Assembly (NCBI GenBank): GCA_964493415.1 | Contig: CAZBND010000003.1 | Location: forward strand, 90,229 to 154,228 | Source: an uncultured Planctomycetota bacterium | Lineage (GTDB): Bacteria > Planctomycetota > DG-23 > CAZBND01 | Length of the DNA stretch: 64,000 nucleotides | Direction: 5' to 3' | In this document: piece after piece, positions 1-64,000 of the stretch | Position numbering within the stretch: the first letter of the stretch is position 1 | Layout of the letters: the number at the start of each line of letters is the position of its first letter | The notes under the pieces: generated by a model | What the model saw: the letters and a program-made list of their open reading frames with translations, nothing else | The model's database searches: none | Told to the model about the DNA's origin: nothing | Position numbers and translations under genes: made by a program

Positions 1-246
1 ACCGTCTGTACGCCGCGTCCTTTGCGTTGAAAGATGCTGAAACGGGTTCATGCCAACCGTACCCTCTCTCCGGCGTGTATATACTCGACTCCGTTATGGC
101 CACGCATCCCTCCATCACCGGAGACGCCTCGGGCCCCATGTCGAATTCAAAGGGGGGTTCTGATGCAAGCGATGCTGCTGCAAAGCCGGCGAGGAGTAAC
201 AATGCGCCCATGCCGTGTCTCAAGGTCCTGCCTCCTGAAGGCGGCC

Positions 247-1176
247 TCAGCTTCCGCTTGCCGTTCCGACAAGCTGCTGAAGCGAATCCATCCCGTGCTC
301 GTCCAGGTAATCCGCGATTCCCGAAGCAATGCGCGAGCAGACGTTGGGGTCGATGAGGAAACTCGTTCCCACAGCGACAGCCGAAGCGCCCGCCATTACG
401 AACTCCAGCGCGTCCTCAGCCGAGCTGATTCCCCCCATCCCGATAATCTTCGTGCCGGGCGTGGCCGAGAAGACCTCGTGGACTCTTTCGACCGCTATCG
501 CCTTGAGCGCCGGGCCCGATAGACCTCCGGTCGCGTTCCCCAGGACCGGCTTCCGCGAGCGGACGTCTATTGCCATGGCCTTCGCCGTGTTTACCAGCGA
601 CAGGGCGTCCGCGCCGCTGTCCAACGCCGCCTTCGCCAGCTCGATAATCGGCTGCACGTCGGGGGACAGCTTGACAATCAGCGGGAGCTCCGTCGCCTTC
701 CGCACCGCGCTGACAAGTTCGGCAAGGCCCTCCTTCTTCTGCCCGAATTCCGCCGAGCCTTCTTCTACGTTCGGGCACGAGACGTTCAGCTCGATCGCGG
801 ACACCTTCTCCGCCGAGCTCAGCCTGGCGGTCACCTCCACGTATTCCGCCACCGTGAATCCCGCGACATTGGCTATGACGGCGGCAGGGAGGGCTGTCAG
901 CTTGGGCAATATCTGCGAGACTACTTTGTCCACGCCCGGATTCTCCAGGCCGATGGAGTTGATCACTCCGCCGGGCACCTCGGCTATCCTGGGAGGCGGA
1001 TTGCCCTTTCGGGGATTCAGCGTGGTCCCCTTCAGAACGACCGCTCCGACCGCGTCCCAGTCGAAGCCGGAGAGCTCCAACAGCTCCGACCCATAGCCGC
1101 AAGTTCCCGATGCGATCATCACGGGAGAGGAGAGGTCCACCGCGCCTATCCGTACGTCTAGCCGTCTCTTGCCCAT
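247..1176 (-). CDS. pyrD: dihydroorotate dehydrogenase catalytic subunit (class 1B PyrD)
   Basis: TIM-barrel DHODH motifs (MIASGTCGYG, GGISSAEDALEF). ATG verified at 1176; the ORF's upstream extension to 1377 overlaps pyrK and is not used. Short overlap with pyrK stop, typical of pyrK-pyrD. Confidence 0.85.
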   Translation of the reverse strand: MGKRRLDVRIGAVDLSSPVMIASGTCGYGSELLELSGFDWDAVGAVVLKGTTLNPRKGNPPPRIAEVPGGVINSIGLENPGVDKVVSQILPKLTALPAAVIANVAGFTVAEYVEVTARLSSAEKVSAIELNVSCPNVEEGSAEFGQKKEGLAELVSAVRKATELPLIVKLSPDVQPIIELAKAALDSGADALSLVNTAKAMAIDVRSRKPVLGNATGGLSGPALKAIAVERVHEVFSATPGTKIIGMGGISSAEDALEFVMAGASAVAVGTSFLIDPNVCSRIASGIADYLDEHGMDSLQQLVGTASGS

Positions 1177-2492
1177 CCATCCTCCCAGAGTATGTCCTCT
1201 GCGTCGAAAGCCGGGCCGTCGATGCAGACGCGTGCCGGCCCACTCTTGGTCGGAATGCTGCACGACATGCAGGCCCCAAAGCCGCATCCCATCATCTCTT
1301 CCATCAGCACCTGGCAGGGGGTCTTGGAGATGCTGCATAATCTTGCCGTTTCCCTCAGCATCGCCGTCGGGCCGCAAGCGATGACCTCGCAGCCTTCTCC
1401 CCGGCCGGCCAGGAACTCTCTCAGCAAGTCCGTTGCGAGCCCGGTCGGTATGTCGTCGTCCGCCTCGGTGACGACTCTCACGTCGACCCCGAGTTCTCTG
1501 AACTCGTCGAGCGTCGGTGCGCCGTTGCTTTCCGCGGGCGACATGTGAGCCGGTATGTGGTCTTTAGCAGATGCGCCGACCAGGAGAACGGTTTGTCTGT
1601 CGAGGCGAGAAAGCTCTTCCGCGGCGGCGAGCATGGGGGCCAGCCCCATTCCGCCCGCGAGAAGGGCCACCGGCACGTCCTGATGACGCGCCAGGTTTAC
1701 CGGCCTGCCCAACGGACCAAGCGCGTTCACCTTGTCGCCCGCCTTGAGCGACGCCAGCGCCTCCGTCCCCGGTCCCACGACGGCAAAGACCACGCTGAAA
1801 CTCCCGTCAGGTTCACCCGCCTCGTCCCTGTGCAAGCGGTGAAGACTGAAAGGCCGCCGGAGAAACGGTCGTCTGCTGGAATAATCCGGAGCGAGCGTTC
1901 TTCGCACTTCATCCCACTCATCGAAAGTGCGCTTCCCCCGCCTTTCTTCACCGATAAGGATATTCACAAACTGCCCTGCGGAGATGGCCGCTGCGATTTC
2001 GGGCGCGTCGAGCCGCAGCCGGCAAAATCTCCCGAGAAAAGGAGTGTTCGAGAGCACCTGCGCTTCCAGGCGGTGTATCGCTCCCGCGCCTGACGCCGCC
2101 CCCTTCTTCTTCGTGAGGATTACACAGTTGCCGCGGGGAGTGTAGTCCACGCTGTCCATGAACTCCCGCATCAGCAGCATCCCCCGTCCGCAAGGCGTGA
2201 GTAAGTTCTCCTCGTCCGTGGGGTCGGGAATGCTGCACGGGTCGAACCCCTCGCCCTCGTCCTCCACGCACATCTTTACCTGCTGCGGGGTGAACTCGCA
2301 GTCGAGTATCACATGCTTCGTCGGGTCAAGCTTGTTGCCGTGGATCACCGCGTTGGTAATTGCCTCTTCCGCCGCCAACCGGACGGCAAAAACCTCCTCG
2401 GAACTGTAACCGAGTTGCTCGACCCGGTTCGCTATCTCGTCAACGGTCTTCGCGACCTCGCTCATTCTGCTCGGGAGGTACTTCCGTTCCAT
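1158..2492 (-). CDS. pyrK: fusion protein: N-terminal HATPase_c anti-sigma-factor-type Ser kinase domain (RsbW/SpoIIAB-like) + dihydroorotate dehydrogenase electron-transfer subunit PyrK
   Basis: Residues ~1-137 match anti-sigma regulatory kinase motifs (AEEAITNAVIHGN, DEGEGFDP, GRGM). After a Gly/Ala/Ser linker, residues ~150-444 match PyrK (FAD/NAD binding, LLAGGMGLAPM, C-terminal Cys cluster MGCGFGACMSCS). Continuous ORF with no internal stop; ATG verified at 2492. Confidence 0.75.
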   Translation of the reverse strand: MERKYLPSRMSEVAKTVDEIANRVEQLGYSSEEVFAVRLAAEEAITNAVIHGNKLDPTKHVILDCEFTPQQVKMCVEDEGEGFDPCSIPDPTDEENLLTPCGRGMLLMREFMDSVDYTPRGNCVILTKKKGAASGAGAIHRLEAQVLSNTPFLGRFCRLRLDAPEIAAAISAGQFVNILIGEERRGKRTFDEWDEVRRTLAPDYSSRRPFLRRPFSLHRLHRDEAGEPDGSFSVVFAVVGPGTEALASLKAGDKVNALGPLGRPVNLARHQDVPVALLAGGMGLAPMLAAAEELSRLDRQTVLLVGASAKDHIPAHMSPAESNGAPTLDEFRELGVDVRVVTEADDDIPTGLATDLLREFLAGRGEGCEVIACGPTAMLRETARLCSISKTPCQVLMEEMMGCGFGACMSCSIPTKSGPARVCIDGPAFDAEDILWEDGWARDG

Positions 2493-2568
2493 CGGCTGCC
2501 CCTTCGGATTCTCGCGCTATTCTAATCCTCTCCTGCTCTGCGGGCAAGGTGATCGGCCTCCTGCAATT

Positions 2569-3438
2569 GTGTTGTCACGATCAGGCGCGTACAATGGAGC
2601 GAGAGAGGAGGGCAAATTGGACCCTGGACTCGGGCGCTTGCAGGGCATCTTGAAATCTATGGGGAGCGTCGCCATAGCGTTCTCCGGCGGCGTGGACAGT
2701 ACTTTCTTGTCCAAGGTCGCCGCCGACACGCTTGGCTCCAAGGCTCTCGCGGTAACTGCCCGGTCCGAGACCTATACGGAAGAAGAGTTCGACATGGCTT
2801 GCCGGATCGCGCGCGAGATAGGGATAAGGCACAAGGTCATCGAAACCGAAGAGCTCGGGATCGGCGGTTTCGCCGACAACCCCCCTCGCAGATGCTATTA
2901 CTGCAAGCACGAGTTGTTCTCCAAGCTGCTCGAGACGGCCCGCGAGGAGGGGCTTGCTTTCGTGGCGGACGGCACGAACGCCGACGACACCGGCGACTTC
3001 CGCCCTGGGATGGACGCGGCAAAAGAGCTGGGGATTCGCTCCCCTCTCGCCGAAGCCGGCCTCACCAAGCCCGTTATCAGAAAGCTCAGCGAGGAACTGG
3101 GCCTTCCCACGTGGGACAAGCCGCCCGTAGCTTGCCTCGCGTCCAGATTCCCCTACGGGCACAAGATCACCAGGGAGAGCCTCCTGATGGTAGCTGAGGC
3201 CGAGAGGTTTCTGCGAAGCCTGGGATTCTCGACCGTCAGGGTAAGGCACTATGGCCCTGCGGCGAGAATTGAGGTCGATCCCGCAGAGCTGCCGAGATTG
3301 GCGTCGACAGAAATCCGCGGGCACGTCGTAGAGAAGCTCAAGTCCGTCGGCTACACCTACGTGACCCTGGACCTCGAGGGTTACAGAAGCGGAAGCATGA
3401 ACGAGGTGCTCTCTGCCGATCAGAAGAGCGTTGGCTGA
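2569..3438 (+). CDS. larE: PP-loop ATP pyrophosphatase, LarE/TIGR00268 family (sacrificial sulfur transferase-like)
   Basis: SGGVDS PP-loop. Alignable by eye over its length to L. plantarum LarE, including the C-terminal RFPYG and YVTLDLEGYRSG motifs. GTG at 2569; alternative TTG at 2617 is preceded by GGAGGG. Confidence 0.7.
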   Translation: MLSRSGAYNGAREEGKLDPGLGRLQGILKSMGSVAIAFSGGVDSTFLSKVAADTLGSKALAVTARSETYTEEEFDMACRIAREIGIRHKVIETEELGIGGFADNPPRRCYYCKHELFSKLLETAREEGLAFVADGTNADDTGDFRPGMDAAKELGIRSPLAEAGLTKPVIRKLSEELGLPTWDKPPVACLASRFPYGHKITRESLLMVAEAERFLRSLGFSTVRVRHYGPAARIEVDPAELPRLASTEIRGHVVEKLKSVGYTYVTLDLEGYRSGSMNEVLSADQKSVG

Positions 3439-3456
3439 CGTATGCCGGCGGTCGGC

Positions 3457-4593
3457 TTAGCCCTTCAGCACAAGCAAGTTGTCCCTATGGACCGCCTCGT
3501 CGTACGGGCAGTAGCCGAGCACTCGCGGGATATCTGAGCACTGGAGCCCCTTTATCCTGAGCAGGTCGGCGGAGGAATAGTTCGAAAGGCCGCGCGCGAA
3601 CTCCCTGCCGCTTGCCGTGCAGATCGATACCAGCTCGCCTGCTTCGAAGTCGCCGGTTACGCCTACGACCCCGGCAGGCAGCAGGCTCTTCCCGCGCTCA
3701 ACCAGGGCATCTGTGGCACCGTCGTCGACGGTGACCTTTCCCCTCAAGATCGCCGCCCTCCCCAGCCAGCGTTTCCACCCGCGGATCGGCTCCTCCTTCG
3801 CGGGGAAGAACGTCCCGAGCTCTTCACCCTTGAGCAGCCTCGGGACTATGTCGGGCTCGTTTCCGTTGGCTATTATCACGCTTTGGCCGCCCTCCATGGC
3901 GATCTCCGCCGCCCTGAGCTTGCTCTCCATTCCGCCCACGGTCATGCTGCTCTTTTTCTTCTCCCACACGCACTTGTACGTTTCCGGCGTTATCTTAACG
4001 ATCGTTTTGACCACCTCTTGAGCCTCTCCCGCATCCTTCCGAACCAGCCCCTCCACGTCGGTCAGCAGGATCAGCAATTGCGCCTCGACCAGGCCTCCTA
4101 CCAGCGCGGAAAGCGTATCGTTCTCCCCGAAGGTTATCTCTTCAGTCGATACCGTATCGTTCTCATTTATTATGGGCACAGCTCCCATTCTGAGCAGCGA
4201 GAGGATGGTGTTCCGCGCGTTCAGGTAACGATGCCGTTCACTGAAATCCTCTCTCGTCAGGAGCAATTGGGCTGAGTTAAGCCCGTGTTCGGCCAGATGG
4301 TGTGAATACAGCCCCATCAGATGGCCCTGTCCTGCCGCCGCGGCAGCCTGAAGCTCCGGCAGCCTGGACGGCCTTTTCTTCAGGCCCAGCTTCTCCACGC
4401 CCGCAGCGATGGCCCCCGAGGTAACCAGGACGGCTTCCCTCCCATCCTCCCGGACCTTCGCGAGCTGGCGACACAGCGCCCCAACCGCGCGAGAGCTTAT
4501 CCTGCCCCCCTCGTCCGAGAGCACGCTCGTCCCGACCTTCACCACCAGCAGCCGGGTCTTCTCGATGTAAGGCAAGCGCGTGTTGCTGTTCAT
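3457..4593 (-). CDS. proB: glutamate 5-kinase with C-terminal PUA domain
   Basis: Amino-acid kinase fold motifs (VVKVGTSVL, VTSGAIAAG, IINENDTV) plus a PUA domain. ATG at 4593 verified, with a GGAGGGG RBS. Confidence 0.85.
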   Translation of the reverse strand: MNSNTRLPYIEKTRLLVVKVGTSVLSDEGGRISSRAVGALCRQLAKVREDGREAVLVTSGAIAAGVEKLGLKKRPSRLPELQAAAAAGQGHLMGLYSHHLAEHGLNSAQLLLTREDFSERHRYLNARNTILSLLRMGAVPIINENDTVSTEEITFGENDTLSALVGGLVEAQLLILLTDVEGLVRKDAGEAQEVVKTIVKITPETYKCVWEKKKSSMTVGGMESKLRAAEIAMEGGQSVIIANGNEPDIVPRLLKGEELGTFFPAKEEPIRGWKRWLGRAAILRGKVTVDDGATDALVERGKSLLPAGVVGVTGDFEAGELVSICTASGREFARGLSNYSSADLLRIKGLQCSDIPRVLGYCPYDEAVHRDNLLVLKG

Positions 4594-4658
4594 AGCCCCT
4601 CCGAGTGCCGTCTCAAATGTTAGCGGCTTGCCGCGACAGAAGTCAAGCCATCTCGCTT

Positions 4659-4687
4659 TTGACAAACCACGGGGGGCAGACTAGAAT
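4659..4687 (+). promoter_or_regulatory. sigma70-type promoter candidate for leuCD (TTGACA-17nt-TAGAAT)
   Basis: Exact TTGACA at 4659-4664, 17-nt spacer, TAGAAT at 4682-4687. Lies about 58 nt upstream of the leuC TTG start in the divergent proB/leuC intergenic region. Confidence 0.45.
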
Positions 4688-4744
4688 AGTCCCTTCCGTG
4701 AGCTTGCTCCTGTCGATATCAGCCATTCCCGTGGAGGAGCCGTC

Positions 4745-5998
4745 TTGGGCGCAACCCTGGCCGAGAAAGTCATCTCGGCTCACTGTGGGAAAACCGTGGT
4801 TCCCGGCGAGCTCGTCGTGGTCGCGGTGGACTTCTGCTACTTCCAGGACGGCACCGGCCCCCTAGCCGTCAGGCAATTCAGGAAGCTGGGGGCACGGGGT
4901 CTGAAGGCCCCCGATCGCACCGCCTTCTTCCTGGACCATTCCGGCCCGTGTCCCAACAAGGAGCTTGCCAACGATCACGTCCTCTTGCGTGAATTCGCGA
5001 AGGAGATGGGCGCGCATTTATTTGACGTCGGTGCCGGCGTTTCCCACCAGGTCGTGGCGGAGCGTTTCCTCAAGCCCGGGTGGCTGGTGATTGCAGCCGA
5101 TTCCCACACGTGCACCGGCGGCGCGCTGGCCGCGTTCGCTACGGGCATGGGCTCGACCGACGTCGCCGTGGCCGCCGCTACCGGCCAAACCTGGCTCCGC
5201 GTGCCTGAGTCTCTCAAAGTCGGCCTCTCCGGGAAGCTTGGCGAACGCGTTCTCGCCAAGGACGTGATCCTCACTCTCATCGGCCGCCTCGGCGCGGATG
5301 GGGCGAACTACCAGGCTCTTGAATTCTCAGGTGAGGGTATCGTCGCGTTGGACGTGGCGGACCGGCTGACAGTCTCCAACATGGCGCATGAATGCGGGGC
5401 GAAGGCCGGCCTCTTTCCAGCGGACGAAGTGACCGGACGTTACCTCTCTGCGCAGGGCAGGGCAGGGGACTTCGTCGCAATGGAAGCCGATAGGGACGCT
5501 TCTTACGCAGGTGAGATGAAGCTGGAGTTGGACAAGATCGTGCCCGTGGTCGCCGCGCCGCACGCCGTGGACAACGTCATGCCGGCTTCCGACTGCGGCG
5601 AGGTCAAGGTCGATCAAGTTTACCTCGGCAGTTGCACCAACGCTCGGCTGGAAGACTTCGAGGCCGCAGCCGCCATCCTTCGGGGGAGGAAGCTCGCGCC
5701 CGGAGTCAGGCTGCTGGTCCAACCCGCAAGCCCCGCCGTGTACCGCCGGTTGGCGGAACAGGGCTTGGCGGAGCTCTTTGTTGGATTGGGTGGCGCAATG
5801 CTTCCGCCCGGCTGCGGGCCCTGTTGCGGTGTCCACATGGGCATTCTCGGAAACGACGAGGTGTGCATCTCGACAAGCAATCGGAACTTCCTCGGTAGAA
5901 TGGGCAATCCCGAGGCGAGCGTGTACCTCGCCTCTCCCGCAACGGCGGCAGCCAGCGCCGTAACGGGGATGATAACAGACCCCAGGAGTCTCGACTGA
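4745..5998 (+). CDS. leuC: 3-isopropylmalate/homoaconitate dehydratase large subunit (archaeal-type short LeuC)
   Basis: Aconitase-family motifs (DSHTCTGGALAAF, GSCTNARLEDF, Cys ligands CGPCCG). About 417 aa, typical of LeuC/HACN type. TTG start preceded by GGAGG. Confidence 0.85.
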   Translation: MGATLAEKVISAHCGKTVVPGELVVVAVDFCYFQDGTGPLAVRQFRKLGARGLKAPDRTAFFLDHSGPCPNKELANDHVLLREFAKEMGAHLFDVGAGVSHQVVAERFLKPGWLVIAADSHTCTGGALAAFATGMGSTDVAVAAATGQTWLRVPESLKVGLSGKLGERVLAKDVILTLIGRLGADGANYQALEFSGEGIVALDVADRLTVSNMAHECGAKAGLFPADEVTGRYLSAQGRAGDFVAMEADRDASYAGEMKLELDKIVPVVAAPHAVDNVMPASDCGEVKVDQVYLGSCTNARLEDFEAAAAILRGRKLAPGVRLLVQPASPAVYRRLAEQGLAELFVGLGGAMLPPGCGPCCGVHMGILGNDEVCISTSNRNFLGRMGNPEASVYLASPATAAASAVTGMITDPRSLD

Positions 5999-6498
5999 TG
6001 GAGCCGATGAGAGGCAGAGCATGGAAGTTCGGCGACGGCATCAGCACTGACCACATAGCGCCGGGCCGGTATTTTCACTTGCGGTCGAACTTGCCGGAAC
6101 TGGCCAAGCACGTGCTTGAAGATGCCCGGGGCGATTTCGCCTCCGGGGTCAAACAGGGAGACTTCGTGGTCGGAGGGAGCAACTTCGGCCAGGGATCGAG
6201 CCGGGAGCACGCCCCGACCATAATCAAAATGGCGGGGGCCGCCGCGGTGCTGGCCAAGTCCTTCGCCAGGATTTTCTTCCGCAACGCCGTCAACGTCGGC
6301 CTGCCTGCCATAATCTGCGATACGGACCTGATCGATGAGGGGGATCAGCTCGAGGTCAGCTTAGAGGAGGGGGTCGTTCGCAACCTGACGAAGGGGACCG
6401 AGCTTCGGTTCGCTCCGCTTCCTCCCGTTATGATGGCGGTGCTCTCAGAGGGGGGGCTCGTCGACTACATAGTTAAACACGGTGGGTTCAAGGTGTAG
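5998..6498 (+). CDS. leuD: 3-isopropylmalate dehydratase small subunit
   Basis: Aconitase swivel-domain motifs (GDGISTDHIAPGRY, GGSNFGQGSSREHAP). ATG overlaps the leuC stop (TGATG). Confidence 0.85.
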   Translation: MEPMRGRAWKFGDGISTDHIAPGRYFHLRSNLPELAKHVLEDARGDFASGVKQGDFVVGGSNFGQGSSREHAPTIIKMAGAAAVLAKSFARIFFRNAVNVGLPAIICDTDLIDEGDQLEVSLEEGVVRNLTKGTELRFAPLPPVMMAVLSEGGLVDYIVKHGGFKV

Positions 6499-6507
6499 GA
6501 GGGGAAG

Positions 6508-7455
6508 TTGCCGGTGCAGAAAGTAGCCGTAATCGGCGCAGGGCAGGTGGGAGCCACGACCGCACAGCGCATCCTTGAGCGCAATCTCGCCGACGTCGCG
6601 CTGATCGACGTTATCGAAGGCCTTGCGGAAGGTAAAGCCCTCGACATGATGCAGTCGGCTCCTATTCTGGGGATCGACCGGAGTGTCGTGGGCGGAACGG
6701 ATATATCCCTTTTGGAAGGAAGCGACGTCGTAGTCGTGACTGCCGGAAAAGCCCGGAAGCCGGGCATGACCCGCGAGGACCTGCTGGGCGCCAACGCCGA
6801 GATTGTGCGGGGGACATCCGAAGCCGTCGCGCAGCATGCGCCGGGCTCCAAGGTCATAGTCGTCACCAATCCGCTGGACGCCATGACGTACCTCGCTCTC
6901 AAGAAGACGCACTTCAGCCCCGAGCGCGTAATGGGCATGGCGGGGGTGCTGGACTCGGCGCGATTTGCATTCTTCGTGGCCGAGGAGCTGGGGGTTCCGC
7001 CTTCCCAAGTGGAAGTGCTCGTGTTGGGCGGTCATGGAGACCTTATGGTGCCGCTTTCGCGCTTGGCTAGCGTGGGCGGAATGCCGATTTCCGAGCTGCT
7101 TCCCCCTGAACGGATCGAGGCCATCGTCGAAAGGACGAAATCAGGGGGGGCGGAAGTCGTTGCCCTTCTCAAGTCGGGCAGCGCCTTCTATGCTCCTTCG
7201 GCGGCAACCGTGAAGATGGTCGACAGCATCATCAACGACACCGGTGACGTGGTGGTGGCCTCGGTCTTCCTCGGCGGCGAATACGACCTCGAGGACGTTA
7301 CGCTGGGTATACCGGTCAGGCTGGGACGGTCGGGAATAAAGGAGAGGCTCGAACTAACGCTCACTCCCGACGAGAAGAAGGCCCTGACGAACTCCGCGCA
7401 TAAGGTTAGAGAGAGCATCTACTGGCTCGAATCCAAGGGCTTCCTGGGAGGTTAG
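6508..7455 (+). CDS. mdh: malate dehydrogenase (LDH-like MDH family)
   Basis: Rossmann GAGQVG, VVTAGKARKPGMTR, VVTNPLD, catalytic GGHGD. Confidence 0.85.
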   Translation: MPVQKVAVIGAGQVGATTAQRILERNLADVALIDVIEGLAEGKALDMMQSAPILGIDRSVVGGTDISLLEGSDVVVVTAGKARKPGMTREDLLGANAEIVRGTSEAVAQHAPGSKVIVVTNPLDAMTYLALKKTHFSPERVMGMAGVLDSARFAFFVAEELGVPPSQVEVLVLGGHGDLMVPLSRLASVGGMPISELLPPERIEAIVERTKSGGAEVVALLKSGSAFYAPSAATVKMVDSIINDTGDVVVASVFLGGEYDLEDVTLGIPVRLGRSGIKERLELTLTPDEKKALTNSAHKVRESIYWLESKGFLGG

Positions 7456-8298
7456 ATGAGAGCCGTTCGCGCCGGAGAGATCGTCGTAGCAGTGGCTGAT
7501 CTCTGCCGGAGGGCCAACTTCGAGCTACGCGACGATATGAGGACTGCGCTCGAACAGGCCACCCGGACGGAGAGCTACCCGCCCGCCCGTGAAGTTCTCG
7601 AGCTCATACTCAAGAACGCCGCCGTCGCCTCGCAGAACGCAATCCCCATGTGTCAGGACACTGGCGTGGCGGTGATTCTGGTTCAAAGGGGCGGGGATGT
7701 TCGAGTTGAAGGTGGAACGCTCTGTGAAGCGATTGCCGAAGGCACGCGGAAGGGCTACGGCGAAGCTTGCCTTCGGAAATCCGTCGTGGCTCATCCCCTC
7801 ACCCGCGTGAACACGGGAGACAACACGCCTCCCATATGTGTTGTCGAGGAGGTCCCGGGCGACGGGCTCAAGATACTTTTCATGGCGAAGGGCGGGGGAT
7901 GCGAGAACGCCGGCGCCTTGCGCATGCTGAATCCCGCCGACGGCGAGGACGGCGTGGTACGGTTCGTGGTCGATACAGTGGAGAAGGCCGGCGCGGCCGC
8001 GTGCCCTCCCTTCGTAATCGGTGTAGGCCTGGGTGGGACCATGGACAAGGCCGCGCAGCTTGCGAAGAGAGCATTGTTCCGCACCGTGGGCTCATCCGCG
8101 GCTTCCGACGTCGACCGCGCCCTGGAAGAGAGGCTGCTCCGCGAGGTCAATGGCACCGGCATAGGCGCGGCGGGTCTCGGAGGAGACACGACCGCACTCG
8201 CCGTCCACGTGGAGAGCCGCCCCTGTCACATAGCCAGTATGCCCGTCGCCGTGAACATAGATTGCCACGCCCACCGGATTGCGTCCGTGGAGCTGTGA
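7456..8298 (+). CDS. fumA: class I (Fe-S) fumarate hydratase alpha subunit / L(+)-tartrate dehydratase alpha-like
   Basis: Fe-S hydro-lyase alpha-type N-terminal domain (CQDTGV, cysteine ligands). ATG immediately after the mdh stop, with a GGGAGG RBS. Confidence 0.8.
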   Translation: MRAVRAGEIVVAVADLCRRANFELRDDMRTALEQATRTESYPPAREVLELILKNAAVASQNAIPMCQDTGVAVILVQRGGDVRVEGGTLCEAIAEGTRKGYGEACLRKSVVAHPLTRVNTGDNTPPICVVEEVPGDGLKILFMAKGGGCENAGALRMLNPADGEDGVVRFVVDTVEKAGAAACPPFVIGVGLGGTMDKAAQLAKRALFRTVGSSAASDVDRALEERLLREVNGTGIGAAGLGGDTTALAVHVESRPCHIASMPVAVNIDCHAHRIASVEL

Positions 8299-8310
8299 TA
8301 CGAGGAAGGG

Positions 8311-8880
8311 ATGGACGCCAAGACGATACAGTTGCCGCTTGACGAGGAAACCATCGCCGACCTTCGGGCCGGTGACCGGGTTCTTCTCAGCGGCATCGTC
8401 TATACTGCCCGTGACGCGGCACACAAGCGGATCGTGGAAAACTTAGCCGACGAAATCTCTCCTCCGTTCGATCTGAAAGGGGCCGTCATCTACTATTGCG
8501 GTCCCACACCTGCCACGCGAGGCAGGGTTATCGGCGCGGCGGGTCCGACCACGTCGTCCAGGATGGACCGGTACGTCGGGCAGCTCGTGGCCCGAGGTGT
8601 GAAGGCCTTTATCGGGAAAGGCGCGCGCTCCCCCGAAGCGGCAAAAGCTTTAAGGGACGCCAAAGCGATTTACTTCGCCGCCATCGGTGGTCTCGGAGCG
8701 CTCCTGTCGCTTACAATACGAAGTGCGGAGATTGTCGCCTATCCGGACTTGGGTCCGGGGGCCGTGTACCGGCTCGAACTGAAGGACTTCCCGGCGGTCG
8801 TCGCTCTCGATATCCACGGTGGCGACGTCTATCGGGAGGCTGTCGCCCATTACAAAGAGTTTGTCAAGGCGAGATGTTAG
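8311..8880 (+). CDS. fumB: class I fumarate hydratase beta subunit (C-terminal catalytic domain)
   Basis: Fe-S hydro-lyase beta subunit motifs (SGIVYTARDAAHKR, KGAVIYYCGP, GKGARS). Confidence 0.8.
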   Translation: MDAKTIQLPLDEETIADLRAGDRVLLSGIVYTARDAAHKRIVENLADEISPPFDLKGAVIYYCGPTPATRGRVIGAAGPTTSSRMDRYVGQLVARGVKAFIGKGARSPEAAKALRDAKAIYFAAIGGLGALLSLTIRSAEIVAYPDLGPGAVYRLELKDFPAVVALDIHGGDVYREAVAHYKEFVKARC

Positions 8881-8928
8881 GGTGTGGCCTCAGCACGGAG
8901 GTCGCCCGCGAGGCGAAGGCGGTGAAGA

Positions 8929-9660
8929 GTGCCAGAGGACGTTAAACTGGACGTCGTTGCGGTGTCGGCCCATCCGGATGACACGGAGATCGGTTGCGGC
9001 GGCACGCTCGCGAAGGCCGCCGCGCAAGGGTACAAGGTCGGGATAGTCGATCTTACCGACGGCGAGCCGACGCCGGGGTCTCCTTCGCCCGAGGTGCGTC
9101 TCGAAGAGGCCCGCAAGGCCGCCGGTATCCTGGGCGTTACGCTGCGGGAGACCCTTCCCCTGTCCAATCGGAGGCTTTTCGATGATTTCGAGAGCCGCCT
9201 TCAGCTCGCCGGGGCTCTCAGGAAGTATCGTCCCAAGCTCGTCATCGCCATAGGGGGCAAGACCGTGACTCTCTCCCCCGACCATTACCAGGCAATGCTC
9301 ATAGTCGAGGCGGCGGTCTTCTACTGCAAGCTCACCAAGTGGGAGCGTCACTTCGACCCCTACCCACCTTGTCCCGTTCCCAAGCTCGTTTATTGGCCGA
9401 CCATTTCCCGCGACCCCGGCATACCTCGGAACGATTTCGTGGTGGACATCACCGATACGTATGAGACCAAGGTGAAAGCCATACTGGCCTACCAGACGCA
9501 GTTCTCGCCGGGCAAGCCGAACTACGACCGCGTGCTGAACTGGGTCGAAGCTTCCGCTCGGTACAACGGGACCCGCGGCGGGTTCAAATACGGGGAGCTT
9601 TTCTGCGCTCACGAGATGCCCGGCACGGACGACGTGATGCGGTTCATGAAACTGGCATAA
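8929..9660 (+). CDS. PIG-L/LmbE family N-acetylglucosaminyl deacetylase
   Basis: AHPDDTEIGCGGT signature of LmbE/PIG-L deacetylases (BshB/MshB-like). GTG start verified. Confidence 0.75.
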   Translation: MPEDVKLDVVAVSAHPDDTEIGCGGTLAKAAAQGYKVGIVDLTDGEPTPGSPSPEVRLEEARKAAGILGVTLRETLPLSNRRLFDDFESRLQLAGALRKYRPKLVIAIGGKTVTLSPDHYQAMLIVEAAVFYCKLTKWERHFDPYPPCPVPKLVYWPTISRDPGIPRNDFVVDITDTYETKVKAILAYQTQFSPGKPNYDRVLNWVEASARYNGTRGGFKYGELFCAHEMPGTDDVMRFMKLA

Positions 9661-9676
9661 GTTTGGAGAAGAATCA

Positions 9677-9952
9677 GTGTGGAAGACTCTAATCATCAGC
9701 TTTGGGGCAATGTTTCTTGCTGAGCTTGGGGACAAGACGCAGCTTACGGTGCTGACTCTCAGCGCCAAGACCGGCAGCCCGTTAGCCGTCTTTCTCGGAG
9801 CGGCGGGGGCTCTTGTCGCGGCGACCGCCCTGGCGACCGTCGTCGGGTTCGTCTGTGCCAAGACGATCCCAAGGAACGTGATTGAACTGGTGGCCGGTGC
9901 GCTCTTCATTGGTATCGGCGCCTTTATTATCTACGGCCGATTGAGGGGTTGA
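9677..9952 (+). CDS. UPF0016/GDT1 family single-repeat membrane protein (putative cation/H+ exchanger half)
   Basis: E-L-G-D-K-T signature of UPF0016 (TMEM165/GDT1/MneA). 91 aa with 3 predicted TM segments, so a single-repeat version. Confidence 0.7.
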   Translation: MWKTLIISFGAMFLAELGDKTQLTVLTLSAKTGSPLAVFLGAAGALVAATALATVVGFVCAKTIPRNVIELVAGALFIGIGAFIIYGRLRG

Positions 9953-9956
9953 GAGA

Positions 9957-10946
9957 ATGACCAAGCGAGAGAGAATGAACGCATTTCTAAAAGGCGAGGT
10001 GGTCGACAGGCCTCCGGTGAGCTTTTGGAGGCATTTCTACCCTGATGAGACCACGCCCGAGGGGCTCGGTGAGGCAATGCTTGCGTTCCAGAAGGAGTTC
10101 GACTGGGACTTCATGAAGGTGAACCCTCGCGCGTCGTACCACGCCGAGGCGTTCGGCTCCACGTACAGCTTTTCCGAAAGCGGTTCCGAACGGGTGGAAC
10201 CCGCGGTCAAGACTGGAGCAGACTGGAGCAAGCTCAGGCCCGTTGCGGCCCGGGAGGGCGTGCTGGGAGACCATCTCCGCTCTCTCGAAATCATAGCCGA
10301 GGGACTGGCCGGCGAAGTCCCCTTCATCCAGACAGTCTTCACTCCCCTTTCCATAGCGATGAATCTCTGCTCCAGCCAGGAGCAATTCCTCTCTGAACTT
10401 AGAGAACGCCCCAACGAACTCCACGACGCTCTGGAGGTCATTGCGGAGACCTTCGCGGATTTCGGCGAGGCGTGCATCGACGTCGGAGCGAGCGGCATCT
10501 TTCTCGCCACAACCTATATGGCCACCACCGACATGCTCAGCCGTGATGAGTACCATGAGTTCGGCCGCGCGTATGACCTGGAGATCCTGCGCAACGTTCG
10601 GGACAAGTCCGAGCTGTTGATCATTCATGTCTGCAAGAGCAACAACATGCTCCTCGAACTGATGGACTATCCCGTTCACATGCTGAACTGGGACGCTTCG
10701 GATTCGACGAACCCCTCAATCTCCAAAATCCGGCACTGTACGGACAAATGTATCATCGGCGGCGTGGATCAGAAGACGTCATTCTCCGAGGGGAACAAGG
10801 CGAAAGCGTTACGCGAGGCCGAGGAGTCTTTCAAAGCCGCCGGCGGCAAAGGTTGGGCCTTGGGCGCAGGCTGCACGATCCCCATGGACGCATCCGAGGA
10901 CACTCTCCGTGCCCTCAGAGACGCAGTAGAGAATATGAAATCCTAG
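9957..10946 (+). CDS. uroporphyrinogen decarboxylase (URO-D) family protein, MtaA/CmuA-like methyltransferase fold
   Basis: Length and motif pattern of URO-D/MT2 family proteins. Function not assignable from sequence alone. Confidence 0.55.
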   Translation: MTKRERMNAFLKGEVVDRPPVSFWRHFYPDETTPEGLGEAMLAFQKEFDWDFMKVNPRASYHAEAFGSTYSFSESGSERVEPAVKTGADWSKLRPVAAREGVLGDHLRSLEIIAEGLAGEVPFIQTVFTPLSIAMNLCSSQEQFLSELRERPNELHDALEVIAETFADFGEACIDVGASGIFLATTYMATTDMLSRDEYHEFGRAYDLEILRNVRDKSELLIIHVCKSNNMLLELMDYPVHMLNWDASDSTNPSISKIRHCTDKCIIGGVDQKTSFSEGNKAKALREAEESFKAAGGKGWALGAGCTIPMDASEDTLRALRDAVENMKS

Positions 10947-10957
10947 CTGGGAGGCTC

Positions 10958-11575
10958 ATGGTGGGGCAGGGGAAGTTCATCGTACTCGATGGTCCCGACG
11001 GCGGCGGAAAGTCATCTCAGGTCGCTCTTCTGAAGGACCACCTCGAGAATGCAGGTCGCGTCGTCGTCGCGACGAGAGACCCCGGAGGAACGCCGCTGGG
11101 AGAGAAAATCCGCAAGCTCCTGCTCGATAACGCGGCCCCGCCGATGTCGGTTATTGCCGAGCTCATGCTCTACATGGCGAGCAGGGCGCAGCTTTGCTCG
11201 CAGGTTATTCGGCCCGCTCTGGAGCGGGGCGAAGTAGTCGTGTGCGAGCGCTTCCTCCTTTCCTCCGTCGTGTACCAGGGCTACGCGGGCGGCATCTCTC
11301 CGCAGCACGTCAAAGAGATAGGTAAGTTGGTCGTGGGCGACCTGTCCCCGGATGTGACCATCGTTCTTGACGTTGCCCCGGAGGTCGGCGCTTTGCGTCG
11401 CGGCGGGCCGGCGGACAGGATCGAGGGCAGGGGAGCAAGCTATCATGCCAAGGTTCGAGAGGGATTCCTTGCCGAGGCCGAAAGCAACCCGGAGAAGATA
11501 GAGGTCGTTTCCGCCGAGGCTTCGATAGATGAGGTCCACCGGATGATTCTGAAGGTGATTGACGGTGTCGTTTAA
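10958..11575 (+). CDS. tmk: thymidylate kinase
   Basis: P-loop GPDGGGKS, DRY-like motif, LID. ATG at 10958 verified with a GGGAGG RBS; the longer ORF from 10748 overlaps the URO-D gene and is not used. Confidence 0.85.
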   Translation: MVGQGKFIVLDGPDGGGKSSQVALLKDHLENAGRVVVATRDPGGTPLGEKIRKLLLDNAAPPMSVIAELMLYMASRAQLCSQVIRPALERGEVVVCERFLLSSVVYQGYAGGISPQHVKEIGKLVVGDLSPDVTIVLDVAPEVGALRRGGPADRIEGRGASYHAKVREGFLAEAESNPEKIEVVSAEASIDEVHRMILKVIDGVV

Positions 11576-12713
11576 AGCTCTGGTTGGTCAGCAAACTGTT
11601 GTCAGGGCTTTCCAAGCCGCCCTTGCGGGGGATAAGCTGGCCCACGCGTACTTGATCGTGGGGCCCGAAGGGGTCGGCAAGCGGACTTTCGCGAGAGAGG
11701 CGGCAAGGGCGTTGCTCTGCAAGCGCGGCGGTGTCGACGCTTGCGACGTATGCTCTTCCTGCCGGAGGATACTGGCGGGCGACTTGGACCCTCGTCCCCC
11801 AAAGAAGGCGCGTAAGGGCGAGCCCAAGCAGCTCCCGTACGACAAGCACCCCGATTTCCACTGGGTGGAGCCTGTCGCCTTGGGCGGAAGATCAGTGTCC
11901 GAGGAGGATACCAGCGGCAGGAACATAACCATCGAGCAGGCGCTAGGTCTCCACAGCGATATGCAGTTCAAACCTTTCGAGTCGCGATACAAAGTTGCCA
12001 TCGTGGCCGAATGCGACATGCTGAGAACTGAAGCGGCCAACTCGCTACTCAAGCTTTTCGAAGAGCCGCCGCCTGCGACGATCATCTTCCTCACCACGGC
12101 GCGTCCCAGAATGGTTCTCGAAACGATAGTTTCCAGGTGTCAGATGATTAGGATGACGGCTCTTGCCGCCGCCGCCGTCGAAGCTATTCTGACGTCGAGA
12201 TTCGACATTGACTCGGCACGGGCCCGCCGCTTGGCCGAGGTTTCCGATGGCAGCGTGAGCAGGGCCTTGTGGATGGGGGGCGCAGAAGGGGAGAAGCTCA
12301 AGCAGCTCGCGCTCGATGTCATGTCCGAAGGAACCAAGCTGGATGAGGAAAAGGCCGCGACCAATATCGCCAATAAGTGCATGCTCATGGGGCGGGCTGA
12401 GGGCGTCAAGGGTAAAAAGCGTCTTCGGGAATACGTCAGGCAGGAGGCGAAGGAAGTTCTGGCCTTTATTGCGGCGTTCTATAACGACATCAGCCGATTC
12501 CACGTTACGGGAAAGGTTTCCGGTGCGCTCGGCGACGCTTGGGAAATGGCGGTTCGAAAGCAGGCGAACGAGGTCGAGTGCGACGACGCAGTCCAAGCCG
12601 TCAACTTTGCTCTGGAAGCGGCGGCCTATATCGATCAAAATGTAGATGTAGAGCTGGTGTTAGGCGATTTCCTCCGGCGAAGCGCCAAGCGGCGTAGCCG
12701 GCTCCCAGTATGA
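11559..12713 (+). CDS. holB: DNA polymerase III delta-prime subunit
   Basis: AAA+ clamp-loader motifs (HAYLIVGPEGVGKRT, Zn-module CDVCSSC, SRC motif TIVSRCQ). Conserved tmk-holB-PSP1 gene order. Confidence 0.8.
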   Translation: MTVSFKALVGQQTVVRAFQAALAGDKLAHAYLIVGPEGVGKRTFAREAARALLCKRGGVDACDVCSSCRRILAGDLDPRPPKKARKGEPKQLPYDKHPDFHWVEPVALGGRSVSEEDTSGRNITIEQALGLHSDMQFKPFESRYKVAIVAECDMLRTEAANSLLKLFEEPPPATIIFLTTARPRMVLETIVSRCQMIRMTALAAAAVEAILTSRFDIDSARARRLAEVSDGSVSRALWMGGAEGEKLKQLALDVMSEGTKLDEEKAATNIANKCMLMGRAEGVKGKKRLREYVRQEAKEVLAFIAAFYNDISRFHVTGKVSGALGDAWEMAVRKQANEVECDDAVQAVNFALEAAAYIDQNVDVELVLGDFLRRSAKRRSRLPV

Positions 12714-12728
12714 GCGAGGAAATACACC

Positions 12729-13568
12729 ATGAACCACGCCTTCGTGGTAAGGTATGGGAAGATGCGGCATGCGGAGACCTTCCAGACAGACGTGGAAGGG
12801 CTATCCCAGTGCGCTCCTTGTGTCGTTCAGAGCGCGCGGGGGACCGAGCTTGGCATCGTCATCTGTCCCGCCGTTCAGCCCGGAGAGGGCGAAATTAGGG
12901 ACTTCTCGGGAACCATCATCAGGGCTGCCACTGACGAGGACCTCGACAGGGCGCTCAGGATCGTCCGTGACGAAGAGCCCCAGAAAAGGAAGTTCTGCGA
13001 GCAGAAGGTCAGAGAGCTGGAGCTTGCCATGAGGGTGGCCGATGTGGAACACCTTTTGGGTGGTGAGAAGATAATCTTCTACTTCCTCGCCGAGGGCCGT
13101 ATTGATTTCAGGCAGCTCGTCAAAGAACTGGCCAAAGAGTATCGAACCCGAATCGAGATGAAGCAAATCGGCGTGCGCGATGAGGCCAGGCTTCTGGGGC
13201 AAATGGAGCATTGCGGCAGGGAGCTGTGTTGCCGCGTCTTCATGAAGAACCTGGAGCCCGTGACGATGAAAATGGCAAAGAGCCAGAAGACCACACTCGA
13301 CCCCGCCAAGATATCGGGCAGGTGCGGGAGGCTGATGTGCTGCCTCAGATTCGAGGACAAGACCTACGAAGACCTTCGCAGGAAGCTTCCGAGGAAGGGC
13401 TCGCGGATTGTTACGGCCCGGGGCATGGGCGAGGTGGTCGATTACGACATACTTGCGCAGCTTGTCACCATCGAGACTGACAAGGACAGGCGGATGGTGA
13501 TACCGGTTTCTGAGATCATCGGGAAGAGCAATCCCGCACGAGAGGGAAACGGTGGGAAATCAGGGTAA
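12729..13568 (+). CDS. PSP1 domain protein (YaaT/RicT-like)
   Basis: PSP1 C-terminal conserved Cys-rich region (CGRELCCRVF, GRCGRLMCCL). Position downstream of holB as in Firmicutes. Confidence 0.75.
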   Translation: MNHAFVVRYGKMRHAETFQTDVEGLSQCAPCVVQSARGTELGIVICPAVQPGEGEIRDFSGTIIRAATDEDLDRALRIVRDEEPQKRKFCEQKVRELELAMRVADVEHLLGGEKIIFYFLAEGRIDFRQLVKELAKEYRTRIEMKQIGVRDEARLLGQMEHCGRELCCRVFMKNLEPVTMKMAKSQKTTLDPAKISGRCGRLMCCLRFEDKTYEDLRRKLPRKGSRIVTARGMGEVVDYDILAQLVTIETDKDRRMVIPVSEIIGKSNPAREGNGGKSG

Positions 13569-15093
13569 GTTCTACGTAACGACCGCCATTCCGTACTCCA
13601 ACGCCGAGCCGCATCTCGGCACCGCGTTGGAAGCCATAGGCACCGACGTCGTTGCGCGGTGGAAGAGGCTCACGGGATACGATGTCTTCTTTCTCACGGG
13701 CATGGACGAGAACAGTCAGAAGACGGTCAAGGCTGCGGAAGAGCGCGGCGTCGAGCCTCGGCAGTTGATCGACTACATATCGGGCAAGTTCAAAGAGCTC
13801 TGGGCCAAGCTCTACATATCCTACGACGACTTCGTTCGAACCACCGAGCCGAGGCACTGGAAGGTCGCCGTCGAACTGTTCAACCGCGTGTTCAAGACGG
13901 GGGACATATACGAGGGAACCTATGCCGGATGGTATTGCGTCGGCTGCGAGAATTTCCTGTCGGAGGAAGACATCGCCGACGGCAAGTGCCCGGTCGGGCA
14001 CTCCGCAATCGAGTGGGTCTCCGAAAAGGGCTACTTCTTCCGCCTATCCAAGTACACCGACGCCGTCCGCGAGCACGTCGAGCGGCACCCTGAGTTCATC
14101 GAGCCCGACTTCCGCCGCAACGAGATCATGAACAGCTACCTCCTCCCAGGATTGAAGGATGTCTTTGTAACCCGGGAGTCTAACGGCTGGGGCATCCCGC
14201 TCCCCGTCGACCCGAGCCGCGTCCTGTACGTGTGGTTCGACGCGTTGGTGAACTACTTGACCGGCTGCGGATTCCTTTCCGACGGGGAGAAGTTCGACCG
14301 TTACTGGCCCGCCGACCTTCACGTCATCGGGAAGGACATTATCCGCTTCCACACTACCCACTGGCCTGCAATGCTCATGTCGGCAGGCCTTCCTCTTCCG
14401 AGAAGGGTATTTGTCCATGGTTTTGTAAACATCGAAGGCGTCAAGATATCCAAGTCGGCGGGCACCGCGGTGGACCCGGGCGTGCTTGTCGAGGAGTTCG
14501 GCGCAGACAGCCTTCGCTATTTCCTGATGCGAGAGGCCCCATACGCGCAAGATATATCATTTTCGCGTAAGAAGCTTGTCGAGCGCCACAACCGCGACCT
14601 CGCAAACGACCTCGGCAACCTCCTGCACCGAACGCTGACCATGGTCGCCAAATACAGGGACGGCGTCGTACCGAAAGCCGTTGACGGCGACGAAGGGAAG
14701 CCGCTTCGCGAGGCTGCCGCCGCGCTGCCGGGCTCTCTCGAACCAGAGATCGAAGCCCTTCGTTTTAACAGGGCACTCGAGCAGATCTGGGATGTGATAC
14801 GACAGGCCAACAGGTACGTGGAGGAGTCCAGCCCCTGGTCTCTCGCCAAGGAAGCTTCGCAGCAGAAACGTCTCGACTCGGTTTTATATACGCTGCTCGA
14901 GTCGATAAGGCTCGTCTCCATCTGCCTATGGCCGTTCATGCCGGCGTCGTCAGCCGAAATGCGCCGGCAGTTGGGTCTCGGCGGAACAACTGACGACGTG
15001 CCAGTCGGCCAGGGCGGGTGGGGTCTTCTCAGCCCGGGCACCAAGGTGGAGGAGGGGACGCCGGTTTTCCCCCAGAAGGAAATCTCGGAATAG
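13552..15093 (+). CDS. metG: methionyl-tRNA synthetase (short form, no C-terminal tRNA-binding domain)
   Basis: Class I aaRS motifs: HLGT (HIGH-type), KISKS, anticodon-binding helical domain. GTG start overlapping the PSP1 gene end. Confidence 0.85.
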   Translation: MGNQGKFYVTTAIPYSNAEPHLGTALEAIGTDVVARWKRLTGYDVFFLTGMDENSQKTVKAAEERGVEPRQLIDYISGKFKELWAKLYISYDDFVRTTEPRHWKVAVELFNRVFKTGDIYEGTYAGWYCVGCENFLSEEDIADGKCPVGHSAIEWVSEKGYFFRLSKYTDAVREHVERHPEFIEPDFRRNEIMNSYLLPGLKDVFVTRESNGWGIPLPVDPSRVLYVWFDALVNYLTGCGFLSDGEKFDRYWPADLHVIGKDIIRFHTTHWPAMLMSAGLPLPRRVFVHGFVNIEGVKISKSAGTAVDPGVLVEEFGADSLRYFLMREAPYAQDISFSRKKLVERHNRDLANDLGNLLHRTLTMVAKYRDGVVPKAVDGDEGKPLREAAAALPGSLEPEIEALRFNRALEQIWDVIRQANRYVEESSPWSLAKEASQQKRLDSVLYTLLESIRLVSICLWPFMPASSAEMRRQLGLGGTTDDVPVGQGGWGLLSPGTKVEEGTPVFPQKEISE

Positions 15094-15109
15094 GCGACAG
15101 GGATTACAG

Positions 15110-15532
15110 GTGAGCAGACAAGAAACATTCATCTCGCGACTTGAAGAACTGGTCCGGCAGGACCCGCGCTACAACATGGACGCTTACACTTTTCTCCTCG
15201 ACGCGCTGGGGTTCACGATTCGAATGCTCGGACGCGACAAAGAGTCGGACGATCCGGCCAAGCGCCATGTCTCCGGCCGAGAGCTGTTGGAAGGGATCAG
15301 GCGGTACGCCCTGCTGCAATTCGGCTTCATGGCCAGGGTGGTCTTCGAGGGATGGGGCGTGAAAGGTACCGATGACTTCGGGGAAATCGTCTTCAACCTT
15401 GTTGACAGGGGACTGCTGGGAAGGTCGGAGACGGACTCCAAGGAAGACTTCCACGCGGTGTACGATTTCGAGGAGGCCCTCGACCGCTCATATCGCATCG
15501 GCGGTGAGGCTCGGCTCACGCAGGAGAGCTGA
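15110..15532 (+). CDS. conserved hypothetical protein (~140 aa)
   Basis: Clean ORF with GTG start in a tight gene array. Reminiscent of a small conserved family seen in Planctomycetes/Verrucomicrobia, but I cannot name it reliably. Confidence 0.45.
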   Translation: MSRQETFISRLEELVRQDPRYNMDAYTFLLDALGFTIRMLGRDKESDDPAKRHVSGRELLEGIRRYALLQFGFMARVVFEGWGVKGTDDFGEIVFNLVDRGLLGRSETDSKEDFHAVYDFEEALDRSYRIGGEARLTQES

Positions 15533-15563
15533 ACGGGCGCAAGAATACTAACGGCCCGCATCG

Positions 15564-16664
15564 TTACCCGAAGAAGTCCCGCACGGCCTCTGCAACATAG
15601 TCAAGTTGCCCGTAGGTCATCTCCGGGAAGATCGGCAGGGACAAGACCTCCCGGGCTGCGGTTTCCGATACCGGGAAATCCCCTTCCTTGTATCCCAGTT
15701 CTTCGCACACGCGCTGCAAGTGGAGCGTAATAGGATAGTGTATCGCGCACGCGATGTCCCGGTCGACGAGCCACTCGTGCAGCGCGTCCCGCTCGGGGCA
15801 ACGGATCGTATAGTAGTTGTAGGAGTGGTAAGCATAGGGGAGTTCGACGGGCAACGATATGGGAAGTCCCTCAAGCCTGTCTCGATACGCTGCGGCAAGC
15901 TCGCGCCGCTTTTCCACCCATCTATCCAGGTGTTTGAGCTTCACCGACAGGATCGCCCCTTGAAGCCCCTCCATGCGGAAGTTGAAGCCCAGGATCGAGT
16001 GCTCGTAGCGCGAGCTCTCCCCGTGATGACGGATGAGCTTGGACTTGCGCGCTATCTCTTCGTCGTTGGTGACGACCATCCCGCCTTCCCCGAACGCCCC
16101 TAGGTTTTTCGGCGGGTAGAAACTAAAGCACCCCACGTCGGAAATCCCGCCCACCGGCTTATCTTTGTATCTCGCCCCGTTCGCCTGCGCAGCGTCCTCT
16201 ATCACCGCCACGCCACGTTCTCTGGCCAGCGAGTTTATGGGAGCAAGATCGGCGGGATGTCCATACAGGTGAACCGGTATGACGGCCCGGCTCTTCTCCG
16301 TGAAGGCGTTCTTTACCTGTTCCGGGTCCAGATTGAGGGTTTCCGGGTCCACGTCGGCGAAGCGCGGAACGGCCCCCGCGAGCAAGACGGCCTCGACATT
16401 CGCCGCGAACGTGAAAGGGCTGGTTATTACCTCGTCTCCGGCGCCGACGGCGCAGGCTCTGAGCGCCACATACAGCGCCGACGTGCCGGAGTTCACGCCC
16501 ACCGCATGGCGAGCCCCGCAGTAGTCCGCAAACTCCTTCTCGAAGCGCTCGACGAATTCGCCCAAGACGAACGCGCTCTTGTCCAGCACCTTCGCAAAGG
16601 CTTCCTCCAGCTCCGGCCTCAAACCAGCGTGCTGTTTTCCAAGATCGGTCGAGGGAACTTTCAT
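15564..16664 (-). CDS. DegT/DnrJ/EryC1/StrS family PLP-dependent nucleotide-sugar aminotransferase
   Basis: Fold-type I sugar aminotransferase motifs (GVNSGTSAL, SFYPPKNLGAFGEGG; PLP lysine context). Confidence 0.8.
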   Translation of the reverse strand: MKVPSTDLGKQHAGLRPELEEAFAKVLDKSAFVLGEFVERFEKEFADYCGARHAVGVNSGTSALYVALRACAVGAGDEVITSPFTFAANVEAVLLAGAVPRFADVDPETLNLDPEQVKNAFTEKSRAVIPVHLYGHPADLAPINSLARERGVAVIEDAAQANGARYKDKPVGGISDVGCFSFYPPKNLGAFGEGGMVVTNDEEIARKSKLIRHHGESSRYEHSILGFNFRMEGLQGAILSVKLKHLDRWVEKRRELAAAYRDRLEGLPISLPVELPYAYHSYNYYTIRCPERDALHEWLVDRDIACAIHYPITLHLQRVCEELGYKEGDFPVSETAAREVLSLPIFPEMTYGQLDYVAEAVRDFFG

Positions 16665-16695
16665 GCCGAGCGCCCTCGTGTCTTATTGGCCGTAT

Positions 16696-17994
16696 TCAGA
16701 TCTTGACTACCTTCGCTTTGCCCTTGGTGTTTTTGGTCGCATTTCTCGTGTCAACCACTATCTGGGAGTGGCTGACGACAAGCCCGATATCGATCGCGTC
16801 ATGGTCGGTCACAATCACCGCGCAGTCGTGTTCCGATAGGACCTGCGGGTTCAGCGGCTGGGAGCACAGCACTTCTCCGCCGCAGCAGAACTCGGGAACC
16901 AGCGGGTCGCAATATGATATCTCCGCGCCCTTCTCCGCAAGGTGATGCATGATCTCTGCCGCCGGTGACTCTCTGGTGTCACTCACGTTCCTCTTGTACG
17001 AGACGCCGAGGATCAGGATCCGCGAACCGTTCACACACTTGTGTTCTGAATTAAGAGCGTCAACCACTTTGGAGACCACGTACTGGGGCATGGCCGAATT
17101 TATCCGTGTGGACAGGTCGATGAAGCCGGCTTCGATGTCCATGAGTCGCGCCTTCCACGACAGGTATAGAGGATCAACCGGCAGGCAGTGCCCGCCCAAC
17201 CCGGGTCCCGGATAGAACGGCATGAATCCGAAGGGCTTTGTTGCCGCGGCGTCTATCACCTCCCAGACGTCTATGCCCATCTTGCCGCACATCATGGCGA
17301 ATTCGTTTATCAGGCTGATGTTCACCGTCCGGAACGTGTTCTCCAGCAGCTTCACCATCTCCGCGACGCGCGTTGAGGACACGGGAACCACTTCTCGAAC
17401 GATCGTCTTGTATAGTTCCACCGCCACTGCTGTGCACCGTGGCGTGATGCCCCCCACCACCTTCGGGATATTCCGCGTCTTGAATCTCGTATTGCCGGGG
17501 TCGACCCTCTCCGGCGAAAACGCCAGGAACATGTCCTTGCCCATTTCCAGCCCTTGCTTCTCGAAGACAGGCTGGATTATCTCCTCGCACGTTCCGGGAT
17601 ATGTCGTGCTCTCCAGCACCACCAGCGAACCGGTAGGAAGATGCTCTCGGATTGCCTCCACCGCCTCGACGATGTAGGAAATGTCGGGGTCCTTGGTCTT
17701 TCTCAAGGGTGTGGGGACGGATATCACCGCCACATCGCAGGATGAGAGCTGTTTCGCCTCCGTGGTCGCGACCAACTTCCCGTCGCCGGTCGCCTGTTTG
17801 AGATCGGCATCCGAGATGTCCTCGATGTAGGACTTCGACGCGTTTACTTGCGCACATCGTTGGGGATTAGTGTCTATTCCCGTCACGCGGAAGCCGGCCT
17901 TGGAGAATTCTATCGCCAGCGGAAGCCCCGCGTATCCCAGCCCTACGACGGCAATCCTTGCCTTCTTCGTGCGAATCTTTGCTTCTAAGCCCAC
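16696..17994 (-). CDS. UDP-N-acetyl-D-glucosamine/mannosamine 6-dehydrogenase family (WbpA/WecC/TviB-like)
   Basis: N-terminal Rossmann GLGYAGLP, catalytic Cys region GPGLGGHCLP, UDPG/MGDP dehydrogenase C-terminal domain. Confidence 0.8.
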   Translation of the reverse strand: MGLEAKIRTKKARIAVVGLGYAGLPLAIEFSKAGFRVTGIDTNPQRCAQVNASKSYIEDISDADLKQATGDGKLVATTEAKQLSSCDVAVISVPTPLRKTKDPDISYIVEAVEAIREHLPTGSLVVLESTTYPGTCEEIIQPVFEKQGLEMGKDMFLAFSPERVDPGNTRFKTRNIPKVVGGITPRCTAVAVELYKTIVREVVPVSSTRVAEMVKLLENTFRTVNISLINEFAMMCGKMGIDVWEVIDAAATKPFGFMPFYPGPGLGGHCLPVDPLYLSWKARLMDIEAGFIDLSTRINSAMPQYVVSKVVDALNSEHKCVNGSRILILGVSYKRNVSDTRESPAAEIMHHLAEKGAEISYCDPLVPEFCCGGEVLCSQPLNPQVLSEHDCAVIVTDHDAIDIGLVVSHSQIVVDTRNATKNTKGKAKVVKI

Positions 17995-18049
17995 TGCATT
18001 CGTTCCTTGCGTGTTGCATCAAAGCGGCGGCGAGGCGCGAATCGCGCGC

Positions 18050-19729
18050 TCACGCCGCAGTTGAGTTCAGCCCGATTATGATCCTGGCGAGCTTGGCGGG
18101 ATCGTGCCTCAGGAGGTCTTGCTTTTCCCACAGCACGCGCCTGCTCCCGCCTTCCAGCTTCTCCAGCAGGTCCGCCTCGACCACCTGGACCCCCAACCGG
18201 TGCAGGTCCTCGTCCACCTTGACCAGTTCCGCTCCCGCACGTGCATACGCCTCAAGCACTTCGGGAGGCGGTACTTTGTTGTTCACGAGCACATAATCGA
18301 GCGCTTCCGCTCCTATTTGCTCGATTATCGCCTTCACATGGTCCGAGGCGGAATAGCCGTCGGTCTGACCCGGCTGGGTCACAATATTGCATACATACAC
18401 GGTCGTGGCCTTCGATAGACGGACGGCTCCGGCGATTCCTTCGACGAGCAGGTTGCTTATCACACTGGTATACAGACTTCCGGGCCCGAGGATCACATAG
18501 TCGGCCTTGACGATCTCCTCGATAGCCTCTTCGCTCGCGGGAGCGTCTGCAAGGCTGAGGAAGACCCGCTTTATGGGCGGCTTGTTCAGCTTGCGGACGT
18601 TCAGCTCTCCCTCGATTATCTGGCCGTCGTTGAGCTCGGCGCAGATTTGCGCGTCCGCGGTGGTGGAAGGGAGGACTTTCCCCCTTATCGCCAGGATGCG
18701 GCTGGTCTCCTTCAGCGCTTCTTCAAAGCTTCCCGTCACCTTAGCGAGGGCTGCGATGAAAAGATTACCCATCGTCATGCCCTCGAGGGAGCCGTTCTCG
18801 AACCGGTACTGGAACAGCTTGTGAACCAGCTCCTCCGATTCCGCCAATGCCACCAGGCAATTGCGGATGTCCCCCGGCGGCGGCAGCCCGAAATCCGCGC
18901 GTATCTTGCCCGAACTCCTCCCCGCATCCGTGACTGCGACCACAGCCGTCAGGTCTCTCGTGTAGCTCTTGATCCCCTCCAGCAGAATCGGCAGTCCCGT
19001 TCCCCCGCCGACCGCCACCACCTTTGGGTCAGGCCCTCGTTTGCTTCTGTTTATGAACTTTATGTAGTCAACAAGCTCGGAAAGTCTGTCAATCTCGAAG
19101 TGCGGGTCCTCGAGCCCCGAACGCGGCCGCAGATCCTTGAAGCGCCCGTGCCTCATTTGCACGGTGATCATCCCGAGCCTGTTTGAAATCGTTATCTCGG
19201 AATGAATCCTATCGCCGACCGAAATAACCTCGCTCGGGTGGAGGGAATAGCTGCGCATGATATCCAGGTAGCACTCTTCCTGCGTTGGGCCACGCTCCTC
19301 GTCGCTGATGATGATCTCGTCGAAGTACGGCCTGAGCCCCAGCATGTCTATCTTGCGCTCTTGCCTGCCGTGCACTCCACGGGTTACCAGGAAAGTCATG
19401 ATGGAAGCTTCGCGCAGCCTGCTCAGCGTGGGAACAACGTCAGGGAAGGGCCTGATGTCCAGCACTTCATCGCTGTTGTAGCCTTCCAGGGCCGCCTTGA
19501 CAAGTTCGTCTCCCATGCCGTACGTCTGGGCGATCTTGTCGAAGGCGTTTACCCGGGGGCCAAATCGCTCGGCGATTTCCAACTGCTTTTGGTAGGCGGC
19601 CTCTTCCGAGAGCGGAAGCCCCGCCCGCACCATGGCCCTGGCTGCGCGCCGTCGTGCCGCTTCAACCAATAGGCCGCTGCAGTCGTAGAGCGTGTCGTCC
19701 AGGTCGAAAATCGCAGCTCTTACGCTCAC
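18050..19729 (-). CDS. fusion: N-terminal HAD-superfamily phosphatase domain + YvcK/CofD-family (UPF0052, gluconeogenesis factor) domain
   Basis: Residues 1-~215 carry HAD motifs (FDLDDTLYD, SVGDRIHSEI). Residues ~225-559 align by eye over the whole length with B. subtilis YvcK (GGGTGLPILL, PPPGDIRNCLVAL, LGPGSLYTSV, TDGYSASDH). Confidence 0.75.
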   Translation of the reverse strand: MSVRAAIFDLDDTLYDCSGLLVEAARRRAARAMVRAGLPLSEEAAYQKQLEIAERFGPRVNAFDKIAQTYGMGDELVKAALEGYNSDEVLDIRPFPDVVPTLSRLREASIMTFLVTRGVHGRQERKIDMLGLRPYFDEIIISDEERGPTQEECYLDIMRSYSLHPSEVISVGDRIHSEITISNRLGMITVQMRHGRFKDLRPRSGLEDPHFEIDRLSELVDYIKFINRSKRGPDPKVVAVGGGTGLPILLEGIKSYTRDLTAVVAVTDAGRSSGKIRADFGLPPPGDIRNCLVALAESEELVHKLFQYRFENGSLEGMTMGNLFIAALAKVTGSFEEALKETSRILAIRGKVLPSTTADAQICAELNDGQIIEGELNVRKLNKPPIKRVFLSLADAPASEEAIEEIVKADYVILGPGSLYTSVISNLLVEGIAGAVRLSKATTVYVCNIVTQPGQTDGYSASDHVKAIIEQIGAEALDYVLVNNKVPPPEVLEAYARAGAELVKVDEDLHRLGVQVVEADLLEKLEGGSRRVLWEKQDLLRHDPAKLARIIIGLNSTAA

Positions 19730-19972
19730 TCTTGGACTCTCAGGGAGCCATCCGTTTTCCGGCTTGGCGAATTATAGCAATACGCAACAATAGCGTCAAC
19801 GAAAGGAAACACCTTTTGATGTTGTCGTACGCGCAGCCATGAGATAAACTTACCTGCCGGGACATGAGACCGCCAAACTCCTACAAGTTGCCTGGGGGGC
19901 AAAATCAAGCCGCTGACGGAACTACTTTCAATCCAGAGGATATCGATCCTCAAGGGCACGACGAAGCCGGAA

Positions 19973-20359
19973 GTGATCCGCGAGATGGTCGATCTTCTGG
20001 CGGCGTCGCCGCTGGTCGAGGATCCTGAAGAACTCCACCGTGCCGTGCTCGAGCGCGAGAAGATCCTGAGTACGGGCATAGGTCTTGGAATCGCCGTTCC
20101 GCATGCCAAAGTTCCATCGGCGGACGACATCGTCGCAGGCATAGGCAAGACACAGGTCCCCATCGATTACGGCTCCATTGATGATGAGCCCGTCCGTATC
20201 GTCGTAATGATCGCCGCCGCACCCTACCAGCAGGACGACTACATAAGAGCTCTCGCGAGCGTCACCCTTTTCCTGAAAAACAACGAGGTGCGCGCGTCCA
20301 TTATCGCCGCCGAGACACGGGAAGAGATTGCCGAACTGATCGCCCGGGGCTCGCGATAG
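19973..20359 (+). CDS. ptsN: PTS EIIA type-2 (PtsN/EIIA-Ntr-like) regulatory protein; annotated from first canonical start
   Basis: PTS_EIIA_2 motifs (REKILSTGIGLGIAVPHAKV, phosphorylatable His). About 27 further conserved N-terminal codons lie in-frame upstream (see finding). Confidence 0.6.
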   Translation: MIREMVDLLAASPLVEDPEELHRAVLEREKILSTGIGLGIAVPHAKVPSADDIVAGIGKTQVPIDYGSIDDEPVRIVVMIAAAPYQQDDYIRALASVTLFLKNNEVRASIIAAETREEIAELIARGSR

Positions 20360-20399
20360 TCTCCTGCCCTCCCAGGCCTTCCCCAGCCGGATTCCCGCT

Positions 20400-20987
20400 T
20401 CAGGCAAGATGCCCCAGCTTCCGCCGTTTGGTTTCAAGGTAGCGGCAGTTCAGCTCGTGCTCGTCCACCCAGAGCGGCTCCCGCTCCACTTCCAATCCGC
20501 GCCCCTTGAGGCTGTCAAGCTTCGAGGGGTTATTGGTCAGCAGCCTAACCTTGCATATGCCTAGACTCTTCAATATCTCGGCCGCGAGCGTGAACTCCCT
20601 GTGATCCTTCTCGAAGCCGAGGGCTTTGTTGGCGTCCACCGTATCCAGCCCCGTATCCTGGAGCTGGTACGCCCGCAGCTTGTTCAGGAGCCCAACCCCG
20701 CGCCCTTCGTGGTTGTAAGCGTATATCAAGACCCCTAGCGGGGCTTTTCCGATCTTCTCCAAGCTTCTCGTCAGTTGCTTCCCGCAGTCGCATCGCAAGG
20801 AGTTGAACACGTCGCCGGTCAGGCAGGCGCTGTGGATCCTCACTAGGGCAGGGCGTTCCCCGTTCGGTTCACCGTTTACGAGCACCAGGTACTCTTCGTT
20901 ATTGAAGCCCCGGTAGCCGTGAACCGTAAAGGTTCCAAAGCGCGTCGGAAGCTTGCTTGTCGCAACTCGCTCTACCATGGCAGACAT
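20400..20987 (-). CDS. ribA: GTP cyclohydrolase II
   Basis: RibA motifs (RIHSACLTGD, Cys triad C-x2-C...C, NHEGRGVGL). ATG at 20987 verified; the longer ORF would run into the tRNA. Confidence 0.85.
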   Translation of the reverse strand: MSAMVERVATSKLPTRFGTFTVHGYRGFNNEEYLVLVNGEPNGERPALVRIHSACLTGDVFNSLRCDCGKQLTRSLEKIGKAPLGVLIYAYNHEGRGVGLLNKLRAYQLQDTGLDTVDANKALGFEKDHREFTLAAEILKSLGICKVRLLTNNPSKLDSLKGRGLEVEREPLWVDEHELNCRYLETKRRKLGHLA

Positions 20988-21116
20988 CCTTTCCGGCTCT
21001 CGCCGCCACTCCACAACGCTCAGCCCTCCAGGGAGTAATGGCGCTCCACTGAGGCGTTCTCCAGAGACGAGAATCGTAAGAGGAAGAGCAGTGAAAGCCG
21101 TTGCATAAGGTCCAGG

Positions 21117-21189
21117 TGGAGATAGCGGGATTCGAACCCGCGACCTCGGCAATGCGAGTGCCGCGCTCTCCCAACTGAGCTATATCCCC
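21117..21189 (-). tRNA. tRNA-Ala (anticodon CGC)
   Basis: Reverse complement GGGGATATAGCTCAGTTGGGAGAGCGCGGCACTCGCATTGCCGAGGTCGCGGGTTCGAATCCCGCTATCTCCA folds as a cloverleaf with a G3:U70 Ala identity pair and anticodon loop CTCGCAT. CCA not encoded. Confidence 0.85.
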
Positions 21190-21335
21190 GGTTTGCCGCT
21201 CTAGAAAGATACTACATTCGCGGGCTTTCCAAGTCAACCCCGCTCGCGCTGTGGCCGGCCCCGGTCCCGTCCCCGAAAGGGGGGCGTCCGCGCCCGTTGT
21301 GATTGACTTCTCTCCGCCTGCAACGTTAGAATCCA

Positions 21336-22400
21336 TTGGTGATTTCGGGGATGCCTATGCCTTCCGACCTTGTGGTCATACGCGCCTCCAAGCCGGATTC
21401 GAACGTTGCCGAGCTCCTGCGCGAAAAGGGGGCGCGCATCGTACCCTTTGCCGAGGGTTACTCCGAAGCCTACATGCCCAGCGCCCGCGTCCTCGTTTAC
21501 AGGAAAACGGCTCATTCGTTCCTTGCCTCCCTCGAAGATAGAACCCTCTTCGTCGAGGCCACTGAGAGCGCCGACGGAGACAAGGCCGGCGTATTTCTCA
21601 TAGAAGGCGAGGACTTGCTTGAGACGCGGGGGTTCCATCCCAATGCCGTCAGGGGGGCCGTCACGTCGCTCATTCTCCAGTACGGTGTTTCCGTAGTTAC
21701 CAGCGAGTCGCCCGAGGAAACTGCTGAACTCATCCTCATGATGGCCAAGCAGGAGCAGCACGGTATCCCCGAGACAACGCTTCATCCGAAAAGGCGTGCC
21801 ATAGACATGCCTGATACGCAACGCCGCGTCGTCGAAATGCTGCCCGGGACGGGCCTTGTCATCGCCAGGGAGCTTCTCAAGAAGTTCGGTACCATAGAGA
21901 AAATCGCCTCGGCATCCGTTGAGGAGCTGGCCGAGGTGAAAGGGGTAGGCAAGGCGAAGGCGGGCGCAATCCGCAGGGTATTCGCGGAGCGCTACGAGGA
22001 CGTGGACAGCGAACGCGAAATAGAGGATGCGCTCGCCGAAGACCCCTCTCTCCTCTTTCCGAAAGCGCCAACGCTTCTCGCCAGGCAGCACCGCCTCCGG
22101 CTCGAAGACGGGACCCAGGGCGTAATCGACATGCTCTTTCTCGACGAAAGGGACCGGATTCTCTACGTCGTCGAGGTGAAGAAGCAGCCGGTGACCCTGA
22201 TGGACTACAGGCAGGTAAAGGCGTACATGCAGGCCGCAGCGAACTCCGAACTCATAGCGCGCCACCTGCGAGCCGGCGCTTCACTCCATGGCATCCTGGT
22301 TTCCGTTGCCCAGTCGAACTTTCAGTCTCCCAGCGAATCGGTCGAAGTGCGCGCCGTGGACAAGGCCAAAGTGCTGCAAGCGCTCGGGAAGATGCGATGA
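21336..22400 (+). CDS. three-domain nuclease-family protein: ERCC4/ERCC1-like fold (catalytic motifs apparently degenerate) + HhH2 + C-terminal PD-(D/E)xK (NucS/restriction-endonuclease-like) domain
   Basis: The N-terminal ~150 aa align by eye with archaeal XPF/Hef nuclease domains, but with YRK in place of ERK and no DxRE or GDY acidic residues. GTGLVIARELLKKFG...VKGVGKAKAGAI forms a tandem HhH. The C-terminal IDMLFLDERDRILYVVEVKK fits a D...(D/E)xK nuclease core. TTG start; the stop overlaps the mrfA ATG (ATGA). Confidence 0.55.
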   Translation: MVISGMPMPSDLVVIRASKPDSNVAELLREKGARIVPFAEGYSEAYMPSARVLVYRKTAHSFLASLEDRTLFVEATESADGDKAGVFLIEGEDLLETRGFHPNAVRGAVTSLILQYGVSVVTSESPEETAELILMMAKQEQHGIPETTLHPKRRAIDMPDTQRRVVEMLPGTGLVIARELLKKFGTIEKIASASVEELAEVKGVGKAKAGAIRRVFAERYEDVDSEREIEDALAEDPSLLFPKAPTLLARQHRLRLEDGTQGVIDMLFLDERDRILYVVEVKKQPVTLMDYRQVKAYMQAAANSELIARHLRAGASLHGILVSVAQSNFQSPSESVEVRAVDKAKVLQALGKMR

Positions 22401-24709
22401 GCTTCGTGGACTTCATATACGCGCTCGAAAAGGCCCCCGGACTGAGGGGACGCGCGGTTCACATCGAGGAGATCCCGGCTAGACAGGCGCGATACGGCAA
22501 GCTCCGCAGGCGGCTCCCCGCCGAAGTCCAGGTCGCGCTTGACCGAATGGAAATCCGCAGGCTCTACGTTCACCAGTCGAAAGCGATTAATCTCGTGCGC
22601 GAATCCAAGGACGTCGTCATTGCTACCTCCACGGCCAGCGGCAAGACCCTTTGCTATAACATCCCCGTAGCCGAGCGACTTGTCTCCGATGAATCGGCCC
22701 GCGCACTCTACATCTTTCCCACCAAGGCCCTCGCTCAGGATCAGCTCAGGGCGCTGGGCGAGTTTGCAAGAGACGTCCCCCCCCTTCTTGACGCGCTCAA
22801 TGCGGGAACCTACGACGGTGACACTCCCAGCGCGAGCCGCAGGAAGGTCCGCCAGAGCATGCGAATCGTCCTCACAAATCCCGACATGATTCACCAGGGA
22901 ATTTTACCCTATCACGCCAAGTGGGCCGATTTCTTCGAAGGCCTCTCGTACATCGTGGTGGACGAGATACATCAATATCGCGGGATATTCGGCTCACACG
23001 TGGCTAACGTCTTCAGGCGCCTCAGGCGAGTGTGCGCCAGATACGGAGCGGACCCGACGTTCGTCTGCTGTTCCGCGACCATCTCCAACCCCAAGCAGCT
23101 TGCCGAACGGCTCAGCGGCAAGGCAATGGAACTGGTTGATGAAGACGGTTCCCCCCAGGGCAAGAAGTACTTCGCTCTCTGGAACCCCCCGCTTCTCCCC
23201 GGCCAGGACTTCGTGCGCAAGAGTTCCAACGTCGAAGCCAAGGAGGCTCTCGTGGACCTCGTGAAGAAGGGGGTCCCGACGATCGTGTTCACCAACGCCC
23301 GCGTCGTCGCCGAACTCATATATCGATACGCGCATGACGATCTTAACGCCCAGGCGCCGGCGCTCGCCGACCGAGTGCGCCCCTACCGCGGCGGATACCT
23401 GCCCTCGGAGCGGCGTGAGATCGAAAAGCAGTTGTTCTCCGGAGAGCTGCTGGCCGTCACGGCGACATCCGCGCTGGAACTCGGAATCGACGTCGGCACG
23501 CTGGAAGCCTGCATAATGGTCGGGTTCCCGGGCTCGATCGCCAGCATGTGGCAGCGGGCCGGCCGCGCAGGCCGAAGGTCCGACGAAAGCCTGGTCATGC
23601 TCATAGCCTATGACGATCCCATCGACCAGTACTTCATGAGGCACCCGCGGTATCTGTTCGGCGAGAGCGTCGAGGAGGCGATAATCGAGCCCGAGAACAA
23701 GTACATCCTCGCGTCCCATCTCGGGTGCGCCGCTTTCGAAATCCCCGTCAGACAGGTGGACGAGAATCGGTTCGGGGCCCTTACAGTGCCGATCTCGAAT
23801 GCGTTGGCCGAGGCGGGGGCCTTAAAGAAATCGGGCGACGGCTACTACTGGTCATCGGCCGATTTTCCGGCCTCGAAAATCTCTCTTCGGACGATCTCGG
23901 GGGACACCTACGCCATCATCGAGAAGACATCCGAAGGTGTGGGCACGCTCGGGCAGGTCGATTCGATCAGTGCGCCGGAGCTGCTCTATCCTGGGGCCGT
24001 CTACATGCACCAGGGACAGACATATCTGGTGCGTCGCCTGGACACCGAAGGCAAGGTGGCCCACGTGGAGGGAGCTGAGGTCGATTACTACACGCAGCCG
24101 ATCCTGGATTCCGCCGTGCGCGTGCTGAGCACTGACCAGGAGCGACGCACGGCAAACGCCGCCGTTTGCTTCGGCGGCGTGCACGTCCGCTGGGCCACCG
24201 TCGGCTTCAAGAAAGTCCAGTTCTACTCCGGCAACCCCATAGGGTACGGCAAGCTTGATCTGCCCGCGCAGAACATGGAGACAAAAGGCTTCTGGCTGAT
24301 CCCCGACAGAGACGTCCTGGAGGAGGTCGCCGCTGCCGGGCTCTCCTGTTCCGAGGGTCTGTGGGCTGTCAGGAACCTTTTGCTGGTGCTCCTGCCCGTG
24401 CTTTCCGGCTGCGACCGGTCCGACCTCCGCGGCACCGTCAACTTCCGGGAGGCGGGCTCTCCCGCCGTCTTTATCTACGACTGGTATCTCGGTGGGCTCG
24501 GGCTCACTGAACGTGCATACGAGCGCGCCGAGGAACTGCTGAGCGCATGCAAAGAGGTGATAGCCGATTGCCCGTGTGAGGACGGCTGCCCATCGTGCGT
24601 CGGCTTCGTCATGCCTTCCAGGCCCCTTCACCAGGACCCCGACCTGTCGGGCGGAAAGCGAATACCCAGCAGGAAAGCCGCTAGGGCGCTCCTCGACCTG
24701 CTGACCTAG
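22397..24709 (+). CDS. mrfA: MrfA/YprA-family DExH-box helicase with C-terminal DUF1998 zinc-binding domain
   Basis: Helicase motifs (TASGKT, DEIHQYRG, SATISN, ARG finger QRAGRAGR). C-terminal four-Cys DUF1998 (CPCEDGCPSCVGF). About 770 aa, like B. subtilis YprA. Confidence 0.8.
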   Translation: MSFVDFIYALEKAPGLRGRAVHIEEIPARQARYGKLRRRLPAEVQVALDRMEIRRLYVHQSKAINLVRESKDVVIATSTASGKTLCYNIPVAERLVSDESARALYIFPTKALAQDQLRALGEFARDVPPLLDALNAGTYDGDTPSASRRKVRQSMRIVLTNPDMIHQGILPYHAKWADFFEGLSYIVVDEIHQYRGIFGSHVANVFRRLRRVCARYGADPTFVCCSATISNPKQLAERLSGKAMELVDEDGSPQGKKYFALWNPPLLPGQDFVRKSSNVEAKEALVDLVKKGVPTIVFTNARVVAELIYRYAHDDLNAQAPALADRVRPYRGGYLPSERREIEKQLFSGELLAVTATSALELGIDVGTLEACIMVGFPGSIASMWQRAGRAGRRSDESLVMLIAYDDPIDQYFMRHPRYLFGESVEEAIIEPENKYILASHLGCAAFEIPVRQVDENRFGALTVPISNALAEAGALKKSGDGYYWSSADFPASKISLRTISGDTYAIIEKTSEGVGTLGQVDSISAPELLYPGAVYMHQGQTYLVRRLDTEGKVAHVEGAEVDYYTQPILDSAVRVLSTDQERRTANAAVCFGGVHVRWATVGFKKVQFYSGNPIGYGKLDLPAQNMETKGFWLIPDRDVLEEVAAAGLSCSEGLWAVRNLLLVLLPVLSGCDRSDLRGTVNFREAGSPAVFIYDWYLGGLGLTERAYERAEELLSACKEVIADCPCEDGCPSCVGFVMPSRPLHQDPDLSGGKRIPSRKAARALLDLLT

Positions 24710-25068
24710 CGGCCGGTTCCCTCGACGCGGATCGTCTCCTCGAACTCATCGCCGTTTCTGATCAGCACCGATATCGACGTCTCGTCCGGCGATTCCCGGA
24801 ATTCCAGGTGCTCGGCCTGCGTGACGGGCTGGAGATCATCGCAAACCGATTCCAGCAGCCGGATGCGGCCCGCCGATGCCGCAACCACCAGCGCCTCGAT
24901 CTTCCTGCGATATAGATTGTAGAAGGCAACCTGACGCGCGGGCGGTATGATACAATGTCTCACGGCAAAGGCAACCTTGGGCCTTCACGAAGCTCCCCGG
25001 CGCTGCTCGCTCGCGGAGATTGACTCTTCCCCTCAGCCATGATAAAAATCAGCGGAGGAAATGATTGC

Positions 25069-25944
25069 ATGAAAAGCGACAGAGCGCGCAGACTCCTTGA
25101 GAAGCTGCGAAGCGTCGGGAGCCCGGTGGTGTCCGGCAGCGACTTGGATGATATTCGCCGGAAAGCCGCCCGAGAGTACGAGCCCGTCCCGATCAAGGAA
25201 GCCCTGCAGGGGAAGATCCGGAGGACAAAGAGCGGCGCAGTGTGGCTGGTTGAGTGCACGGCCGCGGACGTCAGGCCGAGCGCCGGCGAACTTGAGCAAA
25301 GGTACCTCAGGGTCTTCAGACATGCTTCCACTTCGCGACCCCACGAGGAATACCACCCCGAGGTCCGGCACTGCCTTCGCGGGGGGCTCGACCGCTTGCT
25401 GTTCCTAGACGTCGAGACCACCGGCCTGCAGTCGGCCATGATATTCCTTGTGGGGACCATGCGCTGGGTCGGCGACGGCTTCCTGATAAGGCAGTTCTTC
25501 GCCCGGGATTACCCCGAAGAGTCCGCGGTCATGGAGTCCGTTCGCCGGGAGGGATCCGCCGCCGGAGTCCTTGTGACCTTCAATGGCAAGACCTTCGATC
25601 TTCCTTCCCTTCACGACAGGGCTAGGTACCACGGGGTCCATTTCCGCTGGACCAAGCCTCACTGCGACCTTCTCCACGAAGCCAGACGACAGTGGAAGAA
25701 CATTCTTCCCAACTGCCGTTTGCAGACGCTTGAAGCCGCCGTCTGCGGCACGCCGAGGGGAGCAGACATACCGGGGTGGGAGATACCGAACGCCTACCAC
25801 GAGTACGCCAGGACGGGAGACGCTCGAAAGATGACCGCCATTGCAAATCACAACGCTCGCGACCTTCTCGCCATGGCGGACATATTGGTCTCGGTCCTCG
25901 AAGGCCGCGTGCCCGAGAGCATCGACTGGACAAGTCTTGCCTGA
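25069..25944 (+). CDS. mrfB: MrfB/YprB-family RNase H-like DEDD 3'-5' exonuclease
   Basis: Exo I motif LFLDVETTGL and RNase_H_2 (PolB-exo-like) architecture. Start set at the ATG (25069) preceded by GGAGG; the ORF also opens at ATG 25039. Confidence 0.65.
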   Translation: MKSDRARRLLEKLRSVGSPVVSGSDLDDIRRKAAREYEPVPIKEALQGKIRRTKSGAVWLVECTAADVRPSAGELEQRYLRVFRHASTSRPHEEYHPEVRHCLRGGLDRLLFLDVETTGLQSAMIFLVGTMRWVGDGFLIRQFFARDYPEESAVMESVRREGSAAGVLVTFNGKTFDLPSLHDRARYHGVHFRWTKPHCDLLHEARRQWKNILPNCRLQTLEAAVCGTPRGADIPGWEIPNAYHEYARTGDARKMTAIANHNARDLLAMADILVSVLEGRVPESIDWTSLA

Positions 25945-26056
25945 CCTGCCCGCCGCGCGGCGTGACCTCCAGCCGCCACGCGGGATTCTATATCGGCGGC
26001 GCGCTCAAGCCCAGCGTCCACTTCCTTCGATAACAATAGAATGGGGTCCCACCACG

Positions 26057-27634
26057 GTGCCCTATGGACCGAATTGCGCAGACTGCGCAGGAGTTCTTGC
26101 CTTGCCCGACCGCAATTCCGACTCGCGCAATTTCGAACTGGTGGAGCGGCTGACCGAGATAGGGATCGCCCTTTCCAGCGAACGCGACCTGGGCTCCCTC
26201 CTCCACAGGATAGTCTTCGAAGGGAGGAAGTTCACCTCCGCCGATGCGGGAAGCCTTTACTTGATCGAGGACGGCGCGCTCGTCTTCAAGGTCGCCCAGA
26301 ACGAGACGCTCAAGAGCCAGGGAAAGCCTGAAGGCGAATTCGACTTCCAGCTTCCGCTCTCGCGGAAGAGCATCGCCGGCTACGTTGCCCTCACAGGACG
26401 GCCGGTCAATATCAATGACGTCTACGCCATACCGGCCGAAGCCGAGTACCGCTGGTACGCGGAGTTTGACAAGCAAACCGGCTACAAGACGGTATCGACG
26501 CTCGCCGTTCCCATGAGAGACCATCGAGGCGAGACAATAGGCGTCCTCCAGTTGATAAATTCTCTGGACTCTTCGGCCAACGTCGTCCCTTTCCGGAAAG
26601 ACTACGAGAAGCTGGTCACCTCCCTGGCGTCCCAGGCCGCAGTGGCCGTGAACAACGTGCGCCTGCTTGCCCGCATCAGGGACCTCTTCAGCGCTTTCGT
26701 CCGGTACTCGGCCGCGGCAATCGACGCCCGAAGCCATTACACCGAGGGGCACACCAGGCGGGTGGCGGGACTTTCCCTGCGGGTAGCCCGGGCCATGAAC
26801 GAGGAGACTTCCGGCGGCCTGGCAAACGTCAAGTTTTCCGAAGAGGAGATCGAGGAGCTGAACTACGCCGCATGGCTGCACGACATCGGGAAGATTGGGG
26901 TCAAGGAGCACGTTCTCGACAAGGCCGCGCGGCTCTTCGTCGGTCCTCGGATCGACACGATCACCAGCCGATTCGAGTCCATCAAGAAGGGCATAGCAGC
27001 TGACTGCGCCCAGGGTAAGATCGAGGCACTTCGCCGCGGGGCATCCGACTCCGAGCTTTCGCGCCTCGATGCCGAAATGCACAACCAGCTTGCGCAGGTC
27101 GATGACGACCTCGAGTTCATTCTGACCGTCAACAAGGCGAACTGGATATCCGACGAGCAGCGTGACCGGGTGAAGGCCATTTCGAGGAAGACCTTCTCCG
27201 CCTCAGACGGGACGCCCAGACGCTATCTTCTCCCCGATGAGGTGAGGCACCTGACCGTAGGCAGGGGCAACCTGACGACCGAGGAATACGACGAAGTCCA
27301 GACCCATGTCGACAAGACCATGCGCATCATAGAGAAGATACCATTCACCAGCGAGCTCCGCAACGCGCCGCTGTACGCCGCCAGCCATCACGAAAAGCTG
27401 GACGGGAAGGGTTATCCGAAGGGGCTCAAGGGCGACGATATTCCCATGCAGGCCAGGATTCTGGCGGCGGCAGACATCTTCGAGGCTCTTACTGCGAAAG
27501 ACCGCCCCTACAAGGCCCCCATTCCGTTGGAAAAGGCCCTTGGCATTCTAAAAGAAGAGGCCGACGCAGGGCACCTCGACCAGAGAGTCGTCGAGCTGAT
27601 CATTCGCCGGAGACTCTACGAGGGTCTTGAGTAG
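26057..27634 (+). CDS. GAF domain + HD-GYP domain protein (probable c-di-GMP phosphodiesterase)
   Basis: GAF domain (~residues 100-260 of the ORF) followed by HD-GYP (HDIGK ... HHEKLDGKGYPKGL). Start uncertain; GTG 26057 is the first in-frame start after the mrfB stop. Confidence 0.7.
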   Translation: MPYGPNCADCAGVLALPDRNSDSRNFELVERLTEIGIALSSERDLGSLLHRIVFEGRKFTSADAGSLYLIEDGALVFKVAQNETLKSQGKPEGEFDFQLPLSRKSIAGYVALTGRPVNINDVYAIPAEAEYRWYAEFDKQTGYKTVSTLAVPMRDHRGETIGVLQLINSLDSSANVVPFRKDYEKLVTSLASQAAVAVNNVRLLARIRDLFSAFVRYSAAAIDARSHYTEGHTRRVAGLSLRVARAMNEETSGGLANVKFSEEEIEELNYAAWLHDIGKIGVKEHVLDKAARLFVGPRIDTITSRFESIKKGIAADCAQGKIEALRRGASDSELSRLDAEMHNQLAQVDDDLEFILTVNKANWISDEQRDRVKAISRKTFSASDGTPRRYLLPDEVRHLTVGRGNLTTEEYDEVQTHVDKTMRIIEKIPFTSELRNAPLYAASHHEKLDGKGYPKGLKGDDIPMQARILAAADIFEALTAKDRPYKAPIPLEKALGILKEEADAGHLDQRVVELIIRRRLYEGLE

Positions 27635-28568
27635 GGTCCGGAGCCGTCGCGCGCTTCCACACCATCTCGAATTGCTTCGTGGTCTTCATCCAGGGCTCCA
27701 GGTTCTCGAGCACCTCTTTCGCCTTAGCCTTGTCGTTTTTTTGCAGGTAGGCCCTCGCGATCTGGTAGTATACGTTCGCCCTGTCCTCCTTCGTCAGGTC
27801 CGTCTCGAGGCAGCGATACCACCCTCTTATCGACTCATCCCAGTCGGGCTCCACGCCGAAGTACTTCGCGGCGTAGAACGTCTCGGCATACTGCTTGGCA
27901 TAGTCGTAGTTGTGTGGCTCCAGCTCCCGCGCAGTCCGGTGCTCGTTCATGATTTCTTCGAACACCTTGGGGAGGTCCCAGCCGTAGAGTTCCATCGCGT
28001 GCTGCCGCGAGGTGTAGTACTCCGTGGCGAGGTTGAGGTGAAAGACAGCTTGGGTCGGATCCAGTTCCACGGCCTTTCTATGTTCCTGGAGCGCCTTCTT
28101 AGGCTGGGCGTAATGCCCGTAATAGGTCCCCAGGTTATTGTGCGCAGCGGCAAAATCGGGCTTCAGTTCGATTGCCCTTTTCCAGTAGAAGGCCGCGTCC
28201 TCCGGTCGTCCGTTGTCGTAGCTGAAAAGCCCCAGCTGGTTGTACGCTTCCGCGCTTTCGGGATGTTCCGCAATATAGAGGAGATATTTCGCGCTCAGCT
28301 CATCTCGCAGGCTTTCGATCTCGGCGTGGGTCTCGTAAGCCTTCTCCCAGTTTCTGTCGTAGAGATAGGTACGGTACTTGGTGCGCAGGGCGTCGATCCT
28401 CGCGGTGTAGGCGATGTCCAGCGCGGCAAGCTTGGCCAGAGCCGCTTGATCGTCTTCCCCTGGCTCGGGAAGGGCTGTTACCTGCTGCGTTTGCGCTGCC
28501 GGCGTCGCGTCCACGGTACAGAGGGTATAGGCCATAAAAAACGTCAACGCCAATGATGCTGTCTTCAT
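27600..28568 (-). CDS. secreted TPR-repeat protein
   Basis: N-terminal signal peptide, multiple TPR-like W/Y-rich repeats. Confidence 0.6.
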   Translation of the reverse strand: MKTASLALTFFMAYTLCTVDATPAAQTQQVTALPEPGEDDQAALAKLAALDIAYTARIDALRTKYRTYLYDRNWEKAYETHAEIESLRDELSAKYLLYIAEHPESAEAYNQLGLFSYDNGRPEDAAFYWKRAIELKPDFAAAHNNLGTYYGHYAQPKKALQEHRKAVELDPTQAVFHLNLATEYYTSRQHAMELYGWDLPKVFEEIMNEHRTARELEPHNYDYAKQYAETFYAAKYFGVEPDWDESIRGWYRCLETDLTKEDRANVYYQIARAYLQKNDKAKAKEVLENLEPWMKTTKQFEMVWKRATAPDPTQDPRRVSGE

Positions 28569-29464
28569 CGGCCACCGCCTCTCAGTTTGTCCGACATCTT
28601 AAGCAGAAACTTCCTGTCCTTCGGGCTCAGGCTGTCCAGGCCTCCGCGTGCCGCCTTTTCGGATAACCTTCGGAGCTTTGCCATCTCGCGGCCGCGCCAT
28701 GCGTCCATCACCGCCTCTCCTCTTCCTATCAGCATCGACGGCAGCGACTCTATCACGTATCTATAACGGTAGTAAATGAAACCGTAGGCCGCTCCTCCAA
28801 GGTGGGCGAGCACGGCAACATCCAGCCTGCCGCGCCCCCCAAACATCAACAGGTTGAGCCCTATCAGCAATGCCGCGAAGTACTTGACCTTCATGGGCAA
28901 AACGAAGAAGACCAGCACATGACGGTTGGGGAAGTGGCATGCGAATAAGACCAGCACCGCGAAAACCGCCCCCGAGGCCCCGATAACCAGCCTCTGCTCG
29001 GCCGCAGCGACGTAAACGAGGGAGTGAGCCAGTCCCGCGACAAGCGCCCCCACAAGGTACAGCCCCAGGAAGCTTTTCTTCCCCAAAAAAGCTTCCATTT
29101 CCCGCCCGAACCAGAACAGCGCGAGCATATTGAATAGAATGTGCCATACGTCTGCATGCAGAAACGAGTACGTTACGAGCTGCCATATGTATCCTCCCAG
29201 GAGGGCCTTCCTGGGATGGAGCGCTAGCGCCCCAACAAGGAGATCGCTGAGCTTCGCCGTCAAAGACCCCTCCCTTCCCAGCGACCCGAACCATAGCGCC
29301 ACGAAAACCGCTACGTTGATTATGATCAGCGTCCGCACCACCGACGCGGTCCGATACCTCGGCCGGTAGTCGTAAAGCGGATAGGCTTCGCGAAACATAA
29401 ATCGACCCAACACAGCCTCCTGAACGCAGTTCTCTATATCCATTCTACCCGCCTTCCGAGACAT
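28565..29464 (-). CDS. rhomboid family intramembrane serine protease
   Basis: GASGAVF (catalytic Ser) and AHLGGAAYG (catalytic His) in TM segments, with a cytoplasmic C-terminal extension. Confidence 0.75.
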   Translation of the reverse strand: MSRKAGRMDIENCVQEAVLGRFMFREAYPLYDYRPRYRTASVVRTLIIINVAVFVALWFGSLGREGSLTAKLSDLLVGALALHPRKALLGGYIWQLVTYSFLHADVWHILFNMLALFWFGREMEAFLGKKSFLGLYLVGALVAGLAHSLVYVAAAEQRLVIGASGAVFAVLVLFACHFPNRHVLVFFVLPMKVKYFAALLIGLNLLMFGGRGRLDVAVLAHLGGAAYGFIYYRYRYVIESLPSMLIGRGEAVMDAWRGREMAKLRRLSEKAARGGLDSLSPKDRKFLLKMSDKLRGGGR

Positions 29465-29573
29465 CGGTCAACGCGTGTCGCGTTCCGGCCCGCATCGGCC
29501 CATTACAGGGGGTTCATCTTGGAGACGTTTTCTGCTACAATCACTGTTTCCCGACCGATCCAGGAGGTTGAGA

Positions 29574-31367
29574 ATGATCGAACGCAGCGCGGATGTCTTG
29601 GTAATTGGCGCGGGAGGCGCGGGCCTTCGCGCAGCGCTCGCCGCAAGAGAGCGAGGCGCAAGCGTGCTTCTAATGTGCAAGGGCAAGCTGGGCAAGGCGG
29701 GAGTCACCGCAACCGCCTGTTCGGACCGGATGGCCTTCCATGCGACCCTTCCTCATACGCCGCCGGGTGGGACAGACTCATGGCGGCATCACGCAGAAGA
29801 CATTTACAGGCTTGGCGGATTCGTCTCCGACGCCGACCTGGCCGAGGTGCTCGCGAAAAATGCCGCCGACGCCTTCGACTACCTCGACTCCCTTGGGGTT
29901 CCGTTTGCCAAGGACGCCCAGGGCAGAGCCTCGCAGTTCCTTACCGATGGATCTCGGTATCCGAGGGCCTGTTTCACGGGTCCTTACACGGCGAACCACA
30001 TCGAAGAGGCTCTCGTCAGGAGGCTACGCGAGACAGATATCGCCCTCCTCGAAGACATGACGGCCGTTGACCTCCTTTTGGATGATGGACATGCTTGCGG
30101 GGTGCTGGCCATCGACCCGAGCGGCAAGCCGGCCGTCGTAGGGGCGGGCGCTGTCGTATTGGCCACGGGTGGGGCGGGGGAGATGTATTCCGTCAACGTG
30201 TTCCCGCCGGGCATGACCGGCGACGGCTACGCCATGGCGCTAAGAGCCGGCGCGGAATTGGTTAACATGGAGTTCATCCAGATCGGGCTTTCTTCGGTAA
30301 AAACCAAGCTCGCCTGCTCCGGAAGCATGATGCGGGCCATTCCCAGATTTGTGAACGAGGGCGGTGAAGAGATCCTTCCCCGGTACATGCCCGAGGCAAC
30401 CCCCGACCATCTGGCCGACATTGTCTTCCGCAAGGGGGCGAGTTGGCCGGTCTCTCTGGAGCACGACACTCATGCGGTCGACGTCGCGGTTTTCAAAGAA
30501 GAAATGATCGCCGGAAGCCGTGTCTTCCTGGACTACTCCCGCAACCCCTCCGGCCTCGATCCCGAGAAGCTGGGGCGGGACCTGATGCGCCGGTACGCCG
30601 AAATCGGCGCCGAACTCATGGACGAGCCAGGGGTGACTCCTCTTCAGCGCATCCTGGGCATAAACAAGCAGGCCGTGCAATGGCTCAAGGAGCGGGGCGT
30701 TGACATACCCGGCGGAGACGCAGTCGAGATCGCCCCTGCGATCCAGCATTTCCAGGGCGGAATCAAGATCAGGCAGCGCGCCGACACTGTCGTTGAGGGC
30801 CTCTTCGCTGCCGGCGAAGCCGCCGGTGGCCAGCACGGGGCGAACAGACCGGGCGGCAACGCTCTTCTTGACAGCCAGGTGTTCGGCAAGATCGCCGGAG
30901 AATCGGCTGCGGACGCGGCCGCGAAGGCAAAGGTCATTGTCGACTCCCTGGCCGGCGAAGCGGAGAAATCCCCGAGCCGGCGTTGGTCCAAAGGCGTAGC
31001 CGCCTCCTCGGCGAGGGATACGGTCCGGAATCTGATGTCACGCTACGCCGGCATAGTCAGGACCGAGGACGGCCTTGGGAAAGCTTGCGCCCGGCTTGAC
31101 GAGCTTTCTGAGCGAGGGATAGCCGTCGAAGGCGGTGCTTTGCAGGAAGCCGCTGAAGCCGAGAACATGCTGTTGGTTGCCAGGAGCGTGATAAAGGGAG
31201 CGCTTCTTCGCAACGAAAGCCGCGGACCGCACTTGCGTTTCGAGTCCGAAGACGACGGCAAGCCTGTTCCCCGTCAAGAGGACAAGTGGTCCCGATATAT
31301 CGCGATCTCATCACGGGGCGGGGATATCGTAGCCGAGACCAGGGAGCCCATACGGCCTACCTGGTAG
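29574..31367 (+). CDS. FAD-binding flavoprotein of the succinate dehydrogenase/fumarate reductase/L-aspartate oxidase superfamily (function unknown)
   Basis: N-terminal GAGGAG dinucleotide fold, C-terminal R-x-ESRG-x-H-x-R motif. The active-site region does not match SdhA/NadB canonical residues. ATG at 29574 with a CAGGAGG RBS. Confidence 0.7.
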   Translation: MIERSADVLVIGAGGAGLRAALAARERGASVLLMCKGKLGKAGVTATACSDRMAFHATLPHTPPGGTDSWRHHAEDIYRLGGFVSDADLAEVLAKNAADAFDYLDSLGVPFAKDAQGRASQFLTDGSRYPRACFTGPYTANHIEEALVRRLRETDIALLEDMTAVDLLLDDGHACGVLAIDPSGKPAVVGAGAVVLATGGAGEMYSVNVFPPGMTGDGYAMALRAGAELVNMEFIQIGLSSVKTKLACSGSMMRAIPRFVNEGGEEILPRYMPEATPDHLADIVFRKGASWPVSLEHDTHAVDVAVFKEEMIAGSRVFLDYSRNPSGLDPEKLGRDLMRRYAEIGAELMDEPGVTPLQRILGINKQAVQWLKERGVDIPGGDAVEIAPAIQHFQGGIKIRQRADTVVEGLFAAGEAAGGQHGANRPGGNALLDSQVFGKIAGESAADAAAKAKVIVDSLAGEAEKSPSRRWSKGVAASSARDTVRNLMSRYAGIVRTEDGLGKACARLDELSERGIAVEGGALQEAAEAENMLLVARSVIKGALLRNESRGPHLRFESEDDGKPVPRQEDKWSRYIAISSRGGDIVAETREPIRPTW

Positions 31368-31427
31368 GCTTGTGTTTGCGCGTATGAAGTCAACAAGGCT
31401 TTTTCCCCGAAGTTGGGGGGCGGGCCC

Positions 31428-32198
31428 GTGAAGCTGGCCATATCCGGAAAGGGCGGCGTTGGCAAAACCACCATCGCGGCAGGGCTTTCACGCCGGTACA
31501 CTGCCAAGGGCTTCAGCGTCCTCGCCGTCGACGCAGACCCTGATGCAAATCTTGCTGGGGCGTTGGGTTATGACGGCGACATCACGCCCCTGAGTGAGAT
31601 GAAAGAGCTCATCGCCGAGCGCACCGGCGGACAGCCGGGCACTTACGGGGCTTTCGTGAAGCTTAACCCCGAAGTCGCGGACCTGCCCGATCGTCTGACG
31701 GTCGAAGTCCAGGGAGTCAAGGTTCTCACGCTGGGTGCTGTGAAGAGGGGAGGCGGCGGCTGCGCCTGCCCGGAGAATGTGTTGCTGAGGAACCTCCTCT
31801 CGCACCTGATCCTCAGACGGGACGAGCACGTAATAGTGGACATGGAGGCCGGCGTCGAGCATCTGGGTCGCGCCACTGTCCAGGCAGTGGATGCCCTCGC
31901 AGTGGTTGTCGAACCGTCTCAACGCAGCGCCGGAACCGCCTTTCGAATCCGAGAACTTGCACGGGAAATCGGGTTGGCGAACGTCCTGGCCATAGGCAGC
32001 AAGGTGAAAGGGCCGGAGGACCGGGGTTTTCTGGAAAGCCGACTCGAAGGGTTTCCAATTCTGGGCTGGATATCGTACAATGAACGGATCGTGCGGGCGG
32101 ACCAGGTAGGCGAGGGAAGTGCCCTGGACGCCCCGCTTTTTGTCAGGGAAATTGATGAGATAATCGGCCATCTCGTTCGCTATCAGTCGGACTCCTGA
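31428..32198 (+). CDS. cooC: CooC/AcsF-type Ni-insertion accessory ATPase (MinD/ParA family)
   Basis: Deviant Walker A GKGGVGKTT, CooC-like C-x-C (GGGCACPEN). GTG at 31428 after a G-rich SD; the ORF also opens at TTG 31413. Confidence 0.75.
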   Translation: MKLAISGKGGVGKTTIAAGLSRRYTAKGFSVLAVDADPDANLAGALGYDGDITPLSEMKELIAERTGGQPGTYGAFVKLNPEVADLPDRLTVEVQGVKVLTLGAVKRGGGGCACPENVLLRNLLSHLILRRDEHVIVDMEAGVEHLGRATVQAVDALAVVVEPSQRSAGTAFRIRELAREIGLANVLAIGSKVKGPEDRGFLESRLEGFPILGWISYNERIVRADQVGEGSALDAPLFVREIDEIIGHLVRYQSDS

Positions 32199-32260
32199 TC
32201 CAGCCGGACCGATTGCCGATCTTTGAAGGGACTTCGCGATAAGGCGGAAGGAGCGTCCTG

Positions 32261-34444
32261 ATGTCGAAAATCATCTGCAGCGCGGCCATCCGTGGGGCAC
32301 GCAAGCTCGTGAAGCGCGCCGAGGACAAGCTCGAAGAGGCCGTCAAAGCCAAAGGCGAAGAGTGCAAGGTCGAATTCCCCAATACCGGTTACTTCTTGCC
32401 CGTGATCTATGGCATCCTGGGTGAGCAGGTAGAGAAGCTGGTCGATATGAGGCCGATTCTTGAACGGGCAAAGGCGCTTCTCCCGCCGGAGCCGGACGAG
32501 AGCGCCTGGCTTCCCTACCTCGGCCAGGCTCTCGACGCGGGCATGGCGACGCTCTTCGCCGAAGAAATTATCGAGGCCTGCAAATACGTCGTCGGGCCCA
32601 ACCCGCTCGGCGAGTTGTGGCTAGGCGCTGCCGATGATGTGATCATGAGGGAGCGTGGCATTGAATTCGTCGATGGCACCGCCCCGGGATTTGCGGCCTG
32701 TGTCGGCGCCTGTCCCACTAACGAAATAGCCGTCAAGCTAGCCCGCGAGCTCCAGCAAAAAAGCCTCTACGTATTCATGTCCGCCTCCACTGACGGCAAG
32801 TGCATGGCCGAGCAGCTCGAAGAGGAAGGCGTTCAGATGGGCTGGGAGACGCGTCTCGTCCCGTTCGGCAAGGACATCTCCTCCACCATCTATTCGCTTG
32901 GCTTCGCCACCAGGGCCGCGCTTTCTTTCGGCGGCGTCCAGCCCGGCGATTACGTCAGGGCGCTCAGGTACAACAAGAACAGGATATTCGCCTTTGTTCT
33001 CGCGCTGGGGGAAGTTGACGACGAGAAATACGCTACCGCAGCGGGAGCCATCAACTACGGCTTTCCGGTGATCGCCGACACCGACATCCCCCAAATTCTC
33101 CCCACGGGCGTTTGCACTTACGAGCATGTCGTTTCCAGGGTTCCTCACGACAAGCTCGTGGAGAGAGCAATCGAGGTCCGGGGGCTCAAGATCAAGATCA
33201 CGGAGATACCGATACCCGTTCCGTACAGTCCCGCCTTCGAGGGCGAGAGGATTCGCAAAGAGCAGACCTACGTCGAGATGGGCGGGCAGAAGACCAAAGC
33301 CTTCGAGTGGGTGACCAGCAAGGACTCCTCCGTCGTCGAGGACGGAAAAGTCGAGATCATCGGGCCGGAGATCGACGAAGTCGAGGAAGGTGCCCAACTC
33401 CCGCTGGGCATCGTCGTAGAGGTGAGCGGCAGGAAGATGCAGCCGGACTTCGAGCCGATTCTGGAACGCCAGGTTCATACGTTCCTGAACGAGGCCCAGG
33501 GGATATTCCACATGGGCCAGCGCGACATCTCGTGGGTCAGGGTAAGCAAGGAGGCCCGCGAGGCCGGGCTGAAACTCGAACACTTCGGCAAAATCCTCCA
33601 CGCCCAGCTTCATACGAACTTCTCCGCCATCGTGGACAAGGTCCAGGTGAAAATCTACACCAAGGAAGAAGATGTTTCCGCCCTTCTGGAAAAGGCCAGA
33701 GAGGTATTTCTCCAGCGCGATGCGAGACTCGCCGGCATGACCGACGAATCGGTTGAAACCTTCTACTCGTGCACCCTCTGCCAGTCTTTCGCGCCCAATC
33801 ACGTCTGCGTCATCACTCCCGAGCGGCCGGGCCTTTGCGGAGCCTACAATTGGCTCGACGGCCGCGCCGCTTACGAAATAACCCCCTCCGGCCCTAACCA
33901 GCCTATCGAGAAGGGGGCCGTGATCGACGAGAAGCTGGGACAGTGGGAAAAGGTGAATCAGTTCGTCTACGAGAACTCGAACCGCACCATCGAGAAGTTC
34001 AGCGCCTACAGCATGATAAACGACCCGATGACGTCTTGCGGCTGTTTCGAGTGCATTTCGGTAATGCTTCCCATGGCCAACGGGATCATGATCGTGAACA
34101 GAGAGTTCCCCGACATGACGCCGTGCGGCATGAAATTCTCCACGCTCGCGGGCTCCGTCGGCGGCGGCAACCAGACGCCCGGCTTCGTCGGCCACAGCAA
34201 GCAGTACATCCATTCCAGGAAGTTCATCAGCGCCGACGGCGGGCTGGCGCGCGTCACCTGGATGCCGAAGGCGCTCAAGGAAGAGATAGGCGAGGCGGTA
34301 ACAAAGAGAGCGGCGGAAATGGGCCTGGGCGAAGACTTCCTTGACAAGGTCGCGGACGAGACTGCGGCCCAGACGGAGGAGGAAGTCCTTGAATTCATCA
34401 CCGGGAAGGAGCACCCCGCGCTCACGATGGACCCGATGTTCTGA
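32261..34444 (+). CDS. acsB: acetyl-CoA synthase catalytic subunit (CODH/ACS subunit AcsB / CdhC)
   Basis: Co-linear by eye with Moorella AcsB over the full ~727 aa, including A-cluster ligands (CGAYNWLD ... CGCFEC) and C-terminal HPALTMDP. Confidence 0.9.
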   Translation: MSKIICSAAIRGARKLVKRAEDKLEEAVKAKGEECKVEFPNTGYFLPVIYGILGEQVEKLVDMRPILERAKALLPPEPDESAWLPYLGQALDAGMATLFAEEIIEACKYVVGPNPLGELWLGAADDVIMRERGIEFVDGTAPGFAACVGACPTNEIAVKLARELQQKSLYVFMSASTDGKCMAEQLEEEGVQMGWETRLVPFGKDISSTIYSLGFATRAALSFGGVQPGDYVRALRYNKNRIFAFVLALGEVDDEKYATAAGAINYGFPVIADTDIPQILPTGVCTYEHVVSRVPHDKLVERAIEVRGLKIKITEIPIPVPYSPAFEGERIRKEQTYVEMGGQKTKAFEWVTSKDSSVVEDGKVEIIGPEIDEVEEGAQLPLGIVVEVSGRKMQPDFEPILERQVHTFLNEAQGIFHMGQRDISWVRVSKEAREAGLKLEHFGKILHAQLHTNFSAIVDKVQVKIYTKEEDVSALLEKAREVFLQRDARLAGMTDESVETFYSCTLCQSFAPNHVCVITPERPGLCGAYNWLDGRAAYEITPSGPNQPIEKGAVIDEKLGQWEKVNQFVYENSNRTIEKFSAYSMINDPMTSCGCFECISVMLPMANGIMIVNREFPDMTPCGMKFSTLAGSVGGGNQTPGFVGHSKQYIHSRKFISADGGLARVTWMPKALKEEIGEAVTKRAAEMGLGEDFLDKVADETAAQTEEEVLEFITGKEHPALTMDPMF

Positions 34445-34458
34445 AAGGGGAAGCGCAA

Positions 34459-35814
34459 ATGGCCCTCAGCGGATTGGAGATCTTCAAGCTCCTGCCCAAG
34501 ACGAACTGTCGAGACTGCGGCAGGCCCACCTGCCTTGCCTTCGCCATGCAGCTCGCCCAGAAGAAGGCTAACCTCAGCGACTGTCCACATGTCAGCGACG
34601 AGGCGAAGTCCGCGCTCGACGAAGCGTCCGCACCCCCAATCCGCGGAGTTACGATCGGAAGCGGCGATAGAGCCCTGAAGATGGGCGAAGAAACCGTTCT
34701 CTTCCGGCACGATGAGAAATTCTATAACCCCGCCGGAATAGCGGTCCGCGTCCGGGATACCCTATCGCCCGACGACCTTCGCGAGAAGTACAAGCGCATA
34801 CAGGCTCTCCGCTTCGTCAGGGTCGGGATGGACCTGGAGGTCGAGGCGGCGGCCGTCGAAAACGCTAGCGGCGAGGCCGCTAAATTCGAGGAGGCCGTCA
34901 AGATCGCCGCTGAAGAGACGGACCTCGTCCTCGTCCTGATGAGCGAGACGCCGGAGCACATCTGTCGCGCTCTCGAAGTTTGCGCAGATAAGCGCCCACT
35001 TATTCATGCTGCGACCAAGGACAACTGGAAGGAGATGGCCGCCCTCGCCAAGACGAAGTGCTGTCCTCTCGTAGTGCGTGCGCCGAGCCTTGAGGAACTG
35101 GCGGATCTTACCGGAAAGGTGACGGCCGAAGGAGTCGAGGACCTTGTGCTGGATTTCGTCTCCACAGACCCGAAAACACTACTGCAATCCCTGACGATGG
35201 CCCGCCGGGCGGCGCTCAAGAAGACTTTCAGGCAGCTCGGATATCCCTCAATCGCATTCACCGGCGTCGATGACCCCTTCGACGACAGCGCCCGCGCCTG
35301 CATGTTCATGGCCAAGTACGCGAGCCTGATCGTCGTCAACACTGACGAGCCATGGGCAATCCTTCCAATCCTCACCGTCAGACAGAATATCTTCACCGAC
35401 CCGCAGAAGCCCATTCAGGTCGAGCCCAAGCTCTACGCAGTCGGCGAGCCGGACTCCAAGTCGCCCGTGCTCTTCACTACGAACTTCTCCCTGACGTACT
35501 ACACCGTCGAAGGGGACGTCGAGGCCAGCCGCGTGCCCGCCCATATCCTCGTCGTCGATACCGAAGGCACCTCGGTTCTCACCGCCTACTCGGGGGACAA
35601 GCTCAGCGAGAAGACCGTGGCCAAGGCGATGAAGGACGCCAACCTCGAAAGCGTTGTCGGTCACAAGAAGATAATAATCCCCGGGTTGATCGCGGTAATG
35701 TCGGGGAAGCTCGAAGAAGAGTCCGGGTGGCAGGTCCTGGTCGGGCCTAGGGAGTCTTCCGCCATCCCGACGTATCTCAAGACGGTTTGGCCCAAAGAGA
35801 TCGAGGCCGCTTGA
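34459..35814 (+). CDS. acsC: corrinoid iron-sulfur protein large subunit (AcsC / CdhE)
   Basis: N-terminal 4Fe-4S motif CRDCGRPTCLAFAMQLA...SDCP. Co-linear with Moorella AcsC (~446 aa). Confidence 0.9.
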   Translation: MALSGLEIFKLLPKTNCRDCGRPTCLAFAMQLAQKKANLSDCPHVSDEAKSALDEASAPPIRGVTIGSGDRALKMGEETVLFRHDEKFYNPAGIAVRVRDTLSPDDLREKYKRIQALRFVRVGMDLEVEAAAVENASGEAAKFEEAVKIAAEETDLVLVLMSETPEHICRALEVCADKRPLIHAATKDNWKEMAALAKTKCCPLVVRAPSLEELADLTGKVTAEGVEDLVLDFVSTDPKTLLQSLTMARRAALKKTFRQLGYPSIAFTGVDDPFDDSARACMFMAKYASLIVVNTDEPWAILPILTVRQNIFTDPQKPIQVEPKLYAVGEPDSKSPVLFTTNFSLTYYTVEGDVEASRVPAHILVVDTEGTSVLTAYSGDKLSEKTVAKAMKDANLESVVGHKKIIIPGLIAVMSGKLEEESGWQVLVGPRESSAIPTYLKTVWPKEIEAA

Positions 35815-35892
35815 GGCCGCGTTCGCTGGGGAAATGACGAGGAGCGGCGGTCTCCGGTTGCTTGCTTCTCCATACGTTTTTCAAGAGGAACC

Positions 35893-36546
35893 ATGCGGCG
35901 GCTCCGCTACCGAATCAACCCGCACTCCCTGGGGGACCTGGCCGTATGGATATTCGTGGCGATGTTCTTCATGATGAATGCGGGCTCGGTCCCGGCGCAA
36001 TTCTTGTCCCCTTCTTCGACTCGGCTTCAGGGGCTTCAGTTGGTGGCTTTCGTGGGAGTCGGACTCCTCTTCCTGCTGCTTAGGAAGCTCATCAGCCGGG
36101 GCGTGAAGGCCGAGCTGGAGAGCGGCGGCCCCGGCCCCGTTGCTTTGGCTCACGCCGTTGCACTCGCGGTTTTTGGAGCTATGAGCATTCACGTCGTTTT
36201 CGTAGTGACGGCGGCGGTAGTCGTCGGCTGGGCCGCTGTTAGGTTGCCCGAGCTTGGTGTGCGGATTCTCGCTCCGGCCTTCAATTGGGCTCTCGCTCCT
36301 TTCGCTGCGGGCCTATGGGCGGGCTGGAGGGTGGGCTTCGCCGGCTGGGGCTTCGCGGCAGCGTCTTTCGCGTTGTTCCAGGGCATCTGGCTTGGGATTC
36401 CCGCATCAGTCGGCTGGACCGAGTGGCTTGACAATCAGGTTGTGATCGGCTTGGCGGCGGCCATACCTTTAGCGGCGGCAGGCGGCGCGCTCGGCTCCTC
36501 TCTCTTCGCCCGAAAGGCCTCCAGGGCGGACTCGGAATCCGCCTAG
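35893..36546 (+). CDS. hypothetical polytopic membrane protein (about 6 TM segments) embedded in the acs cluster
   Basis: Hydrophobic Ala/Gly/Trp-rich helices. No recognisable family. ATG verified. Confidence 0.45.
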   Translation: MRRLRYRINPHSLGDLAVWIFVAMFFMMNAGSVPAQFLSPSSTRLQGLQLVAFVGVGLLFLLLRKLISRGVKAELESGGPGPVALAHAVALAVFGAMSIHVVFVVTAAVVVGWAAVRLPELGVRILAPAFNWALAPFAAGLWAGWRVGFAGWGFAAASFALFQGIWLGIPASVGWTEWLDNQVVIGLAAAIPLAAAGGALGSSLFARKASRADSESA

Positions 36547-36562
36547 GAGTGGAACGTGTGAC

Positions 36563-38494
36563 ATGTTGGTCAAAGACCAGTGCAAGATTCATTTTGTCCC
36601 TTCCGGCCTTGAGGCTGACGTTCCGGCCGGCACCACCGTTCTCGAAGCCGCTCAAGGGCTGGGGGTCGCGATCAACAGCATCTGCGGCGGCGACGGCATC
36701 TGCGGGAAGTGCAAGGTGCAGGTCGTCCAGGGCAAAGTTGACACTCCTCCGACAATGCTGCTGAGTCGGGACGAGGTCCAGCGCAACTATGTGTTGGCCT
36801 GCCAAGCCAAGCTGGTCGAGGGAGACGTTGTCATAAACGTTCCCCAAGAGTCACGCTTGGCCGGAGGGCAGATACTGCTTGACCGCGACGCCGAGAGGCT
36901 CGCAGATATGGGCGGCGCATACCCTGCGGAAAGCAGGTTTCGACTCGACCCGCTTGTGAAGAAGTTCTATCTCGAACTCGACCCTCCCACCATCGACAAT
37001 AATCTGGCCGACCACGAAAGGGTCTATCAGGCTATACGCCGAAGCGAAAAGCGGTTCGCCCTGCAGACGGGCTTTGCGGCGCTTAAGGCGCTTCCGGGAA
37101 CACTCAGACAAGCCGATTGGAAGGTCACCGCGACAGTCGCCTGCAGGGGCGACATCGGGGAACTCGTCCAGGTCGAGCCCGGCGATACCTCCTCCAGGAA
37201 CTACGGTGTCGCCGTCGACGTCGGCACTACCACGGTCGTCGCCCACCTGGTCGACATGACTACTTCGAGAACGGTACATACCGAAGCCACGTATAATTCC
37301 CAGATCAAGTTCGGTGAAGACTACATCAGAAGGATCATGTACGCGGTGGAGAACGATGCGTTGGAGTTGTTGCAAAGCATTCTCGTAGACGACATCAACG
37401 ATCTCATCACCACGCTGGTGCAGCACAGCGGGGTCAGCCTTAACGACATAACAGCCGTGATGTGCTCCGGCAACACGGCCATGATCCATTTTCTGCTGGG
37501 CCTGGATCCGTCGTTGATTCGGAAAGACCCCTACATCCCAGTGGCGAACTTCATACCCCCGATTCGCGCGGCTCAGGTGGGAATTCGGATAAACTCCCGG
37601 GGACTGCTTTTCGTCCTGCCCAGCGTCGCCGCTTACGTGGGGAGCGACATAACCGCGGGAGTCCTGGTGCTGCGGCTCAATGAATCCGACGAGACATGCG
37701 CCTTCATCGACGTGGGAACCAACGGCGAAGTGGTAATAGGCAACAAGGACTGGATGGTCTGCTGCTCTGCCTCGGCAGGGCCGGCGTTCGAGGGCAGCGG
37801 GGTGAAAAACGGGATGCGAGCAAGCGCCGGGGCTATCGAACGTCTCGAAATCGCCGATGACTACAAAGTCCTCTACAGCACCATAGGAGACGAGCCGCCG
37901 CGAGGGATTTGCGGCTCCGGACTGATAGACTGCATCGCGGCGCTGAGAAAGGCCGGCGCAGTGGACAGGACGGGGCGCTTCGTTGCCGACATGCCGCCTG
38001 AAAAGCTGCGGCGCGAAGACGACGAAGCACAGTTCATTCTCGTGCCGGCAGGCAAGACGGCAACGGACTCCGAAATAGTCATCACCCAGGCGGACGTCAT
38101 GAACCTGATGCGCTCGAAGGGGGCTGTCTATGCCGCGATCAGCACCCTCTTGGACTCGGTTTCCCTCTCTGCCGCTGACCTGTCCCATCTCTACCTGGCC
38201 GGCGGCTTCGGGAACTACCTCGACGTCAACAACGCCATAATTGTCGGGATGCTCCCCGACATGCCCCGCGAGCGGGTCGTGTTCGTAGGCAACACGTCCG
38301 TAGCGGGCGCAAAGACCTCGCTGCTTTCCATCGAGGCGTTTCAGCAATCTGCAGCGATCGCCTCATCAATGACCTATTTCGATTTGATGGGGAACCCCAG
38401 CTACATGGACGAGTTCATCTCGGCCAATTTCCTTCCGCACACCGACATCGAAAAGTTCCCCTCTGTTGAAAAGGTACTCAGGAGGGTGGAGTGA
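36563..38494 (+). CDS. reductive activator of corrinoid Fe-S protein (RACo; 2Fe-2S ferredoxin domain + ASKHA ATPase)
   Basis: N-terminal plant-type ferredoxin motif (CGGDGICGKCKV) and C-terminal ASKHA-fold ATPase region. Length (~640 aa) and cluster context match RACo. Confidence 0.8.
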   Translation: MLVKDQCKIHFVPSGLEADVPAGTTVLEAAQGLGVAINSICGGDGICGKCKVQVVQGKVDTPPTMLLSRDEVQRNYVLACQAKLVEGDVVINVPQESRLAGGQILLDRDAERLADMGGAYPAESRFRLDPLVKKFYLELDPPTIDNNLADHERVYQAIRRSEKRFALQTGFAALKALPGTLRQADWKVTATVACRGDIGELVQVEPGDTSSRNYGVAVDVGTTTVVAHLVDMTTSRTVHTEATYNSQIKFGEDYIRRIMYAVENDALELLQSILVDDINDLITTLVQHSGVSLNDITAVMCSGNTAMIHFLLGLDPSLIRKDPYIPVANFIPPIRAAQVGIRINSRGLLFVLPSVAAYVGSDITAGVLVLRLNESDETCAFIDVGTNGEVVIGNKDWMVCCSASAGPAFEGSGVKNGMRASAGAIERLEIADDYKVLYSTIGDEPPRGICGSGLIDCIAALRKAGAVDRTGRFVADMPPEKLRREDDEAQFILVPAGKTATDSEIVITQADVMNLMRSKGAVYAAISTLLDSVSLSAADLSHLYLAGGFGNYLDVNNAIIVGMLPDMPRERVVFVGNTSVAGAKTSLLSIEAFQQSAAIASSMTYFDLMGNPSYMDEFISANFLPHTDIEKFPSVEKVLRRVE

Positions 38495-40344
38495 AGCTTC
38501 AGACTCGGATAGCGGGATCGTCCTGTTTATGCCTGTTGTTGGCGGCGGGTTTTGCCGCTGCTCCTGCGGATGCCGCCGTCCTTGACAGGCTGGGGGCGGT
38601 TCAGGACAAGGTGGCGGCCCTCAGGGGGCTCCACTTCAAGCAGCCGGTAGAGGCCAAGGTCGCCACCAAGACCGACGTGATCGTGCTGCTCATCGAAGAA
38701 CTTCACGAGCAGTTGACCCCGGAGGATTTTGAGAGCTTCGAGACCTCTTTCGAGAAGTTCGGCGTGCTTCCCCCAAATACCGATCTGTTGGCTCTTCTTG
38801 TCGGGCTCTACAGTGAAGAGGCGGCGGGGCTTTATGATCCCAGGGGAAAACGCCTTTGGGTGAATGAGGAGATCGCCGGCTTCTTCTCCGAGATAGCCCT
38901 CTCCCACGAGCTCACGCACGCCCTGCAGGACCAGCACTTCGACATAATGTCCATGCCTTTGATGGAAAAGGGAGAGGACGACCTCGTCCTCGCGACCAGC
39001 GCTCTGCTGGAGGGCGACGCCTCCATCTCGATGTTCCAATACTTTCTGGGAGACTCGGCGCTCGTGGACGAAGTCGTCGATGCCGGTGTGGCGGATATGA
39101 TGGATGCGATGCTGCCGGTCTACGGAGGCGCACTCGGGGACGCGCCGGGTCTGATCAAGGCCGTAGTTGTGTTCCCGTACACCTACGGCATGGAATTCGT
39201 TCAGGCGGTGAAGAGAATCGGGGGCTGGCAAGCCGTCAATCAGCTCTACCAAGTGCGTCCCATTTCGACAGAGCAGATACTGCATCCGGCGGAGAAGTTC
39301 CTGGACAACGACCCTCCCGTAAGCGTGGATTTGCCCGACCTTTCGCCCCTGCTGGGGGAAGAATGGAAAGCCCTGCCGGCGAACGTGCTGGGAGAGTTCC
39401 AGCTTCGCGTCGTGTTGGGGGAGCTGCTTGAAGATGCCGCCGCGGCAGAACTGGCCGCCGCTGGATGGGATGGCGACAGGTATAGGTGCTACAAGGGTCT
39501 CGATGGGGTCTTGCTGACCTGGGTTGCGCTTTGGGATACGGAGGAAGATGCCAAGGAGTTCTTTGCCGCGTACGGCCCCGTTCTCCGAAGCAAGTATCTG
39601 ACAGATACTGCGTCCGAGTCAAGGACGCCGGCTTCCTATACCGTCAGCGACGCCGGAAAAGTCTCGCGCATAAGCGTGAGAGGAAACCAAGCGGTCGTCG
39701 TGGAAAGCCTCCCCGCCGACCTCCTCTCGGAAGCTGAGGAATTGCTCTGGGAGGCTGGAGTCACCGAACTCCCCAAGGCTGATACCTCCAGGTTCACAGC
39801 GGGCCGGCATATTCCCGTGAGAGAAGTCTCTGCTCCGTGGCACGAGCCGAAGGGGAGGGTAGAGGGCGAGCGTTTCATCAGCGACGAGCTCGGCTTCGAG
39901 GTATCTCTGCCCGGCAGCGACTGGGCCTTCCTTGATGAGCTTCCGCAGCCCATGATGGCGGCGGGTATCGTCCACAAGGACCGCTATGCGGCAGTCAACA
40001 TTGTCGTTCCACCCTTCGGCGGCCTGCTTTCGGTGCGGCAGCTTGCGGAAATGGTAAAGGCCGGCCTGGGAGCATTGGGGGCGGACTCCAGCGTGATCGC
40101 AGAGGGTGTGACCGAGATCGGCGGGGAACAAGGCTATCAAGTCACTTCCGAGGTGACCATGTTTGGCACTGCTCAGAGAGTCCGCCAAGTGCTCGTCGAG
40201 CATGAGGGAAAGACGTTCATCATAACGTCAACCAGCGACTCGGCGGATTTCGATCTTCTCCTGGAAGAGATATTGTCCATGGAGCGGAGTTTCATTTTCC
40301 GCTCCGAAACGCATTCCCCTTCTGAGCAAGAGGCGGCAGAATGA
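38491..40344 (+). CDS. secreted HExxH-motif protein (putative zinc metallopeptidase, MA-clan-like)
   Basis: Signal peptide MKLQTRIAGSSCLCLLLAAGFAAAPADA. HELTHALQDQH zincin-like motif. 4-bp overlaps with both flanking genes (RACo stop, cooC2 start). Confidence 0.55.
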   Translation: MKLQTRIAGSSCLCLLLAAGFAAAPADAAVLDRLGAVQDKVAALRGLHFKQPVEAKVATKTDVIVLLIEELHEQLTPEDFESFETSFEKFGVLPPNTDLLALLVGLYSEEAAGLYDPRGKRLWVNEEIAGFFSEIALSHELTHALQDQHFDIMSMPLMEKGEDDLVLATSALLEGDASISMFQYFLGDSALVDEVVDAGVADMMDAMLPVYGGALGDAPGLIKAVVVFPYTYGMEFVQAVKRIGGWQAVNQLYQVRPISTEQILHPAEKFLDNDPPVSVDLPDLSPLLGEEWKALPANVLGEFQLRVVLGELLEDAAAAELAAAGWDGDRYRCYKGLDGVLLTWVALWDTEEDAKEFFAAYGPVLRSKYLTDTASESRTPASYTVSDAGKVSRISVRGNQAVVVESLPADLLSEAEELLWEAGVTELPKADTSRFTAGRHIPVREVSAPWHEPKGRVEGERFISDELGFEVSLPGSDWAFLDELPQPMMAAGIVHKDRYAAVNIVVPPFGGLLSVRQLAEMVKAGLGALGADSSVIAEGVTEIGGEQGYQVTSEVTMFGTAQRVRQVLVEHEGKTFIITSTSDSADFDLLLEEILSMERSFIFRSETHSPSEQEAAE

Positions 40345-41111
40345 GTTTCCGAATAGCGCTTTCCGGCAAGGGCGGCTCCGGCAAAACGACCATTGCGGCA
40401 CTCATGATCAAGGCTCTCACCGAGCAGAGCGACGGCGCTGTCCTTGCGGTCGATGCCGACCCGAACGCGACGCTGGCCATGGCCCTTGGCATAGAGCCCC
40501 GACGAACCATCTCCGACATGAGACAGGACATGATGGACAGGCGCATTGAAATCCCCGCCGGGGTCCCCAAGGAAAGGGTCTTCGAGTACAAGTTCCATGA
40601 GCTTGTCGACGAACACCCCGGCTTTGACTTCCTTTCCATGGGAAGGCCGGAAGGCCCGAAGTGCTACTGCTACGTGAATCACCTCTTGCGCAAGTACCTT
40701 GACCGGCTCTCGTCCGATTACGCGTACGTGGTAATTGATAACGAGGCCGGGATGGAGCATCTCTCTCGCCGGACCACCGACAGCGTGGACCTTCTTATCC
40801 TGGTCTCACAGCCCACGCTCGTAGGCCTGGAGTCAGTTCGCCGCATATCCGCCCTGGCGTCCACACTGCCCATCACCGTCAAGCGGCAGGAACTCGTTCT
40901 CAACATGGCAAAGGGCGGACATGCTTCTTCCGAGATCGTCGCGAGTGCCCGCGAGATGGGCTATGGGCCCTTTTTCTCGGTGCCATCCGACCCCCAGGTC
41001 GAGCAAGCCTGGGAAAAGGGGCTCTCCCTCCTTGAACTTACACCTGCGAGCCCGGCCTATGCCTCGGTGTCAGCAATGATCCGTGAACTCTTGTGCATTG
41101 GCGTTAATTGA
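40341..41111 (+). CDS. cooC: second CooC/AcsF-type Ni-insertion ATPase
   Basis: GKGGSGKTT deviant Walker A. MinD/ParA fold with the CooC-type Cys pair (CYCY). Confidence 0.75.
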   Translation: MSFRIALSGKGGSGKTTIAALMIKALTEQSDGAVLAVDADPNATLAMALGIEPRRTISDMRQDMMDRRIEIPAGVPKERVFEYKFHELVDEHPGFDFLSMGRPEGPKCYCYVNHLLRKYLDRLSSDYAYVVIDNEAGMEHLSRRTTDSVDLLILVSQPTLVGLESVRRISALASTLPITVKRQELVLNMAKGGHASSEIVASAREMGYGPFFSVPSDPQVEQAWEKGLSLLELTPASPAYASVSAMIRELLCIGVN

Positions 41112-41163
41112 TCTAGATTCTAACTAGGGAGCCTGTGGTCTTGGACTTGGACAGGAGGAGCCG

Positions 41164-41949
41164 ATGATAGCGGTTGGTGAGAGGATCAACGGGATGTACT
41201 CCGACGTTAAGAAGGCCATTCAAAAATCCGACCCGGTCCCTATCCAGGAACTCGCGAAAAGGCAGACAGAGGCGGGCGCGACTTTCTTGGACATCAACGT
41301 CGGTCCGGCCGCCGCCGATAAGGTGGCCGCCATGAGGTGGCTCGTCGAGGTCACTCAAGATGCGGTGGACACTCCTCTGTCAATCGACAGCCAGACCTTT
41401 GATGTCGTCCGCGCCGGCCTTGAAGCCTACAATGGCAAGGCTCTCATTAACAGCACAAAGGGCGACGCGGAACTGCTTCAGAAATACTTCGACTTGGCCG
41501 GTGAGTTCGACGCATCTTTGGTCGTTCTCACTATGGATGAGAGAGGAGTCCCCGCCAACACGGACACCAGGGTGGAGATCGCGGCCACCGCAGCGACAAT
41601 GGCCATGGAGGCCGGGTTCAACACCGACAGGCTTTACATCGATCCTATAGTGCTTCCCGTGAACGTGGCCCAGGATCAGCCGAGGTGCATCTTTGAGGCC
41701 ATCGACCAGATCAAAATCCTTTCCGACCCGCCCCCTCATGTGATAGTCGGGCTCAGCAATATCTCGCAGAGCACCAAAGAGCGGGAGCTCATCAACAGGA
41801 CCTTTCTCGTCATGGCGATAGCCGCCGGGCTCGACGCGGCAATCATGGACGTGCTGGACGACGACCTGATGGAGGCCGCCATCACGGCGGACATGATCCT
41901 TAACAAGCACATATACTGCGATTCGTTCCTCAAGGCGTACAGGAAGTAG
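41164..41949 (+). CDS. acsE: methyltetrahydrofolate:corrinoid/iron-sulfur protein methyltransferase (pterin-binding)
   Basis: Pterin-binding TIM barrel (GERINGM, INVGPA, LINST motifs). About 261 aa, as in Moorella AcsE. RBS GGAGG. Confidence 0.85.
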   Translation: MIAVGERINGMYSDVKKAIQKSDPVPIQELAKRQTEAGATFLDINVGPAAADKVAAMRWLVEVTQDAVDTPLSIDSQTFDVVRAGLEAYNGKALINSTKGDAELLQKYFDLAGEFDASLVVLTMDERGVPANTDTRVEIAATAATMAMEAGFNTDRLYIDPIVLPVNVAQDQPRCIFEAIDQIKILSDPPPHVIVGLSNISQSTKERELINRTFLVMAIAAGLDAAIMDVLDDDLMEAAITADMILNKHIYCDSFLKAYRK

Positions 41950-41968
41950 GCACCAAAGGAGGCGCGCC

Positions 41969-42736
41969 ATGAAGACTCTGATTCTTGTCCTCGTTGCCCT
42001 CGCCCTCACCCTCGCCCCTGTGGCCGCGGCCGGTAACCCGAAAGCGACACCCACGCCCGTCCCCGGCCAGCCCAAGATCGCCTCGCCCGAAGAGGCGAAA
42101 GCGGCCATAGCAGCCGTCAAAGAGGCGGAGGAGGAGAAGGAACTCCTCGCCGCAATCAAACGCTTGGGGGAGGTCTACTACCCCAAGAAGCCCCTGTCTA
42201 CGGTGGCATTTGCCCTTTCCATCGTGATGGATGAAAAGCGGAGCATGGAAGCCCGTGCCGGCGCCGCCGCCGTTCTCGGCAAGTTCCACGACAAGTCGGT
42301 CGTTCCCGCTCTCAGCAAGTATGTGATCAATCCGAACGTCAAAAGGGAAGTTCCCCTTTCCAGCGCCATCGCTACGGCCCTGGGCGAGATAGGTGACCCT
42401 GGAGCCATAAGCGCCCTGGAAAGGCTTGCCACCTACAAGGAAACCCCCGTGGCAGTGGCCTCAGCCAGAGCCCTCGGGAAAGTCAAACACAAGAAAGCTA
42501 TTGAGGAGCTAATCAAGATCCTGGATGTGACCGAGGACCCCGACGACGCGTCAAGCTCTCGCCAGAAGAGGTACGCTCAGATTGCGGCCGCCGCCAGGTT
42601 GTCGCTCGTAGCTCTTACCAAGGAGTCCTTCTTCTCCGCGACGGAATACAGAAAATGGTGGAAGGAGAACGAGAAGGATTTCAAATTCGAGCCGCCGAAG
42701 GTCACGCCGACCCCGGCCCCGGCGGCGAAGAGATAA
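41969..42736 (+). CDS. secreted HEAT/PBS-lyase-like repeat protein
   Basis: Signal peptide. Repeated VR..AA.ALG.IGDP.A...L motifs typical of HEAT_2/PBS lyase repeats. Confidence 0.55.
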   Translation: MKTLILVLVALALTLAPVAAAGNPKATPTPVPGQPKIASPEEAKAAIAAVKEAEEEKELLAAIKRLGEVYYPKKPLSTVAFALSIVMDEKRSMEARAGAAAVLGKFHDKSVVPALSKYVINPNVKREVPLSSAIATALGEIGDPGAISALERLATYKETPVAVASARALGKVKHKKAIEELIKILDVTEDPDDASSSRQKRYAQIAAAARLSLVALTKESFFSATEYRKWWKENEKDFKFEPPKVTPTPAPAAKR

Positions 42737-42755
42737 TAGCGCTAGCGGAGTAGTC

Positions 42756-43172
42756 GTGGTTCGCAAGGAAATCGTCACGCTGAACACCAAAGGTGACGGT
42801 GATGTCGTTGAGATAACAGGTCAGGTTCAAGGCGCGCTTGCGCGGACCGGCCTTCGGCAGGGAGCCGTCGTCCTTTTCGTGCCGGGGGCGACCGGCGCGC
42901 TGACCACACTTGAGCACGAACCCGGCGCTGTAAAAGATATGGCGACGCTTTTCGAGAGAGTCGCCCCTCGGGCCGCGGAATACGAGCACGACAGAACGAT
43001 CGGTGATGGTAATGGCCGCGCTCACGTTCGAGCGGCGCTCTTCGGACCATCGCTCACGGTGCCGTTCGAGGACGGCCGCCTGATTCTCGGGCGGTGGCAG
43101 AGAATCATTTTCATCGACTTCGACACGCGTCCGCGCTCGCGTGAGCTGGTGCTCCAGTTCCTGGGAGAGTGA
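42756..43172 (+). CDS. YjbQ/UPF0047 family protein (secondary thiamin-phosphate synthase-like)
   Basis: Conserved YjbQ pattern (GAV.LFV.GAT.ALTT.E.E; DGNGRAHVRAALFG). Confidence 0.7.
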   Translation: MVRKEIVTLNTKGDGDVVEITGQVQGALARTGLRQGAVVLFVPGATGALTTLEHEPGAVKDMATLFERVAPRAAEYEHDRTIGDGNGRAHVRAALFGPSLTVPFEDGRLILGRWQRIIFIDFDTRPRSRELVLQFLGE

Positions 43173-43784
43173 GTGCGCCGGATGTTCAGACTCGTCATCT
43201 TCGACCTCGACGGAACGATCACCCAACCGCACCTCGACTTTCAAAGGATCAAGAGCGAGATGGGCGCAGCGCCGGACGAACCCAGGACGCTTCTGGAATA
43301 TATGAATACCCTTTCGCCCGAAAAGCGTACGATTGCCGCCGGAATCCTTGACCGGCACGAGAGGAAAGCGGCGGCGGAGTCGCAACTCAGAGACGGAATC
43401 GCCGAACTCATTGAGTCGCTTCGAGAATCGGGCACCAAAGTCGCCATCCTCACCAGGAACTCTCGACGCTCGGTCGACACAGTCCTTTCCAGGCATTCGG
43501 TTTCGGTTGACTTCGTCGTTACGCGCGACGACGCTCCGCCAAAGCCCTCGCCGGAGCCCGTGCTTGGTATATGTCGTGCTCTTGGGGTCCTTCCTGAAGA
43601 ATCGCTGGTGGTTGGAGATTTCCGATATGACGTCCTCGCGGGACGTGCAGCGGGCGCGAGCACCGCGCTCCTGTCAACCTACGACGGGGCTGCGGGCGTA
43701 GAGCCGGATTTCCTCGTCCGGGACATCCCGGCGCTCAGGCGGGTAATCGAGGATTGCGGGGGGATATGCCATGGGGCGCTTTAG
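43173..43784 (+). CDS. HAD-superfamily hydrolase (phosphoglycolate phosphatase-like)
   Basis: FDLDGT motif I, motif III K, motif IV GD. Confidence 0.7.
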   Translation: MRRMFRLVIFDLDGTITQPHLDFQRIKSEMGAAPDEPRTLLEYMNTLSPEKRTIAAGILDRHERKAAAESQLRDGIAELIESLRESGTKVAILTRNSRRSVDTVLSRHSVSVDFVVTRDDAPPKPSPEPVLGICRALGVLPEESLVVGDFRYDVLAGRAAGASTALLSTYDGAAGVEPDFLVRDIPALRRVIEDCGGICHGAL

Positions 43785-44574
43785 CAGGTGTTCGCTCGTC
43801 ACGGTGCTGCTCATGGTACCGCTCATCCTTTCTGGATGTGCGACTCCCAAGCCGCAAGTAGCGCTCCACCCCAGGGCCGACGCCGATGACTTCTTTGCCA
43901 TGCTACAGCACAACTTGAACTCAATTGAGTCGTTAAAGGCTACCGCATCGGTGGTCTACTTCGCCTCGGAAGACGAGGCTGAAAGCCTAAAGGTGATAAT
44001 GGCCTACTGCCGTCCGGACAAGCTTCGGCTCAAGGGATATAAGTCGTACACGCCTACGCTCTTCGATTTTCTCCTCAAAGGCGAGACCTGGCTTCTTTAC
44101 GTGCCCGAGGAGAAGCGTGCGCTCGAGGGGGACCTCGACGAACTGCGCAAGCTCGGCGGGCCGTGGCACGCAATGGCCGCGGTCACCGCCGGACTGCTTG
44201 GATGGCTTTTCGATGTCTCCCCCCCCAGAATAGAAGGATTCGTCAAGGGTGCCAAGGAGTGGGAGATGGTCATCTCGCCGGTGCCCGAGGGCAGCCGGGG
44301 TTATCTCACCTCCCTCTATTTCGCTCCCGGCGATATCCGAATCAAGAAGCAGGTCTTTACCGACCCCGACGGCGTTGTCTTTGCCGAAGTCGCATTCCGG
44401 GACTACGGAAGCCACCAGGGCGTGTGGTTCCCAAGAGAATGGGAGATGATTCTTACGCCTACCCAGGAACGCCTTCAGGTTTCAATCGGTAAGCTCGACA
44501 TGGGTGCGGAGTTGGATGAGCAGGTGTTTGAAATTCTCCTCCCTCGCGCTGTCGAGGTGGAGCGTGTGCAGTGA
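43771..44574 (+). CDS. lipoprotein, LolA-like/DUF4292-like outer-membrane lipoprotein-sorting fold
   Basis: Lipobox LILSGC. Beta-rich protein of LolA/LolB-like size, immediately upstream of lolA. Confidence 0.5.
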   Translation: MGRFSRCSLVTVLLMVPLILSGCATPKPQVALHPRADADDFFAMLQHNLNSIESLKATASVVYFASEDEAESLKVIMAYCRPDKLRLKGYKSYTPTLFDFLLKGETWLLYVPEEKRALEGDLDELRKLGGPWHAMAAVTAGLLGWLFDVSPPRIEGFVKGAKEWEMVISPVPEGSRGYLTSLYFAPGDIRIKKQVFTDPDGVVFAEVAFRDYGSHQGVWFPREWEMILTPTQERLQVSIGKLDMGAELDEQVFEILLPRAVEVERVQ

Positions 44575-45254
44575 CTCGGGTGGCCTCGGCGATCTTCGCT
44601 TTGGTCCTCGCATTCGTCGAGGGCGAACCGTCGCAGATGCCCCTTTCTTGTCATCCATCACTCGAAGAAGTTCTCTCAAACGTTAAGGCGGCATCCGAAA
44701 AGGTCAAGGATCTGCGGGCTGAGTTCGTCCAGGAGAAGATCATGACCGTTCTGGACGAAAGCGAGAAATCCACCGGGCAGGCTTTCTACCGCTTCCCCGA
44801 CCTCCTCGTCCTCCATCACGAGAAGCCCGAAGAAGTGACCATGTGGATCAAAGGTCGCGAGGTCCTTGTCTACGAAAAGGAAATCGACCAGCTCCGCAAG
44901 TATTCGCTTTCCGAAGAGGACAGGGATTTGACCTTTCTTGCAGCGCGGTTGGACACGAAGGCGCTCGAGAAGCGTTTTGCGCTCTCGTTGAAGAAGGCCT
45001 TCAGGAAAGAAGAGGAGGACTTCTTCATCGTGGAGTTGACCCCCACCTCCGAAGAGCTTAGGGCGGATATCGACAGGGTCGAGGCGGAGGTCTCCGGCAG
45101 GAGCTGGCTCGTCAGGCGTATCTCGATCTACGAAACGAACCGAGACATCACCAACATCACCTTTTCAAAAGTACGGTTGAATACTGGGCTGAGCGGGGAC
45201 GACGTCATTCCCGAGGTGCCCGAAGGCAAACGGGTTATCGACCTCTCGGAGTGA
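44571..45254 (+). CDS. lolA: outer-membrane lipoprotein carrier protein LolA
   Basis: Signal peptide and LolA-family pattern (F.Q.K.......G......P). 4-bp overlap with the upstream gene. Confidence 0.6.
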   Translation: MTRVASAIFALVLAFVEGEPSQMPLSCHPSLEEVLSNVKAASEKVKDLRAEFVQEKIMTVLDESEKSTGQAFYRFPDLLVLHHEKPEEVTMWIKGREVLVYEKEIDQLRKYSLSEEDRDLTFLAARLDTKALEKRFALSLKKAFRKEEEDFFIVELTPTSEELRADIDRVEAEVSGRSWLVRRISIYETNRDITNITFSKVRLNTGLSGDDVIPEVPEGKRVIDLSE

Positions 45255-45441
45255 GTCGGAAATGCCATTATGGCAGGTTTCTGGCGGAAGGGGCGGACAG
45301 CGTTCTAGTCAGAAGTCCCTCTAGAGGGCGCTTAGCGCCGGATCGCGTGGCGGGACGATTGGCACACGCTTTGCGCAAATCCCTCAAGTTTACGGGCCGT
45401 ACATTCATATAAGACCAGCGCAATCGAGAGGAGAACTTCTA

Positions 45442-47361
45442 ATGCCCAAGATTATCGGGATTGACCTGGGGACGACTAATTCCGCCGTAGCAGTGATGGA
45501 GGGAGGCAAGCCCGCGATAATATCTAATCCTGAAGGCGGGAGGTTGACACCCTCGGTAGCTGCCTTTACCGACAAGGGCGAAAGGCTGGTGGGGCAGATT
45601 GCCAAGCGCCAGGCTGTCACCAATCCAAAGCGAACCGTATTCTCGATAAAGAGATTCATGGGCCGCCGCCACGGTGAGGTGACCCAAGAGGAGAGACTCG
45701 TTCCTTACGACATGGTAGGCAAGCCTGACGAGCCGGTGCAGGTAAAGATCGATTCGAAGGCATACACGCCGCAACAGATTTCCGCAATGATCCTTCAGTA
45801 CTTGAAGGAAGCCGCGGAGAAATACCTGGGCGAGAAGGTGGAGAAGGCGGTCATCACCGTCCCCGCTTACTTCAATGACAGTCAGCGTCAGGCCACCAAG
45901 GAAGCGGGCGAGATAGCCGGTCTCGAAGTGGTGCGGATTATCAACGAGCCGACTGCCTCCGCGCTCTCGTATGGTCTCGAGAAAAAGAAGAACGAAAAGA
46001 TAGCGGTTTATGACTTCGGCGGCGGCACCTTCGACATCTCTATTCTCGAAGTAGGAGAGGGCGTCTTCGAAGTCCTTTCCACCAGCGGCGACACGCACCT
46101 GGGCGGCGACGACATAGACAAGGAAGTCGTCGACTACATAGCAGAGGAATTCGCCAAAGAGCAGGGCATAGATCTGCGTCGGGACCAGATGGCCCTCCAG
46201 CGCCTTAAGGATGCGGCCGAGAAGGCCAAGTGCGAACTCTCGAGCTCCGTTGAGACCGAGGTTAACCTGCCTTTCATCACGGCTGACCAGAGCGGCCCAA
46301 AGCACCTGCAAATGAAAATATCCAGGGCCAAGTTGGAACAGTTGATGGAAGACCTCGTCGAGAGGACACGAACGCCGTGCAAGCAGGCTCTGGCCGACGC
46401 GAAGCTCTCGCCTTCAGATGTTGACGAGGTAATACTCGTCGGGGGCTCCACTCGGATCCCGATGGTTCAGAAGTTGGTTAAGGAGATTTTCGGCAAGGAC
46501 CCCAACCAGAGCGTCAATCCCGACGAGGCGGTTGCTCTGGGCGCAGCCATACAGGCAGGCGTCCTGGGTGGCGAGGTCGGTGAGGTGCTCCTGCTCGACG
46601 TTACGCCGCTTTCGCTAGGCATCGAGACGCTGGGCGGCGTGGCAACGAAAATCGTCGAGCGCAACACCACCATACCGGTCACCAGAAAGCAGATTTTCAC
46701 TACCGCCGAGGATAACCAACCCGCCGTCGAAGTCCACGTCGTCCAGGGAGAACGCGAAATGGCCTCCGACAACAGAACCCTCGGGCGGTTCCAACTGACC
46801 GGCATCCCTCCGGCTCCCAGAGGCGTTCCACAGATAGAGGTCTCCTTCGATATCGACGCCAACGGCATCCTTAATGTCTCCGCCAAGGACTTGGGAACCG
46901 GCAAGGAGCAGTCGATAACGATAAAGTCCTCCACGGGCCTATCATCTGAAGAGATCGAACGCATGAAGAGGGAGGCCGAGGAGCACTCTGAGGAGGACGC
47001 TAGGAAACGCGAGTTCATTGAATCCCGCAACCGTGCGGACCAGCTGGTATACGCCACCGAGAAGACCCTGAAAGAGCACGGCGGCAAAGTGGGAGAGGCC
47101 GACCGCAAGGCCGTTGAAGACGCTCTGGAGCGAGCCAAGAAAGCCGCCAAGGGCGACGACAAGAATGAAATCGACTCCGCCATGGACGCCCTAGTGCAGG
47201 CATCGCACAAGCTCTCTCAAATAATGTACCAGGAGGCTGCGCAGCAGGCGCAGGCTGCGGGCACGCCGGGAGGCCAAGGCCAAGCACGGCAGGGTGGCCG
47301 GCAGCCCCAGGGCGGGGCCGGCGACGAGGTGATAGACGCAGATTTCGAGGTGAAGGAATAG
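45442..47361 (+). CDS. dnaK: molecular chaperone DnaK (Hsp70)
   Basis: Unambiguous Hsp70 motifs ([34 protein letters not shown]). Confidence 0.95.
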
Positions 47362-47389
47362 CCTCGGGTCGATATGCCCTTAACACAAA

Positions 47390-47434
47390 CCCCGCAGCCT
47401 TCCGCAAGTGTTGGGCTGCGGGGCGTCTTTTCTT
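47390..47434. terminator. bidirectional rho-independent terminator between dnaK and rpsT
   Basis: Perfect 10-bp GC-rich inverted repeat CCCCGCAGCC/GGCTGCGGGG with a T-run on both sides (CGTCTTTTCTT on +). Confidence 0.6.
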
Positions 47435-47449
47435 AGGCGGTCGTCTCTA

Positions 47450-47743
47450 CTATTCGGTCGCGTTAGCGGCCCCAGCCTCTCCGTTCAACCCCTCTATCTT
47501 CTTCGCCAGACGGGACTTGTGACGGGAAGCGGCGTTGCGGTGGATAACTCCCTTTCGTGCGGCCTGATCCAGCTTCTTGTACGCCGCCGCGAGTTCCGCT
47601 TTGGCGCGAGCCCCGTCTTTTTCCTCTGCCGCGGCGCTCACCTTCTTCATCTGAGTCTTCACCGCCGAGGATACCCTCCGGTTGCGGAGTCGACGCCTCG
47701 CATCCTGCCTGAGACGCTTCTTCGCGGATCTGGTTTGCGGCAT
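47450..47743 (-). CDS. rpsT: 30S ribosomal protein S20
   Basis: Basic helical protein with S20 pattern (RSAKKRLRQ..., HKSRL). Confidence 0.8.
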   Translation of the reverse strand: MPQTRSAKKRLRQDARRRLRNRRVSSAVKTQMKKVSAAAEEKDGARAKAELAAAYKKLDQAARKGVIHRNAASRHKSRLAKKIEGLNGEAGAANATE

Positions 47744-49114
47744 CTAACTTTCCTCCAATTTCAGGTTTTCGCCGTCCCCCTCGTGTACGATCCCAAGCTC
47801 CTCCATCTTATCACCCACATCCCGGTACTGTATGTCTGCTTCGTAAACCTTCAGATAGAACTCCCTGGCGGTCTTCTTGTCGTCCATCAGCTCGTAGGTT
47901 CGCCCCAGCCAGTAATTCAACCTCTTGGCCGTCTCACCAATGGAGGACTCCTTCGAAGCGGCCAACGCCTTCTTGAATTGGTCCGCCGCCAGTTCGTATA
48001 TCCGCTTGCGGATGAAGCATAACCCCATCATCTCGTAAGACTTGGTTGCGAGCTTTGCGCTCTTCACCGAGCGCTGGAATTGCGAAGTCGCCTTGTCTGT
48101 CTGCCCCGCCTCGTAATAAAGCTCCCCTAACTTGAACGCGAGGTTCATATCCGTCGGGTAATGTTCCAGCTTTCGCTTGCACTCCTCGATCGCCAGCGCA
48201 TTATACTTCCCTTTGACCCGCTTCAGGCGCTCCTTGGCGCCCTCGTTCGCAGGCGACTTCTTCAACTCTTCTTCCCATCTCTTTATCTCGTCTTCATACT
48301 CTCGCAGGCGCAGCTCCCCGAGGCGGCTTTTCAGCTCAAAGTCTCCCCCGTGCTTGGAAATGAAACCCTCAAGCGCCGATGCCGCCTCCGAGTGCTTCCT
48401 CTCGCCCATCAGGACGCCCACCATTCTGAGAAGGACGTCCTTGTCGTCCGGGCTGGCCGCCAGCTCCTTCTTCAGCACCTCCGACGCACTCTTCGGCTCT
48501 TTCGCAGCCTCGGGCTCCCCTCCCTCTTTTGGCGTCTCCACCAGTTCCTTTTCGGCCCAGCCGTCCATGGACTTCTCCGCCGAGAGGTCCCTGACCGCCT
48601 TTCTGGCCTCATCGTCGTCCGGCTTCACCCGGAGGAGAGCCTGGTAGGTTTCTATCGCCTTAGATACGTCTCCCACCTCGCGGTACGCGCCGGCGAGGCT
48701 TCTCAGGGTCGGTTCGCTCTTGGAATTCTCTTCCAGGGCCACGTGGTACGAAAAAATGGCCACATCCGGATAGCCCGCTTCCTCGGCGGCCTGTGCCAGG
48801 GTCACATTCAGCGCCAGACTCAAAGGGTTACTCGCCAGCATCCTTTCGCACTTGCGGATGATGGTCTCGTGCTTGCGCATCATCTTCAGAAAGGCTAGGT
48901 GGACCATGCCCGGCAAGGATAACAACGGTTCCAGCAGCGAACCCTTCTTCCCCTTGCGTCGCTGCATCTCTGCGGCCCTGAGTTCCTTTCTCGCGTCAAC
49001 GTCACCCGGGTTGTTTGCCAGGTACTGAAGGTAGAGCTTCAGAGCGTATTCGAAATTGTTCTTCCGGAGCGCTTCCTGACCTCTTTCGCGGAGCGTCCTT
49101 TGACCCCTAGCCAT
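47744..49114 (-). CDS. TPR-repeat protein
   Basis: Multiple TPR repeats across 456 aa; cytoplasmic. Confidence 0.6.
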   Translation of the reverse strand: MARGQRTLRERGQEALRKNNFEYALKLYLQYLANNPGDVDARKELRAAEMQRRKGKKGSLLEPLLSLPGMVHLAFLKMMRKHETIIRKCERMLASNPLSLALNVTLAQAAEEAGYPDVAIFSYHVALEENSKSEPTLRSLAGAYREVGDVSKAIETYQALLRVKPDDDEARKAVRDLSAEKSMDGWAEKELVETPKEGGEPEAAKEPKSASEVLKKELAASPDDKDVLLRMVGVLMGERKHSEAASALEGFISKHGGDFELKSRLGELRLREYEDEIKRWEEELKKSPANEGAKERLKRVKGKYNALAIEECKRKLEHYPTDMNLAFKLGELYYEAGQTDKATSQFQRSVKSAKLATKSYEMMGLCFIRKRIYELAADQFKKALAASKESSIGETAKRLNYWLGRTYELMDDKKTAREFYLKVYEADIQYRDVGDKMEELGIVHEGDGENLKLEES

Positions 49115-49337
49115 GATGTCTCGCGAATTCCTCCAAATCTCACACTGCGGCGCTGCCGATCCCCATAGAAACCACCATCATACCCCGGCCCTTCTAGGCT
49201 GTCAAGAATCCAAGCAGCGGCGGACGAACAAAGCTTGAATGCTGGAAAAAGCCGAACCGGTGCGCCATGTCGCGCATTAGTATATGTGGCAAGCGGTTCC
49301 GGCCGGATCGCGCCGAAAGTGCCGAGGAGCTGCGAGG

Positions 49338-49904
49338 ATGACCACGGGGCGAGCTGGAAAAGAGCGGCAGTACGAGCGGCTTGCACGGCGCTTCTATGCG
49401 CGAATCTACAGCTACCTGCGGTGGCTGTGCCGTGACCAACACCTTGCTGAGGACCTGACCCAGCAGACCTTCGTTCAAATCTGGCGCCATCCGCCTCAAC
49501 CGCGCGGAGACAGGCCGCTCAGGGCGTGGGTATATAGGATAGCTCGAAACGAGTTCCTCCAGCATCGAAGAGGAGCGGGCTTTGAGACGATCACTCTTGG
49601 TGACCACGACGATGCTTACGAGGGTCACGGCGACTGTCCCGATCCGCAAATCAGGCTGGAACAGAAGGAGCTGTGCCAAGCAGTGCAGAGTGCGTTGCAC
49701 AGACTGCCTGAGCTTTACCGGGAGGTGATCGTACTCCACAACATGGAGAGCCTGCCGCTGAGCGGGGTGGCTCAAGTGCTGGGAGTCCCGGAAGGGACGG
49801 TCAAGTCCCGGCGCGCCAAGGCCTTCGCGCTGCTCCGTAACATGTTGGCCGACGAAGTGGACCCCAAACCTATGCGGTCGAGTTCATCGCCGGAGGTTGG
49901 ATAG
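49338..49904 (+). CDS. ECF-type RNA polymerase sigma factor
   Basis: Sigma-70 region 2 (LAEDLTQQTFVQIW) and region 4 (LSGVAQVLGVPEGTVKSR). ATG at 49338 after GAGGAG. Confidence 0.8.
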   Translation: MTTGRAGKERQYERLARRFYARIYSYLRWLCRDQHLAEDLTQQTFVQIWRHPPQPRGDRPLRAWVYRIARNEFLQHRRGAGFETITLGDHDDAYEGHGDCPDPQIRLEQKELCQAVQSALHRLPELYREVIVLHNMESLPLSGVAQVLGVPEGTVKSRRAKAFALLRNMLADEVDPKPMRSSSSPEVG

Positions 49905-50976
49905 GATGAAATGTAGCCAGGTACGAGAAGTCTTGCAGGATGGCCGCGGATGGCTCCGCCTGATTCCCGTATGTCCGCACTTGGTCTTGTGCCGGCAGTG
50001 CAGGTCTGCTGCCCGGTACTTGCTGAAGGTTCAGCAGGCTTTGCGGGAATCGGGCCGCTTCGCACCTCCTGCGGATCTCTTGCCCAACATTCTGGCCGTG
50101 CCACAGTATGAACCCCATATCGAGACAAAAAATAAGGAGCCTCGAAAAATGCGTCATTTCGCTTACGCAGGTATTGCCGTGCTGGTATTAGCAGTGGCCG
50201 CTGGCATTCTCATCTCTGGCAGAGGGGAAGTCCCCGATGCCATGTCGCTCCTTTCGAGTGTCGCTCAGGCCATGGAGAATGCGACTTCCATTCATATGGT
50301 CTCGCGAGGGCAGGCGATTGACCCCAACAGCCCGAGCGGCATGCGAATATCGTCCGACCGAGCGGAAGTCTGGCTGAGTGACCGTGCGATGTACATGCGG
50401 GAGATCGACCAGGATGGCACCTTGACATCGTTCTCTGTCGTTGACTTCGACAGCGGGGAGTTTTGCAGCTACCGCCGGGGGACGCTGTACGTGGCGGACA
50501 TCACGCCGGTGTATGACGGGGCATTGGGCGTGATAGCCGGGGCTCGCGATCTTTTTGTCGGCGGGCGTCTTAAGGCCATCCTGGCCAACGCGAGGGATGT
50601 CGAGGTTCTTTCGACGAATCGCACCCGCAATTCAACGGTCATTTCTTACGCATATCGCATACCTTCGGCACCGCCTCAGACCGGGCGCGTCGTGTTGGAG
50701 CTGGACCGCCGGACCAGCCGGCTATCGAGCATGCTTGCGTATGCTCAAGCTGAGGGAGCGGACGAGGAGTTGATCGCAGCAGTGGACCTGATCGAGTACG
50801 ATGTCCCACTTCCGCCTGTGAGTTCCTTCGCGGTGATTCCCGAGGGCACGGCGACCGTGCAAGCAGTCGTGTCAATCAAAGAGGAGATGGTTGAGGGGGT
50901 GGGCCGTGTCCGGGACTTGGACATGAAAGTGGGCGATACGCGGGTCTTCCACATGAGCGCGCTGGCCAAGGATTAA
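49897..50976 (+). CDS. anti-sigma factor with zf-HC2 zinc finger, single TM segment and extracytoplasmic domain
   Basis: N-terminal C-x23-H-x3-C-x2-C (zf-HC2) and a central hydrophobic helix. Overlaps the sigma factor stop. Confidence 0.7.
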   Translation: MDRMKCSQVREVLQDGRGWLRLIPVCPHLVLCRQCRSAARYLLKVQQALRESGRFAPPADLLPNILAVPQYEPHIETKNKEPRKMRHFAYAGIAVLVLAVAAGILISGRGEVPDAMSLLSSVAQAMENATSIHMVSRGQAIDPNSPSGMRISSDRAEVWLSDRAMYMREIDQDGTLTSFSVVDFDSGEFCSYRRGTLYVADITPVYDGALGVIAGARDLFVGGRLKAILANARDVEVLSTNRTRNSTVISYAYRIPSAPPQTGRVVLELDRRTSRLSSMLAYAQAEGADEELIAAVDLIEYDVPLPPVSSFAVIPEGTATVQAVVSIKEEMVEGVGRVRDLDMKVGDTRVFHMSALAKD

Positions 50977-50999
50977 CAGCCGCACGATCTGATGAAAGT

Positions 51000-51034
51000 G
51001 GGGGCGGCCCCGGGGGCCGCCCCCTTGCCTTTCC
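51000..51034 (+). terminator. rho-independent terminator candidate after the anti-sigma gene
   Basis: GGGGGCGGCC-CCGGG-GGCCGCCCCC perfect 10-bp stem followed by TTGCCTTTCC. Confidence 0.5.
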
Positions 51035-51145
51035 GGGCTCTCCGTTGTGGTGGCCCCGGATTGCCAACTACTCGGGGTGGTCCTCAACCGGAAACCCGTA
51101 TCCGGGAGTGTAGAGAAAGCGCCGCGTCGAAGTGACGGCAGGAAT

Positions 51146-51222
51146 TGGCGAGGGCGACGGGACTCGAACCCGCAACCACCAGATCGACAGTCTGGTACTC
51201 TAGCCGATTGAGCTACGCCCCC
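51146..51222 (-). tRNA. tRNA-Asp (anticodon GTC), CCA encoded
   Basis: Reverse complement GGGGGCGTAGCTCAATCGGCTAGAGTACCAGACTGTCGATCTGGTGGTTGCGGGTTCGAGTCCCGTCGCCCTCGCCA. Cloverleaf with anticodon loop CTGTCGA and a TTCGAGT T-loop. Confidence 0.85.
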
Positions 51223-51369
51223 GGGACCATCAGGCCAAGTATCCACTTATATCATTCGCCCGATTTCCTGTCAAGCGACCACGGAGCCCGCAGCCTCCTA
51301 CAAGAGCCGGAGCCGCCCGGCAAAGGCGGCTCCGCATGTCGTTCCTGCGCTTGCCCCGCGACCCTCAAA

Positions 51370-51873
51370 TCAGTCGTACTGCCCCTCTCTGGCCTTGACC
51401 GCACAGGTCCCCACTTGAGCTATGTGCTTCTTCTCCTCTTCGATGAGCGCGTTGATCTTCTCCTTCCCCCAGTCCTCCCGTGTCAGGTCCCTCGCCCATT
51501 CGAAGAAAAGTATCGAGTCCTTCTCAAACCGGAGAGCGAGGTCGAGAATCTCTTCAATCGTCTTCGCCTCGCCCAGCACTCGGTCAACGTCCTCCGAGGT
51601 CTTGAACACCTTCGAGTCCGCCAGCGACTGGAGATACAGCGATACGTCATCATCGTCCAGAGGGCTGGGGCTCGATGCCTCTGTCGGGAGTTTCTCTCTT
51701 AACTCCCTGAAGAGAGCTATGTGCTCCTTCTCCTGATCCGCGAGGCAGCCGAGCATGTCCCTCAGTTCGGTGTTGCTGGTGAACTCCATAGCCTTACGAT
51801 AGAAGCGGTCACCGTTGCGTTCTATCTCCTCGCCCATCTCGTACACTTCGGCCGCGTTAAAGAAAGCGGTCAT
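51370..51873 (-). CDS. rubrerythrin-like ferritin-like diiron protein (no rubredoxin domain)
   Basis: Ferritin-like four-helix E..H diiron motifs (EEIERNGDRFY, EKEHIALF, EKDSILFFE, EEEKKHI). Confidence 0.6.
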   Translation of the reverse strand: MTAFFNAAEVYEMGEEIERNGDRFYRKAMEFTSNTELRDMLGCLADQEKEHIALFRELREKLPTEASSPSPLDDDDVSLYLQSLADSKVFKTSEDVDRVLGEAKTIEEILDLALRFEKDSILFFEWARDLTREDWGKEKINALIEEEKKHIAQVGTCAVKAREGQYD

Positions 51874-51933
51874 CCGGATTCCTCCTTCTGCCTCTTCGGC
51901 TTGTCACTCCTGCCAGGCGTTCGCCTGCACGGC

Positions 51934-51957
51934 CGCGAATGCCCGACGACATTCGCG
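51934..51957. promoter_or_regulatory. palindromic operator candidate CGCGAATG-N8-CATTCGCG upstream of the rubrerythrin-like gene
   Basis: Perfect 8-bp inverted repeat with 8-nt spacer, plus a second palindrome CAGGCG-TT-CGCCTG at 51914-51927, in the 170-bp intergenic region. Confidence 0.3.
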
Positions 51958-52041
51958 CATCCTGATGCCGGTATTCAACAGCACCGGCGCGCGGGTGTCA
52001 ACTGCGCGGAGTCAAAGCCCGCGGCCAATAGGCTTTCTTGC

Positions 52042-52410
52042 CTATCCGACCTCCACCGCCTGATCGTTCTCCCACACCCCATGGAGGTTGCAGCTTTCGA
52101 AAGCCCGCAGCGTTCCGCTCTTTGCCAGGATAACGTTATAGGTGACCTTCGGCTCAGTGCTCACTCCCGTAAGGTCCGTCCTGGCCAAAAAGCTCTTGTC
52201 GAAATAGAGGTCGATGAACTCGATGTGATGACCGTGCTCATTGGGGTGCGCCAGCAGCTTTCCCACGTGAACTGTAATGGGAGCGGGCTTCCCCGCCGGG
52301 ACCGTCTCGGGCACCTCGATTACGGGTATGTGCTTCTTCTCCAGATCGGTCGGATTCTCGGGATCCGCCGGCCTGTTCACACCGGCGAACAGGTCCTTTG
52401 CCTCCGGCAT
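52042..52410 (-). CDS. superoxide reductase (neelaredoxin/desulfoferrodoxin centre II type)
   Basis: SOR ligand pattern (PVIE, HPNEHGHHIEF, CNLHGVWE). 122 aa. Confidence 0.8.
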   Translation of the reverse strand: MPEAKDLFAGVNRPADPENPTDLEKKHIPVIEVPETVPAGKPAPITVHVGKLLAHPNEHGHHIEFIDLYFDKSFLARTDLTGVSTEPKVTYNVILAKSGTLRAFESCNLHGVWENDQAVEVG

Positions 52411-52411
52411 C

Positions 52412-53347
52412 CTACGCCTCCTTTCGATACTTCAGGAAGTCGGTGGCTGCGAGAGCCGCCTTGGCTCCCTCCCCGGCAGCCACGACTATTTGCTTGTGCG
52501 GAATGCTTGTAACGTCGCCCGCCGCGAACACGCCGGGCACGCTTGTCTCACAGTTGCAGTCAACTATGATCTCGGCCTTCTCATTCAGCTCCAGCAAACC
52601 CGCTACCAATTCCGTGTTCGGAACCCAGCCCACTTCTATGAAGATTCCTTCGAGCGCCATGTTCTTCTCATCCCCGCCCTCCCTCTTGGCGACCGTCATG
52701 CTCGAAACCTTATCCTCGCCCTCGATCCTGGTCACGCCGTATCCCTCGAGGATGTTCAGGTTGGGCCTTCCTTTCAGCCGGTCAAGCAGAATCTGGTCGG
52801 CGGTTATCTCGTACGTGATTATGTGCACTTTTCGCGCGATCCTGAGCAGGTCCAAGGCAGAGCCGATGGCCGTATTCCCCGCGCCGATCACGGCCACGTC
52901 CTTTCCCTTGAAGAACGGCGCATCACACGTTGCGCAATAGCTTACGCCTCGGCCCACCAACTTGGCCTCGTTCGGCACGCCCAGTCTCTTGGGCCTTTTG
53001 CCCGTAGTCACTATCACCGACTTCGACCGCAGCATCTCGCTCTCTTCCACGTCCACGGCGAAATTCCTCCCTTGGGCGGAGACTTTCGATGCCGTCTTTC
53101 CTATGAGCTGATCGATCGGGTACTCTTGCACCTGCTCCTGGAACTTCTCTATCAAGCCGTCGCCGGAGACCATGTGGAAGCCCATGTAATTCTCGATGCG
53201 GCTCGTCCAAACTACCTGCCCGCCGATGAATTTCGTGACCAGCGCCGTTTCCAGTCCTTTTCTGGCAGCGTAGATGGCCGCACTAAGCCCCGCAGGCCCG
53301 CCCCCTACGATCACCACCTCGTAGAGTTTCGGCTCACCGTCTTGCAT
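52412..53347 (-). CDS. trxB: thioredoxin-disulfide reductase
   Basis: GGGPAG FAD fold, redox-active CATC, GAGNTA NADPH site. ATG at 53347 with an AGGAG RBS; the ORF opens two codons earlier at TTG. Confidence 0.9.
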   Translation of the reverse strand: MQDGEPKLYEVVIVGGGPAGLSAAIYAARKGLETALVTKFIGGQVVWTSRIENYMGFHMVSGDGLIEKFQEQVQEYPIDQLIGKTASKVSAQGRNFAVDVEESEMLRSKSVIVTTGKRPKRLGVPNEAKLVGRGVSYCATCDAPFFKGKDVAVIGAGNTAIGSALDLLRIARKVHIITYEITADQILLDRLKGRPNLNILEGYGVTRIEGEDKVSSMTVAKREGGDEKNMALEGIFIEVGWVPNTELVAGLLELNEKAEIIVDCNCETSVPGVFAAGDVTSIPHKQIVVAAGEGAKAALAATDFLKYRKEA

Positions 53348-53458
53348 GACCAACTCCTAGGTTCCTCGTGTGTTCTCCCGCTTCGAAACCGGGCGGAAAC
53401 GGCCACGCTGCCGGCATAGATCGCGACCAGCAACCCTACCGGCTGCCTTGCCGGCGGC

Positions 53459-53791
53459 TCACGGCAGGGCTTTTTCGAGAGCCTCCGACAACTCCTTTTC
53501 CGGTCGCACACCTACGAACCGTTGCACCTCGGTGCCGCCTTTGAACAGTATGAGCGTAGGTATGCTCATCACCCCGTACTTGGATGCCGATCCCGGGTTC
53601 TCGTCGACGTTCAACTTAGCGACCAGCGCGCGCCCGTCGAATTTCTCTGCCACGCTTTCTACGGTCGGACCCTGGATGAGGCAAGGACCGCACCAGGGCG
53701 CCCAAAAATCCACCAAAGCGGGTTCTGCGGCCTTGAGAACCTTTTCCTCGAAGTCCGCGTCGGTTACCACCAACGCCTTCCCTTCGCTCAT
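53459..53791 (-). CDS. trxA: thioredoxin
   Basis: WCGPC active site, 110 aa. Confidence 0.9.
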   Translation of the reverse strand: MSEGKALVVTDADFEEKVLKAAEPALVDFWAPWCGPCLIQGPTVESVAEKFDGRALVAKLNVDENPGSASKYGVMSIPTLILFKGGTEVQRFVGVRPEKELSEALEKALP

Positions 53792-53817
53792 CTAACGCTC
53801 CCTTCATTTAAGGATTC

Positions 53818-53844
53818 ATTATAGCAAGTTGCGTGCCCGCCCAA
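53818..53844 (-). promoter_or_regulatory. extended -10 promoter candidate for trxA (TTGGGC-15nt-TGcTATAAT on minus strand)
   Basis: Reverse-complement read gives TTGGGC, a 15-nt spacer, then TGCTATAAT about 20 nt upstream of the GAAGGGA RBS and trxA ATG. Confidence 0.4.
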
Positions 53845-53972
53845 TTTGATCTTGAAAAGGTACTCCAATCCTCGAATTACCCCACAGCTGCGTCTGAGAT
53901 TTCGCAAACTTGCCAATGCAGAAGTGTGGTTTGATAAATGTTTGACACTTCCAGCCGGGGCGGTCGATGCCC

Positions 53973-55289
53973 CTATGAATGCTCGCCTGCGTACTTCTCG
54001 AGCAGATCCGCCATCTGGCTCGCTTTGCGCTTTTCCTGTCCGAAAAGATTTTTCTTCTCCTCGGGGTCGCGCTTGAGGTCGTACAACGCAGGCTTGCCGT
54101 CAGGCGCTTCGGTTATGTAGAGCCAGCTCAGATTGCGAATCGCGGCGAATTGCTGGCAGCCGGTTACTGCGTAGCCCCGCACCTTTCGCGCCTCGCCCCT
54201 TATCAGAGGCATCAGGTCGATTCCATTCATCGACTCGGGCGGCTTTACCTCGAGCGCAGAGAGAAGCGTCGGCGTGAGGTCGTGGTCCTGCACGAGGGCA
54301 TTGACGCGCCTGCCTCCGTACTCGCCCCCTGGGAACCGGATCATCATCACCAGCTTCGTCAGAATCGAGTGCAGGTCCCGTGGGGCCTTTTTCACCACGC
54401 CGTGCTCGCCGATTGGATGGCCGTGATCCGATATCACGGCAAACACGCTGTTGTCGAACACCCCCATGTCCTTGCATCTGTCGATGAACAGTCCCAGCCA
54501 GCGGTCAACCATCGTCACCTCGCCGGCGTACAGGGCCTTGACGTGCTTCAGCTCACGGGCGGTCATCCACTTGCGGGGGTCGCCACCGGGCGGGTCGATT
54601 ATCACTCGCCCCTTGTATCCGGGATCGTAGAGGTCAACGTAGTACTGCGGCGGATTCCACGGCTCGTGTGGGTCGAACGAGTCCACGAGCATGAAGAACT
54701 TGTCGTGCGTGTGGTTCTCCTCGATCCAGTCCATCGCCTCCTGGAACACCTGCGGCGCAAAGCGGTCGGACTCAGACTGCCAGTGGGCCGTGTTCTGGAA
54801 TATGTCCTTCAGACGCGCAGTCGGCCGCTCGGCACCGCGAGGGAGGAGATGGCTATAGTCTCTCGTCAGCGGCGCTGTCGAGTAGGCGTCGCGCTCTTGC
54901 CCCCTTATCCATCGCCAACACATGAAGCCTCGGTGGAAGTTCATAGAAGGCTTGAACATGTGATAGGTATCCGTGATGAAGGAAGTGACGTACCCCTTGT
55001 CGCAGAGCAACTCCGAGATTATTACGTCGTCGTCCGCGAGCGGCTCCCAGCCGAGCCACCGAGGATGCGGGCCTACGGGGGGCTTGAACTCCTTGAAAGG
55101 GAACACCGTGTGCCCGGTCCACAGGGCGCGCCTCACCGGTATCGTAGGCAGGGATTCCGGATAGGCTTGGGTGAAAACGACGCTCTCTTTGGCCAGCGCG
55201 TCCAGGTTTGGCGTCCGTATCCACTTGTTGCCGTAGCACCCCACGTGGTCGGCTCTCAGGCTGTCAATGACCACCAGAATAAGGTTCAT
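53973..55289 (-). CDS. sulfatase-like hydrolase (alkaline phosphatase superfamily; non-canonical formylglycine motif)
   Basis: N-terminal LILVVIDSLRADHVGCYG metal-site motif and TPNLDALA. No signal peptide. The expected C/S-x-P-x-R motif is degenerate (SLPTIPVRR). Confidence 0.7.
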   Translation of the reverse strand: MNLILVVIDSLRADHVGCYGNKWIRTPNLDALAKESVVFTQAYPESLPTIPVRRALWTGHTVFPFKEFKPPVGPHPRWLGWEPLADDDVIISELLCDKGYVTSFITDTYHMFKPSMNFHRGFMCWRWIRGQERDAYSTAPLTRDYSHLLPRGAERPTARLKDIFQNTAHWQSESDRFAPQVFQEAMDWIEENHTHDKFFMLVDSFDPHEPWNPPQYYVDLYDPGYKGRVIIDPPGGDPRKWMTARELKHVKALYAGEVTMVDRWLGLFIDRCKDMGVFDNSVFAVISDHGHPIGEHGVVKKAPRDLHSILTKLVMMIRFPGGEYGGRRVNALVQDHDLTPTLLSALEVKPPESMNGIDLMPLIRGEARKVRGYAVTGCQQFAAIRNLSWLYITEAPDGKPALYDLKRDPEEKKNLFGQEKRKASQMADLLEKYAGEHS

Positions 55290-55458
55290 TCGTTCCTCCT
55301 GCTGCTCTTGAAGCGCGGCGCGTGCCTAAAGTGCTAGTATACTTGCTGCTTCGCTCCGCGCAACCCAAACAATCCTCTCCGGTTGACCCCGTGGGCGAGC
55401 AAGGCTATCATACCCCCTCAAACTGGCCGGATGTCCAAGCCCTTCCGGGTGCTCGTAC

Positions 55459-56175
55459 ATGAAATGCCGTCATCTGCACGCGTGGGACGTTTCGCCCAAG
55501 GAAGCCTCCGCCATCCAGGAAGACCTCCGCAGCATGGTTGTTGCGCAGGGCGACCTCGGCAGGCCACGGACGGTCGCGGGTGCTGACGTGGCTTGTCCGA
55601 AGGGAGAGGGCGGGGCGATAGGCGGGGTCGCGGTTTTCTCCTATCCCGACCTCGAGCTTGTCGAGGAGGCCGTCGCCGAACGGGAGCTGGTCTTCCCATA
55701 CGTGCCGGGCCTCCTTGCGTTCCGCGAAGCCCCGGCGCTGTTGGACGCTTTCGAGAGGCTCACCGTGGAGCCGGACGTCCTGATTTTCGATGCACAGGGC
55801 TACGCCCACCCACGGAGAATGGGCCTCGCCAGTCATCTGGGAGTGCTGCTCGACAAGCCCAGCGTCGGATGTGCGAAGTCCCTGCTTATCGGCGATCATG
55901 AAGAGCCGGAGGACACCCCTGGCGCGTTGGCCCCGGTGCTGCATGACGGCGAGGTCATCGGCGCTGCCGTACGGACTCGAAAGGGCGTAAAGCCCCTCTT
56001 CGTCTCCGTGGGGCACAGGCTGTCTCTCCATGCTGCGATTGCCTTGGTGATTAACTGCTGCAAGGGCTACAAGCTCCCTGAACCGGCTAGGCGCGCACAC
56101 AGGCTCGTCAGCGGCTCGAAGAGAGCGACGCCGCGCGGGAAAGGAAATGAAAATGGAAACGTGGCCACCGACTAA
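55459..56175 (+). CDS. nfi: endonuclease V (deoxyinosine 3' endonuclease)
   Basis: Co-linear with E. coli Nfi (AGADV, FPYVPGLLAFRE, GYAHPRRMGLASHLGV, VSVGHR). Confidence 0.85.
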   Translation: MKCRHLHAWDVSPKEASAIQEDLRSMVVAQGDLGRPRTVAGADVACPKGEGGAIGGVAVFSYPDLELVEEAVAERELVFPYVPGLLAFREAPALLDAFERLTVEPDVLIFDAQGYAHPRRMGLASHLGVLLDKPSVGCAKSLLIGDHEEPEDTPGALAPVLHDGEVIGAAVRTRKGVKPLFVSVGHRLSLHAAIALVINCCKGYKLPEPARRAHRLVSGSKRATPRGKGNENGNVATD

Positions 56176-57532
56176 ATTCCGCCTCGGTCTCGCGAAAGGG
56201 GACCAGCTAAATCAGTTACTTGCGGAAATCCGCACAAGGCGCGACGCGGGCCATGTGCTTCGTGACGGCATCGAGGAGGAAATTGCATCCCTTCAGGCGG
56301 CTTCCGAGGACGAGCAGTACTCCGCCGCCCTGAGGCTCTGGAAAGAAGTGGAATCAACCGCCGTCGCCGGGGATTTCCCTTACAAGGAACCCAGCTCGCT
56401 GCCCGAGATTCGCGCGCTGAGGCCGCCCGGCACTCGGATTCGCGATCTCAAACTGAGCGACGAAGAGCTTTCCAACCGAATCCGGGGGGGATGGCTCGGC
56501 CGCTGCGCCGGATGCCTTCTTGGCAAACCTGCCGAAAGGCCGTGGTGGACCAAGCAGGGAATAGAGAATTTCCTCACGGCGCACGGCGCTTACCCGCTCT
56601 CAAATTACTTCCCCGCCGTCGCAGAAATGCCGGAGGGCATGGAATATTACCCCAGCGAGGTCTCGAACGCCGAAAACCCCTGCCTCCTCGAAAACATAAC
56701 GATGATGCCGCGGGATGACGACATCGACTACACGATCCTAAACCTCCTTCTGCTCGAACAATTGGGGCCGGAGTTCACCTCCCTCAACGTTGGGCAGATG
56801 TGGCTCAGCAAGCTTCCTGCAGCCGCCGTTTTCGGCGCGGCGCGTTACGCATACAGGAACTTGCTGCTGGGCCTCGTTCCCCCCGAAACCGCCACTCACT
56901 TGAATCCTCATAGCGAGTACATCGGGGCGCAGATCAGGGCCGACATGTTCGGCTATGTGTGTCCTGGCCGGCCGGAGAAAGCCGCCGAACTCGCCTACAA
57001 GGACGCGGCGCTTGACACACTCAGAAACGGTATCTACGGCGAGATGGCGGTAGCCGCTATGATAGCCGCGGCCTTCGTGGAATCCGACCCGAGGAGGGTG
57101 ATCGAAGCCGGCCTCGAAGAAATCCCGCAGTCGTGCCGCTACGCGGAAGCCGTCCGGCGATGTCTTGAGTGGCATGTCCAAATCCCCGACTGGGAAGAAG
57201 CTGTGGAACTGGCCCTCGCCGAGATAAAGCTCAACGTCGCCGTCAACGCTTCCCTTTCCTTCCTCGGGCTGCTGTACGGGGCGGGCGATTTCGAGAAAAC
57301 CATATGCCTGGCGGTAATGGGCGGGCTTGACACCGACTGCAACGGCGCAACCGCGGGCTCCATCGCCGGCGTGATGCTCGGGGCCGGCAAAATACCGGCG
57401 AAGTGGACCTCTCCGCTCAATGATACGATCCACAGCTTCATCGCAGGGATAGGGAAGGGGAGCGTCGAGGATTTCGCCGCTCGCACCGCGGCGATAGCCG
57501 GGCAAAACATCCAGGGACGCCCCGGCGCTTAG
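56147..57532 (+). CDS. ADP-ribosylglycohydrolase family protein (DraG/ARH-like) with ~100-aa N-terminal extension
   Basis: ARH motifs (GGWLGRCAGCLLG, GGLDTDCNGATAGSIAG). The start overlaps the last 29 nt of nfi. Confidence 0.7.
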   Translation: MKMETWPPTKFRLGLAKGDQLNQLLAEIRTRRDAGHVLRDGIEEEIASLQAASEDEQYSAALRLWKEVESTAVAGDFPYKEPSSLPEIRALRPPGTRIRDLKLSDEELSNRIRGGWLGRCAGCLLGKPAERPWWTKQGIENFLTAHGAYPLSNYFPAVAEMPEGMEYYPSEVSNAENPCLLENITMMPRDDDIDYTILNLLLLEQLGPEFTSLNVGQMWLSKLPAAAVFGAARYAYRNLLLGLVPPETATHLNPHSEYIGAQIRADMFGYVCPGRPEKAAELAYKDAALDTLRNGIYGEMAVAAMIAAAFVESDPRRVIEAGLEEIPQSCRYAEAVRRCLEWHVQIPDWEEAVELALAEIKLNVAVNASLSFLGLLYGAGDFEKTICLAVMGGLDTDCNGATAGSIAGVMLGAGKIPAKWTSPLNDTIHSFIAGIGKGSVEDFAARTAAIAGQNIQGRPGA

Positions 57533-57550
57533 CCGCCCGCTGAACCCGCC

Positions 57551-58381
57551 CTAGCAGCTTGGGGAATATCCCAGCTCGCGCTCCGCCTTCCCGGTGGAGA
57601 AGGAGCTTGCTCCTTCAATGACTTCTGGGCTGACCCGGGCGATCCCGAGCTCAGCGGCTGCACGTGCAACCGCCTCGCCTCGATCCACTTCACCTTCTTT
57701 CGTGTATCGATACCTCGTCGTGATATTGTAGACCCCGTGCTCGATGTCCGATTCGACGCCCAATCTGAATGCCTGAGCCAGGTCCTCCGACACCAGCTTG
57801 GCTCCCAGCAGGTTGGTCCACAACTCCCCGCGATCGTTCTTGACGGAGAACACCTTTTCCCGGAGAGTGAAGTTCCCGAGCCTGAGGCACACGGTCGCCA
57901 TGCCGTGTCGAAGCGTGTAGCTCCGGCACAGCATCTCGCCCATCAGTTTGGTTGCCGCGTACGTCGTCGCGGGCAAGCACGGATGGTCTTCGTCGATGGG
58001 GAGGTGGCGGGGGAGGGGACCTTTTCCCGATATCCCGTAAACCACGACGCTGCTGGCGAACACCACTCGCCGCACTCCCGAACTCCGCGCGGCCTCGAGC
58101 ACATTGAACGTACCTTTCATGTTGAGGTCGAAGATCTTTTCCGCCTCTCCTGTGTCCTTCGGGATAGCCGCCGTGTGGCAGACGGCCTGGACCCCCTGGA
58201 TCTTCGCTCGCAGGTCGACGAGGTCCCTGATGTCGCCGCTCACGAACTCCCAACTCGAGCCGGGGTATTCTTGAACGTCAAGCCCCAGGACTGAGAACCC
58301 GTTGGCGGCCAGTTCCGCGGCGACCGTTCTCCCGGCGCGCCCGGAAGAGCCGGTCACCAGCACTCGCTTAATCTTCGCCAT
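57551..58381 (-). CDS. NAD-dependent epimerase/dehydratase (extended SDR)
   Basis: TGSSGRAG Rossmann motif and catalytic YxxxK (YAATK). ATG at 58381 with an AGGAG RBS; the ORF extends 6 codons further to a GTG. Confidence 0.75.
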   Translation of the reverse strand: MAKIKRVLVTGSSGRAGRTVAAELAANGFSVLGLDVQEYPGSSWEFVSGDIRDLVDLRAKIQGVQAVCHTAAIPKDTGEAEKIFDLNMKGTFNVLEAARSSGVRRVVFASSVVVYGISGKGPLPRHLPIDEDHPCLPATTYAATKLMGEMLCRSYTLRHGMATVCLRLGNFTLREKVFSVKNDRGELWTNLLGAKLVSEDLAQAFRLGVESDIEHGVYNITTRYRYTKEGEVDRGEAVARAAAELGIARVSPEVIEGASSFSTGKAERELGYSPSC

Positions 58382-58455
58382 GCTCTGACTCCTAGTCACG
58401 CTTCAATCCTCACCCATCTGTGAGGATGCCGACAACCGCGTTCGCACACGCCACG

Positions 58456-59304
58456 TCAAGACCGGCGGAATTGGAGAGTGCGCTTCAGCAGCAGCACAAG
58501 CACGTAAGCCGCTCCGGAGACCGCTATGATGGTAGCTCCGGAAGGAAGGTCCGGCCCATAGCTCAGCATCAAACCGGTCGTAGTGAAAATCACGCTCAAG
58601 ATGACCGAGAGCCCCATCATTTGCCACAGCGTTCTGGAAAAATGTCCGGCCACGGCGATTGGCAGCGTCAGCAGCGCAACCACCAACACGATTCCCACAA
58701 CCGTCACTAGCAGCACCACGGTAAGGGCCGTTATGCACAGCAGCAACAAGTAGAAGAATTCCACCTTGATGTCCCGCAGTCGCGCGTACTCTTCGTCGTA
58801 GCAGATGGCCAGGAACTGGTTGTAGAACAACAGCCCTACGGCGAGCACCAATGCGTCCAGCCCGCCGATCAGCCACAGATCCCTCGTTCCCACCATCAGG
58901 ATGTTTCCGAAAAGGTAGCTCATCAGGTCGGCGTTGTAGCCGGGTGTCCTCGAGATGAAGATGATCCCAGTCGCCATTCCTATTGCCCAAAGCGCGCTGA
59001 TGACGGTGTCTTCTCTCTCCTTCGCCCTCAGGCTCACAAGCCCTATCACCATGGCCGCGGCGAGAGCCGCCGCCGCCGCCCCGTAGAGCGGGTCCAGCCA
59101 TTCCAATCCGTGAGTCTTCCGGAGGTAATATGCGCCGCCTATCCCTCCAAGGACGCAATGTGCGATCCCACCGGCAATGTACGTTATTCGCCGCACCGCC
59201 ACGTACGAGCCCACCACCCCGCAGGCTATGCTTGCCAGGACGCCCGCCAGCAGCGCGTGCCTCATGAACGGGTAGTCGACCACGGCGCGCAGGAACTCAC
59301 CCAT
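58456..59304 (-). CDS. znuB: metal (Zn/Mn) ABC transporter permease, ABC-3 family
   Basis: ABC-3 permease topology and conserved motifs. ATG chosen at 59304 after the znuC overlap. Confidence 0.75.
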   Translation of the reverse strand: MGEFLRAVVDYPFMRHALLAGVLASIACGVVGSYVAVRRITYIAGGIAHCVLGGIGGAYYLRKTHGLEWLDPLYGAAAAALAAAMVIGLVSLRAKEREDTVISALWAIGMATGIIFISRTPGYNADLMSYLFGNILMVGTRDLWLIGGLDALVLAVGLLFYNQFLAICYDEEYARLRDIKVEFFYLLLLCITALTVVLLVTVVGIVLVVALLTLPIAVAGHFSRTLWQMMGLSVILSVIFTTTGLMLSYGPDLPSGATIIAVSGAAYVLVLLLKRTLQFRRS

Positions 59305-60058
59305 CGCCCTTTGCCCCTTCCGACACGTCCCTGTCATGCCTGACCGCGCACACGTCCTCTCCGTACAGTTCCCTGATCAGCTCCCCCGTGATCGCGCTCG
59401 TCGGGTGCACCACCACAGTGCGCTTTACGCATATGACGCTCTTCACGTACCTCGACACGAATCCCAGATCGTGGGAAGCGACCACCACCGTCAGTCGCTC
59501 GTTAAGCTCACGCAGCACCTCGTATACTTCGCACTCCACCTGCAAATCCAAGCTCGCCGTCGGCTCATCCAGAAGCAGTATCTCGGGATTCGAGGCAAGC
59601 GCTCGGGCGATCAGGGTCCTCTGCTGCTGCCCGCCGGACAGGGTCGAGAACTTGCGCTCGGAAAGCTCCTGCATTTCCACTTCCCGCAATGCGTCCAGAG
59701 CCGCCTGCTTGTCCGCTTTTCGATATGGGCCGAATTTCCTCGTTATGCCCATTCGCCCCATCAGGACCACGTCGATCACCCTCACGGGGAAAAGCGGGTC
59801 CAGGAGCGCATGCTGGGGCATATAACCCATCCTCAGCCGGGATTCTTCGGGAGGCGTTCCGAAAACGCTCACCTTTCCCTTTGTCGGGCGCAGCAGCCCC
59901 AGGAAAAGTTTTATCAACGTGGTCTTCCCGCCCCCGTTAGGCCCGACGATGCATGCGAAATCAAGCTCGCCCACGGAGAGGTTGACATCCTCCAATACGG
60001 GCATCCCATCGTAGGAAAAGTCAACGCCTTCCAGTCGAATAACGGCTTCCTTGCTCAT
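59297..60058 (-). CDS. znuC: metal ABC transporter ATP-binding protein
   Basis: Walker A GPNGGGKTT, signature LSGGQQQR, Walker B LLLDEP. The ATG overlaps the znuA stop (ATGA). Confidence 0.85.
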   Translation of the reverse strand: MSKEAVIRLEGVDFSYDGMPVLEDVNLSVGELDFACIVGPNGGGKTTLIKLFLGLLRPTKGKVSVFGTPPEESRLRMGYMPQHALLDPLFPVRVIDVVLMGRMGITRKFGPYRKADKQAALDALREVEMQELSERKFSTLSGGQQQRTLIARALASNPEILLLDEPTASLDLQVECEVYEVLRELNERLTVVVASHDLGFVSRYVKSVICVKRTVVVHPTSAITGELIRELYGEDVCAVRHDRDVSEGAKGDG

Positions 60059-61026
60059 GGTTGCCTCAAAGCATTCTCGATTTTGGCTGCCATTTCTTCC
60101 AAGTTCCTTACGTAGTCCTTAGCCAGCGGATCCATAGGGACGACCACCCCCCCTATGGCTTTGGCGATCGCCTCTGCGCTCTTTCGCGAGAACTGCGGCT
60201 GTACGAAAATCACCCTCACTCCTTGCTTCTTCGCCCAGTCGACAAGCTGCGTCAGTTGCTTGGCGCTGGGTTCTTTGCCCTCAACCTCTACCGCCACCTG
60301 CTTCAGCCCGTACTCCTTCGCGAAATGCCCGAAAGCCGGATGAAAAACCATGAATTCCTTGCCCTTAAGAGGCGCGAGCGCTCTTGCGAGCTTTCCATCG
60401 AGCTCATCCAGTCGGGCCTTCAAAGCCCTCAGGTTCTTCTCGTAATCCACTCCGTGCGCGGGGTCCACGGATTTCAGCCCTTCGCATATGTTTGCTGCGA
60501 TCAGCTTTGCCGACCTCGGCGACAGCCACAGGTGCGGGTCCTCTTCCGACTCCTCGTGCTTGTGCGTCGGTCCTTCCGTTTCGCTGGGGCTTCCTGTCGG
60601 CTCGGCATCCTCGTCGGTCTCGTTGTGATGGGAACGCTTGATCCCCTTGGCGGCATCCAGGATATTCAGGTTGCTGTTCGCCGCCGCGATCTTCTCGACA
60701 AGCTTTTTCTCGAACGGCAAGCCTATCGTGAAGTAAACCTGCGCTCCGGCAAGCCTGGCCATCTGTTTAGGCGTCGGCTCGAAGGTATGGGGTGACTGCC
60801 CGGGGCCGACCAGCACGTCCACTTGAACCAGCGGGCCGCCCACTTCCTCGACGAAGAACGCCTCCGGAAGGATGCTCACGAAGGCTCCCACTCTCGGCGT
60901 CTCGCCTTCCGCGTGGGATGGAATCGCGGATGACATTAGAAAGACCAGACCGGCCAGTGCGAGCGTTCGGAAGGTATGCGTCAATGCTCCTCTAATCCGG
61001 AAGTCCATCTGAGGTGCCGGCGTCAT
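60055..61026 (-). CDS. znuA: periplasmic metal-binding protein ZnuA-like with His/Asp/Glu-rich loop
   Basis: Signal peptide, TroA-like fold motifs, acidic/His-rich flexible loop (HHNETDEDAEP...HKHEESEEDPH). ATG at 61026 overlaps the upstream regulator stop (ATGA); the 115-codon N-terminal ORF extension is not used. Confidence 0.8.
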   Translation of the reverse strand: MTPAPQMDFRIRGALTHTFRTLALAGLVFLMSSAIPSHAEGETPRVGAFVSILPEAFFVEEVGGPLVQVDVLVGPGQSPHTFEPTPKQMARLAGAQVYFTIGLPFEKKLVEKIAAANSNLNILDAAKGIKRSHHNETDEDAEPTGSPSETEGPTHKHEESEEDPHLWLSPRSAKLIAANICEGLKSVDPAHGVDYEKNLRALKARLDELDGKLARALAPLKGKEFMVFHPAFGHFAKEYGLKQVAVEVEGKEPSAKQLTQLVDWAKKQGVRVIFVQPQFSRKSAEAIAKAIGGVVVPMDPLAKDYVRNLEEMAAKIENALRQP

Positions 61027-61340
61027 CTGTTGCTTCCCTTCGCCTTGACCGGCTCCTCGTGCGTGCCGGCGCAGACCAGGCGAATCTCGTTGCATTCGTC
61101 GCACCTCTCCACCGAATGGCGCGTGCTGAACTCCTCCCAGTGTTTCTTCTGGTTCGGGGTCAGGATGCCGGTTCCCCTGCACAGGGGGCATGCACTGTTC
61201 AAGGCCGAGAGCACCGCCGCGCGGATGAACTCCGAGCGATTCGGTATCCCTTCCAGCGCGTCGACGAACGCGCCGTCCGCCTTGAAAGTTATAATCTCGC
61301 GCTTGTTTTGTCTCATCGCCGGGCTCTCCTCCAGGTGCAA
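61023..61340 (-). CDS. ribbon-helix-helix (CopG-like) protein with C-terminal Cys4 zinc-ribbon; candidate metal-responsive regulator of znuACB
   Basis: N-terminal RHH pattern (KREIITFKADGAFVDALE...RSEFIRAAVLSAL) and C-terminal CPLC...CDEC. Translationally coupled to znuA. Confidence 0.5.
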   Translation of the reverse strand: MHLEESPAMRQNKREIITFKADGAFVDALEGIPNRSEFIRAAVLSALNSACPLCRGTGILTPNQKKHWEEFSTRHSVERCDECNEIRLVCAGTHEEPVKAKGSNR

Positions 61341-61490
61341 ATTGGCCGCAGCAGTTAGGGGGAAACCTCCCCATCTCTATTATTACTTGGTATTACCCCC
61401 GGTCAAGAATTACCTCGGGCGGAAACTGATCGGCAGCTCTTGCTTACGACCCCCGCGGCCGCAGGGGTCTGGAGAAGCTGATGGAATGCC

Positions 61491-63455
61491 TCAGCTGAAC
61501 CCGTACCAGAAGTCGTGCCCGCCTCCTGGGAACCATATCGCGTCAACCATTGAAGACACTATCACCCCAAAGATGGTACCGAAAATGAGCCCCATGAACG
61601 CGGGCGCAACTCTCCTGTAGGCGGCGACGCCGCCCACCTTCAGCGTCACGTACTTGACCAGCCACGCAATAAACACCGACAGCATGAATATCCTGATGTC
61701 GAACACGTAATTCACGGTGAAACCTATTGGGTGGAGCGGCCACCACGGGAAACGCACCATGAGCACCGAGAGGACCGCCACTACGAACGCGCCTATCGCA
61801 AAGAAGCTTATGCCCATCCAGTCCGGCCCCTGCGGGTCCCTTAACTTCCTCACGATCCCATCAAGCATCAGAATGTTCTCGTGGTTGAATTGGGGCCGAT
61901 TGAAATTAGTCGCGCCGAACCTGTAAGCCAGAATAAGCGTGAACAGCACCGAAATCGTCATCGCCAGCAACCCCGAGCCGAAGACAACCGGAAAAAGAGC
62001 GCGCTTACGCTTCTCCACTCCGTCGGCCAGCTTAACAACATGAGCTGCTGCCGTGCTCACAAACGCGGAGTTCCCCCCCACGGTCGCGTAGCCGGCCCCT
62101 ATCGACCCCATTGTGCTTGCTGACAGCGAGTGGACCCCAAATATCCCTGGAACGAAAGATTGGGCTGCCATGCTCGGCCGAACGAAAACCAGTCCGGCTT
62201 CCGACACTATTCTCGCCAATCCCAAGAACAAAACCCCGCTGCATCCAACGAATAGCAGAGCGCTCTTGAGCTGCATGCCCGATTTGCTCAGCCAGCAGAT
62301 TACGTAGGCTAGTCCCAGCAGAAGGCTCAGCAATGCTGCGCGGTAGGACATCATCTCTCCTGAATCGTCTATGTCCTCACGCCTTGGGTTCCATGCTTTC
62401 TTTGCAACTGCGATGATGTGCCTCCGGCTCCTCCACAGCGCGAAAAGGACGATCACGGACAGCCCCCCGAACGACTGCCATCCCATGTAACTGCCCGACA
62501 CGAAGAAGTCCGCCCCCTTAGGATTGAAGCCGAGCTTGCTCAAGACGGCTATCTCCACAAGCGCAACCGCGAAGAAGAACCAAAGGCTGAACAGCACCTG
62601 GGTGTTGGCAAGAAAAGCGAACCCCATGATCAGAAAATGAATCCGATTGTGTATTGGAGGGACGTTCGGGATGCTCCGGATCGTTATCCCTTTCAAAGCC
62701 GTCGGGATGGTCGGGAACCCCGGGAGGAAGTAATTGACGATGTTCCAAAGGACGACCCCGGAGGCGATCCCGAAACCGATCCAGAAGGCCCGTGAGCGAG
62801 CCATCGGCGGAAGCCACCCCCCTCCCGGAGGCTGTTTCACCATCTCCAGCGGAACCTGGGCAAGGGGGAACACCAGTCGCTCGTTTACCACCCACTGCTT
62901 TCGCAAGATCACAAACGACGCCAGCGTCACCAGCATTGTCGCCGCCAGAAGCTGGAACCACCAGAACAACGGACCGGCCCACGCGTCCCACGGTATGTGC
63001 GCTCCCTCCGGCAGCCCGTTGAAAAAGTGAGTCATCGCTCCGGACTCGTCCGACGGGAAAAGCCACGCGGGTATGTTTGGTAGCAGGTACTCCCCCCACT
63101 TGTTCTCGTAAGTCGCGAAGTAATTCGGCGCGGCAAGCACTGAAACCAGATGCGACGTCAGGCGCGTTGTGGGCATCATCGATGCTATCAGGCCCATCAT
63201 AAAGACGACCACCAATTCGCGGGACGTCAGCGCGGACTTCGGCTTAAGCACGCGGAGCGCTCCGTTGACGGCAAACACCAGGATGGAGAACGGGATCAGG
63301 AGCGCCATGGGCATATGCCCCATCTCCATCCGGTACCCGTGCGTTAAGTACTCCGCATACGTGGCGAAGCCGCACACAACGATGACGAGCACTAGTCCCG
63401 TCACGACTGCTCGCGCTGTGACGCTCCTGTTTTGTTGCTGATCGATTTCGCCCAT
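61491..63455 (-). CDS. large polytopic membrane protein of unknown function (~650 aa, >12 TM segments)
   Basis: Long hydrophobic ORF; ATG at 63455 verified. No recognised family. Confidence 0.5.
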   Translation of the reverse strand: MGEIDQQQNRSVTARAVVTGLVLVIVVCGFATYAEYLTHGYRMEMGHMPMALLIPFSILVFAVNGALRVLKPKSALTSRELVVVFMMGLIASMMPTTRLTSHLVSVLAAPNYFATYENKWGEYLLPNIPAWLFPSDESGAMTHFFNGLPEGAHIPWDAWAGPLFWWFQLLAATMLVTLASFVILRKQWVVNERLVFPLAQVPLEMVKQPPGGGWLPPMARSRAFWIGFGIASGVVLWNIVNYFLPGFPTIPTALKGITIRSIPNVPPIHNRIHFLIMGFAFLANTQVLFSLWFFFAVALVEIAVLSKLGFNPKGADFFVSGSYMGWQSFGGLSVIVLFALWRSRRHIIAVAKKAWNPRREDIDDSGEMMSYRAALLSLLLGLAYVICWLSKSGMQLKSALLFVGCSGVLFLGLARIVSEAGLVFVRPSMAAQSFVPGIFGVHSLSASTMGSIGAGYATVGGNSAFVSTAAAHVVKLADGVEKRKRALFPVVFGSGLLAMTISVLFTLILAYRFGATNFNRPQFNHENILMLDGIVRKLRDPQGPDWMGISFFAIGAFVVAVLSVLMVRFPWWPLHPIGFTVNYVFDIRIFMLSVFIAWLVKYVTLKVGGVAAYRRVAPAFMGLIFGTIFGVIVSSMVDAIWFPGGGHDFWYGFS

Positions 63456-64000
63456 CCAGCGGCTCCGTGGTGTCTCGAACGAGATTCTAGTGCCTGCCAA
63501 TCGCCATTGGAAGGGTTCGTACCGGCGTCGGCTTAAGGTCCACACCAGGCTCTGCCGATACTAAGTTCAAATCAGGGTGCCGGCAAGGGATTGCCGCGCA
63601 CGGTTCCGCGGTTGATGTCCTGGAGATTCAAGGAGGGCCCGATGGACGTCATCCCCCATTCGTCTCTATCCACCTCATTGCTTTCCCGCTTCGCGTCCCG
63701 TGACCTGGATTTGTTCGAACCGATTGTGCCGGCGACCGGTGAGATTAGCGGGCCGCATCACAATGATCAGATGGCGCCGCAGGACTCCTTTGTCAACCAG
63801 GAGCCTTCGCTTCGCCCATGGGCCGCCTATTCCCCCGCCCGTCCGGCTGCAGCGAGTCACGGTCAGCCCGATTTGAATGGGCTCAGTAGAATTATGGCGC
63901 TGCTCCGGTCCCTGGGAGAAGACCAGCTCCAAAGTGCGTCGATGTCGCTTACGGTCAGACAATCGATCGCTTTCACGCTCGAGGCGCGCAATGCCATGGG

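Follow-up and report, generated by a model that had tools for sequence, protein, structure and literature searches.

A kinase-PyrK gene fusion maintained by selection upstream of pyrD in a small clade of uncultured Planctomycetota-like bacteria

Introduction

Is a serine kinase of the RsbW/SpoIIAB type, read in one frame with PyrK, the electron-transfer subunit of dihydroorotate dehydrogenase B (DHOD B), a real gene product, and if so, which of the two halves acts upon the other? Known controls of pyrimidine synthesis in bacteria are allosteric or transcriptional. Partner-switching modules, comprising a STAS antagonist, an RsbW-type kinase and a PP2C phosphatase, are widespread, and for many 'non-canonical' ones the output is unknown (PMC8256260). 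We found no literature linking PyrK to anti-sigma or partner-switching kinases. The locus considered here lies in a 64-kb stretch of DNA, analysed as a whole and referred to as the window. A first-pass annotation of this DNA had proposed that dihydroorotate oxidation is coupled to phospho-regulation or to sequestration, and had named an assembly or frameshift artefact as the alternative.

Results

Organisation of the fusion gene

The in-frame fusion claimed by the first-pass annotation was recovered as a single unbroken ORF directly upstream of a class-1B pyrD, whose first 19 nt overlap the 3' end of the fusion ORF (Table 1). The domain assignments held for both halves, and every motif quoted earlier was found in the fusion protein. 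The linker between the domains likewise exists, although it lies at nt 2067-2108, slightly upstream of the junction previously placed around 2040-2090. The G+C content was even across the junction (0.596 against 0.63, with 0.60 for the window).

Table 1. Features of the fusion gene and its immediate surroundings, in window coordinates
Feature	Residues	Coordinates	Strand	Basis or remark
Sigma-70-like promoter match		2519-2547	(-)	Consensus scan, 1 site vs 0.4 expected; weak evidence
Shine-Dalgarno-like GAAGGGG, 6 nt ahead of the fusion ATG		2499-2505	(-)	Weak evidence
Whole fusion ORF, ATG start, 444 codons plus stop		1158..2492	(-)	Stop codon at 1158-1160; no interruption
HATPase_c_2 (RsbW/SpoIIAB-type GHKL) domain, N-terminal	1-128	2109..2492	(-)	PF13581, AF2 model, Foldseek
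N-box EEAITNAVIHGN	42-53	2334..2369	(-)	Family alignments; E43/N47/H51/G52/N53 invariant
G1 box DEGEGFD	78-84	2241..2261	(-)	Family alignments
G2 box GRG	102-104	2181..2189	(-)	Family alignments; ATP-lid loop between G1 and G2
Linker, Gly/Ala/Ser-rich, variable, 14 residues	129-142	2067..2108	(-)	
PyrK, DHOD B electron-transfer subunit, complete	143-444	1161..2066	(-)	Pfam, NCBIfam, Foldseek
Insertion in FAD-binding barrel, ~29 residues, low-confidence	183-211	1860..1946	(-)	pLDDT and alignment
Presumed FAD-binding motif RRPFS	212-216	1845..1859	(-)	Invariant in alignment A1
NAD-binding motif GGMGLAPM	280-287	1632..1655	(-)	Pfam and alignment
2Fe-2S ligand cysteines C403/C408/C411/C423		1224..1286	(-)	PF10418; 4/4 invariant in alignments A1 and A5
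pyrD, class-1B dihydroorotate dehydrogenase catalytic subunit		247..1176	(-)	PF01180, 260 bits; NF005574, 382.6 bits, cut-off 269

The kinase domain

The N-terminal domain belongs to the HATPase_c_2 family (PF13581), residues 7-128 matching profile positions 2-127 of 127 (E 5.5e-30; 104.4 bits vs a cut-off of 27.4). The NCBIfam equivalogs scored far under their cut-offs (TIGR01925, SpoIIAB, 49.7 vs 135; NF003144, RsbW, 41.5 vs 145), and the domain is therefore a member of the broad family and no orthologue of RsbW or SpoIIAB proper. All family-invariant residues were retained (E43, N47, H51, G52, N53, D78, E79, G80, G82, F83, G102, R103 and G104), with invariance judged in family alignments of 20 and 32 sequences; in fuller form the N-box stretch reads AEEAITNAVIHGN (residues 41-53). 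The Bergerat motifs (E43, N47, D78, G80, G82, G102 and G104) were present in every pyrK-linked member. The predicted structure of the domain (AF2) had a pLDDT of 93.6, and Foldseek searches with it returned RsbW (6m36/6m37; TMt 0.85-0.90), SpoIIAB (TMq 0.74-0.78) and LvrC (TMq 0.83-0.86); the domain is predicted to adopt a fold like that of RsbW and SpoIIAB. In the model the beta1/alpha1 elements, used by the family for dimerisation, are kept. A pair of cysteines, Cys86 and Cys101, flanks the ATP lid and could form a redox switch; the cysteines tend to occur together (Fisher P = 2e-4), by a statistic that ignores phylogeny and in which half of the cases are members of the clade.

The PyrK half

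The C-terminal half carries a DHODB_Fe-S_bind domain (PF10418; residues 398-434, E 1.3e-12, 47.7 bits vs a cut-off of 23.9) with all four cysteines, a Pfam NAD_binding_1 match (residues 277-382) and a FAD/NAD ferredoxin-reductase fold with RxxS and GGxGxxP motifs. From general knowledge of the ferredoxin-reductase superfamily we take RRPFS to be the FAD-binding motif. Foldseek aligned this half with the Lactococcus lactis DHODB PyrK chains 1ep1_B and 5ksw_B (TMt 0.84-0.85), and it is encoded beside, and co-translated with, a class-1B pyrD here and at all orthologous loci. The NCBIfam PyrK equivalogs were not reached (best NF000798, 118 bits vs 219); with its insertion the protein belongs to a divergent subfamily, and it is assigned to PyrK by context, motifs and fold. 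This insertion in the FAD barrel (pLDDT <50 at residues 183-190 and 203-211) is common to the wider PyrK subfamily and holds a clade-conserved GKR[S/T]F. No second pyrK copy was found within the window.

Two candidate features of PyrK proteins were considered and set aside. S/T189 in the disordered insertion, the one candidate phospho-acceptor, proved too weak: its conservation was seen in four sequences, the clade's full-length PyrKs, and the neighbouring F-[DE] motif occurs in kinase-less outgroups too. PyrK homologues from other phyla bear an N-terminal extension in which 'DSSGN' recalls a STAS phospho-site; as a STAS or HATPase domain it was rejected, since neither Pfam nor the PDB sequences gave a match and hhalign assigned it a probability of 0.3% when aligned with the kinase profile.

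Fused and split relatives

The kinase-PyrK fusion is a real gene fusion that is maintained by selection. The fusion protein is identical to P0001, which is present on 7 contigs. The first-pass annotation had held that its reading would fail if no related genome encoded the fusion; two lineages, each ~68% identical, do so, one represented by P0003 (444 aa; 8 contigs) and the other by the P0002 cluster, which comprises four variants of 444 aa, including one from a contig of 283 kb. Synteny was unchanged at all orthologous loci of the clade. A merging of two genes by assembly chimerism or a sequencing frameshift could appeal to the mere 2 nt that separate the split and fused states, and to P0390, a fragment of low quality whose C-terminus is aberrant, but it is effectively refuted by a gene with 0 nt mismatches in five further contigs (L005-L008 and L065) that come under four additional JGI/ENA accessions for samples or assemblies, by an ORF free of indels in both ~68%-identical lineages with their additional 444-aa variants, and by homogeneous G+C across the junction.

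As expected of a Rosetta-stone pair, the components lie side by side as separate genes in sister lineages, and the fusion, where present, recurs reproducibly and is conserved. Two loci (L009 and L011) carry a separate 138-aa HATPase_c_2 gene that overlaps a 307-aa pyrK by ATGA; L145 is an independent assembly of the same arrangement, and L146 represents a second split lineage with the same ATGA junction. The lengths add up (138 + 307 - 1 = 444), and by DNA alignment the fused state differs from the ATGA-overlap state by a net 2 nt. Since the sister subclade has the split kinase-pyrK pair with this overlap, the fusion arose by a net 2-nt change at that point. In the split lineages the counterpart of the linker is the C-terminal end of the free kinase followed by the first residues of the free PyrK. 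The linker's amino-acid identity was just 21-29%, and its length is exactly conserved in the three fused lineages.

Selection, phylogeny and spread

The two halves are under equal purifying selection: dN/dS was 0.15-0.20 in the kinase half and 0.15 in PyrK, against 0.5-0.7 in the linker, all of them rough values because dS exceeds 1. Even between the three fused lineages dS was 1.0-1.5, with synonymous sites near saturation. In a tree with 200 bootstraps the five pyrK-linked kinases formed one clade (176/200), within which the fused (198/200) and split (200/200) subclades were sisters, and this clade was paralogous to, and apart from, the STAS-linked kinases. Adjacency of kinase and pyrK was held in five lineages, with kinase identity down to 50-60%.

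The architecture is confined to these five lineages of one uncultured clade, and the fusion carriers are a small set of anaerobic, uncultured Planctomycetota-like bacteria. When 1.84 billion representatives were searched exhaustively with phmmer (HMMER), the fusion came up in this clade only. A kinase lay beside pyrK at 0 of the other 46 loci in a scan of GTDB representatives, and among the best 80 metagenome kinase loci pyrK adjacency was seen in clade members only.

Partner genes

The closest free relatives of the kinase domain are kinases encoded beside a STAS gene, next to groESL, and a STAS gene adjoined the free kinase in 45 of 77 short metagenome loci. No cognate STAS antagonist was found alongside the kinase in the window or at the orthologous loci: tblastn detected nothing there with two Planctomycetota STAS proteins (from genes adjoining the closest kinases), a PP2C domain and Bacillus subtilis SpoIIAA, the last as an approximate sequence. 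By Pfam, no STAS, PP2C or sigma-factor gene was present among the called genes at ~2.5-44 kb or the large ORFs at ~45-64 kb of the window, nor did any turn up in the annotated portions of the ~20 kb surrounding the orthologues.

Discussion

A kinase with a metabolic enzyme as its probable partner

An RsbW-type kinase here probably has a metabolic enzyme as its direct partner, DHOD B being either what is controlled or itself the antagonist or sensor of the switch. Two features indicate that the kinase belongs to the enzyme, namely its stoichiometric co-translation with PyrK and the lack of STAS, PP2C and sigma-factor genes in the annotated window and orthologous loci, as against the STAS genes beside its closest free relatives. 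This suggests, without proving, that a signalling module was re-targeted to a metabolic enzyme. Our tentative choice among the possible functions, given a fusion maintained by selection, is a dedicated nucleotide-dependent regulator of DHOD B. Both the split-gene (Rosetta-stone) sisters and the purifying selection acting on the kinase half lend support to the phospho-regulation or sequestration that the first-pass annotation proposed to be coupled to the oxidation of dihydroorotate.

A dedicated paralogue of the Planctomycetota STAS-partnered RsbW-type serine kinase/anti-sigma module was recruited directly upstream of pyrK-pyrD. Two sister lineages have kept the resulting state, a translationally coupled 138-aa kinase gene with an ATGA stop/start overlap, while in the ancestor of three lineages, the window organism included, a net 2-nt change joined the kinase in frame to PyrK. 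Recruitment, split sister state and 2-nt joining can be read directly from the data. From there on the Bergerat domain may serve as a built-in regulatory subunit of DHOD B that, depending on ATP/ADP, would bind PyrK-PyrD, phosphorylate it on Ser/Thr, or both. The outcome would be a gating of electron flow from dihydroorotate through FMN, 2Fe-2S and FAD to NAD+, which may be lifted by a STAS-type antagonist whose gene would lie outside this locus, in another part of the genome. The logic of partner switching would thereby have moved from a sigma factor to an enzyme, tying pyrimidine synthesis to energy or purine-nucleotide status.

Against a regulator of DHOD B stands the fact that no phospho-acceptor or binding interface was identified, and fusions of neighbouring genes can be functionally neutral. 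Beyond the review literature, we know of no member of this kinase family studied by experiment that has a metabolic enzyme as its target. The characterised members act on STAS proteins, sigma factors and PP2C phosphatases, not on metabolic enzymes (PMC8256260).

Alternative readings

Nearly as plausible as the regulator of DHOD B, if on the unlikely side, is control running the opposite way, with PyrK or DHOD B as the sensor in the manner of a trigger enzyme. Its redox, NAD(H) or turnover state would alter the conformation of the attached Bergerat domain, which would release or sequester a sigma factor or phosphorylate a STAS protein encoded elsewhere; PyrK would replace the usual input or antagonist, and pyrimidine or redox status would reprogram transcription. 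PyrK, binding FAD, 2Fe-2S and NAD(H), would suit redox sensing, and the retained kinase motifs and predicted beta1/alpha1 dimerisation elements fit such an output. The partners of every characterised member of the family are of the STAS or sigma type (PMC8256260), and the closest relatives of the kinase domain are partnered with STAS proteins. LvrC, the top structural and sequence match, has its fused domain as input and the Bergerat anti-sigma domain as output (PMC13269768), which favours this direction of control. Set against it are the lack of sigma, STAS and PP2C genes from the annotated portions of the window and of the ~20 kb surrounding the orthologues, and a PyrK half that is fully intact, translationally coupled to pyrD and the only copy in the window. 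A 1:1 ratio with a housekeeping enzyme would also be unusual for an anti-sigma factor.

We consider it improbable that the kinase merely shares the pyrK-pyrD transcript and serves unrelated STAS or sigma partners of its own, the 2-nt joining having been tolerated without functional meaning. Changing 2 nt at an ATGA overlap takes a trivially easy mutation, the linker is unconstrained, the sister lineages have a working split form and the architecture is limited to one small clade. Yet adjacency has lasted over five lineages despite the divergence of the kinases and near-saturated synonymous sites, and these kinases form a distinct paralogous clade apart from the STAS-linked ones. The three ~68%-identical lineages have stayed fused, with no reversion or decay and an exact linker length, and tethering a dimeric signalling protein to an unrelated enzyme complex would normally be costly.

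Less probable still is a catalytically dead Bergerat domain with a purely structural or oligomerisation role for DHOD B. DHOD B is a heterotetramer (PDB 1EP1), which counts for such a role, as does the lack of an identified substrate. The kinase family dimerises via beta1/alpha1 (PMC13269768), which also counts for it. However, the N-box, G1 and G2 were strictly conserved in 5/5 lineages, which would be unexpected for a purely structural domain.

The conserved fusion and the split sister state name a concrete candidate partner for such kinases outside transcription. If DHOD B is the direct partner of the kinase, whether controlled by it or acting as its antagonist or sensor, the enzyme would be the first defined non-sigma, non-STAS enzymatic target of this kinase family, and de novo pyrimidine synthesis would have a previously unknown layer of control. 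These implications reach no further than the five lineages of a single uncultured clade, and we infer the function throughout.

Comparison with known systems

Kinases of the RsbW/SpoIIAB/BtrW type (PF13581) share with the domain of the fusion the Bergerat fold, a length of ~130 residues and the N-box, G1 and G2, and its identity to stand-alone Planctomycetota kinases beside STAS genes is 45-54%. Unlike them, the kinase of the fusion clade is joined or coupled to PyrK and not paired with STAS or sigma proteins, has no STAS, PP2C or sigma gene nearby, and belongs to a paralogous clade of its own; its N-terminus in the fusion is ~11 residues shorter than that of the nearest free kinases.

Among solved structures, Leptospira LvrC (PDB 9qih, whose chain bears the label 'SenB' in the sequence file) matches the kinase domain best (sequence E 1.6e-10, with the TMq given above). 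In LvrC, too, a Bergerat/anti-sigma-type domain is linked covalently to a second functional domain (PMC13269768). The partner in LvrC is an N-terminal REC domain, a classical signalling input, whereas here it is a C-terminal subunit of a flavin/iron-sulfur enzyme. In multidomain partner-switching proteins such as Mycobacterium tuberculosis Rv1364c (PDB 3ke6) and P0057, a PP2C-HATPase_c_2 fusion, the HATPase_c_2 domain is fused to a protein of its own pathway, and such a domain therefore tolerates fusion to its interaction partner. These proteins join signalling parts (phosphatase, kinase, STAS), and none contains a metabolic enzyme, unlike the PyrK fusion.

On the enzyme side, L. lactis DHODB PyrK (1EP1/5KSW) and the NfnI small subunit (5JCA_S) have the same FAD/NAD fold with a C-terminal 2Fe-2S domain (TMt 0.79-0.85). 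Like L. lactis PyrK, the PyrK half of the fusion has all cofactor motifs and is coupled to pyrD; unlike both proteins, it has the ~29-residue disordered insertion in its FAD barrel, scores under the NCBIfam PyrK cut-offs, and carries an N-terminal kinase domain.

The fusion gene and its immediate surroundings

Profile searches confirmed both halves of the 444-codon ORF that the first-pass annotation had described as a HATPase_c kinase domain joined to PyrK upstream of pyrD. The nearest NCBIfam models to residues ~206-435 were PyrK equivalogs, yet with 118 bits against a cut-off of 219, and those to the N-terminus were SpoIIAB and RsbW, with a score far under cut-off, so both halves are divergent members of broad families. 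G+C content is unchanged across the junction between the halves. The 3' end of the fusion ORF shares 19 nt with pyrD, the downstream gene, and a larE homologue is transcribed divergently from the fusion. In every lineage a gene for a protein of ~1,150 aa starts ~23 nt past pyrD. This protein has a hydrophobic N-terminal stretch resembling a signal peptide and, at the C-terminus, a weak CARDB domain, beyond which no Pfam or NCBIfam match was found; it is probably a cell-surface protein without evident link to the fusion.

Features of the fusion gene and of the window (residues are those of the fusion protein)
Feature	Position (nt)	Strand	Residues	Basis or remark
~1,150-aa protein	1-223, running off the window edge; at other loci L005:8270-11719, L001:12269-15709, L009:6276-9728	- (window)		
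pyrD, class-1B-type	247..1176	-		PF01180, 260 bits; NF005574, 382.6 bits vs 269
Fusion ORF	1158..2492	-		ATG start, 444 codons, uninterrupted
HATPase_c_2 (PF13581)			7-128	Profile search, E 5.5e-30, 104 bits vs gathering score 27.4
NAD_binding_1			277-382	Profile search
DHODB_Fe-S_bind			398-434	Profile search, E 1.3e-12
Cys86/Cys101	2190-2237	-	86-101	Bracket the ATP-lid loop
T189 in GKR[S/T]F	1926-1928, inside insertion 1860-1946	-	189	Disordered PyrK FAD-barrel insertion
Shine-Dalgarno-like GAAGGGG	6 nt upstream of fusion ATG	-		Read from sequence
Sigma-70-like promoter match (one)	2519-2547			Consensus scan
559-aa protein, N-terminal HAD hydrolase domain and CofD/YvcK-family domain	18050-19729	-		Domain annotation
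Acetyl-CoA synthase/CO dehydrogenase (Wood-Ljungdahl) cluster	31413-42736	+		Window annotation
CdhC/ACS	32261-34444	+		Part of the Wood-Ljungdahl cluster

The fusion in independent assemblies and related genomes

An assembly or frameshift artefact, the alternative raised in the first-pass annotation, is contradicted by the recurrence of the 1,335-nt gene with zero mismatches in five further contigs (two ENA assemblies, three JGI contigs) and by indel-free orthologues, and the fusion is almost certainly genuine. The exact protein (P0001) is recorded in NCBI, JGI, ENA and Logan assemblies. The same fusion was also found in related genomes: P0003 (68% identity, exactly 444 aa, domains unchanged) occurs on eight contigs, and P0002 (~68% identity, 444 aa) clusters at 90% with three other variants of equal length, one of which sits on a 283-kb contig. 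The three fused orthologues align with zero indels. Gene order is kept and runs through aconitase large and small subunits, malate/lactate dehydrogenase, fumarase, proB, the larE-like gene (-) and the fusion to pyrD, the ~1,150-aa protein and ADH. A 123-aa fragment on a 1271-nt ENA contig (P0390, outside the window) matches P0002 closely for ~98 residues from its start and then continues into an unrelated C-terminus; a low-coverage frameshift or chimeric contig end is the probable cause, and the case shows that lone short contigs of this gene can mislead.

Split genes and the origin of the linker

The closest PyrK without a kinase domain (P0004; 57-58% identity, 307 aa) is encoded in a MAG that bears the title 'uncultured Planctomycetota bacterium'. 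On its contig, a separate 138-aa HATPase_c_2 gene ending ...SGK-TGA takes the matching place in the gene order, and its stop overlaps the pyrK ATG as ATGA. The identical split pair was present in an independent JGI metagenome assembly (L145), and a second split lineage (L146, Logan SRR29492073) has a kinase 81% identical with likewise an ATGA junction, followed by an ORF that opens with MIRDICATVITNTLFLERYCRLRLE, the PyrK N-terminus. At the DNA level the junctions of fused and split genes show a net difference of 2 nt, and the lengths add up (138 + 307 - 1 = 444), indicating that the Gly/Ala/Ser linker (129-142) is the former kinase C-terminal tail plus the first PyrK residues.

Neighbour-joining of 42 kinase domains (200 bootstraps) placed the five pyrK-linked kinases in one clade (176/200), with the three fused (198/200) and the two split kinases (200/200) as subclades. 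Outside the clade, free kinases and PyrKs alike stand alone; separate but adjacent genes therefore make the logical intermediate, with the fusion as the derived state, and we infer that translational coupling came first and fusion later.

Distribution and free relatives of the kinase

In an exhaustive phmmer search against 1.84 billion representatives of 50% clusters, a full-length two-domain match came only from this clade's cluster, and the other long PyrK homologues in the list that were scanned have unrelated N-terminal regions. No pyrK lay beside the kinase in any of 77 non-clade metagenome loci, nor a kinase beside pyrK in the other 46 loci from species-representative genomes. The architecture is, on these database results, limited to a single small clade comprising five sequence lineages, and the public records assign no name to its proteins.

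The nearest free relatives (45-54% identity, 138-155 aa, labelled RsbW or BtrW-type kinases) come mostly from Planctomycetota and Phycisphaerae. In those examined, a STAS gene immediately precedes the kinase gene and groES-groEL is oriented divergently, and a STAS gene was inside the short locus in 45 of the 77 metagenome loci outside the clade. The pair of STAS and HATPase_c_2 (RsbV/RsbW-like) genes beside divergent groES-groEL (L058-L062, e.g., L060:2948-4438) is kept in several metagenome and MAG contigs, where the sources name the kinase only, as RsbW. The pyrK-linked kinase has some of its closest free relatives in this groESL-adjoining group, and the arrangement hints at partner-switching control tied to the chaperonin locus. 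One further protein (P0247, 303 aa, outside the window) carries two HATPase_c_2 domains in tandem.

Integrity of the kinase and PyrK halves

By the Nei-Gojobori method, pairwise comparison of the three fused orthologues gave dN/dS of 0.15-0.20 for the kinase domain, 0.15 for PyrK and 0.5-0.7 for the linker, rough ratios as dS exceeds 1; amino-acid identities (70-75%, 68-75% and 21-29%, respectively) agree with this pattern. Family-invariant residues (E43, N47, H51, G52, N53, D78, E79, G80, G82, F83, G102, R103, G104) are kept in all five lineages. The confident AlphaFold2 model of the kinase domain (pLDDT 93.6) superposes on Bacillus subtilis RsbW (TMt 0.85-0.90), SpoIIAB (TMq 0.74-0.78) and the LvrC Bergerat domain from Leptospira (PDB 9qih; TMq 0.83-0.86), and the PDB sequence search gave the same entries as top matches. 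In the full-length model (pLDDT 87.7, pTM 0.79) the linker is of intermediate confidence and an insertion in the FAD barrel (183-211) is predicted to be disordered; the modelled PyrK half superposes on PyrK of Lactococcus lactis DHOD B (TMt 0.84-0.85), as well as on NfnI-S. From conserved motifs, selection and predicted folds, both halves look fully competent.

Within the clade, Cys86 and Cys101 are confined to the fused subclade. C86 is rare (11/238 family members), and C101 accompanies it in 8/11 compared to 41/227 otherwise (Fisher p = 2e-4, not phylogeny-corrected); the two may be a paired site. A Ser/Thr at position 189 is kept in 4/4 full-length PyrKs of the kinase-linked clade compared to 1/13 other, kinase-less homologues aligned, and T189 is a speculative phospho-acceptor candidate.

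Partner genes and possible function

No STAS, PP2C or sigma genes were found among the called genes at ~2.5-44 kb of the window, the large ORFs at ~45-64 kb or the ~20 kb around the P0003 orthologue, and tblastn with STAS and PP2C queries gave no match in the whole window or the orthologous loci. The Wood-Ljungdahl cluster, which also has CdhD, a RACo-type activator, two CbiA/ParA-like ATPases and a pterin-binding protein, suggests from gene content that the Planctomycetota-like organism is probably an anaerobe, which an NAD-linked class-1B enzyme suits.

A dedicated partner-switching kinase paralogue is coupled genetically 1:1 with PyrK-PyrD, and kinase and PyrK are both under purifying selection with active-site motifs intact. 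By Rosetta-stone logic the two would interact physically, and we tentatively favour the Bergerat domain as a subunit that regulates DHOD B in a nucleotide-dependent way since it is embedded in the enzyme's operon, is produced stoichiometrically with the enzyme and, unlike its closest relatives, has no nearby signalling partner. SpoIIAB and RsbW act in an ATP/ADP-dependent manner. By analogy with family members that bind and inhibit sigma factors in this way, the domain may bind or phosphorylate PyrK-PyrD, and pyrimidine synthesis would then be linked with energy or purine status.

Nearly as plausible, if somewhat doubtful, is a trigger enzyme, in which DHOD B would sense and the Bergerat domain would retain a STAS/sigma output encoded elsewhere. 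Every characterised member of the kinase family has STAS/sigma-type partners (PMC8256260), and LvrC has its fused domain as input and its Bergerat domain as anti-sigma output (PMC13269768), both of which favour the trigger enzyme. That the fusion is neutral is unlikely, and that the Bergerat domain is a catalytically dead scaffold is very improbable.

Comparison with known architectures

PyrK seems to have gained N-terminal add-on domains repeatedly. Homologues of ~430-483 aa outside the window (P0006, P0009, P0018, P0026, P0038, P0076, P0290, P0332, P0343 and others; alignment A7), from Candidatus Abyssubacteria (P0026) and Candidatus Lindowbacteria (P0038) where named, begin with an unannotated domain (110-190 aa) that has the conserved core 'D..W...G+..W+F ... 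C.DSSGN.G.I.P..LL'. This domain had no Pfam match and no PDB sequence match, and a relationship to HATPase was ruled out (hhalign probability 0.3% against the HATPase profile). Two longer proteins, also outside the window (P0257, 1119 aa; P0354, 1124 aa), combine an N-terminal N6_N4 DNA-methylase-like domain with a complete C-terminal PyrK-like module.

The HATPase_c_2 and PyrK parts are known families; neither their joint architecture nor the conserved kinase-pyrK-pyrD operon had a counterpart in the databases or literature searched. As a lead to a partner outside transcription for a partner-switching kinase, the fusion is clean and testable, but its importance is limited by a tiny uncultured clade and a role read from sequence. 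In LvrC the kinase domain is joined to a receiver (REC), a signalling domain, whereas here it is joined to a metabolic enzyme subunit. It is joined to PP2C in P0057 and Rv1364c, and STAS is a further partner among known multidomain forms; all of these have signalling partners only and none a metabolic enzyme, unlike the PyrK fusion.

What the first reader, a model, noticed from the sequence alone, without database searches (positions are those of the whole stretch)
21336..25944. Candidate expanded MrfAB-type repair or nucleic-acid-processing module: three-domain nuclease translationally coupled to a DExH/DUF1998 helicase, then a DEDD exonuclease
Three same-strand genes encode the module. The first (21336-22400) is an ERCC1/XPF-fold + HhH2 + PD-(D/E)xK nuclease. 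The second (22397-24709) is an MrfA/YprA-type DExH helicase with a C-terminal four-Cys DUF1998; its ATG overlaps the nuclease stop in an ATGA junction. The third (25069-25944) is an MrfB/YprB-type RNase H-like DEDD exonuclease, separated by a ~360-bp spacer. In B. subtilis, MrfA and MrfB form a nucleotide-excision-repair-independent mitomycin-C crosslink repair pathway; I know of no MrfA partnered with an XPF/ERCC1-like structure-specific nuclease. The combination recreates a split Hef-like helicase-plus-ERCC4 arrangement, and DUF1998 also occurs in the DISARM defence component DrmB. This could be an unrecognised inter-strand crosslink repair pathway or a defence-type nucleic-acid-processing system. 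A GAF/HD-GYP signalling gene follows immediately.
Basis: partly seen in the sequence, partly recalled or inferred. Interest (0 to 1): 0.72.

Follow-up and report, generated by a model that had tools for sequence, protein, structure and literature searches.

The report
MrfAB repair operon with extra nuclease
A bacterial DNA-repair operon (helicase MrfA plus exonuclease MrfB) carries a rare third gene for a hybrid cutting enzyme, built from an inactivated XPF-type scaffold and a NucS-type nuclease domain, that could supply the DNA-cutting step missing from the published model of this pathway.

Summary
Three same-strand genes lie at 21357-22400 (A), 22397-24709 (B) and 25069-25944 (C). A's stop and B's start overlap in ATGA.

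B is a full-length MrfA/YprA helicase (E=1e-203 to B. subtilis MrfA). C is a DEDDh MrfB-type exonuclease.

The family is very rare: 43 representatives at E<=1e-10 among 1.84 billion. It sits repeatedly in repair neighbourhoods. Of 19 lineages with >=8 kb on both flanks, 9 lie near MrfA (usually with MrfB, in at least four gene orders across several phyla) and 4 near an AlkZ-like crosslink glycosylase, often with a UvrA paralogue or Lhr. MrfA and AlkZ never share a locus.

The nearest MrfA helicases outside this clade have plain MrfAB without A.

Best reading: a three-component, excision-type repair module for bulky adducts or crosslinks, in which A makes the incision. A defence role is disfavoured. 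Function is inferred, not shown. No publication describing this was found.

The parts
21303..21332 (+). Promoter-like -35/-10 pair (TTGACT-18-TAGAAT) upstream of gene A
   Evidence: Consensus scan, 10 of 12 matches. ATTGAC...GTTAGAAT is invariant in the window, L001, L086 and L002, while the surrounding intergenic DNA has diverged. Function as a promoter is inferred.
21357..22400 (+). Gene A: 347-aa chimeric nuclease (alternative TTG start at 21336)
   Evidence: ORF. Homologues are 346-347 aa. AF2 model has pLDDT 87. Three domains are listed below.
21369..21761 (+). Gene A residues ~5-135: ERCC4 (XPF/Hef) fold with a degenerate active site
21804..21992 (+). Gene A residues ~150-212: (HhH)2 domain
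21999..22397 (+). Gene A residues ~215-347: NucS-type PD-(D/E)xK nuclease domain, predicted active
22397..24709 (+). Gene B: MrfA/YprA-type DExH 3'-5' DNA helicase (770 aa), start overlapping A's stop (ATGA)
   Evidence: DEAD, Helicase_C, WHD_HRQ1 and MZB domains. B. subtilis MrfA 6znp: E=1e-203, aligned over residues 20-737. TIGR03817 7.5e-226. Junction read directly.
24721..24939 (-). Relic of the C-terminal 69 residues of an aminoacyl-tRNA synthetase gene. Fills the B-C spacer and is not a functional part of the module.
   Evidence: tblastn with the intact gene of L001 (11383-13848, -): 55% identity, E=2e-18. L001 and L086 carry the whole gene between B and C; L002 has a 46-bp gap. The 85-aa ORF at 24706-24963 has no Pfam match.
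25020..25049 (+). Promoter-like site (TTGACT-18-AAAAAT) upstream of gene C
   Evidence: Consensus scan only, 9 of 12 matches. Not tested for conservation.
25069..25944 (+). Gene C: MrfB/YprB-type DEDDh 3'-5' exonuclease (291 aa), without the TPR domain of B. subtilis MrfB
   Evidence: RNase_H_2 1.1e-33 at residues 121-284 of the 301-aa ORF. MrfB core 8un9: E=2.7e-17, with DxE, D and H..D aligned. The start at 25069 matches the only ATG available in L001. No TPR match.

Best explanation
This is a three-component variant of the MrfAB excision-type DNA repair system for bulky adducts or crosslinks.

Gene B is an orthologue-grade MrfA helicase that translocates 3'-5' and peels away the damaged strand. 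Gene C is the MrfB 3'-5' DEDDh exonuclease that degrades that strand.

Gene A encodes the added component, a structure-specific endonuclease. Its XPF-type ERCC4 domain has lost catalysis. Together with the (HhH)2 domain it would serve as a dimerisation and junction-binding scaffold, as ERCC1, EME1 and FAAP24 do. A C-terminal NucS-type PD-(D/E)xK domain would do the cutting.

Proposed sequence: MrfA opens the duplex at the lesion. A binds the single-strand/duplex junction and nicks the damaged strand. This creates the free 3' end that MrfB needs. Gap filling and ligation follow.

Shown here: domain identities, the active-site states, the operon structure and the recurrent linkage. Inferred: dimerisation, substrate, incision polarity, physical interaction with MrfA or MrfB, and the lesion class.
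For: Identity of the parts:
- B matches B. subtilis MrfA end to end at E=1e-203.
- C matches the MrfB core with DEDDh kept.
- Selection pattern: the NucS-type catalytic residues are invariant in 100 of 100 lineages, and no lineage keeps a complete ERCC4 site.

Operon evidence:
- The ATGA overlap recurs in L001, L086 and the 43%-identical Victivallales locus L015.
- Tight A-C-B operons occur in L013, L107, L110 and L118, and a B-A pair with a 10-nt gap in L014.
- The promoter-like element is conserved.

Linkage:
- MrfA lies near A in 9 of 19 lineages with >=8 kb flanks and 10 of 27 with >=5 kb. My estimate of the chance expectation is about 0.4% per lineage, assuming one copy in a 4-5 Mb genome.
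- MrfA and AlkZ-like are the two most widely shared neighbour families, each next to 12 A lineages.
- Independent support for a damage-repair role: other lineages of A sit beside an AlkZ-like glycosylase (PF06224, 8.8e-69), a UvrA paralogue (2.8e-222) or long-form Lhr.

Context in the window and its relatives is housekeeping and syntenic. Related canonical MrfAB pairs lie next to LexA and a Y-family polymerase.

Gap in the known model: the MrfAB model names no endonuclease. MrfB prefers DNA ends and is only slightly active at nicks (10.1101/426304). 'Other unknown partners' and 'a yet to be identified factor' are invoked (PMC11194089; PMC7797055).
Against: - There are no experimental data for any member. 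All come from metagenome-assembled or metagenomic contigs.
- 6 of 19 well-flanked lineages have neither MrfA nor AlkZ within 8-10 kb, so A does not strictly need an adjacent partner.
- Five of five nearest non-clade MrfA helicases lack A, so MrfAB works without it.
- NucS itself is best known as a mismatch endonuclease that makes double-strand breaks, so the chemistry could differ from a single-strand incision.
- The lineages are not phylogenetically independent, so the counts overstate the number of independent events.
- Neighbour detection relied on tblastn thresholds and crude ORF calls.
Confidence: 0.6

Rival explanations
1. Gene A is a general-purpose, self-sufficient structure-specific or mismatch endonuclease (NucS-like). 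It merely clusters with other repair genes and does not work with MrfA and MrfB as one machine.
For: The family also occurs next to AlkZ, UvrA2, Lhr and DUF5591 genes, or with none of them: 6 of 19 well-flanked lineages have neither MrfA nor AlkZ. The C-terminal domain is NucS-like, and NucS acts on its own as a dimer (for the fold; NucS biology from established knowledge).
Against: Start-stop overlaps and gaps of a few to about 46 nt with MrfA or MrfB recur in at least four gene orders across phyla. That pattern is typical of co-translated, interacting partners. MrfA-type and AlkZ-type partners are mutually exclusive (0 of 100 lineages have both), which suggests A plugs into one upstream lesion processor at a time and is not simply drifting among repair genes.
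Confidence: 0.2
2. The trio processes stalled or crosslink-blocked replication forks, like Hef/FANCM-FAAP24 and XPF-ERCC1 unhooking, and does not excise adducts from intact duplex DNA. MrfA would remodel the fork and A would cut a fork arm.
For: The closest relatives of A's scaffold are Hef, XPF and FANCM-FAAP24. The alternative partners AlkZ/YcaQ are interstrand-crosslink glycosylases (Pfam name). The yeast MrfA homologue Hrq1 reduces mitomycin C sensitivity (PMC7797055).
Against: [quoted passage not shown] Nothing in the sequence distinguishes fork from bubble substrates. No clamp-binding motif was examined.
Confidence: 0.13
3. The trio is an anti-phage or anti-plasmid defence system of the YprA-helicase type (DISARM/Druantia/ARMADA-like), in which A is the effector nuclease.
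Against: B belongs to the repair branch: an end-to-end match to MrfA and pairing with MrfB, which Bell et al. separate from the defence branch. The PADLOC hits cover only generic cores. No methyltransferase, DrmB/C or similar gene is adjacent. Flanks are housekeeping genes in stable synteny across 66-77% identity relatives, and the trio persists in the 53% relative L003 although its upstream flank differs. None of this looks like a variable island. The other partners of A are DNA-repair genes.
Confidence: 0.05

Closest known systems
MrfAB (YprAB) mitomycin C repair system of Bacillus subtilis
   Same: A helicase with the DExH core, winged helix and OB-CON-MZB (four-Cys) array, E=1e-203. An adjacent DEDDh exonuclease. 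The same strand, in an operon-like arrangement.
   Different: A third, translationally coupled endonuclease gene precedes the helicase. The exonuclease lacks the C-terminal TPR domain described for B. subtilis MrfB and has a ~105-120-residue N-terminal extension. The nearest sampled canonical MrfAB loci lack gene A.
Archaeal XPF / Hef nuclease module (ERCC4 + (HhH)2)
   Different: The catalytic GDXnERKX3D motif is degenerate in all 100 bacterial lineages. An extra C-terminal nuclease domain is present. The protein is bacterial, and the helicase is a separate protein of a different SF2 family (MrfA, not Hef/FANCM type).
Non-catalytic ERCC4 paralogues (ERCC1, EME1/2, FAAP24, FANCM C-terminus)
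   Different: Those proteins heterodimerise with a catalytic ERCC4 partner, or have none. Here the catalytic centre is supplied in cis by an unrelated PD-(D/E)xK domain.
NucS / EndoMS endonuclease
   Different: The NucS N-terminal DNA-binding and dimerisation domain is absent, replaced by ERCC4-(HhH)2. The whole-protein NucS score is far below cutoff (25.7 vs 216 bits).
AlkZ/YcaQ crosslink glycosylase, UvrA-paralogue and Lhr repair clusters
   Same: These are the alternative neighbours of the same nuclease family in other lineages, which suggests a shared type of lesion.
   Different: None of these genes is present in the window. They never co-occur with MrfA beside gene A.
YprA-family defence systems (DISARM, Dpd, Druantia, ARMADA, BRIGADE, TALON)
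   Same: A helicase superfamily with DUF1998/MZB, and frequent association with nucleases.
   Different: B is in the repair (MrfAB) branch. There is no fused nuclease. None of the partner genes of those systems was found in the window or among the called genes around the trio in relatives L001-L003. The context is housekeeping.

Membership tests
MrfAB repair system | MrfA-type SF2 helicase: DExH core + winged helix + MZB/DUF1998 with four Cys | tested here: met
   DEAD 1e-31, Helicase_C, WHD_HRQ1 6e-13 and MZB 5e-19. DEIH and CPCEDGCPSC are in the sequence. 6znp match at E=1e-203 over residues 20-737.
MrfAB repair system | Adjacent same-strand DEDDh (DnaQ-superfamily) exonuclease MrfB | tested here: met
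   RNase_H_2 1.1e-33. MrfB 8un9 at 2.7e-17 with D-x-E, D and H..D aligned. In the window it is separated from B only by a 359-bp spacer holding a gene relic, and it is directly adjacent in L002 and L003.
MrfAB repair system | C-terminal TPR domain on MrfB, as in B. subtilis | tested here: not met
   No TPR family is matched in the 291/301-aa protein. This is probably not a defining feature of the system.
MrfAB repair system | Confers UvrABC-independent resistance to mitomycin C | not testable with these tools
   Needs genetics. Only the literature definition is available.
XPF/MUS81 (ERCC4) nuclease family | ERCC4 fold followed by (HhH)2 | tested here: met
   Pfam ERCC4 57 bits against a cutoff of 24; HHH_5 and HHH_2 above cutoff. 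Structural matches to Hef, XPF and Mus81.
XPF/MUS81 (ERCC4) nuclease family | Catalytic motif GDXnERKX3D plus the upstream acidic pair | tested here: not met
   The window protein reads SEAY...YRKT...S. Across 100 lineages the upstream D and E are never kept, K is R in 82, and the last D is kept in 2. Gene A is therefore a non-catalytic ERCC4 paralogue, not an XPF nuclease.
Hef (helicase-nuclease fusion) | N-terminal Hef/FANCM-type SF2 helicase fused to ERCC4-(HhH)2 | tested here: not met
   Only positions 580-780 of the 781-position Hef model are matched (158 bits against a cutoff of 610). The neighbouring helicase is MrfA-type, not Hef-type.
NucS/EndoMS | C-terminal RecB-like nuclease domain with D, ExK and QxxxY | tested here: met
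NucS/EndoMS | NucS N-terminal DNA-binding/dimerisation domain and a whole-protein score above the curated cutoff | tested here: not met
   No NucS N-terminal-domain family appears among the Pfam matches for A. NCBIfam NucS scores 25.7 bits against a cutoff of 216, matching only residues 218-323.
YprA-type defence systems (DISARM/Druantia/Dpd/ARMADA) | System-specific partner genes or fused nuclease/extra domains, and location in a defence island | tested here: not met
   PADLOC gives only partial core hits. The neighbours are a tRNA, GTP cyclohydrolase II, GAF/HD-GYP, TPR and rhomboid genes in conserved synteny.

The most novel reading that the evidence does not exclude
Gene A is the missing incision or lesion-targeting factor of a UvrABC-independent excision pathway. 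It would be a bacterial functional analogue of XPF-ERCC1, built by fusing a dead archaeal-type XPF scaffold to a NucS nuclease. It would act as a portable incision module that docks onto alternative lesion processors: MrfA/MrfB in some lineages, and AlkZ-type crosslink glycosylases, UvrA paralogues or Lhr in others.
Probability: 0.4. Interest if true: 0.78.

Novelty: new variant of a known kind. Interest (0 to 1): 0.62.

Why it matters
The MrfAB pathway was defined genetically in B. subtilis, but its mechanism has an acknowledged hole. A helicase and a 3'-5' exonuclease cannot by themselves open an intact damaged strand, and the authors invoke unidentified partners. A nuclease gene that is translationally coupled to mrfA, recurs in several phyla and has a clear active-site prediction gives a concrete, testable candidate for that step.

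It also documents an undescribed domain architecture, ERCC4(dead)-(HhH)2-NucS. XPF-type scaffolds are normally treated as archaeal and eukaryotic, so this extends them into bacteria. It links that architecture to two other crosslink or adduct repair gene sets (AlkZ-like glycosylase with a UvrA paralogue, and Lhr).

The limits are real. The family is rare, is known only from uncultivated bacteria, and has no experimental support yet.

Tried and rejected
- GAF/HD-GYP gene as part of the module: rejected. It is present only in the closest relatives and absent from L003 and all other lineages.
- The 85-aa minus-strand ORF in the B-C spacer as a small gene: rejected. It is the relic of a deleted aminoacyl-tRNA synthetase gene.
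- Defence-system assignment through PADLOC: only generic helicase-core and PD-(D/E)xK hits.
- Regulatory RNA in the region: Rfam finds only the two tRNAs.
- SOS-type or other palindromic operator upstream of A: the alignment of four relatives shows only the -35/-10 elements conserved.
- The whole-protein Foldseek search was dominated by XPF hits and hid the C-terminal domain.
- PDB relative for the recurrent DUF5591 neighbour: none.
- Literature searches for ERCC4+AlkZ, for bacterial XPF/ERCC4, and for NucS/ERCC4 fusions: nothing relevant.
- The GDY column in the 100-sequence alignment was offset by a residue or so. For that position I relied on alignment A1.
- My first crude ORF-based neighbour clustering produced antisense shadow ORFs, which I disregarded.

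Full report
**Observation**

The three ORFs are real and lie on the + strand.

- Gene A spans 21336-22400 as an ORF. Its homologues are 346-347 aa, so the ATG at 21357 is the likely start.
- Gene B spans 22397-24709. Positions 22397-22400 read ATGA, so B's ATG overlaps A's TGA.
- Gene C most likely starts at 25069, which corresponds to the only start codon available in relative L001, and ends at 25944.
- A tRNA-Ala gene lies just upstream on the other strand.
- A −35/−10-like pair at 21303-21332 is invariant in four relatives while the surrounding intergenic DNA has diverged. It is probably the operon's promoter.

**The parts**

Gene B is an MrfA/YprA helicase.
- It has DEAD, Helicase_C, WHD_HRQ1 and MZB/DUF1998 domains.
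- It matches the crystal-structure sequence of B. subtilis MrfA over residues 20-737 at E=1e-203.

Gene C is an MrfB-type exonuclease.
- RNase_H_2 scores 1e-33.
- The only PDB sequence match is the MrfB core, at 2.7e-17, with the DEDDh residues aligned.
- It lacks the TPR domain of B. subtilis MrfB.

Gene A has three domains.
- The first ~215 residues match ERCC4 plus (HhH)2: Pfam, the C-terminal nuclease portion of the Hef model at 2e-46, and Aeropyrum pernix XPF at 4e-40.

**Which active site is alive**

I tabulated both sites across 100 de-replicated lineages of the family.
- NucS-type residues: E219, E223, R243, Q244, D258, E273, K275, Q286 and Y290 are invariant in all 100.
- ERCC4 site: never complete. 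The upstream acidic pair is always lost, the catalytic Lys is Arg in 82 lineages, and the final Asp survives in 2.
- The window's own clade has also lost the Glu of ERK. It reads SEAY…YRKT…S where archaeal XPF rows have GDY…ERKT…D.

Gene A is therefore a chimera: a non-catalytic XPF-type scaffold, as in ERCC1, EME1 and FAAP24, carrying a NucS-type nuclease.

**Distribution**

The family is very rare.
- A word-indexed search of 5.8 billion proteins found about 21 full-length members.
- An exhaustive profile search of 1.84 billion representatives with the C-terminal domain found 43 at E≤1e-10. The strongest are full-length ~350-aa proteins or apparent fragments.
- Genome and metagenome scans recovered loci from MAGs of Planctomycetota, Verrucomicrobiota, Lentisphaerota/Victivallales, Armatimonadota, Chloroflexota, Poribacteria and Brocadiia.
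- The window is closest to an uncultured Planctomycetota MAG (66% identity).
- The shorter hits are archaeal XPF/Hef without the C-terminal domain.

**Linkage**

In the window's clade the A-B-C trio is kept at 77%, 66% and 53% identity. In the 53% relative the upstream flank is different and the GAF/HD-GYP gene is missing.

Outside the clade, MrfA lies beside A in several other arrangements:

| Order | Loci | Junctions |
|---|---|---|
| A-C-B | L013, L107, L110, L118 | gaps up to ~46 nt (start codons inferred) |
| B-A | L014 | 10-nt gap |
| A-B | L015 | 4-nt overlap |
| B, one intervening gene, A | L119 | 1.7 kb apart |

Counts for the 100 de-replicated lineages:

| Flank on both sides | Lineages | Near MrfA | Near AlkZ-like | Neither |
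|---|---|---|---|---|
| ≥8 kb | 19 | 9 | 4 | 6 |
| ≥5 kb | 27 | 10 | 5 | 12 |

A single-copy gene in a 4-5 Mb genome would fall within 10 kb by chance about 0.4% of the time (my estimate). The lineages are not all independent, but the different gene orders and phyla imply several independent or long-maintained associations.

The AlkZ-like glycosylase (PF06224, 8.8e-69) is often immediately downstream of A. In Chloroflexota-type loci it is accompanied by a UvrA paralogue (TIGR00630, 2.8e-222). In two lineages long-form Lhr is present.

MrfA-type and AlkZ-type partners never share a locus.

**The helicase side**

I sampled the five nearest helicases outside the clade (54-55% identity). None has an ERCC4 gene within 6 kb. 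Three have MrfB directly downstream, one has it 4.7 kb away, and one has none. One of these pairs sits beside LexA and a Y-family polymerase. Gene A is therefore a rare, recurrent add-on to an otherwise standard MrfAB pair.

**The spacer**

The 359-bp B-C gap is the relic of an aminoacyl-tRNA synthetase gene. That gene is intact between B and C in the 77% relatives L001 and L086 and absent in L002. It has no bearing on function. It probably explains why C has its own promoter-like site.

**Mechanism (inferred)**

In the published model, MrfA unwinds the adducted strand and MrfB degrades it. No endonuclease is named. MrfB prefers DNA ends and barely acts at nicks. Unidentified partners or targeting factors are invoked.

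A junction-binding scaffold with a live nuclease, co-translated with MrfA, fits the missing incision step. MrfA would open the duplex, A would nick at the single-strand/duplex junction, and MrfB would enter at the new 3' end. The alternative pairing with AlkZ-like glycosylases, UvrA paralogues and Lhr suggests the same lesion class (bulky adducts or crosslinks) and a modular role for A.

I put this at 0.6. The rivals are:
- A is an autonomous NucS-like enzyme that merely clusters with repair genes (0.2).
- The trio is a fork-processing, Hef-like system (0.13).
- The trio is a defence system (0.05). This is disfavoured because B is in the repair branch as defined by Bell et al., the context is housekeeping and syntenic, and PADLOC gives only generic hits.

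**Comparison and novelty**

The helicase and exonuclease pass the membership tests for MrfAB. Gene A fails membership of the catalytic XPF nucleases (motif not met), of Hef (no fused helicase) and of NucS (no N-terminal domain, score far below cutoff), while sharing folds with all three.

The broadest survey of YprA-family neighbourhoods does not mention such a partner, and targeted literature searches found none.

I class this as a new variant of a known kind: a known repair system with an undescribed third component that has an undescribed domain architecture. Interest is 0.62. It offers a concrete candidate for an acknowledged mechanistic gap and an unusual bacterial XPF-type protein. It is rare, known only from uncultivated organisms, and unsupported by experiment.

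Noticed in passing
window 24721-24939 (-): Relic of the last 69 residues of an aminoacyl-tRNA synthetase gene (55% identity to the intact gene in L001). The whole gene sits between the helicase and exonuclease genes in L001 and L086, so this lineage has deleted it.
   Followed up: yes
L091:9017-9943; L114:9016-9951; L127:3023-4009: A ~308-aa protein with a DUF5591 (archaeosine-synthase-like) domain lies next to the gene-A family in 10-11 lineages, sometimes together with AlkZ-like and Lhr genes and never with MrfA. It has no solved relative by sequence, and its role is unknown.
   Followed up: partly
L018:11067-11993 (also L029, L043, L161-L163, L005): A conserved ~308-aa protein with no Pfam or NCBIfam match sits immediately downstream of gene A in 9 lineages, mostly Chloroflexota-type loci, ahead of the AlkZ-like glycosylase.
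   Followed up: no
L018:12003-19145 and syntenic loci L029, L034, L043, L161: A conserved cluster downstream of gene A holds an AlkZ-like glycosylase, a Methyltransf_32 protein, a metallophosphoesterase and a UvrA paralogue. It looks like a dedicated adduct or crosslink repair island.
   Followed up: partly
L114:13195-18417; L127:4061-8176: Long-form Lhr helicases (DEAD_assoc and WH_Lhr domains) lie within a few kb downstream of gene A. The L127 protein also has a weak AlkZ-like match at residues 982-1097.
   Followed up: partly
L013:12081-14411 and 14365-17202: Two MrfA-like helicase genes in tandem follow gene A and the MrfB-like gene in a Verrucomicrobiota MAG. Both have the full DEAD, Helicase_C, WHD_HRQ1 and MZB domain set.
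   Followed up: partly
L168:2699-9331: A canonical MrfA-MrfB pair without gene A lies beside LexA, a Y-family polymerase and a DUF72 gene. This suggests SOS-type regulation of this helicase branch in some bacteria. L170 also has the polymerase and DUF72 nearby.
   Followed up: no
window 21115-21237 (-): tRNA-Ala(CGC) has its own conserved promoter-like site (TTGACT-17-TAGTAT, 21237-21209), divergent from the promoter of gene A. Both elements are conserved in relatives.
   Followed up: partly
window 18050-19729 (-): A 559-aa protein fuses a HAD-type hydrolase domain to a CofD/YvcK-type domain. It is conserved in the same position in L001 and L002.
   Followed up: no
window 25841-27634 (+): The GAF/HD-GYP ORF is listed from a TTG at 25841 that overlaps gene C. 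Homologues are 510-512 aa, so the real start is probably near 26090-26100.
   Followed up: partly

What the first reader, a model, noticed from the sequence alone, without database searches (positions are those of the whole stretch)
31428..41949. Acetyl-CoA synthase cluster without CODH (acsA) or CFeSP small subunit (acsD) in the window
The cluster encodes cooC, acsB, acsC, RACo, a second cooC and acsE, each recognisably co-linear with Moorella proteins. No CODH catalytic subunit or acsD-like TIM-barrel subunit lies in this 64 kb, although AcsC is normally an obligate heterodimer partner of AcsD. Two unrelated genes interrupt the cluster: a membrane protein (35893-36546) and a secreted HExxH protein (38491-40344). 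An SdhA/NadB-superfamily flavoprotein (29574-31367) sits directly upstream. ACS-without-CODH arrangements are known in organisms such as Dehalococcoides, where ACS runs in the acetyl-CoA-cleaving direction. This organism may use a similar incomplete Wood-Ljungdahl carbonyl branch.
Basis: partly seen in the sequence, partly recalled or inferred. Interest (0 to 1): 0.5.

Follow-up and report, generated by a model that had tools for sequence, protein, structure and literature searches.

The report
Acetyl-CoA synthase operon missing two subunits
An uncultured Planctomycetota bacterium has an otherwise standard, strongly conserved acetyl-CoA synthase gene cluster with two normally essential genes (the CO dehydrogenase and the small corrinoid-protein subunit) cleanly removed, but these tools cannot show whether those genes sit elsewhere in the genome or are truly gone.

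Summary
The window encodes cooC, acsB, acsC, a 217-aa membrane protein, RACo, a secreted HExxH protein (DUF8575), a second cooC and acsE. Pfam, tblastn and profile-HMM searches find no CODH or AcsD in 64 kb.

It is not an assembly artefact. At least six independent assemblies carry the same layout, and so do two sister species (AcsE 92% and 89% identical).

Relatives have the order cooC-acsA-acsB-acsC-RACo-cooC-acsD-acsE. acsA adjoins acsB in 66 of 69 loci, and acsD precedes acsE in 44 of 44. The two genes were therefore excised cleanly, leaving 62-bp and 52-bp junctions.

The retained genes are canonical and strongly constrained. dN/dS is 0.03 for acsB, 0.05 for acsC and 0.04 for acsE, against 0.04 for DnaK. 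All metal ligands are intact.

My best reading (0.5) is a working ACS/CFeSP/methyltransferase module whose CODH and AcsD partners are encoded elsewhere. A CODH-free, Dehalococcoides-like acetyl-CoA-cleaving system is the main rival.

I could not test whole-genome absence.

One unexpected result is that natural strains carry deletion alleles inside acsC.

The parts
29574..31367 (+). SdhA/TfrA/NadB-superfamily FAD flavoprotein (597 aa as called) with no adjacent Fe-S subunit. It lies directly upstream on the same strand, and this adjacency is conserved in the sister species.
   Evidence: Pfam FAD_binding_2 and Succ_DH_flav_C. The best NCBIfam hit is TfrA at 311 bits, far below the 718 cut-off. 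Gene calls. A weak hairpin lies at 31354-31370.
31428..32198 (+). cooC1, a CooC-type Ni-insertion ATPase. It is the ortholog of the copy that precedes acsA in relatives.
   Evidence: CbiA/AAA_31 domains. 44-58% identical to the acsA-linked cooC of relatives, against about 36% to the cooC2 copies. dN/dS is 0.12.
32199..32260 (.). 62-bp junction where acsA (about 1.9 kb) sits in 66 of 69 related loci.
32261..34444 (+). acsB, acetyl-CoA synthase. It has all three domains, with the A-cluster ligands intact (C-x2-C-x8-C-x9-C and the C-G-C motif).
   Evidence: NF040764 at 1104 bits. Full-length alignment to PDB ACS chains at E=1e-218, with the cysteines and F229/F512 equivalents conserved. dN/dS is 0.03.
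34459..35814 (+). acsC, the large subunit of the corrinoid iron-sulfur protein. It is full length and the N-terminal [4Fe-4S] cysteines are present.
   Evidence: PRK04165 at 603 bits. Aligns to residues 1-443 of 2H9A_A. Keeps 88 of 89 near-invariant positions. dN/dS is 0.05.
34998..35078 (.). 81-bp in-frame segment of acsC that is deleted in one assembled strain. Contigs from several other samples end at 34997 or 35078, or start at 35162.
35306..35321 (.). 16-bp segment of acsC deleted in the same variant (JGI 3300029267). The deletion shifts the frame and creates an immediate stop codon.
   Evidence: The gene is split into 255 + 164 aa.
35893..36546 (+). 217-aa multi-helix membrane protein with no family match. 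It is specific to this genus and evolves fast.
   Evidence: Absent from all other loci. 47% identical between sister species, with dN/dS of 0.27-0.37.
36563..38494 (+). RACo/AcsV, the ATP-dependent reductive activator of the corrinoid protein.
   Evidence: Fer2 plus the RACo linker, middle and C-terminal domains. NF040756 at 624 bits. dN/dS is 0.06.
38491..40344 (+). Secreted HExxH protein (DUF8575, Hvo_1808-like). Its start and stop codons overlap those of its neighbours.
   Evidence: Homologs occupy the same position, between RACo and cooC2, in L007, L133 and L177. dN/dS is 0.11-0.14.
40341..41111 (+). cooC2, a CooC/AcsF-type ATPase. It sits in the position of Moorella acsF (Moorella gene order from my own knowledge).
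   Evidence: 41-51% identical to the cooC2 of relatives. dN/dS is 0.09-0.13.
41112..41163 (.). 52-bp junction where acsD (about 1 kb) sits in 44 of 44 related loci that contain acsE.
41164..41949 (+). acsE, the methyltetrahydrofolate:corrinoid/Fe-S protein methyltransferase.
   Evidence: PRK07535 at 284 bits against a cut-off of 259. Pterin_bind domain. dN/dS is 0.04.
41969..42736 (+). HEAT-repeat protein 19 bp downstream of acsE. Its position is conserved in the three species of the genus.
   Evidence: Gene calls. dN/dS is 0.15-0.19.

Best explanation
This is a functional, evolutionarily stable acs operon of an uncultured Planctomycetota genus. Two genes have been cleanly excised from the ancestral cooC-acsA-acsB-acsC-RACo-cooC-acsD-acsE arrangement. 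acsA is also missing at the same junction in the closest related lineage, L007. acsD is missing only in this genus.

Shown:
- The retained proteins are canonical in sequence.
- They are as strongly constrained as DnaK.

Inferred:
- The proteins still do their standard jobs. AcsE moves a methyl group between methyl-tetrahydrofolate and the cobalt of the corrinoid iron-sulfur protein.
- RACo re-reduces the corrinoid protein when it becomes oxidised.
- AcsB joins or splits methyl, CO and CoA at its Ni-Ni-[4Fe-4S] cluster.
- The two CooC-type ATPases load nickel.
- The missing partners (a Ni-CODH and the small corrinoid-protein subunit AcsD) are supplied from genes outside this 64-kb stretch.

On this reading the oddity is one of gene order, not of biochemistry.
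For: (1) The retained genes are under strong purifying selection across three species that all lack acsA and acsD in the cluster. dN/dS is 0.03 for acsB, 0.05 for acsC, 0.04 for acsE and 0.06 for RACo, against 0.04 for DnaK.

(2) AcsC is indistinguishable from AcsC proteins that have an adjacent AcsD. It keeps 88 of 89 positions that are at least 95% conserved in 95 other AcsC sequences, and the one change is V to I. It is only 2.5 identity points more diverged than the AcsC of L007.

(3) All A-cluster ligands of AcsB are intact, as are the equivalents of CO-alcove residues F229 and F512 (PMC11321310). Its CODH-docking N-terminal domain is 79.5% identical between the window and L007, higher than the other two domains.

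(4) cooC1, the ortholog of the acsA-linked maturase, is retained and constrained. L055 lacks acsA and also lacks cooC1.

(5) Split acs clusters and isolated acsD genes are common in Planctomycetota:
- L031 has acsA-acsB only, and L034 stops after acsC.
- L167 has RACo-cooC-acsD.
- L168-L170 have acsD alone beside metF-hdr.
- L179 has cooC-acsD-URO-D.
- L007 has acsD but no acsE in its cluster.
Against: - No acsA or acsD could be assigned to this organism.
- Searches of the 5.8-billion-protein collection, in which this species is sampled at least 11 times, used two AcsD queries. Neither returned a multi-source cluster with the expected similarity to the L007 AcsD.
- The hits at 72-73% identity lie in standard cooC-acsD-acsE contexts and so belong to other organisms.
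- acsD genes found away from the canonical cooC2-acsD-acsE run in the same samples belong to a different AcsD clade. A clade member sits beside an AcsB only 45% identical to this one, and their tetranucleotide signatures do not match the genus.
- Among 44 related loci, none has acsE without acsD immediately upstream, so relocation of acsD alone is rare.
- Deletion alleles that inactivate acsC occur in natural strains. This hints that the corrinoid protein is dispensable at least some of the time.
Confidence: 0.5

Rival explanations
1. The genome truly has no CODH. [quoted passage not shown] CO is released or consumed by neighbouring organisms. AcsD may or may not be present elsewhere.
For: - acsA is missing at the same cooC1|acsB junction in the window genus and in the closest lineage, L007 (AcsB 75% identical). 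If that is one shared loss, ACS has been kept for a long time without a linked CODH.
- Two further Planctomycetota loci (L012, L055) also lack acsA beside acsB.
- The precedent is D. mccartyi, where AcsB plus AcsCD cleave acetyl-CoA and release CO (PMC7005905).
- acsE is present here, which would complete the route to methyl-THF.
Against: - cooC1, which is orthologous to the CODH-linked maturase, is retained under selection.
- The CODH-docking N-terminal domain and the CO-alcove residues of AcsB are conserved.
- Dehalococcoides differs in key points: it keeps acsD and lacks acsE (PMC7005905).
- Genome-wide absence is untested.
Confidence: 0.27
2. The corrinoid iron-sulfur protein works without its small subunit. 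AcsC acts alone, or it uses another protein to cap the corrinoid. Candidates are AcsE, whose TIM barrel is related to that of AcsD, or the genus-specific HEAT-repeat or membrane proteins in the operon.
For: - acsD is absent from the operon in three species, while acsC stays under strong purifying selection (dN/dS 0.05).
- No AcsD attributable to the genus was found in two large protein searches.
- Many AcsE homologs also hit the CdhD Pfam family that includes AcsD, so the folds are related.
- New genus-specific genes sit in the operon.
Against: - CFeSP is described as a gamma-delta heterodimer in all studied systems (PMC9782325). Structures 2H9A and 4DJD contain both chains.
- AcsC shows no clade-specific changes at conserved positions, which a new partner or solo function might be expected to cause.
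- I did not test any interaction.
Confidence: 0.13
3. The cluster is a decaying remnant of a lost Wood-Ljungdahl pathway.
For: - Two core genes are gone.
- One assembled strain has an 81-bp and a 16-bp deletion inside acsC, in sequence that otherwise matches the window almost perfectly (100% over 11.1 kb on one side of the 81-bp deletion; one mismatch and one 1-bp indel in about 17 kb on the other).
- Contigs from several samples break at the same points.
Against: - dN/dS of 0.03-0.06 for acsB, acsC, acsE and RACo over a synonymous divergence of about 1.
- All open reading frames are intact in three species.
- All metal ligands are conserved.
Confidence: 0.05

Closest known systems
Bacterial acs operon of acetogens and anammox Planctomycetota (Moorella type: cooC-acsA-acsB-acsC-RACo-acsF-acsD-acsE)
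   Same: Gene order and orientation of all retained genes match. AcsB, AcsC, RACo and AcsE are full-length orthologs. The nearest AcsB sequences are from Planctomycetota, including Brocadia, Kuenenia and Scalindua, at 66-75% identity.
   Different: acsA and acsD are missing, with only 62-bp and 52-bp junctions left. Two extra genes are inserted: a membrane protein and a secreted DUF8575 HExxH protein. A flavoprotein lies upstream and a HEAT-repeat protein downstream.
Incomplete Wood-Ljungdahl pathway of Dehalococcoides mccartyi (AcsB plus AcsCD, no CODH)
   Same: An acsB without a linked CODH gene. It offers a possible acetyl-CoA-cleaving role for ACS (PMC7005905).
   Different: Dehalococcoides keeps both corrinoid-protein subunits and lacks acsE and metF, and the methyl group is proposed to go directly to a core-MetE (PMC7005905). 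Here acsE and RACo are present and acsD is the missing gene. Genome-wide absence of CODH is not shown here.
Monomeric ACS of Carboxydothermus hydrogenoformans (PDB 1RU3)
   Same: ACS can exist and be studied apart from CODH. The window AcsB aligns over its full length at E=1e-218.
   Different: To my knowledge that organism still encodes CODHs and a complete CFeSP. Its stand-alone ACS is a matter of protein state, not of gene loss.
L007 (uncultured Planctomycetota MAG SRP257756_co1_239), with L133 and L177
   Same: The AcsB of L007 is the closest found, at 75% identity. L007 shares the missing acsA. L007, L133 and L177 all carry the DUF8575 gene between RACo and cooC2.
   Different: All three keep acsD after cooC2. 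L007 instead lacks acsE and has clpP inserted between acsB and acsC.

Membership tests
Bacterial CODH/ACS (acs) operon | AcsB with an A-cluster binding motif and three domains | tested here: met
   NF040764 at 1104 bits against a cut-off of 800. The Cys motif CxxCx8Cx9C and the CGC motif are conserved in the alignment to PDB ACS.
Bacterial CODH/ACS (acs) operon | AcsA (Ni-CODH, Prismane family) encoded next to acsB | tested here: not met
   No PF03063 hit in any ORF tested. tblastn and the AcsA profile HMM find nothing in the window. The cooC1-acsB gap is 62 bp.
Bacterial CODH/ACS (acs) operon | AcsE methyltransferase, RACo activator and CooC/AcsF maturases | tested here: met
   PRK07535 at 284 bits against a cut-off of 259. 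Four RACo Pfam domains. Two CbiA-family CooC-type ATPases.
Corrinoid iron-sulfur protein (CFeSP heterodimer) | Large subunit AcsC with an N-terminal [4Fe-4S] motif, a TIM barrel and a corrinoid domain | tested here: met
   PRK04165 at 603 bits. Aligns to residues 1-443 of 2H9A_A. Keeps 88 of 89 near-invariant positions.
Corrinoid iron-sulfur protein (CFeSP heterodimer) | Small subunit AcsD (CdhD-family TIM barrel of about 320 aa) | tested here: not met
   Not in the window and not in the clusters of the sister species. Presence elsewhere in the genome could not be tested.
Dehalococcoides-type incomplete Wood-Ljungdahl pathway | No CODH anywhere in the genome | not testable with these tools
   Only 64 kb plus at most 10-kb flanks are visible. 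The species is absent from the genome collection (best AcsB hit 75%).
Dehalococcoides-type incomplete Wood-Ljungdahl pathway | AcsC and AcsD both present; acsE absent | tested here: not met
   acsE is present and acsD is absent in the cluster. The defining pattern is taken from PMC7005905.
Dehalococcoides-type incomplete Wood-Ljungdahl pathway | metF absent, with a core-MetE taking methyl from the corrinoid protein | not tested
   No metF, metE or metH lies in the window. The rest of the genome is not available.

The most novel reading that the evidence does not exclude
A genus of Planctomycetota maintains, under strong selection, an acetyl-CoA synthase system that has neither a CO dehydrogenase nor the small subunit of the corrinoid iron-sulfur protein. 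On this reading AcsC works alone, or is capped by AcsE or another operon protein. ACS then runs as a CODH-independent acetyl-CoA decarbonylase that feeds methyl-tetrahydrofolate.
Probability: 0.12. Interest if true: 0.75.

Novelty: new variant of a known kind. Interest (0 to 1): 0.4.

Why it matters
CODH/ACS and its corrinoid protein are regarded as an ancient, tightly co-inherited enzyme set. In 44 of 44 related loci acsD sits beside acsE, and in 66 of 69 acsA sits beside acsB.

This genus keeps ACS, AcsC, AcsE and RACo as constrained as DnaK with neither partner in the operon, which makes it a natural experiment.

- If the partners are elsewhere, tight operon linkage is not needed. Pathway calls on metagenome-assembled genomes that rely on cluster completeness will then misjudge such organisms.
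- If the partners are truly absent, this would extend the Dehalococcoides-type CODH-free use of ACS to another phylum.
- Absence of AcsD in particular would be, to my knowledge, the first corrinoid iron-sulfur protein that works without its small subunit.

The acsC deletion alleles that appear to segregate in natural populations also offer a way to ask when the module is dispensable.

Tried and rejected
(1) Assembly artefact or split operon. Rejected: the layout is identical in at least six independent assemblies and in two sister species.

(2) acsD contigs outside the canonical cooC2-acsD-acsE run, from the same samples, as the missing gene. These were L135, L151, and the contigs carrying P0001 and P0007.
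- They looked promising because they co-occur with each of the three species.
- Rejected because this AcsD clade travels with its own RACo (47% identical) and its own AcsB (45% identical).
- Their tetranucleotide correlation to the genus is 0.83-0.90. Same-genome 20-kb chunks give at least 0.975, and orthologous sister-species contigs give 0.95-0.97.
- L135, at 2.5 kb, is too short to exclude by composition alone.

(3) AcsD candidates close to the L007 type (P0128, P0129, P0210). All lie in cooC-acsD contexts in other samples, so they belong to other organisms.

(4) Walking further along the 111-kb ENA contig, using window proteins near the window's end. This failed because neither protein as translated from the longest ORF was on record.

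(5) Cross-species collapse as the cause of contig breaks inside acsC. Rejected: the sister species share no long identical stretch there.

(6) Relaxed selection on AcsC or on the N-terminal domain of AcsB. Not seen.

(7) Promoter and terminator scans gave nothing above the shuffled expectation.

(8) Literature searches found no description of an acsD-less acs cluster or of this Planctomycetota lineage.

Full report
**What is there.**
- A CooC-type ATPase lies at 31428-32198.
- acsB lies at 32261-34444 (NF040764, 1104 bits, cut-off 800).
- acsC lies at 34459-35814 (PRK04165, 603 bits).
- A 217-aa protein of hydrophobic helices with no family match lies at 35893-36546.
- RACo/AcsV lies at 36563-38494, with all four RACo domains.
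- A 617-aa protein with a signal-peptide-like N-terminus and a HELTH motif lies at 38491-40344. Its precomputed Pfam assignment is DUF8575, and it resembles the Hvo_1808 family at 134 bits, below that model's cut-off.
- A second CooC-type ATPase lies at 40341-41111.
- acsE lies at 41164-41949 (PRK07535, 284 bits, cut-off 259).
- A HEAT-repeat protein lies at 41969-42736.
- An SdhA/TfrA/NadB-superfamily flavoprotein lies directly upstream at 29574-31367.

The rest of the window is ordinary bacterial housekeeping, including ribosomal protein S20, DnaK, a sigma-70 factor and MetG.

**Absence of acsA and acsD in the window.** Three independent tests agree.
- Pfam on 58 of the 59 long ORFs found no Prismane/CODH domain and no second CdhD-family protein.
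- tblastn with AcsA and AcsD from the nearest relatives found nothing in 64 kb at E<=10.
- Unfiltered profile-HMM searches, using profiles built from 64 AcsA and 12 AcsD sequences of Planctomycetota relatives, were run against every six-frame ORF of 50 aa or more. They found nothing. The best AcsD 'hit' is the homologous barrel of AcsC at E=0.09.

**It is not an artefact.** The exact AcsB and AcsE proteins occur on contigs from ENA ERZ27256770 (111.8 kb), JGI 3300029267, 3300029258 and 3300017989, and Logan SRR14699969, SRR6963311 and SRR14699967. These contigs are 99.9-100% identical to the window and carry the same gene order.

**What the ancestral state was.** A scan of one genome per species with AcsB returned 80 loci, almost all labelled Planctomycetota (Phycisphaerae, Sedimentisphaerales, Brocadiia and others). 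The best match was 75% identical (L007), so the window's species is not in that collection.

Mapping the window proteins and AcsA/AcsD onto these loci shows one dominant order: cooC-acsA-acsB-acsC-RACo-cooC-acsD-acsE.
- acsA abuts or lies within 1 kb of acsB in 66 of 69 loci with enough upstream sequence. The exceptions are L007, L012 and L055.
- acsD lies immediately upstream of acsE in 44 of 44 loci (with L008, L068 and L071 re-read).

In the window the corresponding gaps are 62 bp and 52 bp, so both genes were removed cleanly from a conserved operon.

- L007 lacks acsA at the same junction. It keeps acsD, lacks acsE, and has clpP inserted between acsB and acsC.
- L133 and L177 also keep acsD.

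The simplest reading is that the acsA excision is older and shared with the L007 lineage, and that the acsD excision is specific to the window's genus.

**Conservation within a genus.** A protein search with AcsE found two sister species at 92% and 89% identity. Their contigs are up to 94 kb and 283 kb long. They carry the identical layout, from the flavoprotein through cooC1, acsB, acsC, a small membrane protein, RACo, DUF8575, cooC2, acsE, HEAT, YjbQ, HAD, DUF4292 and LolA to DnaK, with every reading frame intact.

Pairwise dN/dS values against both sister species are listed below. Synonymous divergence is about 0.8-2.0.

| Gene | dN/dS |
|---|---|
| acsB | 0.03 |
| acsC | 0.05-0.06 |
| acsE | 0.04 |
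| RACo | 0.06 |
| cooC1 | 0.12 |
| cooC2 | 0.09-0.13 |
| DUF8575 | 0.11-0.14 |
| 217-aa membrane protein | 0.27-0.37 |
| DnaK | 0.04 |

The core acs genes have therefore been kept under housekeeping-grade constraint since the two genes left the operon. This rules out a decaying relic at genus level.

**Are the retained proteins altered?** They are not.
- AcsB keeps all A-cluster cysteines and the Cys-Gly-Cys motif.
- It also keeps the equivalents of F229 and F512. These are walls of the CO alcove that is needed for productive CO binding and autotrophic growth (PMC11321310).
- The N-terminal domain of AcsB docks CODH and carries the gas channel (PMC9782325; PMC11321310). It is the most conserved of the three domains in all lineages compared, the window included, and is 79.5% identical between the window and L007.
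- AcsC keeps the N-terminal [4Fe-4S] cysteines and aligns end to end with the large subunit in structure 2H9A.
- AcsC matches 88 of 89 positions that are at least 95% conserved in 95 other AcsC sequences. The single change is V411I.
- It is only 2.5 identity points more diverged from outgroups than the AcsC of L007, which still has acsD beside it.
- cooC1 is orthologous to the cooC that precedes acsA in relatives. L055, which lacks acsA, lacks that cooC too.

**Search for the missing genes elsewhere.** This could not be settled.
- acsD genes away from the canonical cooC2-acsD-acsE run exist in the same sampling projects, and even in the same samples, as each of the three species. They are L135 and L151, P0007 beside a metF-mvhD-hdr cluster, and P0001 after a RACo-cooC pair.
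- That AcsD clade has its own RACo (47% identical) and, in L171, its own AcsB (45% identical).
- Its contigs have tetranucleotide correlations of 0.83-0.90 with the sister-species contigs. Same-genome 20-kb chunks give at least 0.975. I assign them to other, co-occurring Planctomycetota.
- The hits most like the L007 AcsD (72-73%) lie in normal cooC-acsD-acsE contexts. No multi-source cluster with the expected fingerprint appears among hits of 68% identity or more.
- Attempts to read further along the 111-kb ENA contig failed, and the look-up caps are now exhausted.

These results lower, but do not remove, the chance that an acsD of the expected lineage exists in the genome.

**Best explanation and rivals.** The retained subunits look exactly like partner-dependent subunits. 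The CODH-type maturase is kept. Split acs clusters and isolated acsD genes are demonstrably common in this phylum.

For these reasons I favour, at 0.5, a canonical ACS/CFeSP/methyltransferase module whose CODH and AcsD are encoded outside the operon. The steps of the mechanism are inferred from the families, not shown here.
- AcsE transfers methyl between methyl-THF and Co(I).
- RACo re-reduces Co(II).
- AcsB condenses or cleaves methyl, CO and CoA.
- The CooC-type proteins insert nickel.

The rivals are as follows.
- The main rival (0.27) is a genome with no CODH, in which ACS cleaves acetyl-CoA as in Dehalococcoides (PMC7005905). That organism keeps AcsD and lacks AcsE, so this would be a different variant of the idea.
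- A corrinoid protein that works without AcsD (0.13) is the most novel reading. It is supported only by the failure to find acsD and by the constraint on acsC.
- A decaying remnant (0.05) is contradicted.

**An unexpected observation.** The JGI 3300029267 contig matches the window almost perfectly over about 28 kb (100% over 11.1 kb on one side of the first deletion; one mismatch and one 1-bp indel in about 17 kb on the other), except for two deletions inside acsC.
- The first is 81 bp, in frame, at 34998-35078. It removes 27 residues of the TIM-barrel domain.
- The second is 16 bp, at 35306-35321. It shifts the frame and creates an immediate stop.

Contigs from four other assemblies end exactly at 34997 or 35078. 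Three right-hand contigs all start at 35162. No long stretch shared with the sister species explains these breaks. Strain-level structural variants of acsC therefore appear to co-exist in several samples, and at least one of them is null.

How this fits with the strong long-term constraint on acsC is unexplained. Conditional dispensability is one possibility.

**Verdict.** The finding is real and unusual as a gene arrangement. It is a new variant of a known system. Its biochemical meaning depends on a whole-genome check that these tools could not make.

Noticed in passing
window 34998-35078, 35306-35321, and the break point at 35161/35162 (inside acsC): One assembled strain (JGI 3300029267) carries an 81-bp in-frame deletion and a 16-bp frameshift deletion in acsC, in sequence that otherwise matches the window almost perfectly (one mismatch and one 1-bp indel in about 28 kb). 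Contigs from at least five other assemblies end or start exactly at 34997, 35078 or 35162. This suggests that acsC structural variants segregate in natural populations, despite a dN/dS of 0.05 at genus level.
   Followed up: partly
window 38491-40344; L007 12254-14383; L133 about 3640-4750; L177 547-2568: A secreted HExxH protein (DUF8575, Hvo_1808-like) holds the same position between RACo and cooC2 in the window genus and in three more distant lineages. In the window its start and stop codons overlap those of its neighbours. It evolves fast (35-38% identity where AcsB is 75%) but is constrained within the genus (dN/dS 0.11-0.14). I see no reason why a secreted metallopeptidase-like protein should be kept inside a cytoplasmic acs operon.
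   Followed up: partly
L168, L169, L170 (acsD at 10001-10984 in L168): In a co-occurring high-GC Planctomycetota lineage, acsD stands alone beside a divergently oriented metF-mvhD(FlpD)-DUF5981-dsrC-hdrCB-hdrA cluster. Other lineages have RACo-cooC-acsD (L167) or cooC-acsD-URO-D (L179). Scattered acs genes therefore seem common in this phylum.
   Followed up: partly
window 29574-31367 and 4745-8880: A stand-alone TfrA/SdhA-like flavoprotein with no Fe-S subunit sits directly upstream of the acs operon, and this adjacency is conserved in the sister species. Elsewhere in the window lies a run of aconitase-family large and small subunits, malate/lactate dehydrogenase, and class I fumarase alpha and beta subunits. 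Together these could form a reductive branch from oxaloacetate to succinate. I did not test this.
   Followed up: no
window 18050-19729 (-) and 20400-21152 (-): A HAD-hydrolase domain is fused to CofD (2-phospho-L-lactate transferase), next to a GTP cyclohydrolase II gene. This points to F420-type deazaflavin cofactor synthesis in a Planctomycetota genome.
   Followed up: no
window 9957-10946 (+): A URO-D family protein of the MtaA/MtbA-like corrinoid methyltransferase fold. A member of the same family follows a cooC-acsD pair in another Planctomycetota lineage (L179 9037-10245).
   Followed up: no
window 58456-63545 (-); L007 1844-3865: A large DUF6785/DUF6784 protein lies next to ZnuA and an ABC-3 permease. 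A homolog of the DUF6785/DUF6784 protein also lies about 2 kb upstream of the acs cluster in L007.
   Followed up: no
window 1158-2492 (-): An unusual fusion: an N-terminal HATPase_c_2 (anti-sigma-factor kinase-like) domain joined to a C-terminal DHODB-type Fe-S cluster binding domain.
   Followed up: no
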